From contig CP001848.1 in the NCBI GenBank assembly GCA_000025185.1, forward strand, positions 4,290,001 to 4,322,000: DNA of 32,000 nt. The letters run 5' to 3'. This DNA is from Pirellula staleyi DSM 6068. GTDB lineage: Bacteria > Planctomycetota > Planctomycetia > Pirellulales > Pirellulaceae. Both the position numbers and the translations under genes were made by a program. The first letter of the stretch is position 1. Each line of letters starts with the position of its first letter. Positions 1 through 32,000 of this stretch are shown here, piece by piece. The notes under the pieces are model-generated. The model saw only the letters and a program-made list of their open reading frames with translations, did no database searches and was not told the DNA's origin.

Positions 1-261
1 TGGTGGTTGCTCGGGCATACCAAAACGCAAACGCAGGTCGACGATCGGAATGACCGTGCTGCGCAGGTTGATAAGACCTTTGATGAACACGGGTGTTTGT
101 GGCACGCGTGTTATTTCACCGAGCAAGATGATCTCTTGCACTTTGGTGATTTCGATTCCGTATTCCTCTTCATGCAGTCGGAAGCTGACCAGCTGCAGTG
201 TGGAAGTACCTTCGCCTACATGCTTTCCATGCGCAGGCTTCTCACGACTAAGCGTAGACAA
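1..261 (-). CDS. cheW: CheW-like chemotaxis coupling protein, first 87 codons only; the gene continues past the window start
   Basis: Not in the ORF track because it runs off the edge. Reverse-strand translation from TTG (261-259) gives MSTLSREKPAHGKHVGEGTSTLQLVSFRLHEEEYGIEITKVQEIILLGEITRVPQTPVFIKGLINLRSTVIPIVDLRLRFGMPEQPP, a typical CheW-domain N-terminus. AGGAG lies 7 nt upstream of the TTG. An in-frame TGA at 291-289 bounds the ORF upstream. Confidence 0.85.
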   Translation of the reverse strand, partial: MSTLSREKPAHGKHVGEGTSTLQLVSFRLHEEEYGIEITKVQEIILLGEITRVPQTPVFIKGLINLRSTVIPIVDLRLRFGMPEQPP

Positions 262-953
262 CGTGCGGCTCCTCAACGAAATGAGAACTCAGGGCCCAGA
301 GAAGTGATTAGTACCGTCAGTCGGAACGCGCGCAGCTTCGCAAGGTGAGTTGCGAGAGAGTGATCGCGTTCGTTGTCGGGATCTAGTTCAACGAATGAAA
401 GACGTGCGAGACGCTGACGCGGCGCGGTTGCCACGAAAGGTGGCGACGCACTGCGACATGCTCGCTGCGGATCACACGATTTGCTGCAGGCAGATGCAGA
501 AGAGAGGTGATCGCAAACTTCGTCGTTTCATTGACCCAACACTGGGGGCAGGAGGCGCTGTGATTCTGCAAGTCACGACAATCGACTGGCAGAGCAGCGT
601 TCTCGGTCGGGTACGAGCGTTTTCGGAAGTGCGCATCGCAAAACTTCACTGATCGGACGACTTTATCTAACTGTTTCAGATTCACGCCCTGCATCGTCGG
701 AAGCGTCGACGCTGCGCGTCAAAATCGGTTTAATCGGTTTCGTCCAAAGCGTTCAGAACGCCTCCGCTAGGGGAGTTACTACGGTTTACCGCCCGGTAGT
801 TATTTCGATTTGACTCCGCTTGCGCGAGTCCTACGTTTGGCTGTCCCGAAGATTTAATGGCGAATGTTGCGCTTGAAAAAGTTTTCAGTCACACGTTTGC
901 CAGCGGGATCAAGCGACAGCCACGGCGAACCACTCGCCTAGCCTTAAGAACCA

Positions 954-1331
954 ATGGGGAAGTTAACGATGAGCGCTCGTGTACTCGTTGCCGATGATTC
1001 CAGCACCATGCGGAAGATTATTCTTCGTTCGCTGCAAGCTGTCGGGGTTCCCTCGGCAGTGGAAGCGGGCGATGGCGAAGAAGCAGTTGCACTGTTTCAG
1101 CAGTCGACCTTCGATCTGGTGCTGACCGACTGGAATATGCCCAAGAAGAATGGTCTGGAAGTGATCCAGGAAATTCGCAAGCTCAACGCCACGGTGCCAA
1201 TCATCATGGTGACCACCGAAGCGGAAAAAACTCGCGTGCTGGAAGCCATCCAAGCTGGCGTTTCCGATTATCTGGTGAAACCTTTCACCGCCGATACGCT
1301 CCGTCAAAAGCTGGAAAAGTTCGGCTGCTAG
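954..1331 (+). CDS. cheY: Single-domain response regulator, CheY-like
   Basis: 125-aa ORF with receiver-domain hallmarks: acidic pocket VLVADDSS, phospho-acceptor context DLVLTDWNMP, MVTTEA and LVKPF. There is no output domain and it is divergent from cheW. An alternative ATG lies at 969. Confidence 0.9.
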   Translation: MGKLTMSARVLVADDSSTMRKIILRSLQAVGVPSAVEAGDGEEAVALFQQSTFDLVLTDWNMPKKNGLEVIQEIRKLNATVPIIMVTTEAEKTRVLEAIQAGVSDYLVKPFTADTLRQKLEKFGC

Positions 1332-1332
1332 T

Positions 1333-1353
1333 CGATTCGCAGCGTGAATCGAT
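1333..1353 (+). terminator. Hairpin just after the cheY stop codon
   Basis: Perfect 7-bp stem TCGATTC / GAATCGA with a 7-nt loop, starting 2 nt after the cheY stop. No U-run follows, so terminator function is uncertain. Confidence 0.3.
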
Positions 1354-1375
1354 GACTTCGAAAGCAGATTGGCTT

Positions 1376-1423
1376 AAAAAATAGTGCCAGGCGATGGCGG
1401 TGCCACGTGTACCGCTGATCGCC
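1376..1423 (-). terminator. Candidate rho-independent terminator of the 1424-2569 gene
   Basis: GC-rich interrupted stem GGCGAT-G-GCGGT / ACCGC-TG-ATCGCC (1390-1423) abuts the stop codon at 1424-1426. On the minus strand it is followed, after 8 nt, by a run of six U (A-run at 1376-1381 on the plus strand). Confidence 0.45.
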
Positions 1424-2569
1424 TTACGGCATTTCTTGAACGATCTCGAGCGCTGTGTCGGTTTGGCGATAGGTGAGCTTCAGCGGGCCGAGTGCCTCGC
1501 GAAGCAATTCTTCGAGCGTAACATCCTTCACTTGAAACGACACATTCTGCGCCAGTAGCTGGGCCACTTCAGCGTCGAAGACAAGCGTGAGCTTCAGCTG
1601 CGTGGCAATAGTTTTGGCTACAGCCCCGGCAGGCTGATTCTCAACAGTGAGTGTGTACCGTTTTTCGCCCGTCCGAACCTGAGTGCTGCGCACCTGTTCG
1701 CCGCGCACCAAACGGTTGATCGTCTCGTGGTCTTCGAAACGGGCGACCACGCGCACTTCGTCACTCGTAGGGGTGATGGTCGCTTCGGGAAACATGCGGC
1801 GCAGATCGGCGGCGAGTTTTCCTCCGCGACCTTTGGCAGCATAGGTGTGGTCGTAAGTGGGATTGTCGGGCAGGGGAGTGACCCGCGCGAGCAGACCATC
1901 TTTCGAGATCTCGATCTGCCTATCGAACTGCGCGAGGATCAGCGACAGTTGATCGACCACCGGCATCGCGGGGAGCGAAGCGTCGCGCCAAACATCGTGC
2001 GGAATCGCTTCGGGGTTGAGCAGCTTCGCGCCAGTACTGGTGACAAGTGTGGTCACAAGCTCGCGCGGAATGGTCAGACGCGGATAGCTGCCAGGGGTGC
2101 TCTTGAGCCAGGCCGCTTTCGGACCAGCGGGAAGCAGCTGCGCATCGCGCCGCCGCAGTGCGGCTACGGTGGGAAGTTTTTTCGCAGTATCAAACGGCCC
2201 GAAGTAGATCGTGTTGGCCACAACCGCTTTCTCGGCTTGGGCTCGCTGAGCGATCGATTCCAGCACACTTTGCAGCGGCAGGTTCTGCTGCGTCAATGTG
2301 ATCTCCTGCGTCGGGTCGATCCGTCGGTCGAGCAAGATCGCAATTCCATGCACCTGTGAAAAGCGAGCGAGGCCACCACCCAGAGGCGTTTTGTCCCACG
2401 TAATGCCAGCCTCTTGCTCGAGAGATTTCCGTAATTCGCTCCCCACCTTGTAGTCGGGTGGCGAGGGCTCGGCGGCCCGGGGCTCTTGAGAAACAGCTGC
2501 CACGGGAGTGAACCACGGCACAGCCGCTGCCGTAAGGAAAATCGTTACAAGGGCTGTCCACTGGTACAT
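1424..2569 (-). CDS. Secreted hypothetical protein (381 aa)
   Basis: Long ORF with an N-terminal signal peptide (MYQWTALVTIFLTAAAVPWFTPVAAVSQ). Two segments resemble secretin/TonB short N-terminal (STN)-type modules (ITLTQQNLPLQSVLESIAQRAQ; VSFQVKDVTLEELLREALGPLKLTY). No catalytic motif recognised. Confidence 0.7.
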   Translation of the reverse strand: MYQWTALVTIFLTAAAVPWFTPVAAVSQEPRAAEPSPPDYKVGSELRKSLEQEAGITWDKTPLGGGLARFSQVHGIAILLDRRIDPTQEITLTQQNLPLQSVLESIAQRAQAEKAVVANTIYFGPFDTAKKLPTVAALRRRDAQLLPAGPKAAWLKSTPGSYPRLTIPRELVTTLVTSTGAKLLNPEAIPHDVWRDASLPAMPVVDQLSLILAQFDRQIEISKDGLLARVTPLPDNPTYDHTYAAKGRGGKLAADLRRMFPEATITPTSDEVRVVARFEDHETINRLVRGEQVRSTQVRTGEKRYTLTVENQPAGAVAKTIATQLKLTLVFDAEVAQLLAQNVSFQVKDVTLEELLREALGPLKLTYRQTDTALEIVQEMP

Positions 2570-2771
2570 TTGCGACCTTTCGCAGTCTTTGCCACAACAC
2601 TCTCCGCATTATTCCATCTTTGCTAAGTGACGCTAGCTCATTGCGTGAAGAAGATGGTCGGCTAGGGCTCGCCGGCAAGTTGTGGTCTTTGTAATCGCCA
2701 ATTAAACTCAAGTTCTGGATTTGCTCGAGGTCGCTCCCCTGACGGCTCGAGCAAGCCTCCTTCCTTTAGCG

Positions 2772-3449
2772 ATGGTGGAGCCCCCCGCCGTGAGTTCAGC
2801 AACCAAGCGTCCTGCCCTCGAAACGCTTTATCACCACTATCTCGAGTCGGAGAATTCCGCGGAGTTCATTCGCTCGGTCTCTTCCCGCTACATGCTCTGC
2901 ACGCTCGAGCGTCTGGCCCGCTATGGTGACCATGTTTCGAAGCGGGCTGCGGTGATGTCGCTCGGGTATCTCGGAGATTTTCGGCACAATGCGACCCTGG
3001 GCCGGGCGTTGCACGACCGGGATCGGGCGGTGCGACTACTGGCCGACAATGGTATTCGGCAATTGTGGTTTCGCGACGGAAACACGTCGCAGCGGCAACG
3101 GCTCGAGATCGTTTCGCATCTGAATGCGTCGAATCATCATCAGGCGGCTTACCGGGCAGCGAGCGAACTGATTGAAGAAGCTCCTTGGCTCGCCGAGACC
3201 TGGAATCAGCGCGGCATCGCTTTGTTTGGCCAAGAGCGTTTTGAAGATGCGGCCAACGATTGCCACCAAACACTCGAACTGAATCCGTATCACTTCGGTG
3301 CCGCAGTCGGAATGGCCCACTGCTATCTGGAAATGGAAGATCCACTCGCCGCGCTCGAATGTTTTCGCCGGGCAGTGAAGCTCAATCCGGATCTCGAAGA
3401 AGTCCGGGCTCAAATCGATTATCTCGAGCGTTCTCTCGAAGAACGATAG
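2772..3449 (+). CDS. HEAT-repeat / TPR-repeat protein
   Basis: The ORF track opens at TTG 2721; the first ATG is 2772 (MVEPPAV...). HEAT-like segment AAVMSLGYLGDFRHNATLGRALHDRDRAVRLLA. TPR-like segments AETWNQRGIALFGQERFEDAANDCHQTLELNP and AAVGMAHCYLEMEDPLAALECFRRAVKLNPD. Start codon uncertain. Confidence 0.75.
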   Translation: MVEPPAVSSATKRPALETLYHHYLESENSAEFIRSVSSRYMLCTLERLARYGDHVSKRAAVMSLGYLGDFRHNATLGRALHDRDRAVRLLADNGIRQLWFRDGNTSQRQRLEIVSHLNASNHHQAAYRAASELIEEAPWLAETWNQRGIALFGQERFEDAANDCHQTLELNPYHFGAAVGMAHCYLEMEDPLAALECFRRAVKLNPDLEEVRAQIDYLERSLEER

Positions 3450-3462
3450 ATCTTCGAGAGAA
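3431..3462. terminator. Perfect 11-bp hairpin between convergent genes, spanning the stop codon of the HEAT/TPR gene
   Basis: TTCTCTCGAAG (3431-3441) and CTTCGAGAGAA (3452-3462) are exact reverse complements around a 10-nt loop that contains the TAG at 3447-3449. The convergent DUF1573 gene stops at 3479. No U-run on either side. Confidence 0.4.
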
Positions 3463-3478
3463 GAGCACGCTGCGAGAA

Positions 3479-4504
3479 CTACTCGACTCGCACACTCACC
3501 GGTTCGGTCGCCTCGCTCAGCTTAACGGTGCCACGTACTTCGCAAGTCGTGCTGGCACCCATGCCGAGATCGGTTTCGATTGCCAGTTCAGCGACGAAAT
3601 CACCTCCATCGGCACCGGCAGTAAAGGTGACTGGCACAAGGTGAACTGTCTTCGACTGATCGCTCGGCTTGAACGTGAAGCCTTCGTGGTTGGCTTTGAT
3701 GTTGAGGATGCGGAACGCCGATTTTGCCCGAATTACGAGCTGCTTTGTCACCGATTCACCAGGAGCCACGACACCGACAAACAGGTTGGCGGGGCTGACT
3801 GTCAGCGGCGAAACGATGCGACCCTCCACCGACAGTGGAATCGGTTGCATGCTCTTGTCGGCGGGAACGATGGTGAGCGTTTCGTTGAGGTAGCCTGGTG
3901 GGCAGGTGTTCTTCAGGCGGACCAGCATTTTGCAGGTCACGCCGGTTTGCGTACGCATGGCGTCGCCGAGTTCCACTTCAAAGTGCGAATTGGCCGAACG
4001 AACGTCAGCAATTTGCACGTTGCTACGACCATGGAAGTTGATGGCAACTTCACGCGAAAGCACAGTTCCCTGTTCGACATCGCCAAACGCCACGCTGCCA
4101 GGGGTGAAGTCGACATCCGAATGGATGTAGCCGTTCACGTTCAGCTGAACTTCGGCATAGTAAGGCTTATCGATCACCACGGTGAGCGTCGCCTGGCGCT
4201 GCCCGGTGAAGCTCTTCGTGTTGAAGATGGCGATGATGGCACCTTTTTCCCAAGTCTTCAGCGTCGATTTTCCACCAGCGATGCTGGCACTAGTGCAGCC
4301 GCAACTGGTGCGCACATCGACAATGTGCACATCCTCTTCGTAGAGGTTTTGAATCTCGAAAGCGAATTCTGTTTTGGCACCGCGAGCCACATGGCCAAAT
4401 TCGTGGCTGGTGATCTTAAACATCTTCTGCGCCCACTCTTTGGCGAAGCACGGCGAGGCGCTGGCCAAAAGTACGAGGAGCGTGAAGCTCAAGCTGCGGA
4501 TCAT
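3479..4504 (-). CDS. DUF1573 domain-containing secreted protein
   Basis: The ORF track extends to 4600, but the signal peptide begins at the ATG at 4504 (MIRSLSFTLLVLLASASPCFA), preceded by GGAGA. DUF1573 signature HEFGHVARGAKTEFAFEIQN...VRTSCGCTSA, followed by further beta-rich repeats. Confidence 0.85.
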   Translation of the reverse strand: MIRSLSFTLLVLLASASPCFAKEWAQKMFKITSHEFGHVARGAKTEFAFEIQNLYEEDVHIVDVRTSCGCTSASIAGGKSTLKTWEKGAIIAIFNTKSFTGQRQATLTVVIDKPYYAEVQLNVNGYIHSDVDFTPGSVAFGDVEQGTVLSREVAINFHGRSNVQIADVRSANSHFEVELGDAMRTQTGVTCKMLVRLKNTCPPGYLNETLTIVPADKSMQPIPLSVEGRIVSPLTVSPANLFVGVVAPGESVTKQLVIRAKSAFRILNIKANHEGFTFKPSDQSKTVHLVPVTFTAGADGGDFVAELAIETDLGMGASTTCEVRGTVKLSEATEPVSVRVE

Positions 4505-5030
4505 AGAATCTCCCCCCGAGAAGCAGCGCCACGTCCTTACACAAGTCGTTAGACGCTGCCAACTGGTGCGTGGAACACCGGAATCCTCTGTGTCCGTCAC
4601 AAACTCGCCCGTTTACGAGCCTGCGTTTCCGGCAGCCACTCGATTGACCGTTCTGGGTCGAAACAGCCAATCGACGGTGCGAATCTGAAACAAACCAATA
4701 GTCGTGACCATCTAAATGGGTACGACCTTGGTAACACTCACGATCCACACCAATGATTTATTCGGTCGCCAGAGAGCAAAACGCCAAGATTTTCCGCCAC
4801 AGGTGTGAGTCTGGTGAGGCTCTTTTGATTGTAGGAGCGGTAGCGGTACAGAGTCCACTGCTAGCGTCGAAAAGTGAGTGCAGTCGGGAAATGGTTCCTT
4901 TCGACCGCTCGAAGCTGTAGGATGTGGGACACCGGACGACTGTACCTAACGGACGTAAGTAACGACCAGGAAGCAACCTAGGGTAAATTGCTCGAGGCTA
5001 ACGAAGCCACAGCATCCAAGGAAATACGAC

Positions 5031-7379
5031 ATGATGGCACGCGAATTTTGGCTTCGATTCTCCGCACTTTCGGTCGCTGGCTTGATGGCGCTGACAGGCT
5101 GTGCCGGGCAGCCCGCATCAACCACCCCGATCCCAACTGCAGCCCTTGCGACCGAAGCGCCGGCAGAAAAACCATCGGAGTCGACTGATGTGAATTCGGC
5201 CGAATCGGCACCAGCGAGCGAAAACAGCGAGCCAGATTCCCCCGCACCCGCTGAGTCACCAGCCTCGAGCCCCGCCGAGCCTGCTAGCGAATCACAGCCG
5301 ACCGAGGCACCTGCTGAAGAGGCCAAAGAGCCAGCGCCGGAAGTTGCTGCCGAAGATGCCCCCAAAGCAGAAGAGCCCGAGATCGCGCATCCCTTTCCCC
5401 GCCGCTTCGACCTCCCCGACTTTCCCAAAGACATGGAGTGGATCAACACCGGCGCTCTGAGCAAGCGAGACATCAAAGGGAAGTTCGTACTCCTCGACTT
5501 CTGGACCTACTGCTGCATTAACTGCATGCACGTCCTCCCCGAACTCAAGAAGCTCGAGAAGAAGTACCCCAACGAACTGGTTGTGATCGGAGTTCACTCC
5601 GCCAAGTTTGATACCGAGAAGGACGCTGCCAACATCCGCTCCGCTGTGCTGCGCTACGAAGTCGAACATCCCGTGGTGAACGACGCCGAACACGAGATTT
5701 GGAACATGTGCGGTGTAAGTAGCTGGCCTACGGTGCTGCTGGTCGATCCCGAAGGCTTTGCCGTGTGGGGACGTGCTGGAGAATTCAAGTTCGAAGAAGT
5801 GCAAGCGGTAATCGAACGCGCTAAGCCCTACTACATCGCCAAAAAACTGCTCGACGAAAAGCCGATCAAGTTCCCGCTGGAATCGGAGAAAGAAGCTCCT
5901 ACTCCACTTCGATTTCCCGGCAAGATTCTCGCTGATGCCGCAGGTCAGCGCCTTTTCATCTCCGACAGCAACCATAACCGCATCGTAATTACGTCGCTCG
6001 ACGGCAAGCTGATCGAAACCATTGGCAGCGGCGTGATTGGTAAAGCGGATGGAAGTTTTGCTGAGGCCTCGTTCGACCATCCTCAAGGTTGCGCGCTCGA
6101 TGGCGAAACTCTCTACGTCGCTGATACCGAAAACCATTTGCTCCGCAAAATCGACCTGACGAAAAAAACGGTCACCACCATCGCGGGTACCGGAAAACAA
6201 GCTGAAAGTGCCTGGCCTGGAATTGAAGAGGTGCGGCTTACAGCAGAGGTTCCCGAGCGCTGGGTTGGTCCACCGAAAACGACTGGAATCAATAGCCCCT
6301 GGGCGCTTTGGGTCCACGAAAAAAATCTCTACATCGCGATGGCTGGCCCGCATCAGATTTGGAAGATGCCGCTCGATGAATCGGAAATTGGACCCTACGC
6401 AGGGAATGGCCGCGAAGATATTGTCGACGGTCCCCTGATCCCAAAAGTTCCGTACACCGAAGGCTTCTCCTCGTTTGCACAGCCGAGCGGACTTTCGAGC
6501 GATGGCGAGTGGCTTTTCGTGGCCGATAGCGAAGGGAGCTCAATCCGCGCTGTCCCGTTTGATCCCACCAAAGAAGTTCGCACGATCGTTGGCACCAGTG
6601 AACTCCCCGGGGGACGTCTCTTCGATTTCGGCGATGTCGACGGCCCTCGCGAACGTGCCAAACTTCAGCACGCGCTCGAGGTGGTTTATAGCGAGGGGAA
6701 AATCTACGTCGCTGACACCTACAACAACAAAATCAAACTCGTAGATGCCAAGACAGGCGAAGTGAAAACGATCGCTGGCAGCGGCAGTCCCGGGACCAGC
6801 GACGACCCGGCAACATTCGACGAACCAGCAGGTCTCGCGCTCGTCGGTGAAACGTTGTACGTCGCCGATACCAATAACCATCTGATTCGCAAAGTCGATG
6901 TCGCCACCGGGAAGACGTCGACACTCACGATCGAAGGTCTTACGCCACCTCAGAAACCGGTCGCCGCCAAAACGCCTGACTTCAGTTCCGCCAAGGTTGA
7001 AAAACTAGAAACGGTGACACTGAAGCCGGTGGATGGCAAAGTGACGTTGCAAGTGAAGCTCGTACTTCCAGAAGGTTGGAAGACGAACCCGCTGGCACCG
7101 ATGTCGTACTACGTCGATCTCGCTGGCGAATCTGGCCCTGTTAGTCGTGCGGCTGCTGGCAAAAAGAAACTCGCCGCGCCAACTTCGACCTTCGCTGTCG
7201 AACTTCCAGTGACCAGCGATGGCACCGACGAAGTGACAATCTCGCTGAACTACTATTACTGCGAGAAGTCCGACGAAGGGGTTTGCAAAATCGGTTCCGT
7301 GGTTTTCAAAGTTCCACTGAAACTGGATGCTGCTGCGGAGAGCGCTTCGGCCGAACTATCGCACGCTGCTGCCGAGTAG
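5031..7379 (+). CDS. Thioredoxin-like + NHL-repeat lipoprotein (NHLRC2-like architecture)
   Basis: Lipoprotein signal MMAREFWLRFSALSVAGLMALTGC. About 100-aa acidic Pro/Glu/Ala-rich linker. Redoxin-type domain FVLLDFWTYCCINCMHVLPELKKLEKKY...VIGVHSAKF. Repeated NHL units (FDHPQGCALDGETLYVADTENHLLRKIDL, FDEPAGLALVGETLYVADTNNHLIRKVDV), then a C-terminal beta-rich domain. Confidence 0.9.
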   Translation: MMAREFWLRFSALSVAGLMALTGCAGQPASTTPIPTAALATEAPAEKPSESTDVNSAESAPASENSEPDSPAPAESPASSPAEPASESQPTEAPAEEAKEPAPEVAAEDAPKAEEPEIAHPFPRRFDLPDFPKDMEWINTGALSKRDIKGKFVLLDFWTYCCINCMHVLPELKKLEKKYPNELVVIGVHSAKFDTEKDAANIRSAVLRYEVEHPVVNDAEHEIWNMCGVSSWPTVLLVDPEGFAVWGRAGEFKFEEVQAVIERAKPYYIAKKLLDEKPIKFPLESEKEAPTPLRFPGKILADAAGQRLFISDSNHNRIVITSLDGKLIETIGSGVIGKADGSFAEASFDHPQGCALDGETLYVADTENHLLRKIDLTKKTVTTIAGTGKQAESAWPGIEEVRLTAEVPERWVGPPKTTGINSPWALWVHEKNLYIAMAGPHQIWKMPLDESEIGPYAGNGREDIVDGPLIPKVPYTEGFSSFAQPSGLSSDGEWLFVADSEGSSIRAVPFDPTKEVRTIVGTSELPGGRLFDFGDVDGPRERAKLQHALEVVYSEGKIYVADTYNNKIKLVDAKTGEVKTIAGSGSPGTSDDPATFDEPAGLALVGETLYVADTNNHLIRKVDVATGKTSTLTIEGLTPPQKPVAAKTPDFSSAKVEKLETVTLKPVDGKVTLQVKLVLPEGWKTNPLAPMSYYVDLAGESGPVSRAAAGKKKLAAPTSTFAVELPVTSDGTDEVTISLNYYYCEKSDEGVCKIGSVVFKVPLKLDAAAESASAELSHAAAE

Positions 7380-7436
7380 AAGGGGCTCCCCTTTGAGTTG
7401 CTAGAACTGCCCGACATTCGAGAGTAGCATAGGATG

Positions 7437-7480
7437 GTGCTCGCCTGTTTTTTAAGACTCGCAGGCGAGCACTCTTTTCT
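7437..7480 (+). terminator. Rho-independent terminator after the thioredoxin-NHL gene
   Basis: Perfect 11-bp GC-rich stem GTGCTCGCCTG (7437-7447) / CAGGCGAGCAC (7462-7472) with a 14-nt loop, followed by the T-rich TCTTTTCT. It lies 58 nt after the stop at 7379. Confidence 0.6.
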
Positions 7481-7521
7481 CCTGTCGGCCCAAGCTCATT
7501 CCGACGAAAGGCAGTTCGCTC

Positions 7522-8478
7522 GTGGTCGATGTTAGTGCATTTGCGAAGCGGCTGATCGGCAATGTCGAGCGAGCGATCGTCGGTAAACGTCCGCAGTTGA
7601 TTCTTTCGCTCGTGGCGTGGCTGACCGAGGGGCATCTGCTGCTCGAAGATGTCCCCGGTGTTGCCAAAACGATGCTCGCCCGCGCGCTGGCCAAAAGTGT
7701 TGGCTGCACGTTCAAGCGAGTGCAATGCACGCCCGATCTCTTGCCGGGAGATGTCACCGGATCTTCGATTTTTAACCAGAAAACAGCCGAGTTCGAGTTT
7801 CGTCCCGGACCACTTTTTGCGCAAGTTGTGCTGGCCGACGAAATCAATCGAACCACGCCGCGCACTCAAGCTGCGTTGCTGGAAGCGATGGCCGAGAGTC
7901 GCGTCACGGTCGACGGAACCTCCCACAAACTAGGTCCTCCCTTCCTGGTGATCGCGACCCAAAATCCAGTCGATCAAGAGGGAACCTTTCCGCTCCCTGA
8001 AGCGCAGCTCGATCGCTTCATGTTGCGGCTGAGTCTCGGTTATCCGACGCTCGAAGAAGAGCTCAAAATGCTCGAACTTCAACAGCATCAACATCCGATC
8101 GATAGCATCGAGCCAGTGGTGTCGTCAGCCGAGTTGATCGCTTGTCAGCAAGCGGTTCGCAAGGTGCATGTCGACGACAAAATTCGGCGTTACTTGATGC
8201 AAATCGTTCACGACACCCGCGGCCACGACGAAATCGCACTCGGAGGAAGCCCGCGCGCATCGATTGCCATGTTTCGCGCAGCACAGGCGATGGCGGCACT
8301 GCGAGGGCGTGCTTTTGTGCTTCCCGATGATGTTAAACGGGTGGTGACCCCGGTCCTCGGACATCGCGTGATTCTGAAGCCAGAAAGTCGTTTGCGTAAA
8401 GTCACCACTAGTGCCGTGCTCGACGACATTGTGGCCGACATTGCTGTGCCAACCATTCCCGAAGGTGCGACGGCATGA
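7522..8478 (+). CDS. MoxR-family AAA+ ATPase
   Basis: 318 aa with a GTG start. Walker A context LLEDVPGVAKTMLARALA, Walker B VVLADEINRTTP, sensor ATQNPVDQEGTFPLPEAQLDRF. Length and C-terminal lid are typical of MoxR. Confidence 0.92.
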   Translation: MVDVSAFAKRLIGNVERAIVGKRPQLILSLVAWLTEGHLLLEDVPGVAKTMLARALAKSVGCTFKRVQCTPDLLPGDVTGSSIFNQKTAEFEFRPGPLFAQVVLADEINRTTPRTQAALLEAMAESRVTVDGTSHKLGPPFLVIATQNPVDQEGTFPLPEAQLDRFMLRLSLGYPTLEEELKMLELQQHQHPIDSIEPVVSSAELIACQQAVRKVHVDDKIRRYLMQIVHDTRGHDEIALGGSPRASIAMFRAAQAMAALRGRAFVLPDDVKRVVTPVLGHRVILKPESRLRKVTTSAVLDDIVADIAVPTIPEGATA

Positions 8479-9782
8479 AGTGGTTCGTCGCCGCCGTGCT
8501 GCTGCTGATTGTTGCGCTCGTTTTCAATCTCAGCTTGCTCGTCTATGCGATGTACGTCCTCATCGGTGTGCTGGTCACCAGTCGCTTTCTCACACACTAC
8601 TGGGCCACGTCGCTGGTGGTGCATCGCGAGTTCAGCCGCACAACAGCTGAAGTGGGCGACACCGTGGCAGTGGTGATTCGCATTCAAAATATCGGCAAAC
8701 TTCCGATTCCATGGCTCTTGGTCGAAGACCTATTGCCGCGTGCCGCGATGTTCTTCGATCCCCCCTCACTCAAGCTCTCGGGGAGTAGTGTTTCGCTCAC
8801 CATGCTGCACGCTGGGGCATCTCGATCGATCCTCTACCAGCTCAGTTGCAATCGGCGTGGCTACTATCAAATCGGCCCACTCGTCCTCGAGACTGGCGAT
8901 CTGTTCGGGCTTGATCGCAGGTATCGTGTGATGGAAAAGCCTCATTTTCTGCTAGTTATGCCGAAGGTCGTTCCGCTCCTGGGTTACGACGTGGCCTCGC
9001 GACGACCGATCGGCGAAGTCCGGATGACCTACCGGCTCTTCGAGGATCCGACGCGAATGAGTGGCATTCGCGACTATCAGCCAGGCGATCCCCTTGCGCG
9101 TGTCCACTGGCGTGCTTCGGCCAGGTCGACGACCCTTCAAAGCAAGGTCTACGAACCATCGACACTCGCCGGCGCGACGATTGTGCTCAACTTTCACGAG
9201 GATGCTTTCGACAAACGCCATGAACCAGTCCGCAGCGAATTGTCGATCACCATGGCGGCATCGATTGCGAACACACTCTACATGCTGGGACAGCAAGTCG
9301 GTCTGGTAACCAACGGCATCGACGGTGCGCTGCGAGTGCAGCAAGAAGGGTGGACCGGCGATCATCGGACGCGCGAGGAAGCTCGAAAATCGGCGTCCAG
9401 TGAACAGCTTCTCGATCGACTCGAACCGATCACTGTGGGGACACGTCGCGGTCCCGAGCAGTTTCATCAGCTGCTCCGACTACTCGGTCGACTTGAGAAA
9501 AACGGAGGACTCTCGCTGCCGCAACTACTAATCGATCGGGCCCCCAGTTTGCCACGCGATGCCACGGTGTTGATGATCGTGCCACGTCTGAGCGACGAGG
9601 AATCACTTGCCATCCTGGAACTTCGTCGCCGCGGTTTCTCGGTCGCCGCCATCATTAGCTGCTACGATGAAATGATGTATGCCGACTTTGCTGGCCCCCT
9701 GGTTGCCGTAGGCATACCATGTTGGCATCTGCGCGATGAAAGCGCGATCGCCACCATTTGTCAGCGTCTGACGCATCGCTGA
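8475..9782 (+). CDS. DUF58 domain-containing membrane protein
   Basis: The start ATG overlaps the MoxR stop (ATGA at 8475-8478). Two N-terminal TM helices. DUF58 hallmark IRDYQPGDPLARVHWRASARSTTLQSKVYEP. Degenerate vWA-like C-terminal half. Confidence 0.9.
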   Translation: MKWFVAAVLLLIVALVFNLSLLVYAMYVLIGVLVTSRFLTHYWATSLVVHREFSRTTAEVGDTVAVVIRIQNIGKLPIPWLLVEDLLPRAAMFFDPPSLKLSGSSVSLTMLHAGASRSILYQLSCNRRGYYQIGPLVLETGDLFGLDRRYRVMEKPHFLLVMPKVVPLLGYDVASRRPIGEVRMTYRLFEDPTRMSGIRDYQPGDPLARVHWRASARSTTLQSKVYEPSTLAGATIVLNFHEDAFDKRHEPVRSELSITMAASIANTLYMLGQQVGLVTNGIDGALRVQQEGWTGDHRTREEARKSASSEQLLDRLEPITVGTRRGPEQFHQLLRLLGRLEKNGGLSLPQLLIDRAPSLPRDATVLMIVPRLSDEESLAILELRRRGFSVAAIISCYDEMMYADFAGPLVAVGIPCWHLRDESAIATICQRLTHR

Positions 9783-9810
9783 GCTGAGTTGATTGACTTC
9801 GGATACTACG

Positions 9811-10293
9811 ATGAAACCGCGATCTTCCAATCCCTACGATGCGCCTCCGATTGCGGCCGAACCGCTCGTGCGACAATGGATGGATCTGCGCGGGATTTGG
9901 TCGGAGTTTCGTGTCGGAACAGCCCCGGACGATCATCGTATCGCGGTGATGATTCCGCACTGGCCCGCGCGAGGGAGGGTCCTCATCGACGACAAGGAGG
10001 TCCATCGCTTCTCGATGTTTCAGCTGCGCCGCGAAATCAATCTGCTGATCGACCAGCCTGATCCGCTGCAGGTCGACATCAGAATGCGGGCAGGTCTATC
10101 GTGGCATTCGCAAGCGTTTGTGAACGGCGAATTGCAAATCGATGAAATTTTTCCGATCATCCGCATCATGGCCATGATCTTCTGGTCGAGCGTGCTGTTG
10201 CTTGTCACCCTGGCTGCTGTGGCGTTTGTTCTCGAGCGTTATCTGGCAACCACCGAGGGTATTCCCTACTTCATCCCGTGGGTGACGCCATGA
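9811..10293 (+). CDS. Hypothetical protein with a C-terminal TM anchor (160 aa from the ATG)
   Basis: The ORF track opens at TTG 9793; the first ATG is 9811 (MKPRSSNPYDAPPI...). Soluble beta-like region, then hydrophobic IMAMIFWSSVLLLVTLAAVAFVL. Its stop overlaps the next start (ATGA at 10290-10293). No recognised domain. Confidence 0.65.
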   Translation: MKPRSSNPYDAPPIAAEPLVRQWMDLRGIWSEFRVGTAPDDHRIAVMIPHWPARGRVLIDDKEVHRFSMFQLRREINLLIDQPDPLQVDIRMRAGLSWHSQAFVNGELQIDEIFPIIRIMAMIFWSSVLLLVTLAAVAFVLERYLATTEGIPYFIPWVTP

Positions 10294-12143
10294 ACCGACG
10301 GCTCCCAACAACACTGGCTGACTATCTGATCGTCGCCATCAGTCCGTTTCTCATCATGCTGCTCGTTGGGAGCGTATCTTTTTTTCTCGTCGAAGTCTTC
10401 TATCGTGGTCAGTATGAACTGCGGCTGTCGTTCGTCATGGCCATGTTTGTGATGGGAGCAGTTTCGGTCGCGCGAATCAGCATCGAAGAGGGCCGTGCCT
10501 ACGCTGCAATGTTCGCACTTCCACTGGGAATCGCTTGTGTTTATGCGGTTTCCACGTTTGCCGCCTTTCGCGGGCCACTCGCTTCGATGGGACCGATCTT
10601 TGTGATCGTGCTGCTCGGTATCATTTGGCTGAGCGCCGACAAACTGGTGTGGAACTGCACCTTGCTTGATGATCGCCGCGATGCGTCGGGGAAAGGGCTG
10701 CTTAGCTCGCTGCGAGATTTGCGGTCAAGGTTGTTTTCAGTGACAGCCAAGCCTGAAGTGAGTCAGCCCAGTTCGGTTACTGCAACAAGCGAGAACAAGC
10801 CGCCGCCAGATTTGAACTGGATTGGGAACTGGTTCTCGCGCACACGGTCGCGATCGGCAGAACAGCCTGGAGTGTGGGTTATTTATTACTCGCTCTTCGC
10901 TCTCCCTCTGTTTGCGATCGGGCAACTGGCAATCCCTGCGAGTGACACTGCGAGTCGGCAATCGGTCTTCAAACTGATGGTGATTTATGTCACTTCAGCG
11001 CTAATGCTTCTGCTTGCGACCAGCCTGCTGTCGATCCGAAAATACCTCCGCGATCGCAATGTCGAGATGCCCGCGGAGATGGCTCTCGTTTGGACAGTGT
11101 CAGGCACCATTCTGGCCACCGCCGTTGTGCTGATCGCCATGCTGTTGCCCCGCCCTGCGCCCGAATATTCGCTGGCGCAGTATGTCGAGCAGTTCGACTC
11201 CCCTCCACGTGAAGCTTCTGCGGCAGGTGCAGGGAGCGAGGGTGCCAAGTCGAAAAAGGCGACCGATCAGCGTTCGGCCACGAAGGGGGATGATTCGCCT
11301 GATACCCAGCAGTCGAGCAGCGACAGCGAAGCGAAAACGCCAAGCAAAGAGCAGGGGGGGAATGGAGAGTCCAAGAGCAGCAGCCCAGGAGCCTCGGAGA
11401 AATCGGGTGGCGATACGAAGTCCCCCTCGAATCCACAGCCCGCTGAAAAGATGGAGCAACCATCGGGCGAATCTAGCGAAAACCACACGCCAAGCGACGC
11501 TTCTCGTAGCAAGAATCAAAGCGATCCAACGCCCAAGGATTCGTCAAGCAATTCGACTTCCGAGCCATCTCCGCCGAGCAGTGGCTCGTGGAAACCGCCG
11601 CAACTATCCTTTTCTGGCGTAGTGCAGTGGTTGGTGTATGCTTTCTATGCCCTGGTGGCGATCGTCGCTGGAGTGGTGGCCTATCAGTATCGAGAACAAA
11701 TCGTCGCCGCCTGGCACCGATTCTTGCAGGAACTGAAAAACTGGCTCGCAGGTCTTCAGAGCAAACGCTCGGCTGATGGAATGTCTGCTCATCAAGCGGA
11801 ACCAGAGCGGCCGAAAAGTTTTGGCGAGTATCGCAATCCATTTCTGTCCGGTGCTGCGCGAAGCTGGTCGCAGGCCGATCTGCTCCGCTACACGCTCGAG
11901 GCGCTCGAAGCTTGGGGACGCGAACATGGTGCTCCGCGCGCCCCCTCGCAAACCACCCTCGAGTTCACGCAAATGCTCGCGCAAGTTTCTCCGACGCTCG
12001 GTGGGCTTCTGCGGCAATTCGCCGACCTCTACGGCCAAACCGCTTTTGCCCCTGCATCCTCGAGTCAGACATCGACTGCGGTCGTCGAAAAACTTTGGCA
12101 AACGCTGGCATCAGCGTCAGGATCCACTAGCACGCGCGGTTAA
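10290..12143 (+). CDS. Polytopic membrane protein with a disordered Ser/Pro/Lys/Glu-rich segment and a C-terminal DUF4129-like domain
   Basis: About 7 N-terminal TM helices. About 145 low-complexity residues (roughly nt 11180-11610: ...SKKATDQRSATKGDDSPDTQQSSSDSEAKTPSKEQGGNGESKSSSPG...). One more TM (VVQWLVYAFYALVAIVAGVVAY). The C-terminus, TTLEFTQMLAQVSPTLGGLLRQFADLYGQTAFAP, matches the DUF4129 pattern seen next to MoxR/DUF58 genes. Confidence 0.8.
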   Translation: MNRRLPTTLADYLIVAISPFLIMLLVGSVSFFLVEVFYRGQYELRLSFVMAMFVMGAVSVARISIEEGRAYAAMFALPLGIACVYAVSTFAAFRGPLASMGPIFVIVLLGIIWLSADKLVWNCTLLDDRRDASGKGLLSSLRDLRSRLFSVTAKPEVSQPSSVTATSENKPPPDLNWIGNWFSRTRSRSAEQPGVWVIYYSLFALPLFAIGQLAIPASDTASRQSVFKLMVIYVTSALMLLLATSLLSIRKYLRDRNVEMPAEMALVWTVSGTILATAVVLIAMLLPRPAPEYSLAQYVEQFDSPPREASAAGAGSEGAKSKKATDQRSATKGDDSPDTQQSSSDSEAKTPSKEQGGNGESKSSSPGASEKSGGDTKSPSNPQPAEKMEQPSGESSENHTPSDASRSKNQSDPTPKDSSSNSTSEPSPPSSGSWKPPQLSFSGVVQWLVYAFYALVAIVAGVVAYQYREQIVAAWHRFLQELKNWLAGLQSKRSADGMSAHQAEPERPKSFGEYRNPFLSGAARSWSQADLLRYTLEALEAWGREHGAPRAPSQTTLEFTQMLAQVSPTLGGLLRQFADLYGQTAFAPASSSQTSTAVVEKLWQTLASASGSTSTRG

Positions 12144-12263
12144 GTCGTGATTTCTAGCTCTCGACACCTGGAATTAGTTACGCAGGAGCGAACAATAGAG
12201 TAGCGAGGAGCGATGCTCGCCGATTCATTTCAGCCGCCGATTGTTTTCTAGGAACGAATTCCC

Positions 12264-14228
12264 TTGGCCAACACCAGCAGTCGACGATTTGCCGAATACC
12301 GTGAAGAGGTCCGCAAGCGGCACGCGAAGCCACAAAAAGCAAACCCAGCCGAACAAGCAAGTGATGATGCCAAAGATGGGGATCCCAAAAAGAGTCCGCG
12401 AACGCGTTCCTTTTGGCAGCTGTTCGTCGCCTTTCTGGGCATGCTGCGCGGACACGAGTGGTCACTCGGAATAGCCCTCTTCACACTCACAGTCGCCACG
12501 CTGCTGCGACTCGTGCCGCCTCTTGCAACCAAGCTTGTCTTCGACAACGTTCTCACTCCCAAACCTCTCCCAGCGTGGTGGACGGAAACGCTTCATCTCC
12601 CCACCGAGCAGCGAAAGGTGCTCTGGTGGATTGGCGGCGGAGTTGCGTTCCTCTCGATCATTGCCACCGCGATACATCTGATCGGCCGCTGGGCTGCCAC
12701 AAAGGCTGTCAATCGACTGCAAGTGAGCATTCGTAGGCAAGTGTTCTCCCATGCCGTGCACCTGCCGCTCCATCGCGTTTATCAGCTAAAAAGTGGTGGC
12801 GCCACGAGTTTGCTGCGCGATGATGCTGGTGGCGTTTCAGAGCTCGTCTTCAGCATGCTCTACAATCCATTTCGCGCCATCATCCAGCTGACAGGAAGTT
12901 TGATTGTGCTGCTGTGGGTCGACTGGCGGATGATGCTGGGAGGTTTGCTCCTGCTGCCTGCGGTCTACATCACGCATCGCACCTGGATCGCGCGGATTCG
13001 CCCGCTTTATCGCGATATTCGATCGCGCCGCCAAGAAATCGATTCGCAGACTACCGAGACATTTGGCGGCATGCGCGTGGTGCGTGCCTACTCGCGCGAA
13101 CGTGGCGAAGCTGCCCGCTATGTATCGTCGAATCACCTGATGATTCGTCAGCAGTTGTTCGTCTGGTGGTGGACTCGTGTGATCGAACTCACTTGGGAGG
13201 TCCTCGTTCCCCTCGCTTCGGTCGCCTTGCTCCTCTACGGCGGAAGTCGGGTGCTGGAGGGGGATCTGACGATCGGCGACGTGACGATGTTTCTCATCTA
13301 CCTCACGATGCTGCTGGGGCCTCTCGAAACGCTGGCCACCAGCGCCACCACTTTTCAAAATAGTCTGGCGGGGCTCGATCGGGTGCTTGATTTGCTAGCT
13401 GAACAACCCGAGGGAACTTCCACGAGCGCAACCATTCCGCTCGTTCGCGACGCTGTGCGCGGCGAGATCGAATTTCGCGATGTCTCGTTTCATTATCCCG
13501 GCACACAGGCGAATGTACTTACCAATATCGACCTGCGCATCGCCGCTGGTTCCACCGTAGCTCTCGTCGGACGAAGTGGTGCTGGCAAGACAACGCTGAC
13601 AAATTTAGTCGCTCGCTTTTACGACCCAACTTCGGGAAGTGTGCTGCTCGACGGCGTCGATTTGAAGAGCATCGACCTCGACGACTTCCGTGGACTTCTC
13701 GGCATGGTGGAGCAGGAGGTCTTTCTGTTCGACGGCTCGATTGCCGAGAACATTCGCTATGCTCGCCCCTCCGCTAGCGAGGAAGAATTGCTGGCTGCAG
13801 CCAAAGCCGCCAATGCACATGAATTCATCGAGCGTCTGGAAGATCGCTACGACACCCTGATTGGCGAGCGGGGTGTGAAGCTCAGCGGCGGTCAAAGGCA
13901 GCGGCTCGCTATTGCGCGGGCCATTCTCGCGGATCCCAAAATCCTGGTACTCGACGAAGCGACGAGCAATCTCGATTCCGAGAGCGAGCAGCTGATTCAC
14001 CAAAGTATGCGTGAGCTACTGGCGGGGCGAACAGCATTTATCATTGCGCACCGCTTGAGCACCATTGTCGAGGCCGACGCGATTGTGGTCCTCGAACAGG
14101 GGCGAATTGTCGAGATCGGGACTCACGAGGAGTTGATGGCGCGAAGCGGCCACTATCAGCAGATGGTTCAGCTGCAACTGGGTGGCGCCACATCCCCGCT
14201 CGTCGGCCCGCTGGGTGATACGCCGTGA
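12264..14228 (+). CDS. ABC exporter, fused permease and ATP-binding protein (MsbA-like type I exporter)
   Basis: Six-TM exporter domain, then a nucleotide-binding domain with Walker A GRSGAGKTT, signature LSGGQRQR, Walker B ILVLDEATS and H-loop IIAHRLST. The TTG start at 12264 is uncertain; it gives a charged ~50-aa N-terminal extension. Confidence 0.9.
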   Translation: MANTSSRRFAEYREEVRKRHAKPQKANPAEQASDDAKDGDPKKSPRTRSFWQLFVAFLGMLRGHEWSLGIALFTLTVATLLRLVPPLATKLVFDNVLTPKPLPAWWTETLHLPTEQRKVLWWIGGGVAFLSIIATAIHLIGRWAATKAVNRLQVSIRRQVFSHAVHLPLHRVYQLKSGGATSLLRDDAGGVSELVFSMLYNPFRAIIQLTGSLIVLLWVDWRMMLGGLLLLPAVYITHRTWIARIRPLYRDIRSRRQEIDSQTTETFGGMRVVRAYSRERGEAARYVSSNHLMIRQQLFVWWWTRVIELTWEVLVPLASVALLLYGGSRVLEGDLTIGDVTMFLIYLTMLLGPLETLATSATTFQNSLAGLDRVLDLLAEQPEGTSTSATIPLVRDAVRGEIEFRDVSFHYPGTQANVLTNIDLRIAAGSTVALVGRSGAGKTTLTNLVARFYDPTSGSVLLDGVDLKSIDLDDFRGLLGMVEQEVFLFDGSIAENIRYARPSASEEELLAAAKAANAHEFIERLEDRYDTLIGERGVKLSGGQRQRLAIARAILADPKILVLDEATSNLDSESEQLIHQSMRELLAGRTAFIIAHRLSTIVEADAIVVLEQGRIVEIGTHEELMARSGHYQQMVQLQLGGATSPLVGPLGDTP

Positions 14229-14253
14229 AGTTCGCCCAAAGAAACCGGTGATA

Positions 14254-14265
14254 GCGCAAGGGAAA
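14254..14265 (+). promoter_or_regulatory. GCGCAAGGGAAA box upstream of the first PSCyt/DUF1549/DUF1553 operon
   Basis: Exact 12-mer also present at 27688-27699, upstream of the paralogous operon. The core CGCAAGGG recurs at 20106-20113 and, as reverse complement, at 27731-27738. It lies 92-103 nt upstream of the ATG at 14357. Confidence 0.3.
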
Positions 14266-14356
14266 CCGCCCGTTTTGCGTAAATTACGCTCGTCACAATT
14301 CTCCCTTTTGTGCTACACTCGCGCCGTGAACTGCTCCTTACTCAGGACACCGGCGT

Positions 14357-16867
14357 ATGCTCGCTCTCTCCGTGCATCTCGCGTCTGCTTGTCGCCTGCG
14401 ATGGTTTGTCGCAGCACTAGCCGCGCTATTGTCGTTTGGTTGGACGCCACCGCTACTCGCGGAGCCATCTCCGACCGATCGAGCAGCACTCGATCATTTC
14501 GAAAAACGGGTGCGCCCCGTTTTGGCAAAGCATTGCTACCGTTGTCACTCGACGGAGTCGGGTAAGGCGGAAGGAAACTTGCGGCTCGATTCGCGTGACT
14601 CGATTCGTCTCGGCGGAGATCGCGGGCCGGCTGTGGTTCCGCACAAGCCCGCTGAAAGCATTTTGCTCGATGCGGTGAAGCATGTAGCCGACGATCTAAA
14701 AATGCCGCCGCGTGCCCCCCAGCTCGAGATGAGTGTAATTGCCGACCTCGAGACGTGGATTAAAGAGGGGGCCATCGATCCGCGCGAAGCAACTGCTACT
14801 CGTTCTGTCAGCAATCCGGCTGATTTTTGGGCCTACCAGCCGATTCGCGATGTCGCTGTTCCGCAGGTTGAAGACTCCGACTGGCCGCGCACCTTTGTCG
14901 ATCATTTTGTGCTCGCCAAGCTTCAGGAAAAACAGCTCTCTCCATCTCCCGACGCATCACCGCGCACGCTGCTGCGCCGCTTGTCGTACGATCTGATCGG
15001 ACTCCCTCCTTCGCTGGCCGAAATTCAGGCGTTCGAAAAATCGATCGCCGATCGCGGAATCGAGCCTACGCTGACAGCCAAGGTGGATGAGTATCTAGCA
15101 AGCTCGGCTTACGGCGAGCGCTGGGGACGAATCTGGCTCGATGTAGCCCGCTATGCCGAGTCGAGTGGAAAAGAAGCGAACATCACGTTTCCCTATGCCT
15201 GGCGTTATCGAGACTACGTGATCGACAGCATGAATCGCGACGTGCCGTACTCGCAGTTCATCACCGAGCAAATTGCCGGCGATCTTCTACCAGCGGAGAA
15301 TCCTGCTGAGCGCGCGCGGCTGTTGATTGCAACAGGCTTCCTCGCGATCGGCCCGAAGAATTTGGATGAAGCGACGCCGGAACAGTTCGAAGCCGATGTG
15401 GTCGACGAACAGATCGACGCGGTTTCGCGAGCGTTTCTCGGGTGCTCCATTGCTTGCGCACGGTGTCACGATCACAAGTTTGCGCCGTATTCGATGAACG
15501 ACTACTATGCGATGGCAGGGTTCTTTCGTAGCACTCGTACCTTCTTCGGCACCCATGTGTCACCTGCGAATCGAATTAGTGGTGATCCACTCCAATTGCC
15601 GCGCGAGGCCGAGCAGCCGATCTTGCATGCTGGAATTTCTCGCGAGCGGGTGAAGAAGCTCACCGAACAACGTGCCGCCCTCCAGGAAGAAGAGCAGACG
15701 CGCCGTAAGCGGGCTTTCGAAGCGATTCAAAACGGGACCGATCCTGAAAAGGAACTCAGCATCACCGATGCGCTGCGGATCTTTTGGTCGCTCGGTGGTA
15801 TCGAAGGAGAACTCGAGCGGGTCGATGACGAAGGAAAGCCGCTCCCCCTCGCGCTCGGTGTGCTCGATCGCGAAAAGATTGTCGATGCCCAGTTGTTTGA
15901 GAATGGGGATGTCACGCATCCGGCCCAGGCAATACCACGCGGTTTCCCAGCGTTTTTTGCCTCGCGCGTCAGTGCGCCCGCGATCCCAGAGGGGCAAAGT
16001 GGACGTCTAGCGCTCGCGGCCTGGATCACCCATCCCGATCATCCACTCACGTCGCGCGTGATCGTTAACCGGGTCTGGCGTCAGCTCTTTTCGCGCGGTC
16101 TTGTTGCGTCCGTTGATCTGCTGGAACCGGGGGGAGATCAGCCGAGTCATGCGGAGCTACTCGACAAGCTGGCAACGACGTTTGTGAAAGAAAAAGGTTC
16201 CCTCAAGTCGCTCGTCCGGACGCTAGTGTTGTCGCGAACCTATCGGCAGGGATCCGATTTTCGTGAGGCACCTTTCGCGAGCGACCCCGACAATCGCTGG
16301 CTTTGGCGCTATACCCCTAAGCGGCTCGATGCAGAAGCGATACGCGATTCGCTATTGCTGGTGAGTGGTGATCTCGATCGAAAGCGCCCTGTGGGTTCGC
16401 TCGTAGCTCGAAAGATTGGTGATCGGCCAGTAGCGCTCCTGGGTCTCGATCCGTCGATTCCAGCCGACCTCGATGATGGACTCCATCGCTCGGTCTACTT
16501 GCCGATCTTGCGTGATCGTTTGCCCGATGTGCTCGAGCTTTTTGATTTTGCGGAACCAAGTTTAGTCACCGGGGACCGGCAGACAACGAATGTTCCTTTG
16601 CAATCGCTGTACTTCCTGAACAGCCGATTTGTCGTGGCGCGGGCCCAGTCGATGGCAAAGCTGGCGCTGCAGAATCGCGACGACTTGCAGTCGCAAGTCA
16701 GCGAGGCGATTGCGATCTGCTTTGCGCGCTCGGCAGCCGCCGATGAACTCGAGCGTGGCGTTCATTTTGTGAAGCAGGCGGAACAACTCGGCGCCGATCG
16801 TTCTGCGGCGATGGCGGCGTATTGTCAGTCGCTCGTTAGCACCGCCGAATTTCGATTCCTGGAATAG
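14357..16867 (+). CDS. Planctomycete cytochrome-c domain / DUF1549 / DUF1553 (PSCyt1-PSCyt2-PSD1) secreted protein
   Basis: 836 aa. Signal peptide. Haem-c motif in KHCYRCHSTESGKAEGNLRLD. DUF1549-type LLRRLSYDLIGLPPSLAEIQAF and [21 protein letters not shown]1553-type [22 protein letters not shown]. Confidence 0.92.
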   Translation: MLALSVHLASACRLRWFVAALAALLSFGWTPPLLAEPSPTDRAALDHFEKRVRPVLAKHCYRCHSTESGKAEGNLRLDSRDSIRLGGDRGPAVVPHKPAESILLDAVKHVADDLKMPPRAPQLEMSVIADLETWIKEGAIDPREATATRSVSNPADFWAYQPIRDVAVPQVEDSDWPRTFVDHFVLAKLQEKQLSPSPDASPRTLLRRLSYDLIGLPPSLAEIQAFEKSIADRGIEPTLTAKVDEYLASSAYGERWGRIWLDVARYAESSGKEANITFPYAWRYRDYVIDSMNRDVPYSQFITEQIAGDLLPAENPAERARLLIATGFLAIGPKNLDEATPEQFEADVVDEQIDAVSRAFLGCSIACARCHDHKFAPYSMNDYYAMAGFFRSTRTFFGTHVSPANRISGDPLQLPREAEQPILHAGISRERVKKLTEQRAALQEEEQTRRKRAFEAIQNGTDPEKELSITDALRIFWSLGGIEGELERVDDEGKPLPLALGVLDREKIVDAQLFENGDVTHPAQAIPRGFPAFFASRVSAPAIPEGQSGRLALAAWITHPDHPLTSRVIVNRVWRQLFSRGLVASVDLLEPGGDQPSHAELLDKLATTFVKEKGSLKSLVRTLVLSRTYRQGSDFREAPFASDPDNRWLWRYTPKRLDAEAIRDSLLLVSGDLDRKRPVGSLVARKIGDRPVALLGLDPSIPADLDDGLHRSVYLPILRDRLPDVLELFDFAEPSLVTGDRQTTNVPLQSLYFLNSRFVVARAQSMAKLALQNRDDLQSQVSEAIAICFARSAAADELERGVHFVKQAEQLGADRSAAMAAYCQSLVSTAEFRFLE

Positions 16868-16889
16868 TTGGCAGTCTGCCGGTCAGAAA

Positions 16890-18359
16890 GTGGAAGCCAT
16901 GCAACCCAATCAAGCTTCGACGTTTCCTTCCTACTCACGCCGCGCGATGCTGCAAAGCACCGCCAGTGGCTTTGGGCTCGTAGCATTTTCGGCCCTGGCA
17001 CACACCTTGGCTGCGCAGGAATCGGCTGTTCCGCCTACGATTGCGGTGGGCAAATCAGCCGCGAAAGTGCTGCACCATGCGCCGCGCGCGAAGCGGGTGA
17101 TTTTCCTCTGCATGAACGGCGGCCCTTCGCACGTCGATCTGTTCGACTATAAGCCGGAACTCGAGAAAAACAGTGGTAAGCCGGCCACCGTGGGAGGCAA
17201 GAAAATTGGACCTGCACTTCTGGGAAATCCGCATCCATTTTCGCAGCGTGGCGAGTCGGGACTTTGGATGTCGGCTTTGCTTCCTGAACTGGGAAAGATG
17301 GCCGACGAGCTCTGTGTTGTTCGAAGCATGCATACCGATCTGCCGAATCATTCGCAGGCGTTTCTGCAAATGCACACCGGCAGCTTTCAATTCGTTCGTC
17401 CGTCGCTCGGGGCCTGGACTCTGTATGGTCTTGGTTCCGAGAACGAAAACTTGCCGGGATTCGTGACGATCAACCCTCCTTCGGATAACGGCGGCGCGCG
17501 GAACTACGGTAGTGGATTCCTTCCTGTGCATTGTCAGGGGACCCGGATTGGTGCTCCTCGCATCCCCGCTTTCTATGCAGCATTACTTGGCCGGGATGAA
17601 GAATCGGGCCCACCTCTGAAGCATTTGACGCCACCTTCGACGACCGAGCGATTGCAGCAGTTGCAGATCGAGCTCATCACAAGGCAGAATCAAGACCTAG
17701 CGACAGCTCGGCCGCATCAGCCGGAGATTGAGGGGGCGATTGCATCGCTCGAGCTCGCTTTTCGAATGCAGGGGGAAGTTCCCAAGGTTCTCGAGCTTAA
17801 AGACGAATCGGCTGCCACGCTGAAGCAGTATGGGATTGGGGCAGGCCTTCCGACCGATCGATTTGGGCGGCAATGTCTCATGGCGCGACGGATGGTCGAA
17901 GCGGGGGTGCGATTCGTGGAAGTGACGGCGCCGACTTCGTGGGACCATCACTTTTTACTGCGCGAAACACTTGCCACCAGCTGCTCGCTCGTCGACTTGC
18001 CGATGCGAGGTCTGCTCGAAGACTTAAAGAGTCGTGGCCTGCTCGACGACACGCTGGTGATCTGGGCTGGAGAGTTTGGCCGAACTCCGTATGGCCAAAG
18101 TGGCAGCGGACGCGATCATAACCACAAGGGATATTCGATTTGGATGGCGGGGGGAGGTGTTAAGCGGGGAATCGCCTACGGAGCGACCGACGAAATTGGT
18201 TATGAAGCAGTCGAAAACCCAGTGCATCTGCACGATTTTCACGCCACGATTTTGCATCTCTTGGGGCTCGATCACGAGCAGCTCACCTTTCGCTATGGTG
18301 GCCGCGATTATCGACTGACCGATGTCTATGGACGCGTTGTCAGCGACCTTTTTGCCTAA
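16890..18359 (+). CDS. DUF1501 domain-containing protein (alkaline-phosphatase/sulfatase-like fold), Tat-exported
   Basis: Twin-arginine leader SRRAMLQSTASGFGLVAF. Conserved blocks VIFLCMNGGPSHVDLFDYKPEL, WDHH, GEFGRTPYGQSGSGRDHN, HLHDFHATILHLLGLDH. GTG at 16890 or ATG at 16899 as the start. Confidence 0.92.
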   Translation: MEAMQPNQASTFPSYSRRAMLQSTASGFGLVAFSALAHTLAAQESAVPPTIAVGKSAAKVLHHAPRAKRVIFLCMNGGPSHVDLFDYKPELEKNSGKPATVGGKKIGPALLGNPHPFSQRGESGLWMSALLPELGKMADELCVVRSMHTDLPNHSQAFLQMHTGSFQFVRPSLGAWTLYGLGSENENLPGFVTINPPSDNGGARNYGSGFLPVHCQGTRIGAPRIPAFYAALLGRDEESGPPLKHLTPPSTTERLQQLQIELITRQNQDLATARPHQPEIEGAIASLELAFRMQGEVPKVLELKDESAATLKQYGIGAGLPTDRFGRQCLMARRMVEAGVRFVEVTAPTSWDHHFLLRETLATSCSLVDLPMRGLLEDLKSRGLLDDTLVIWAGEFGRTPYGQSGSGRDHNHKGYSIWMAGGGVKRGIAYGATDEIGYEAVENPVHLHDFHATILHLLGLDHEQLTFRYGGRDYRLTDVYGRVVSDLFA

Positions 18360-18380
18360 GTCCAGTTCGGCTCTGCTAGG

Positions 18381-19163
18381 TCAAACCGACTGCAGAAATT
18401 TCGCAGCGAGTTCCGTCGCCGAATTGATTCCAAACCGCTGATAAACGGCCTTCACGTGATCGTTGATGGTGTGGAGCGTAACGCCGAGCGAGGTTGCGAT
18501 ATCTTTACGTGCCATGCCATCAAGCAGCATCAGCATCACGAGTCTCTGTCGGGGCGAAAGCCCAATAAATGACTCGGAGGGAATCGCTTCGCTTACTTGT
18601 GGGGCGAGCCATGCCACCCCTGCGGCAATGCAATCGACGGCACGCACTTCACGATCCGTAAACGGTTCGCGTCTCAGTCGGCGAATGAAGCTGAGATTGA
18701 ACCAGGTGTCCTTCGAGATGTAGCAAACGGCACAAAGCCAGTCGTCCCAGCCGTTCGGCTCCAGGCAGTTTTTGAAGAAATCGGATTCATACCAAACATC
18801 ATCGCTCCACGCATTGCTGCGCGAAATCGTCGCTAGCGGAGCAAGTTGCAGTCGCTGGGCAATTGGTGCTGCCGACCAACGTTTTCCTTCGGGGGCCATC
18901 GCCAGCGTGGCAAACTTTGCAAACTCGTCAGGAGTAAATCCCGAGTGAATGATGGCGACGGGGGTCACTTCGCTCGAGTCGGGATGACCACGTCCCCAGC
19001 AGTAATACCCGGCATCAGCTGCAACGTATTTGACCAGGGTGTCTAACAAACGCTGACGACGCACCGCGCGATCAGGCGTGAGTGCCTCGGTACTGGACAC
19101 CAGTTTCAGAAGCGCAACAACTTCTTCTCGGGACATCACCGCCTCTTGCGGTAGCGTCGACAT
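18381..19163 (-). CDS. LuxR-family transcriptional regulator with an uncharacterised N-terminal domain
   Basis: C-terminal HTH LSPRQRLVMLMLLDGMARKDIATSLGVTLHTINDHVKAVYQRFGINSATELA. The N-terminal ~190 aa carries no receiver or autoinducer-binding motif that I recognise. Confidence 0.85.
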   Translation of the reverse strand: MSTLPQEAVMSREEVVALLKLVSSTEALTPDRAVRRQRLLDTLVKYVAADAGYYCWGRGHPDSSEVTPVAIIHSGFTPDEFAKFATLAMAPEGKRWSAAPIAQRLQLAPLATISRSNAWSDDVWYESDFFKNCLEPNGWDDWLCAVCYISKDTWFNLSFIRRLRREPFTDREVRAVDCIAAGVAWLAPQVSEAIPSESFIGLSPRQRLVMLMLLDGMARKDIATSLGVTLHTINDHVKAVYQRFGINSATELAAKFLQSV

Positions 19164-19445
19164 AAGTCGATACCTGCGTTCTAAAGTTTTCGGAGGGAGG
19201 CTGACGTAGTTGGTTGGTAGCGTGCACGGAATGTAGAGAGCCCCATGCGGACTGACAACCGATTATTAACGAGCCTTCCCGACAGAAGCGGGGGAGTAAA
19301 CTCGCTAAATACCGCAGGAATTCTGGCACCAATTGGAGCAGCGCTACTGCATGCAAGAAGATGATTTTGCGGAAAACCGCGACAGTCACACGCGGGCCGT
19401 GGTGCCAATCGGATCGCAGGCGTCACGCGCGCTAGCCAGCAGCCG

Positions 19446-20015
19446 CTAGAAAGTTGACTGATCGAGTCCACGTGCACGAAGTGCTTGACGCAGTCGGCTC
19501 AGCCGCGCGCGAACGATGGCAGCACTGGTGCTGATCGCAGCGGCTATTTCAGCGGTCTCGCAACCCGCAATCCGCATTTCGACGATGCGCTGATCGACCG
19601 GCTCGAGCGAGTCGAGAATTTGCTGTAGCGTTTCGTCCGCCACGGCAGCATGATCGGGTTGGTCGAGTGTCACCGGTTCTGGCAGTGGGGTGTCGCTCGA
19701 TTTGGTTTTGGAACGCTGCGCTGTGCGAATCACCTTGTGTCGCAGCACGGTGATCGCCAGACCAATGAGCTGCTCTTCGCATTCAAAGGCATAGCGACCT
19801 TCCTGAAGCCCCGGCAGCATCGCCCGATGCACCGACTGCACTAAATCTTGCGAGTCGACGACATGGCGGATCGGCTGTCCGACGAGCGCGCGTGCTGCGA
19901 GCTGAAGACGGCGCTCGTAACGCGCCAGCAATTCTGCCAGCGCCTGCGAATCCCCTTGGGAGGCACGCTTCAGCAGCTGCGCTAATTGTTCAGGGCCTGT
20001 CGCCGATTGATTCAT
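19446..20015 (-). CDS. ECF-type RNA polymerase sigma-70 family factor
   Basis: The ORF track extends to 20099; I prefer the ATG at 20015 (MNQSATGPEQLAQLLKRASQGD). Region 2: ELLARYERRLQLAARALVG...DSQDLVQSVHRAM. Region 4: LEPVDQRIVEMRIAGCETAEIAAAISTSAAIVRARLSRLRQAL. Confidence 0.88.
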   Translation of the reverse strand: MNQSATGPEQLAQLLKRASQGDSQALAELLARYERRLQLAARALVGQPIRHVVDSQDLVQSVHRAMLPGLQEGRYAFECEEQLIGLAITVLRHKVIRTAQRSKTKSSDTPLPEPVTLDQPDHAAVADETLQQILDSLEPVDQRIVEMRIAGCETAEIAAAISTSAAIVRARLSRLRQALRARGLDQSTF

Positions 20016-20139
20016 CGTGGTGAGGGTATCAGTAAGTTTCCGATCCGTCGCGTTTGGCTTAGGATAGCACGAAGTGGCCTGATCTCCCAAATCGTTCACA
20101 GGACACGCAAGGGCACGTGGTAGTTAGCCCTAGGAAACC

Positions 20140-23100
20140 ATGTCGACCAAAATTAGTGCCGCCACCATTCGAACCTGGTGCTGCCAACTCGAGCAGCGTT
20201 TGCGTCAAGGGGAGAAGGTGCGCGCGGAAGCGTGGCTGAGCGAACCAGGAATCGATGCCGAGTCGCAGCTCGAACTGATTTACGCCGAGTATGTTTGTCG
20301 CGAAGAGCTCGAGGGAAACGTTGCGGCTGAGGAATATTTCGAGCGATTTCCACACTTGCGCATCGAGCTCGAGGAGCAGTTTCTGGTTCACCGAGCACTG
20401 GCGGGAGAGGCTCGCGATCGCCCAACCAGAGGTCAACGCGTCGGCAAGTATGAACTGCTCAGCGAGCTGGGGCGTGGAGCCCGAGGGGCTGTTTTTCATG
20501 CTGAGCCGATCGGTGGTGGAGAACCAGTAGCGCTGAAGCTGCTACTGACTGGGCAGTATGCTACGCCGGCGGAACAAAAACAGTTTCAGCACGAAGCGGA
20601 GGTTTTGCGGCTGCTTCAGCATCCCAGCATCATTGGAATTCGCGACGCTGGTGTGGCCGATGGCCGCCCCTACTTGGCGATCGATCTCATGGAAGGATCG
20701 ACGCTGGCAAGTAAGCTGGCCGATTTTTCTGAACCAACGCGTGCTGCGCAGCTGATTGCGACGATTGCGGAAGCAATCGATTACGCGCATCGCCAAGGTG
20801 TCATTCATCGCGATCTGAAGCCGTCGAACATTTTACTGACGACTGAAGGGACACCTAAGGTCTCCGACTTCGGTCTGGCGCGATTGCTCGACAACACCTC
20901 GGGAAATACACGGACCGGAGATCTCGTCGGGACGATCAGCTACATGGCTCCCGAGCAAGCGGCTGGCAGTGCGCATCGCGCGGGACCGGCAGCTGATGTC
21001 TACGCCCTCGGGGCCATCCTCTATCACTTGCTCACCGGGCAGCCTCCGTTTGGCTGCGAGGCTGCAGCGCAGTCGATTCTGCAACTGCTCCATGATCCTC
21101 CGGTTCGGCCTCGTCGTTTGCAGCGCACCATTCCCCAAGCACTCGAAACCATATGCCTGAAATGTTTGGAAAAAGATCCTCTTCGGCGGTACTCGAGCGC
21201 TCAAAGCCTCGCCGATGATCTACAGCGGTTCTTGCGCGGAGAAGCGATTGCCGCGCGCACTTTATCGACTTGGGAGCAAGGGATCCGCTGGTCGCGGCGA
21301 CGTCCCGCACTTGCTGCGCTGCTGGGTGTGATTGTTGTCGCTATCGTGGCTGTGACGCTCGGAAGTTTGTACTACAACGCGCGCCTGGCGTCGCTGCTGA
21401 GCCGCGCGAAAGAACTGCAGCAGGAAACGTCGAATGCGAATACACGCCTGCAAGTTTCGCTCGACGAAGCGGAAGAATTACGCGCTGAAGCCCGCTTGCA
21501 AAAAGAGATGGTGGAGCGACAGCTCGAAGATACCAGGCGCGCGTTCTATGCGCTGCAGCTAACACAACTGCCATCAATTACGAGTCGCGAGCCGGTGCGA
21601 GCCCGCGAAATTCTGGCCGACGAAAAGTTCTGTCCCCTCGATTTACGCGATTTCACGTGGCGTTATTTCAATGAAGTGGCTTCGCTGCAAGAGCGTGAGA
21701 TTCGGCCCCATCGAGGGGTGGTAGAAGCAGTGGCGTACCTGAGCGACGAGCGGGTCGCTAGTGGTGGCGAAGATGGCACACTCGCCATTTGGAATCCGCA
21801 TCAGAAGTCGCCTCCTACTCCACCGCTTTCTATGCAAGCGCATAGCGAGGCGATAACCGATCTGCAAATCGATGCCGAAGGTCGCATCATCACCGTTTCG
21901 CGCGATCGGCAGCTGAAGCGTTTCGATGCCGTCGATCTTTCGCTACTCGCTTCGGTCGAATTACCAGCCGCAATTCATTCGTTATCGCTCATTGGCAACA
22001 GTACCCTGGCTGCATGTGGGTGTGACGATGGCACCATTCAAATCGTCGATCTTTCCACGATGGAGATCAAATCGAAGCTCGCGGGGCATGAGGGAGCCGT
22101 CTTTTCAACCGAAGTCACTGCCGATGGATTGACGCTCTATTCCGGCGGTGCTGATCATCAACTCCGGCGATGGAATCTTGCGAAAGAGCTCGAAACCGCC
22201 ACATGGACTGGCCATACCGCGTCGATCAAATCGATCACGTGCACGAGCGATCACAGCGGTTTGGTCACAACCTCCGATAACGGCGAAGTATTACTCTGGA
22301 ACTTGGAAAAGGGGATCGCACGACCACTCCGCGGACACTTAATGTCGGTCCAGGCGTCGGCATCGTGCGCGAAGACAGGCAGGCTCATCACCGGTGGCGA
22401 GGATTCCTATTTGAAGGTCTGGGACATCGCGACCGGGAACGAAGTGACCAATGTGATGCGCGCGTTTGTGAGAACGGTTGCGATCTCCCCCGATGGACGC
22501 GAAGTGGCTGCTGGCGGTCGCGATGGTCGAATCTTGATTCTTGAACTTCCGGAGTATCCCCCTCCGGCAAGCTTCACGCCGATTCCGCATATCGCCTCGA
22601 TGACTGCAGCGGGGAGTGACCAGCTGATTGCGGCCGGAGATGATGGTCGTGTTTACGTCTTCCACCGCACCAGTGGAAAACTACTCGATACGATCGAGGT
22701 CCCAGCGACCAATCAAGGCCCCACGCGTGCACTCGGTGTCGAGGCGAAGAGTCCTCATGCCATCAGCGTCTCGTCCGACCAACAACTACTCGCGATTGGG
22801 GCAGGCGAAGGGACGGTGGTGCTCTGGGATTTGCAAGCGCGACGCGAGCTTCGGCGTCTGCAAAAGCATAAGGAAAATGTGACCGCTGTGGCGTTCCATC
22901 CCACGCTTCCGATTCTCGTCAGCGCGGGGCTCGATCACGCAGTTATCGTCTGGGATCTCATGACGATGGAGCCGATCGATCAGCTGACGGGACATACAGC
23001 CGGCATCTTGGCCGCGCAGTTTTCGAGCGACGGCGTGCTTCTCGCCACTGCTGGTGAGGACTCGACGATTAAACTTTGGCGGTTTCCATCGCGCACGCTC

Positions 23101-23508
23101 GAGGCGACGCTGACGGGCCATAAATTATGGGTCCTCTCGCTGGCGTTTTCCCCCGACAATCGTCAGCTCGCCAGTGGGAGCCGCGATCGCTCTGTGATGC
23201 TGTGGGATATTGAGCAGCGACGTGCAACGCAGCGTTTGAGCGGATTTACCAACTGGGTCCACTCGGTCGGCTATACAGCCGACGGAAAAACGTTAGCAGC
23301 AGGTTCGGGGCATTACAGCATCGATAGCCCGGGGGAAGTGCGGCTGTATGATCCGCAAGCTGGCTACCTGCGAACGACGCTCGAGAAAGTCCGCTCCCCG
23401 ATTTTGTTTGGGCCCGACGATCAATCTCTTTATGTTGCCGTCGAGCAGGGGATTGCAGAGCTGCGAGCAACGCCCGCAGGGAGCTTGAATTCGATGAATG
23501 CCCCGTAA
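20140..23508 (+). CDS. Transmembrane Ser/Thr protein kinase with a C-terminal WD40 repeat array
   Basis: 1122 aa. Hanks kinase motifs GRGARGAVF...VALK, HRDLKPSNILL, DFGLARL, SYMAPE. One TM helix (PALAALLGVIVVAIVAVTLGSLYY, around aa 389-412). Coiled-coil segment. About 13-14 WD-like repeats (LAIWNP, LRRWNL, VLLWNL, LKVWDI, VVLWDL, VIVWDL, IKLWRF, VMLWDI). Confidence 0.93.
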   Translation: MSTKISAATIRTWCCQLEQRLRQGEKVRAEAWLSEPGIDAESQLELIYAEYVCREELEGNVAAEEYFERFPHLRIELEEQFLVHRALAGEARDRPTRGQRVGKYELLSELGRGARGAVFHAEPIGGGEPVALKLLLTGQYATPAEQKQFQHEAEVLRLLQHPSIIGIRDAGVADGRPYLAIDLMEGSTLASKLADFSEPTRAAQLIATIAEAIDYAHRQGVIHRDLKPSNILLTTEGTPKVSDFGLARLLDNTSGNTRTGDLVGTISYMAPEQAAGSAHRAGPAADVYALGAILYHLLTGQPPFGCEAAAQSILQLLHDPPVRPRRLQRTIPQALETICLKCLEKDPLRRYSSAQSLADDLQRFLRGEAIAARTLSTWEQGIRWSRRRPALAALLGVIVVAIVAVTLGSLYYNARLASLLSRAKELQQETSNANTRLQVSLDEAEELRAEARLQKEMVERQLEDTRRAFYALQLTQLPSITSREPVRAREILADEKFCPLDLRDFTWRYFNEVASLQEREIRPHRGVVEAVAYLSDERVASGGEDGTLAIWNPHQKSPPTPPLSMQAHSEAITDLQIDAEGRIITVSRDRQLKRFDAVDLSLLASVELPAAIHSLSLIGNSTLAACGCDDGTIQIVDLSTMEIKSKLAGHEGAVFSTEVTADGLTLYSGGADHQLRRWNLAKELETATWTGHTASIKSITCTSDHSGLVTTSDNGEVLLWNLEKGIARPLRGHLMSVQASASCAKTGRLITGGEDSYLKVWDIATGNEVTNVMRAFVRTVAISPDGREVAAGGRDGRILILELPEYPPPASFTPIPHIASMTAAGSDQLIAAGDDGRVYVFHRTSGKLLDTIEVPATNQGPTRALGVEAKSPHAISVSSDQQLLAIGAGEGTVVLWDLQARRELRRLQKHKENVTAVAFHPTLPILVSAGLDHAVIVWDLMTMEPIDQLTGHTAGILAAQFSSDGVLLATAGEDSTIKLWRFPSRTLEATLTGHKLWVLSLAFSPDNRQLASGSRDRSVMLWDIEQRRATQRLSGFTNWVHSVGYTADGKTLAAGSGHYSIDSPGEVRLYDPQAGYLRTTLEKVRSPILFGPDDQSLYVAVEQGIAELRATPAGSLNSMNAP

Positions 23509-23557
23509 TTTTACGGAGGAAGCTCACCGATCGCGCTGCGTCAGCTTGTGCTACGAA

Positions 23558-25000
23558 TTAGCCGGTAACGAGTTTCAAGAAGGGCTCTCCTTCGTTGAGT
23601 GTGGCCCGTTCAGGGCGACCCTTATGAGCGTAGACGAGACCCATGTGATCGATTCCTAGCAGATGCAGAATCGTGGCATGGATGTCGTGCACGTGGAGGC
23701 GGTTTTCGATGGCGTGCAAACCGATTTCATCGGTCGCCCCCCACGTTCGTCCCCCTTGAATACCGGCTCCCGCCATCCACATCGAAAAACCTGCCGCGTT
23801 GTGATCGCGCCCATCGCCTTGTTCGGACTGTGGCGTCCGTCCGAATTCGCCACCCCACACCACTAAGGTGCTCTCGAGCAAACCACGTCGTTTCAGATCT
23901 TCGAGAAGTCCTGCTACAGGTTTGTCCATGCTCTTGCAAAGCGATGCGTGGTTGCGTTCGAGCCCCGCATGCGAGTCCCACTTGCTTCCGGCACCATGAT
24001 ACAGCTGTACGAATCGAACTCCACGTTCGACGAGACGTCGCGCGAGTAAACACTGTTTGCCGAAGCCAGCTGTTTCTTTCGCGTCGAGACCGTAGAGCTG
24101 CGAAGTCTCTTCGGTCTCTTGAGTCAGGTCGACAGCTTCGGGCGCTTTGGCCTGCATACGAAACGCCAGTTCGTACGACTTAATGCGGGCGTCGAGTTCC
24201 GTCTGATGCTCGCGATCGGTCAAGTGCAGTTGATTCAGCCGATTCAGGTAGTCGAGCTTTTCGCGCTGACGCAGATCGCCGACCGATTCTGGCGTATGCA
24301 GGTTTCGAATCGGTTCGCCTGTTGGCTCGAGCCGCGTCCCTTGATAGCCTGCGGGCATGAATCCTGAGCCCCAATTCCGCACGCCATTGACGACTTGTCC
24401 CGCGTTATCTTGCATCACAATGAACGCCGGGAGATCTTGATTTTCAGAGCCCAGTCCATAGGTGACCCAGCTTCCGAGTGAAGGCCGCCCCGCCAGAATC
24501 GAGCCGGTGTTCATCTGACAAACGCCACCCGAATGGTTGATGCCGTCGGCCCAGCAGGAGCGGATGAGGGCGATGTCGTCGGCTCGCTCGGCCAGATGTG
24601 GCAGCCAATCCGAGAACCACATGCCACCTTCACCATGCTGCTGAAATGTCCGTTTGCAGCCCATCAGGGGGGCGTTGTTTTCGCCCATCGCCAAAATGAT
24701 TGGCTTGAACGACGAGGGGAGTTGCTGACCGTGGAGCTTATTGAGTTCGGGCTTCGGATCAAACAGATCGATGTGGCTCGGGCCACCTTCCATGAACAAG
24801 AAGATGACCGACTTCGCGCGCGGCGCGTGATGTGGTGCCCCTGAGTTTCGCTGTGCTGCAGACATGGTATCAGCAGCACGCGAACTTCCACCCACGAGCG
24901 ATGCCAGCGCGAGGGCACCGAAGCCAGCGCCCCCTTGCAGCAGAGCTTGTCGCCGCGTGACGATCGAACTCGAAAAACGCTCTTGCCACAGGTTTGTCAT
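23558..25000 (-). CDS. DUF1501 domain-containing protein, Tat-exported (second copy)
   Basis: The ORF track extends to 25084 and would overlap the upstream gene. The ATG at 25000 gives MTNLWQERFSSSIVTRRQALLQGGAGFGALALASL, with a twin-arginine leader. Conserved blocks VIFLFMEGGPSHIDLFDPKPEL, WDSH, GEFGRTPQSEQGDGRDHN, HVHDIHATILHLLGIDH. Confidence 0.92.
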   Translation of the reverse strand: MTNLWQERFSSSIVTRRQALLQGGAGFGALALASLVGGSSRAADTMSAAQRNSGAPHHAPRAKSVIFLFMEGGPSHIDLFDPKPELNKLHGQQLPSSFKPIILAMGENNAPLMGCKRTFQQHGEGGMWFSDWLPHLAERADDIALIRSCWADGINHSGGVCQMNTGSILAGRPSLGSWVTYGLGSENQDLPAFIVMQDNAGQVVNGVRNWGSGFMPAGYQGTRLEPTGEPIRNLHTPESVGDLRQREKLDYLNRLNQLHLTDREHQTELDARIKSYELAFRMQAKAPEAVDLTQETEETSQLYGLDAKETAGFGKQCLLARRLVERGVRFVQLYHGAGSKWDSHAGLERNHASLCKSMDKPVAGLLEDLKRRGLLESTLVVWGGEFGRTPQSEQGDGRDHNAAGFSMWMAGAGIQGGRTWGATDEIGLHAIENRLHVHDIHATILHLLGIDHMGLVYAHKGRPERATLNEGEPFLKLVTG

Positions 25001-25038
25001 ACGTCGCACCGAGATAAAAAAGGTAATCTGCCAGACGA

Positions 25039-27546
25039 TTAGTCGACGTAAAGAAACTCGCTGCTGTTGAGCAGCACATGACAAAAGTCGACCCAGCGGC
25101 TGCGATCGGCTTCCGACTGCTCGGGTTTGCTCGCTGCAGAGTCATCTGAAGCGGTCCCTAGGTAGTTTTCCGCGAGGGTCTCTTCGGCACTCGTGGGGAG
25201 TCGTCCATAGGCAAACTGATAAGCGGTGCGAATTCGCTCGAGTCCACTCGCCGAACCTTGGCTGGCAAGACGTTTTTCGAAAGCAGCTGCCTGCTTGAGC
25301 GGAAACTCGCCGTTGAGGAGCAGTAGTGATTGCGTGGCGGTAATCGTCACATTGCGGCGTGCGCAACTTCCAACACCATCAGCTGCGTCGAAAGCGGCAA
25401 GCAACGGATCTTGGCTATTGCGAGATTGTTTGGTGTAGATCGACCGTCGCGGCGCACTGGCATCGGCTCCCGCTGCAGCAGTCCCATCGATCAGCTGACC
25501 ACTTACCAGGAGCATCGCATCGCGCGTTTGCTCGGCATCGAGACGGCGGATCGGCATCCGCGCGAGCCATTTGTTCTCAGGATCTTTCTCGATCGACACT
25601 TTGACTTCACTTCCGGCCGACGCTTGCTGATAGGTCCGCGAGGTCACTAGCAGGCGATGGATCGCCTTGAGACTCCACTGCTGCGCGATGAGCTGGGTTG
25701 CAAGGTAGTCGAGAAGTTCGGAATGCGAGGGGCGTTCTCCCAGCGTTCCAAAGTCGCTCGGTGTGGCCACAATTCCGCGCCCAAAGTGCTGCTGCCAAAG
25801 TCTATTGACAATCACGCGCGAAGTGAGCGGATGATCGGCTCGCGCGAGCCAGTTGGCTAGTGCCAATCGTCGCCCCGTGGTTTTGCTGGTCGGCGCGATC
25901 GACGGAGGGGCATCACCCAGCACCGTGAGAAACGCAGGTTCAATCGGCTGAGGTTCGCGAGTGCCTGGGATGACCGTGGTCGCTGCCACAGGACGCAAAT
26001 CGGTGGCGATCATCGCCACTGGAGGATTCGGTTTCAAAGCCTGGTGTTCAGCCAGTTGCTTTTGAAGTTCCTGGTATTTCTTCTTATTGTCGGCCGAAAG
26101 TTTCTCATGGGCACGATCGTATTCGAGTGTCACTTGCCGATAAGCTAGTTCGAACAGCTGCTGCTCACCGGTTGTTCGCTCAGCTTCAGGTTTGGAAAAA
26201 ATTGCCTGGATATCGAGCGGAAAACGATCGGCAGCCGCTTTCATTTCCTTCTTACGAATCGGCTCTACAAGTGCGTCCATCTCGGCGCGAATCGCTGCCG
26301 TTTTTTCGTTCCAAGTAGCGAGCGCTGCTTCGTCACTGACACGCTGCTGTTCGCTAGCGTAGATCGGTTCTTCACGGAAACCGAGTCCGCCAAAAAACGA
26401 CTGGAAAGCAAAATAGTCCTTCTGCAGAATCGGATCAAATTTGTGATCGTGGCATCGCGCACATCCCATTCCCATGCCGAGAAACACGTCGGCCGAGACG
26501 TCGGTGATATCGTTGATGATTGCCGACCATTGGCCGCGCACATCGCGCTGGTTGTATTCGTAAGGCCAGAGCCGCAGATAGCCAGTCGCAACCAGCGAAT
26601 CGTACGTCGGTGATGCGAGTTCGTCGCCTGCGAGTTGTTCTTTCAGGAATTGATCGTACGGCTTATCGTCGTTGAAACTTCGCACGACATAGTCGCGATA
26701 ACGCCACGCATGGGGACGAGCGGAGTCGAGGCGATAACCATCGGATTCAGCGTAGCGCACCAGATCGAGCCAGAGGCGTGCTTGACGTTCGCCATAAGCC
26801 TGACTCGCAAGCAATCGATCAACGAGTTGCTCGTATGCATCGGAGTGTGTGTCGCCGAGAAATGCTTCGATTTCTGCAGGTGTGGGGGGCAAGCCTGTCA
26901 GGTCGAACGTGACGCGGCGAATGAGCGCGCGCTTCGAAGCATCTGGCGCTGGAGCAAGTCCCTGCAACTGACGCTGCGCTGCGATGAAATGATCGACCGG
27001 ATTGCTGGCCCAACCCGCTCCTGCACTAGGCAGAGGTGGAGCCACCGGCGTTTGAAAGGCCCACCATTTTCGGTCTTCGTCGGTAATTTTTCCGGGGGTG
27101 CGATGTGTCGAAGCTGTCCCCACTTCTTTGGCCACATCATTCTCGGGCCAGTAGGCACCAGATGCGACCCACTCCACAAGCGTAGCGATCGCTTGTTCGG
27201 GCAACTTGCCGGTCGGAGGCATTTCGTAGTCTTCAAATCGAACTGCCCGCACGAGCGTGCTCTCGTCAGGCTTCCCCGCCACTACTGTTGCGCCCGATTC
27301 TCCACCGGCCGAAAAGCCGGTGAAAGTATCGAGCCGCAAGCCTCCCCGCTGTTTATCGGGGCCATGGCATTTCTGACAATGCTCGACAAGAATTGGCCGG
27401 ACCTTCGACTCAAAAAACTCGAGCTGCTGACTACGGTCGGTTTGTGAATCCGCAGCGCTCGCAATTGTCGACAGGCCGATGCCGAGCAGCACGGCGACGA
27501 GCAAAGAGCGCCAAAGAGGGCGAATTGGAAGTGGTCGGCGGAGCAT
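25039..27546 (-). CDS. Planctomycete cytochrome-c domain / DUF1549 / DUF1553 secreted protein (second copy)
   Basis: 835 aa. Signal peptide [31 protein letters not shown]. Haem-c motif [81 protein letters not shown]. Confidence 0.92.
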
Positions 27547-27686
27547 GGAGAGGTCTTTCCCGAGGTCATGGCGACGCTACTATCGCCTCTAACTATGGAA
27601 AGCCATTAACACCCGCTAGCGCACCAAAATTCTCTCGAAAATTGTCAGAAATTCGCAGGAATCGGATGGTCCCGAGCATTCTCAAT

Positions 27687-27740
27687 CGCGCAAGGGAAAT
27701 TTGCTTGCCAATGGCGAGAAGAAATCGGGCCCCTTGCGCG
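27687..27740. repeat. Perfect 10-bp inverted repeat CGCGCAAGGG ... CCCTTGCGCG upstream of the second PSCyt/DUF1549/DUF1553 operon
   Basis: Arms at 27687-27696 and 27731-27740 with a 34-nt spacer. It lies in the 229-bp gap between the sialidase stop (27776) and the PSD1 start (27546). The left arm is part of the GCGCAAGGGAAA 12-mer shared with 14254-14265. Confidence 0.4.
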
Positions 27741-27750
27741 TCTTAAGGGC

Positions 27751-27764
27751 GATTGCTAGCAATC
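27751..27764. promoter_or_regulatory. Perfect 14-bp palindrome GATTGCTAGCAATC
   Basis: Self-complementary with no spacer, 12 nt downstream of the sialidase stop and about 205 nt upstream of the next minus-strand gene. This is operator-like geometry rather than a hairpin terminator. Confidence 0.3.
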
Positions 27765-27775
27765 TTAGGCCGGCG

Positions 27776-29755
27776 CTATTCCGGTGAAAGTTGACTCAGC
27801 GGGACAGTCGCAAACTCAAGGCCTTGTCGAACTTCATAGACGATGCCGATGCGGTCGTTTGGCAGCAGCACCATCGAGCTATACATACAGCCTCTCGGGT
27901 CGAGCATGTAGCCGCTGCTGAACGTTTGACCGTCGTCGCTACTGAGTCGCAGCGTGAGTCCCATGCGATGGGAGGAACTTCCCGGACTCGCCATCACCAT
28001 CCGTTTTCCACCGAGGCTGATCAAACTCGCCATGCAAACAGGATCGGGAACCGAAGTCCACGCTTTCGACCATTTCCCCTCGGGCAGGCCGGGCTTTTCG
28101 GCTGTTTTCGACCACTCCCAAACATTCCAGCTGCGCCAGCCACTACGCGATTCGTCGCGCATCGAGAGGAGCAGGGAACCGTCGGAGCGCTCGGCGATTT
28201 GCGCTTCGCTGGTGGGATATTCGGTCGGAACAGCGGCGGGGGCAATTTGCCAGTGGTCGCCATGATCGCGGCTGTAGATGAACGTCGAATGCGGGGCACC
28301 CAGTTCGTCGCGAAACTGGGCAGGAATGATTAGCGTGCCATCGCTGGTTTGAATGCCAGCTCCGGGACCTTGAAAACAGAGACGCCACTTCGGGTTTTTG
28401 ACCTGCGCGGTGATGTTGATCGGCTTCGACCACGTGACCCCTTCGTCGTCGCTCCGAACTAAAACGAATTGCCCCGTTTCCTCAGGTGCCAAGCCTGGCC
28501 CTGAACCATGCCAAGCGCGATCCCCTTGCGACCAAAGAGCCGCTACCCAAAGGACGTTTTTCTCACGATCGACCAGGATGGTTGGATCGCCCACTCCATT
28601 GCCGCGCGATTGCGGAACGGACTTGTCAAAATCGACGATCGTTTGCATCTTCGACCAAGTCTTTCCTTGATCGGTGCTCCGCACCAGTCCGACGTCGATA
28701 TTGCCCGGAAGATCGGCGCTGCTGTCGTAGCGGATATCGAATACTGCGAGCAACGTTCCCTTCGGCGTGTAAGCCAACCCGGGAATGCGATAGGTGTGCA
28801 CGCCATCCTCTTGCGAGGAGCGGAGCATCGGACGAATCACTCCCTGGGGAACCACAGCAGCATCGTTTCGACTGGTCGACTCCGCTGGGATGAGCTTCGA
28901 TGCACGAGTGATTTGCAGCGAAGCCGCAGCAACTTGCTCGCACTCTTTGTCGCTGAGTGCTCGCTCGAAAAACTGAAGCTGCGCGATATCGACAGGCAGG
29001 CCGTTCTTGGTTGCAACATCGGTTCCCAGAATCAGCCCGGCGAGTGACGCAGCATGCTCGATCGTCTGCGAACTTTGCGACCAACTTTTCTCGGTGGAGA
29101 TTCCGTGCGTCAGCCTGGCCACATCTCCGCGCCGCGCAAGACGCACGACATGCGTTTGCCATTGCTCGGCGATAAACGTGTGCGTCGGAACACCTGGAAA
29201 ATCGTTGGCGCGGCTGTCGGCCTTCTGAAGGCCGACGTGCCACTTTCCATCGCGCAGGTAAAGACGAATTAAGCCGGCAGCACTCGATCCATCGAATACA
29301 AAGCCCGAGGAATCCTGCTGGTAGGGATTCAACGTGACAACGAGCGTGAAGTCTTGGGCATGCACTCCCCAGCTAATGGCGGTTTGCCAAATCGCCGACT
29401 TTCCATCGAGACGAACGGCTCGAAATTTACTGTCCGAACTTGCATACTCGATCACGGTCGGCTGACCATGCATGCGCGAGAGGGACTCCTTCCAGCGCGC
29501 CGGCGCGATCGACGCTTCATAAGCACTTGCTGAGGGGGGCTTGCTAGGCTGCGGAAGCCGACTGCGCCAGCCGATGACAAGCGGCTCAGCCACATCGAGC
29601 GAGGCTCCGTCGTAGTGACGGTTTGGCGCGAGCGCAGGCTCATCTGCCGCTGCACAGACGCTAGTCACAAGCAGCAGCAACACGCCGAGCCATATCGAGC
29701 AACTGCTTGGAGAGTGCTGGCTACTCAAGTGACAATTTCGAGCTACTGGATCCAT
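27776..29755 (-). CDS. Exo-alpha-sialidase (GH33-type, BNR/Asp-box) with an N-terminal lectin-like domain
   Basis: 659 aa. Signal peptide. About 290-aa N-terminal beta-rich, possibly LamG/ConA-like region. FRIP-type VHTYRIPGL. Four Asp-boxes: STDQGKTW, SDDEGVTW, SRDHGDHW, SSDDGQTF. Confidence 0.9.
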   Translation of the reverse strand: MDPVARNCHLSSQHSPSSCSIWLGVLLLLVTSVCAAADEPALAPNRHYDGASLDVAEPLVIGWRSRLPQPSKPPSASAYEASIAPARWKESLSRMHGQPTVIEYASSDSKFRAVRLDGKSAIWQTAISWGVHAQDFTLVVTLNPYQQDSSGFVFDGSSAAGLIRLYLRDGKWHVGLQKADSRANDFPGVPTHTFIAEQWQTHVVRLARRGDVARLTHGISTEKSWSQSSQTIEHAASLAGLILGTDVATKNGLPVDIAQLQFFERALSDKECEQVAAASLQITRASKLIPAESTSRNDAAVVPQGVIRPMLRSSQEDGVHTYRIPGLAYTPKGTLLAVFDIRYDSSADLPGNIDVGLVRSTDQGKTWSKMQTIVDFDKSVPQSRGNGVGDPTILVDREKNVLWVAALWSQGDRAWHGSGPGLAPEETGQFVLVRSDDEGVTWSKPINITAQVKNPKWRLCFQGPGAGIQTSDGTLIIPAQFRDELGAPHSTFIYSRDHGDHWQIAPAAVPTEYPTSEAQIAERSDGSLLLSMRDESRSGWRSWNVWEWSKTAEKPGLPEGKWSKAWTSVPDPVCMASLISLGGKRMVMASPGSSSHRMGLTLRLSSDDGQTFSSGYMLDPRGCMYSSMVLLPNDRIGIVYEVRQGLEFATVPLSQLSPE

Positions 29756-30654
29756 GAGAAGAAACCTAACGTTTCGAGTTCGCGACGAAGCGTCGTTTTC
29801 TGTTCAGAGGTGAGATTCGCGTGCGGCAATCGCGCCGGCCCAGCTTCGACGCCGAGAAAACCCATCACGGTTTTGGCCGCAGCCATGAAACCATAGCGAA
29901 CCAGAAGTTCCACCAGCAGCACACTTCGATGTTGCTCCTCGCGCGCGGCGGGAAGATCACCAGCGGCGTAATGCGCAAGCATGCGGTGGTAGACAGGTGC
30001 TGCGAAATTGTAGGTACTTCCGACACCTCCTTGCACTCCCAGTGTGGCGGCGGCCAAGTAATATTCGTCGCAGCCGAAGAGCACATCGAAGCGTCCATCG
30101 TCGAGTTTCAAGCAGCGCTGCAGTCCCGCGAGATCGGAGTTGGTGTACTTTACGCCGGTGAGGGTTGGAATCTTGTCGCGCGCCGCTTGCAGGAACTCGG
30201 CAACCGGAAAGTTGACCCCTGTCATTGAGGGAATGTCGTAGTAGTAAAACGGCGTCGCAGGAGCGGCGGCGGCGATTTGCTGCATGCTATCGACCAGCAA
30301 GTCGACCGAGCGTGGACGAAAGTAACTCGGCGCAAGGGCGGCGATCGCTCGTGCACCAACCGACTCGGCGTGCGCGGCCAGGGCCCGGCAATCTTCGAGC
30401 GAATTGGCTCCGACATGCACCACCACCTCAAGCGGCGTGCCGCGCGTCACCTTCATCCATTCTGCTGCCAGTTGCTTCCGTTCATCGGCCGTCAGGCTGT
30501 GACTCTCGCCAGTCGTTCCGCCGATGAAGACGCGCGGAATCTGCTGCTTTTGCAAATGCTCTGCTTGCTTCGCGACAATCTCGAGCCGGAGTTGGCCACT
30601 GGCATCAAACGGCGTGTGCGTGGCGGCTGTGAATCCAAGAAGTCGGCTGGACAT
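29743..30654 (-). CDS. nanA: N-acetylneuraminate lyase (DHDPS/NAL family)
   Basis: 303 aa. GGTTGES motif, YYYDIPSMTGV (catalytic Tyr context), Schiff-base Lys in LTGVKYTNSDL, GVGSTYNF. The stop overlaps the sialidase start by 13 nt. Confidence 0.85.
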   Translation of the reverse strand: MSSRLLGFTAATHTPFDASGQLRLEIVAKQAEHLQKQQIPRVFIGGTTGESHSLTADERKQLAAEWMKVTRGTPLEVVVHVGANSLEDCRALAAHAESVGARAIAALAPSYFRPRSVDLLVDSMQQIAAAAPATPFYYYDIPSMTGVNFPVAEFLQAARDKIPTLTGVKYTNSDLAGLQRCLKLDDGRFDVLFGCDEYYLAAATLGVQGGVGSTYNFAAPVYHRMLAHYAAGDLPAAREEQHRSVLLVELLVRYGFMAAAKTVMGFLGVEAGPARLPHANLTSEQKTTLRRELETLGFFSWIQ

Positions 30655-30978
30655 AGCAATTTCCGCAGAGAGGGTCGTTGACGTGGTTTGCGAAGTCCCC
30701 GTTCTACCCGCCTGGAAACGAATCGCAAGAGCAGCGAGCGAAACCGCGCGCTGTGGAGTTGCTCGAAGTATCGCAAACTCGAGCCGCGATGCTTCCCCAG
30801 CAAGGATCCCCTAAGTTCGGTTTAATCGGCACGATCAGTACTTCGAGTCTTGTGTTGAGTGCAATTGCTCGTGGCAGCACAGTCGCCTCCGAGGTGGGAA
30901 TTTCGCTGAATTTGCTACCGATCTGAGCGGTAATTACGATAAGTTCATTCGCCGCGACCTTCTTTGACTTTGCTTACC

Positions 30979-32000
30979 ATGATCGACTGGCTACTACGTC
31001 TCTTTCGCATACGTCCCGCCACTTCGACCGCCGGGCAGGGACATCTCACGTTTGGTGCCACGTCGGTTGGGCGCACCATATCACGCACCGGACTGCTTCT
31101 CAAAAAACAGCTCTGGATCTGGCCCATCATCGCGTTTGTCATCCTTGCCACGGTGGGGTTTGGCATTCGAATCGCGATCGAGCGGACCATGAAGGCCAAT
31201 CTCAAGTCCGAACTCGAGACGGTGCTGAACATCGAGTGCGCGATGCTCGAAACCTGGCTCAAAGTGCAAGAGTCGAACGCACAGTCGATGGCCAACGATC
31301 AGCAAGTGCGCGACGTGGTGGCAAAAATCGATGCGATCTATCAATCGCAAAATGCGCCGCTTACCACAGAGGCAGCCGAAGCAGTCCCTGCGACCAACCC
31401 GGCGCTCCTCAACCAGCTTCTCGCGCAGCTGGGCCAAGAATTGGCGCCGGGCATGTCGGTTCATAATTTCACAGGCTATATCCTGGCCGATAAACAGCAG
31501 AAGATTCTTGCTTCATCGAACACAGAACTGATCGGGCGGACATTTCCCGAGTATGAGAAATTCCTCAGCCGAGTGCTTGAAGGGGAAGTGATTGTCACCT
31601 CACCAGTGGCCAGTGTCGTGCTACTGAAAGATGAACGAGGCCGAGTTCGCACCGGTGTCCCCACGATGCTGGTGGTGGCCCCGATTCGCGACTCGAATTT
31701 GCAAGTGATCGGCGCGATTGGTTTTCGGATTCGTCCCGAGCGTGATTTCACTCGCATTCTGCAACTCGGCCGACTCGGTGAAACGGGCGAGACCTACGCC
31801 ATCAACAAAGAGGGTTTGCTTGTCTCGAACAGCCGCTTCGACGACAAGCTAATTCTGCTGGGGCTGATTCCCGATCTGGAAGGCTCGCAGTCGATTCTGA
31901 CGGTCTCCGCGCGCGATCCAGGTGGCGACTTAACGCGAGGCTATCGGCCGCAAGTACGTCGCGCGGAACTCCCGCTTACCAAGGCTGCTGAGAGTGTCAT
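30979..32000 (+). CDS. Membrane sensor protein, N-terminal 340 codons (TM helix plus extracytoplasmic Cache/PDC-like sensing domain); continues past the window end
   Basis: Not in the ORF track (no stop inside the window). Own translation from the ATG at 30979: MIDWLLRLFRIRPATS...LWIWPIIAFVILATVGFGIRIAIERTMKANLKSELETVLNIECAMLETWL...LGRLGETGETYAINKEGLLVSNSRFDDKLILLGLIP... The frame stays open for 1022 nt. The output domain is not visible. Confidence 0.75.
   Translation, partial: MIDWLLRLFRIRPATSTAGQGHLTFGATSVGRTISRTGLLLKKQLWIWPIIAFVILATVGFGIRIAIERTMKANLKSELETVLNIECAMLETWLKVQESNAQSMANDQQVRDVVAKIDAIYQSQNAPLTTEAAEAVPATNPALLNQLLAQLGQELAPGMSVHNFTGYILADKQQKILASSNTELIGRTFPEYEKFLSRVLEGEVIVTSPVASVVLLKDERGRVRTGVPTMLVVAPIRDSNLQVIGAIGFRIRPERDFTRILQLGRLGETGETYAINKEGLLVSNSRFDDKLILLGLIPDLEGSQSILTVSARDPGGDLTRGYRPQVRRAELPLTKAAESV

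Follow-up and report, generated by a model that had tools for sequence, protein, structure and literature searches.

A PSCyt/DUF1501 gene pair of Pirellula staleyi that probably belongs with a neighbouring ECF sigma factor and WD40 kinase

Introduction

Do two copies of a planctomycete gene pair that point at each other and enclose only regulatory genes form one regulon, or is their symmetry accidental? This question is raised by a locus of Pirellula staleyi DSM 6068, which we analysed within a window of 32,000 nt (contig CP001848.1, positions 4,290,001 to 4,322,000; coordinates below are those of the window). The gene pair, a genetic module of DUF1501 and PSCyt1/PSCyt2/PSD1 proteins in PVC bacteria, was published in 2012 (Kamneva et al. 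2012, PMC3542564; He et al. 2017, PMC5615132) and is widespread in Planctomycetota and Verrucomicrobiota, with 41 copies of each domain in R. baltica. An earlier note on the P. staleyi locus had remarked that no such pair is known to have a demonstrated function, and none is reported in the literature consulted. For R. baltica, an ECF sigma factor was put forward in 2004 as the regulator of a PSD1/PSCyt2 protein. The P. staleyi locus provides a regulatory handle on this orphan family.

Results and discussion

Gene content of the locus

The left-hand pair (pair 1) consists of PSCyt#1 (14357..16867, plus strand, 836 aa), which is 100% identical to a P. staleyi DSM 6068 protein and in which Pfam and the translation show PSCyt1, PSCyt2 (DUF1549) and PSD1 (DUF1553), and its partner DUF1501#1 (16890..18359, plus strand, 489 aa; PF07394, E 1e-142) with the twin-arginine leader SRRAML, which follows after 22 nt, or 31 nt if translation starts at the ATG at 16899. 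In the right-hand pair (pair 2), PSCyt#2 (25039..27546, minus strand, 835 aa; motifs CQKCH and CARCHDHKF) has the architecture of PSCyt#1 by Pfam and translation and is followed after 38 nt by DUF1501#2 (23558..25000, minus strand, 480 aa; Pfam E 2e-160) with the leader TRRQAL. Between the pairs lie a LuxR/GerE-type regulator (18381..19163, minus strand, 260 aa; helix-turn-helix at residues 202-253 by Pfam), an ECF sigma factor (19446..20015, minus strand; PF07638 and PF08281) and a Hanks-type Ser/Thr kinase (20140..23508, plus strand, 1122 aa), in which Pfam recognises a protein kinase domain and WD40 propellers. The sigma factor and kinase genes are divergently transcribed, whereas the kinase and DUF1501#2 genes are convergent, their 3′ ends 49 nt apart. 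Two context genes follow on the right, encoding a BNR/sialidase-like protein (27776-29755, minus strand, 659 aa) and, overlapping it, a NanA-like lyase of the DHDPS family (29743-30654, minus strand, 303 aa). All seven genes described in the earlier note were found, and its coordinates, motifs, intergenic gaps and quoted DUF1501 C-termini were correct, as was its observation that only regulators lie between the two pairs in the window.

Two diverged copies of the pair

Both pairs match the published PVC module (PMC3542564, PMC5615132) without any difference in architecture, each comprising a signal-peptide protein with PSCyt1/PSCyt2/PSD1 domains and cytochrome c motifs, followed by a twin-arginine DUF1501 protein. 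A co-directional DUF1501 gene lies within 2.5 kb downstream in 54 of the 64 related loci with enough downstream sequence, so that the pairing is far from chance. The two pairs had been described as diverged, and this holds, with identities of 40% and 35% between PSCyt#1 and PSCyt#2 (two segments) and 46% between the DUF1501 proteins. DUF1501#2 is closer to another P. staleyi DUF1501 protein (69% identity) than to DUF1501#1 (46%); hence the pairs are not each other's closest paralogues.

The arrangement, with nothing but regulators between the pairs, invites the reading that both operons and the LuxR, sigma factor and kinase genes constitute one mirror-symmetric regulon, in which the central signalling genes control both pairs. 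We consider this highly improbable, since it is contradicted by synteny. The paralogy of the pairs speaks against it, as does the presence of a second PSCyt or DUF1501 gene nearby in 11/32 loci with full 10-kb flanks, which makes two neighbouring pairs not unusual. Furthermore, the closest relative found (L001), in which 10 flanking genes are syntenic at 51-92% identity, retains, in unchanged order, pair 1, the LuxR-type gene and the genes for the sialidase-like protein and the lyase, but has neither the sigma factor nor the kinase nor pair 2. There the LuxR orthologue (64% identical) lies between the DUF1501 and BNR genes, with the BNR/sialidase-like and lyase genes directly after it. The mirror image therefore does not stand as a unit, and its symmetry arose as a side effect of a single insertion or deletion. 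Regulators are absent from the surroundings of the pair-1 orthologues of Anatilimnocola and of a Pirellulales MAG, and DUF1501#1 orthologues follow those of PSCyt#1 in L001-L003. The LuxR-type gene, whose product matches Pfam only in its C-terminal GerE/LuxR helix-turn-helix and no Pfam family in its N-terminal 200 aa, belongs with pair 1 to an older neighbourhood.

An 8.3-kb block that recurs in other planctomycetes

What L001 lacks is an 8.3-kb block of four genes, encoding the ECF sigma factor, the kinase, DUF1501#2 and PSCyt#2. This set, its relative gene orientations unchanged, is found again in two Gemmataceae genomes and in two lineages known from metagenomes (L084, Gemmataceae CJuql4; L085/86; L087, Limnoglobus roseus; and L096), which makes five lineages with P. 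staleyi; the genes flanking the set differ among these loci. Identities there are ~75% for DUF1501, 55% for PSCyt, 41-47% for the kinase and 48-53% for the sigma factor. Across its orthologues DUF1501#2 shares 72-76% identity, full-length PSCyt#2 orthologues (L084, L085, L087, L158) are 55-56% identical, and the kinase is colinear over its full length with those of L084, L085 and L087. The best explanation, which we hold to be probable, is that the locus contains two independent pairs of which only the right-hand one belongs with the sigma factor and the kinase, and that the symmetry is accidental. What this adds to the published module is the linkage of one orthogroup of pairs to a particular ECF sigma factor and WD40 kinase. 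The earlier note had suggested a synteny survey of regulators and operons; it showed the sigma factor and kinase linked to pair 2 in four other lineages, and to pair 1 in none of L001-L003.

A second reading, which we regard as unlikely, holds that mere descent or co-transfer has kept the sigma factor and kinase genes beside pair 2, with the regulators controlling other genes and pair 2 regulated separately. The linked loci outside P. staleyi may all be from Gemmatales, where conservation could partly stem from descent, and the P. staleyi copy could reflect joint transfer of neighbouring genes. Three of the eight orthologous pair-2 loci (L088, L089 and L158) lack both regulators within 10 kb, and only about 5/12 long sigma-family loci have a PSCyt or DUF1501 gene nearby, just modestly above a background that we roughly estimate, from the density of R. 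baltica copies, at ~1 per 170 kb. On the other hand, the four genes stay together in all five lineages while their surroundings differ, the insertion or deletion adds or removes exactly these four, ECF sigma factors typically target neighbouring genes, and the ECF-PSD1 link in R. baltica was proposed independently.

Upstream of PSCyt#2, ~50 nt from its start, lies a two-block element, GTGCGCT-N13-GGCTTTC (27598..27624, minus strand), a candidate promoter or operator whose exact pattern has a single site in the window. L084, L085/86 and L087 carry it exactly at the corresponding site, with 37-43 nt between it and the start codon, whereas 153 other loci searched have no copy; it is degenerate in L088 and carries one mismatch in L158. 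This conservation at a set distance ahead of PSCyt#2 orthologues speaks for the best explanation. However, the element persists in L158 with neither regulator within 10 kb and so does not depend on a sigma gene beside it, which favours separate regulation of pair 2, as does the lack of a copy in the sigma-kinase intergenic region, which thus gives no sign of autoregulation. The element is also absent upstream of pair 1, a further point against common control of both pairs.

Breakpoints and origin of the block

Border alignments place an 11-nt direct repeat, GAAAGTTGACT, at both synteny breakpoints (left copy 19449..19459, right copy 27786..27796, both plus strand), with 2 copies in the 32-kb window against 0.01 expected. 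The left copy overlaps the final sigma codons, right beside the stop codon, and the right copy is within the BNR coding sequence at its 3′ end. The block may be a recent island, transferred horizontally from a Gemmatales-like donor and inserted with target duplication at the BNR 3′ end, a reading to which we give somewhat less than an even chance. It is compatible with pair 2 belonging with the sigma factor and kinase, as it concerns origin only. In its favour are the absence of the block from the closest relative, the repeat at both junctions, the sigma reading frame running through the left copy to the stop codon beside it, and the best matches of DUF1501#2, which are from Gemmataceae and Isosphaeraceae (74-76% identity). 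However, Pfam and sequence searches of the block found no integrase, transposase or terminal inverted repeat, its GC content is uniform with no shift in composition, and the same observations are accounted for if the L001 lineage lost the block by recombination between the repeats. In addition, going from the right copy into the block one first meets the BNR stop codon, which fits poorly with simple cut-and-paste insertion with an 11-nt target duplication.

Sigma factor and kinase

For the sigma factor, Met29 (position 20015) is the most likely start within an ORF that reaches 20099; this yields 189 aa and agrees with orthologues of 48-50% identity, which have 179-189 aa and start at the equivalent Met. 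The kinase comprises a conserved N-terminal domain (1-95), the kinase domain (~100-370), a transmembrane helix (~389-411), a coiled-coil linker and two WD40 propellers; from the transmembrane segment and the topology reported for planctomycete kinases, with a cytoplasmic kinase domain and periplasmic WD40 (PMC11032199), the propellers are predicted to be periplasmic and the kinase domain cytoplasmic. Divergent pairing of the two genes is found in most of 68 sigma-family loci with enough flanking sequence, and the kinases there have a homologous N-terminal domain in common; the two closest sigma homologues found in the metagenome scan (L090 and L091, 52% identity), however, have no kinase nearby.

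Sigma factor and kinase are of a known planctomycete type. ECF sigma factors paired with Ser/Thr kinases include ECF43 (EcfP/PknT and EcfK/PknS) and the planctomycete groups ECF59-62 and ECF217 (PMC8999054, PMC7826278), which the P. staleyi protein resembles in having only sigma-2 and sigma-4 regions, no adjacent anti-sigma gene and an adjoining membrane-bound Hanks-type kinase. ECF43 lacks the acidic DAED motif in sigma-2.2 and gains the charge by Thr phosphorylation (PMC8999054, PMC7826278), whereas the P. staleyi motif, D-S-Q-D-LVQSVHRA, retains two Asp together with an invariant Ser, so that the ECF43 mechanism cannot simply be assumed.

A proposed periplasmic two-protein module

PSCyt#1 consists of a Sec-type signal peptide, a class-I-like cytochrome c domain (CYRCH...MPP), PSCyt2/DUF1549 and PSD1/DUF1553. 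Its CARCH, within CARCHDHKF, had been noted as a box and is a second, invariant CxxCH haem-binding motif that sits in the PSCyt2/DUF1549 domain. C60, C63, H64, M116-P118 and C367-H371 are invariant across 39 sequences, and a PDB search gave no structural match for the large PSCyt protein.

DUF1501 models as an alkaline-phosphatase/sulfatase-superfamily fold. An AF2 model of DUF1501#2 of moderate quality (pTM 0.75, pLDDT 71) matched S1 formylglycine-dependent sulfatases, LtaS, phosphonate monoester hydrolase and alkaline phosphatase in the PDB with a Foldseek probability of ~1, at low TM-scores (0.3-0.36) and 9-16% sequence identity; a marginal profile match to an arylsulfatase (E 0.011) covers the conserved helix-strand region preceding the metal-binding loop. 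Unlike these enzymes, DUF1501 has no C/S-x-P-x-R formylglycine sulfatase signature and no Pfam Sulfatase match, its own invariant set (GGPS75H, WD342xH344, E385FGRTP, GRD399HN, H436, H438, H441), and predicted export by Tat rather than Sec, with R16 and R17 of the DUF1501#2 leader invariant. Domains, invariant motifs and fold search all agree with the earlier proposal of a periplasmic module of a Sec-exported haem-c protein and a Tat-exported metallo-hydrolase-like partner.

For the working of pair 2 we infer the following from these features. The WD40 propellers would sense a periplasmic cue, upon which the cytoplasmic kinase domain would phosphorylate the sigma factor, with the invariant Ser of the sigma-2.2 motif D-S-x-D as a possible target, and the sigma factor would drive the PSCyt#2-DUF1501#2 operon from GTGCGCT-N13-GGCTTTC. 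Both products would meet in the periplasm, where the haem protein may serve in electron transfer or substrate binding and DUF1501 in metal-dependent cleavage or transfer of an ester, most likely a sulfate or phosphate ester. That the enclosed signalling genes exert control, as first proposed for both operons, is plausible for pair 2 only, because in four other lineages its orthologues adjoin orthologues of this sigma factor and kinase; for pair 1, whose distant orthologues have no regulators near them, the proposal is not supported.

The module also resembles the DUF1800 and DUF1501 pairs of Proteobacteria (PMC5122149), in which a Tat-signal DUF1501 protein stands beside a larger, uncharacterised helical protein, although the DUF1800 proteins are not reported there with cytochrome c domains. 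Between the PSD1 region of PSCyt#1 and DUF1800 there is a weak match below threshold (E 0.007 over 38 residues), and this possible homology is only a lead.

Two independent PSCyt/DUF1501 gene pairs

The P. staleyi region carries two independent copies of the PSCyt/DUF1501 gene pair. Pair 1 consists of the large-protein gene PSCyt#1 (14357-16867, plus strand) and DUF1501#1 (16890-18359, plus strand), and pair 2 of PSCyt#2 (27546-25039, minus strand) and DUF1501#2 (25000-23558, minus strand); in each, a co-directional DUF1501 gene lies directly downstream of the large-protein gene, at a distance of 22 nt in pair 1 and 38 nt in pair 2. Domain searches and translations confirmed the coordinates, motifs, gaps and C-termini that the earlier note had assigned to these four genes and to the three that they enclose. 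Both large proteins match PSCyt1 (PF07635), PSCyt2/DUF1549 (PF07583) and PSD1/DUF1553 (PF07587) with E values of 1e-15 to 1e-81, all above gathering scores, and both partners match DUF1501 (PF07394; E 1e-142 and 2e-160). As read directly from the translations, the large proteins begin with a signal peptide and the DUF1501 proteins with a twin-arginine leader, the RR pair of which is invariant in 38 DUF1501 sequences. Called mechanically, the open reading frame of DUF1501#2 would begin at a TTG 28 codons further upstream and run into the end of PSCyt#2 (25000-25084, minus strand), but orthologues of 467-481 aa support the ATG at 25000 as the start.

The divergence of the paralogues noticed earlier also holds, with identities of 40% and 35% for the large proteins and 46% for the DUF1501 proteins; another P. 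staleyi DUF1501 protein is, at 69%, closer to DUF1501#2 than DUF1501#1 is. Among related loci, the PSCyt gene is followed by a DUF1501 gene in 54 of 64, and a second PSCyt or DUF1501 gene lies nearby in 11 of the 32 with full 10-kb flanks.

Many Planctomycetota and Verrucomicrobiota encode dozens of PSCyt/PSD1 and DUF1501 proteins in each genome. In R. baltica, 41 copies of each domain were counted (Wecker et al. 2009). In domains, adjacency and export signals, pairs 1 and 2 correspond to the module of DUF1501 and PSCyt1/PSCyt2/PSD1 proteins described in PVC bacteria, for which signal peptides and twin-arginine leaders were reported and the function was left open (Kamneva et al. 2012, PMC3542564). 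Some PSCyt genes have further been found in the vicinity of sulfatase genes, and PSCyt fusions with carbohydrate-binding modules also occur (He et al. 2017, PMC5615132). The literature searched holds no activity assignment for DUF1501, DUF1549, DUF1553 or PSCyt.

The mirror image results from a single indel

The earlier note had described both pairs as a mirror image around the enclosed regulators, which possibly control them; comparison with the closest relative found, the 46-kb contig L001, shows that this arrangement is not a unit. L001 shares with the window the order thioredoxin/NHL, MoxR, DUF58, small ORF, DUF4129, ABC exporter, PSCyt and DUF1501, followed on the opposite strand by the LuxR-type gene and then directly by the BNR and DHDPS genes, with identities of 51% to 92% between syntenic proteins. 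The genes for the sigma factor, the kinase, DUF1501#2 and PSCyt#2 are all missing from it, while pair 1 and the LuxR-type gene are kept. In Anatilimnocola sp. NA78 and a Pirellulales MAG (58% PSCyt identity), the pair-1 orthologues are likewise conserved as a pair alone, with no regulator nearby. The mirror image therefore results from a single 8.3-kb indel, either an insertion or a deletion, which is a new point and illustrates that one such event can produce the appearance of symmetry in a gene map.

An exact 11-nt direct repeat, GAAAGTTGACT, flanks the stretch that L001 lacks. Its copies, at 19449-19459 and 27786-27796 (spacing 8337 bp), are the only two in the window, versus 0.01 expected. 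The left copy overlaps the last sigma codons directly beside the stop codon, and the right copy falls within the BNR gene, at the 3′ end of its coding sequence. As a possible mobile genomic island, the 8.3-kb block shows presence/absence polymorphism and the flanking direct repeat, and no recombinase gene, terminal inverted repeat or GC shift was found at it. A clean cut-and-paste insertion with an 11-nt target duplication was considered and rejected, as it does not fit where the BNR stop codon lies.

The LuxR-type protein matches only the GerE helix-turn-helix (residues 202-253). Its N-terminal 200 aa have no Pfam match, and PDB matches better than E 0.2 are confined to the C-terminal helix-turn-helix region, so that, in contrast to LuxR response regulators and quorum-sensing receptors, neither a receiver nor an autoinducer-binding domain is seen. 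Since its gene (18381-19163, minus strand) directly precedes the BNR and DHDPS genes in L001, it may belong with these rather than with pair 1. The BNR/sialidase-like gene and the gene of the DHDPS-family, NanA-like lyase (27776-30654, minus strand) share a 13-nt overlap and may thus form a small operon of sialic-acid-type catabolism. A short palindrome, GCGGAAAACCGC (19369-19380), located some 200 nt before the LuxR start, is kept in L001 as GCGGAAACCCGC (about 14987-14998) within otherwise diverged intergenic DNA, and may act as an operator or as the stem of a terminator. On the other side of the region, MoxR AAA+ ATPase, DUF58, a small ORF (9793-10293, no Pfam match) and DUF4129 form a co-directional cluster (7522-12143, plus strand), with a thioredoxin/NHL-repeat protein gene (5031-7379) upstream and an ABC exporter gene (12264-14228) downstream, all syntenic in L001.

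A four-gene block is conserved across orders

Tracing the closest DUF1501#2 orthologues (74-76% identity) to their contigs revealed that the block absent from L001 is itself conserved. In the Gemmataceae isolate CJuql4 (L084), in metagenomes (L085/86) and in Limnoglobus roseus (L087), the PSCyt and DUF1501 genes converge on the kinase-WD40 gene, from which the ECF sigma gene diverges; L087 has exactly the arrangement of the window, and in L084 and L085 two additional genes separate DUF1501 from the kinase. Identities to the window are 55-56% over the full length for PSCyt, 74-76% for DUF1501 and 48-50% for the sigma factor, and the kinases (41-47%) are colinear over about 1100 residues, including the N-terminal and linker regions unique to them. 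Scanning metagenomes with the sigma alignment added a fifth case, L096 (sigma 53%, DUF1501 74%). The flanking genes differ in every locus. The conservation of one specific four-gene block across orders is new; it links pair 2, and not pair 1, to a sigma factor and kinase.

The opposite reading, that pair 2 is not linked to regulators, came from a contig scan with PSCyt#2, which recovered relatives of ~50% identity, none with a sigma or kinase gene nearby; it was overturned by the true PSCyt#2 orthologues (55%, full length), which were reached via the DUF1501 partner. Three orthologous pairs (L088, L089 and L158) lack the regulators. In L159, which belongs to a PSCyt subfamily with a Laminin_G domain, the genes divergently upstream of the pair encode another type of sigma factor and a kinase that lacks WD40 repeats.

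Sigma factor and kinase

[quoted passage not shown] Pfam searches found no anti-sigma domain among the genes of the 8.3-kb block. A two-region sigma factor that has a Ser/Thr kinase as its neighbour and lacks an anti-sigma factor is the organization of the kinase-regulated ECF43 type, in which the charge missing from the DAED motif is supplied by phosphorylation (PMC8999054, PMC7826278). However, ECF43 sigma factors carry STTA in sigma-2.2 (PMC8999054, PMC7826278), whereas the motif is D-S-[QVI]-D here, with two acidic residues kept and the Ser invariant, and the exact mechanism of phosphorylation may therefore differ. The P. staleyi sigma factor is thus not an ECF43 member, though it may work like one, and the planctomycete groups ECF59-62 and ECF217 are its likelier home.

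Across 68 loci of the wider sigma family, a kinase with a homologous N-terminal domain is encoded divergently upstream in the large majority of those where the flank allows, and the combination of sigma factor and divergent kinase is a known planctomycete ECF/kinase type (PMC8999054, PMC7826278). PSCyt/DUF1501 genes are only sporadic in this family (L101, L108, L127 and L153). The closest sigma homologues of the metagenome scan, at 52% identity (L090, 1354-1866; L091, 9740-10252), have no kinase, PSCyt or DUF1501 gene in their available flanks, unlike nearly all other members.

The kinase (20140-23508, plus strand) contains the catalytic motifs VAxK, HRDLKPxN, DFG and APE, with K133, H223-N230, D243-G245 and A270-E272 invariant, and a hydrophobic/transmembrane segment at ~389-411 between the kinase domain and the WD40 propellers, which start at ~520. 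These motifs and the single transmembrane segment agree with a Hanks-type Ser/Thr kinase with a periplasmic WD40 sensor, a topology of cytoplasmic kinase and periplasmic WD40 domain that has been reported for planctomycete kinases (PMC11032199). Its cytoplasmic residues 1-95 (20140-20424) stand apart in that the N-terminal ~90 residues have no Pfam match and yet are kept at 33-51% identity in most of the family's kinases encoded beside a sigma gene, including those with a different sensor part, which makes them a candidate domain for docking of the sigma factor.

A conserved element upstream of pair 2

About 50 nt before the PSCyt#2 ATG lies the element GTGCGCT-N13-GGCTTTC (27598-27624, minus strand), which recurs as GTGCGCT-N13-KGCTTYY in the corresponding position of L084, L085/86 and L087, and in none of the other 153 loci of the initial comparison. 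The window holds no other zero-mismatch site of the pair-2 element, and none lies upstream of pair 1. A restriction of the element to sigma-linked loci was ruled out by L158, where it occurs with one mismatch although the locus lacks a nearby sigma gene; in L088 its form is degenerate. We therefore regard it as a promoter-like feature of the orthogroup and not of sigma-linked loci only. No convincing copy was seen between the sigma and kinase genes of 12 loci, and the idea of sigma autoregulation was accordingly dropped. In scans by consensus, neither sigma-70 promoters nor intrinsic terminators were more numerous than in shuffled sequence. Such a conserved upstream element of the four-gene block is new, and it may be read by the linked sigma factor.

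Active site of DUF1501 and haem motifs of the large protein

The structural model of DUF1501#2 (pLDDT 70.9, pTM 0.75) retrieved S1 sulfatases as top Foldseek matches in the PDB (E 3e-5, probability about 1), together with LtaS, phosphonate monoester hydrolase and alkaline phosphatase, at TM-scores of only 0.3-0.36 and identities of 9-16%. A profile search of PDB sequences gave only a marginal match (E 0.011), to the conserved helix-strand part that precedes the metal loop of an arylsulfatase. The modelled core fold of DUF1501#2 thus resembles the alkaline-phosphatase-like core of S1 formylglycine sulfatases. However, neither DUF1501 protein contains the S1 signature C/S-x-P-x-R, with GGPSH following strand 1 instead, or matches Pfam Sulfatase (PF00884), and they are therefore not classed as S1 sulfatases. 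The invariant residues are GGPS75H, WD342xH344, E385FGRTP, GRD399HN, H436, H438 and H441. DUF1501 thus belongs to the alkaline-phosphatase superfamily and has an active-site pattern of its own.

In the large protein, a CxxCH motif (residues 60-64), M116-P-P and a second CxxCH motif (367-371) are all invariant in 39 sequences, and the CARCHDHKF box of the earlier note is itself the second of these motifs. The invariance of both and of M-P-P makes the protein potentially dihaem; as for a possible class I-like c-type cytochrome, Pfam Cytochrom_C and Cytochrome_CBB3 match it below threshold. The PSCyt#1 model is mostly helical (pLDDT 79.5, pTM 0.77) and had no match below E 1 in a PDB fold search. 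A weak, sub-threshold match of the PSD1 region to DUF1800 (E 0.007), the DUF1501 partner in Proteobacteria (PMC5122149), is a lead only. Many of the ~50%-identity PSCyt#2 relatives (L004-L083, e.g., L006, L009, L018 and L042) carry a ~300-aa insertion before the C-terminus, which in L159 (6907-10011) is annotated as Laminin_G_3, a carbohydrate-binding-type domain, and which is missing from P. staleyi PSCyt#2 and its true orthologues.

Proposed working of the block

The gene pair, the ECF/kinase pairing and the idea of an ECF sigma factor regulating a PSD1 protein are already in the literature; the last goes back to RB10049 of R. baltica, an ECF sigma factor proposed as regulator of a PSD1/PSCyt2 protein by Studholme et al. 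2004, as cited in Wecker et al. 2009. For the block described here, the kinase would sense a periplasmic cue through its WD40 propellers and phosphorylate the sigma factor, which would then activate the PSCyt#2-DUF1501#2 operon, and the haem protein and metalloenzyme would act jointly in the periplasm on a substrate that is most plausibly a sulfate or phosphate ester. The conservation of the block, the export signals, the invariant haem motifs and the DUF1501 fold class are established; we consider the structural and regulatory picture fairly likely to be right, and the proposed chemistry doubtful. We tentatively suggest, with somewhat less doubt than for the chemistry, that the ECF sigma factor and the WD40 kinase form a dedicated sensory pathway of one PSCyt/DUF1501 orthogroup, the propellers detecting either the two paired proteins themselves or their substrate or product. 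If true, this would be, to our knowledge, the first member of a large orphan family for which both an input signal and a promoter can be identified, and phosphomimetic sigma variants or reporter fusions could lead to the inducing compound and from there to the family function. The locus leaves that function unsolved but narrows the problem in three ways. Besides showing that one indel can mimic symmetry, it separates a pair without a conserved regulator from a pair with a conserved, dedicated-looking sigma factor and kinase, and its conserved upstream element puts a search for the inducing signal by means of reporters within reach in the culturable P. staleyi and Limnoglobus roseus.

Genes adjoining the orthologous pairs

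Orphan planctomycete pairs tend to cluster. PSCyt3 with PSD2-5 and an HXXSHH protein, another planctomycete pair type, adjoins the PSCyt2/DUF1501 pair in L087 (3429-7279) and L158 (14068-17486), and L158 also has a third pair, Big_2-PSCyt2-PSD1 with DUF1501. An N_methyl/SBP_bac_10 gene (prepilin-like, DUF1559-type) and a small gene of ~140 aa follow the orthologous pair in L084 (11500-12950), L085 (11496-12948), L089 (11473-14618) and L158 (11544-12970); the window has neither gene, and L089 has two such tandems.
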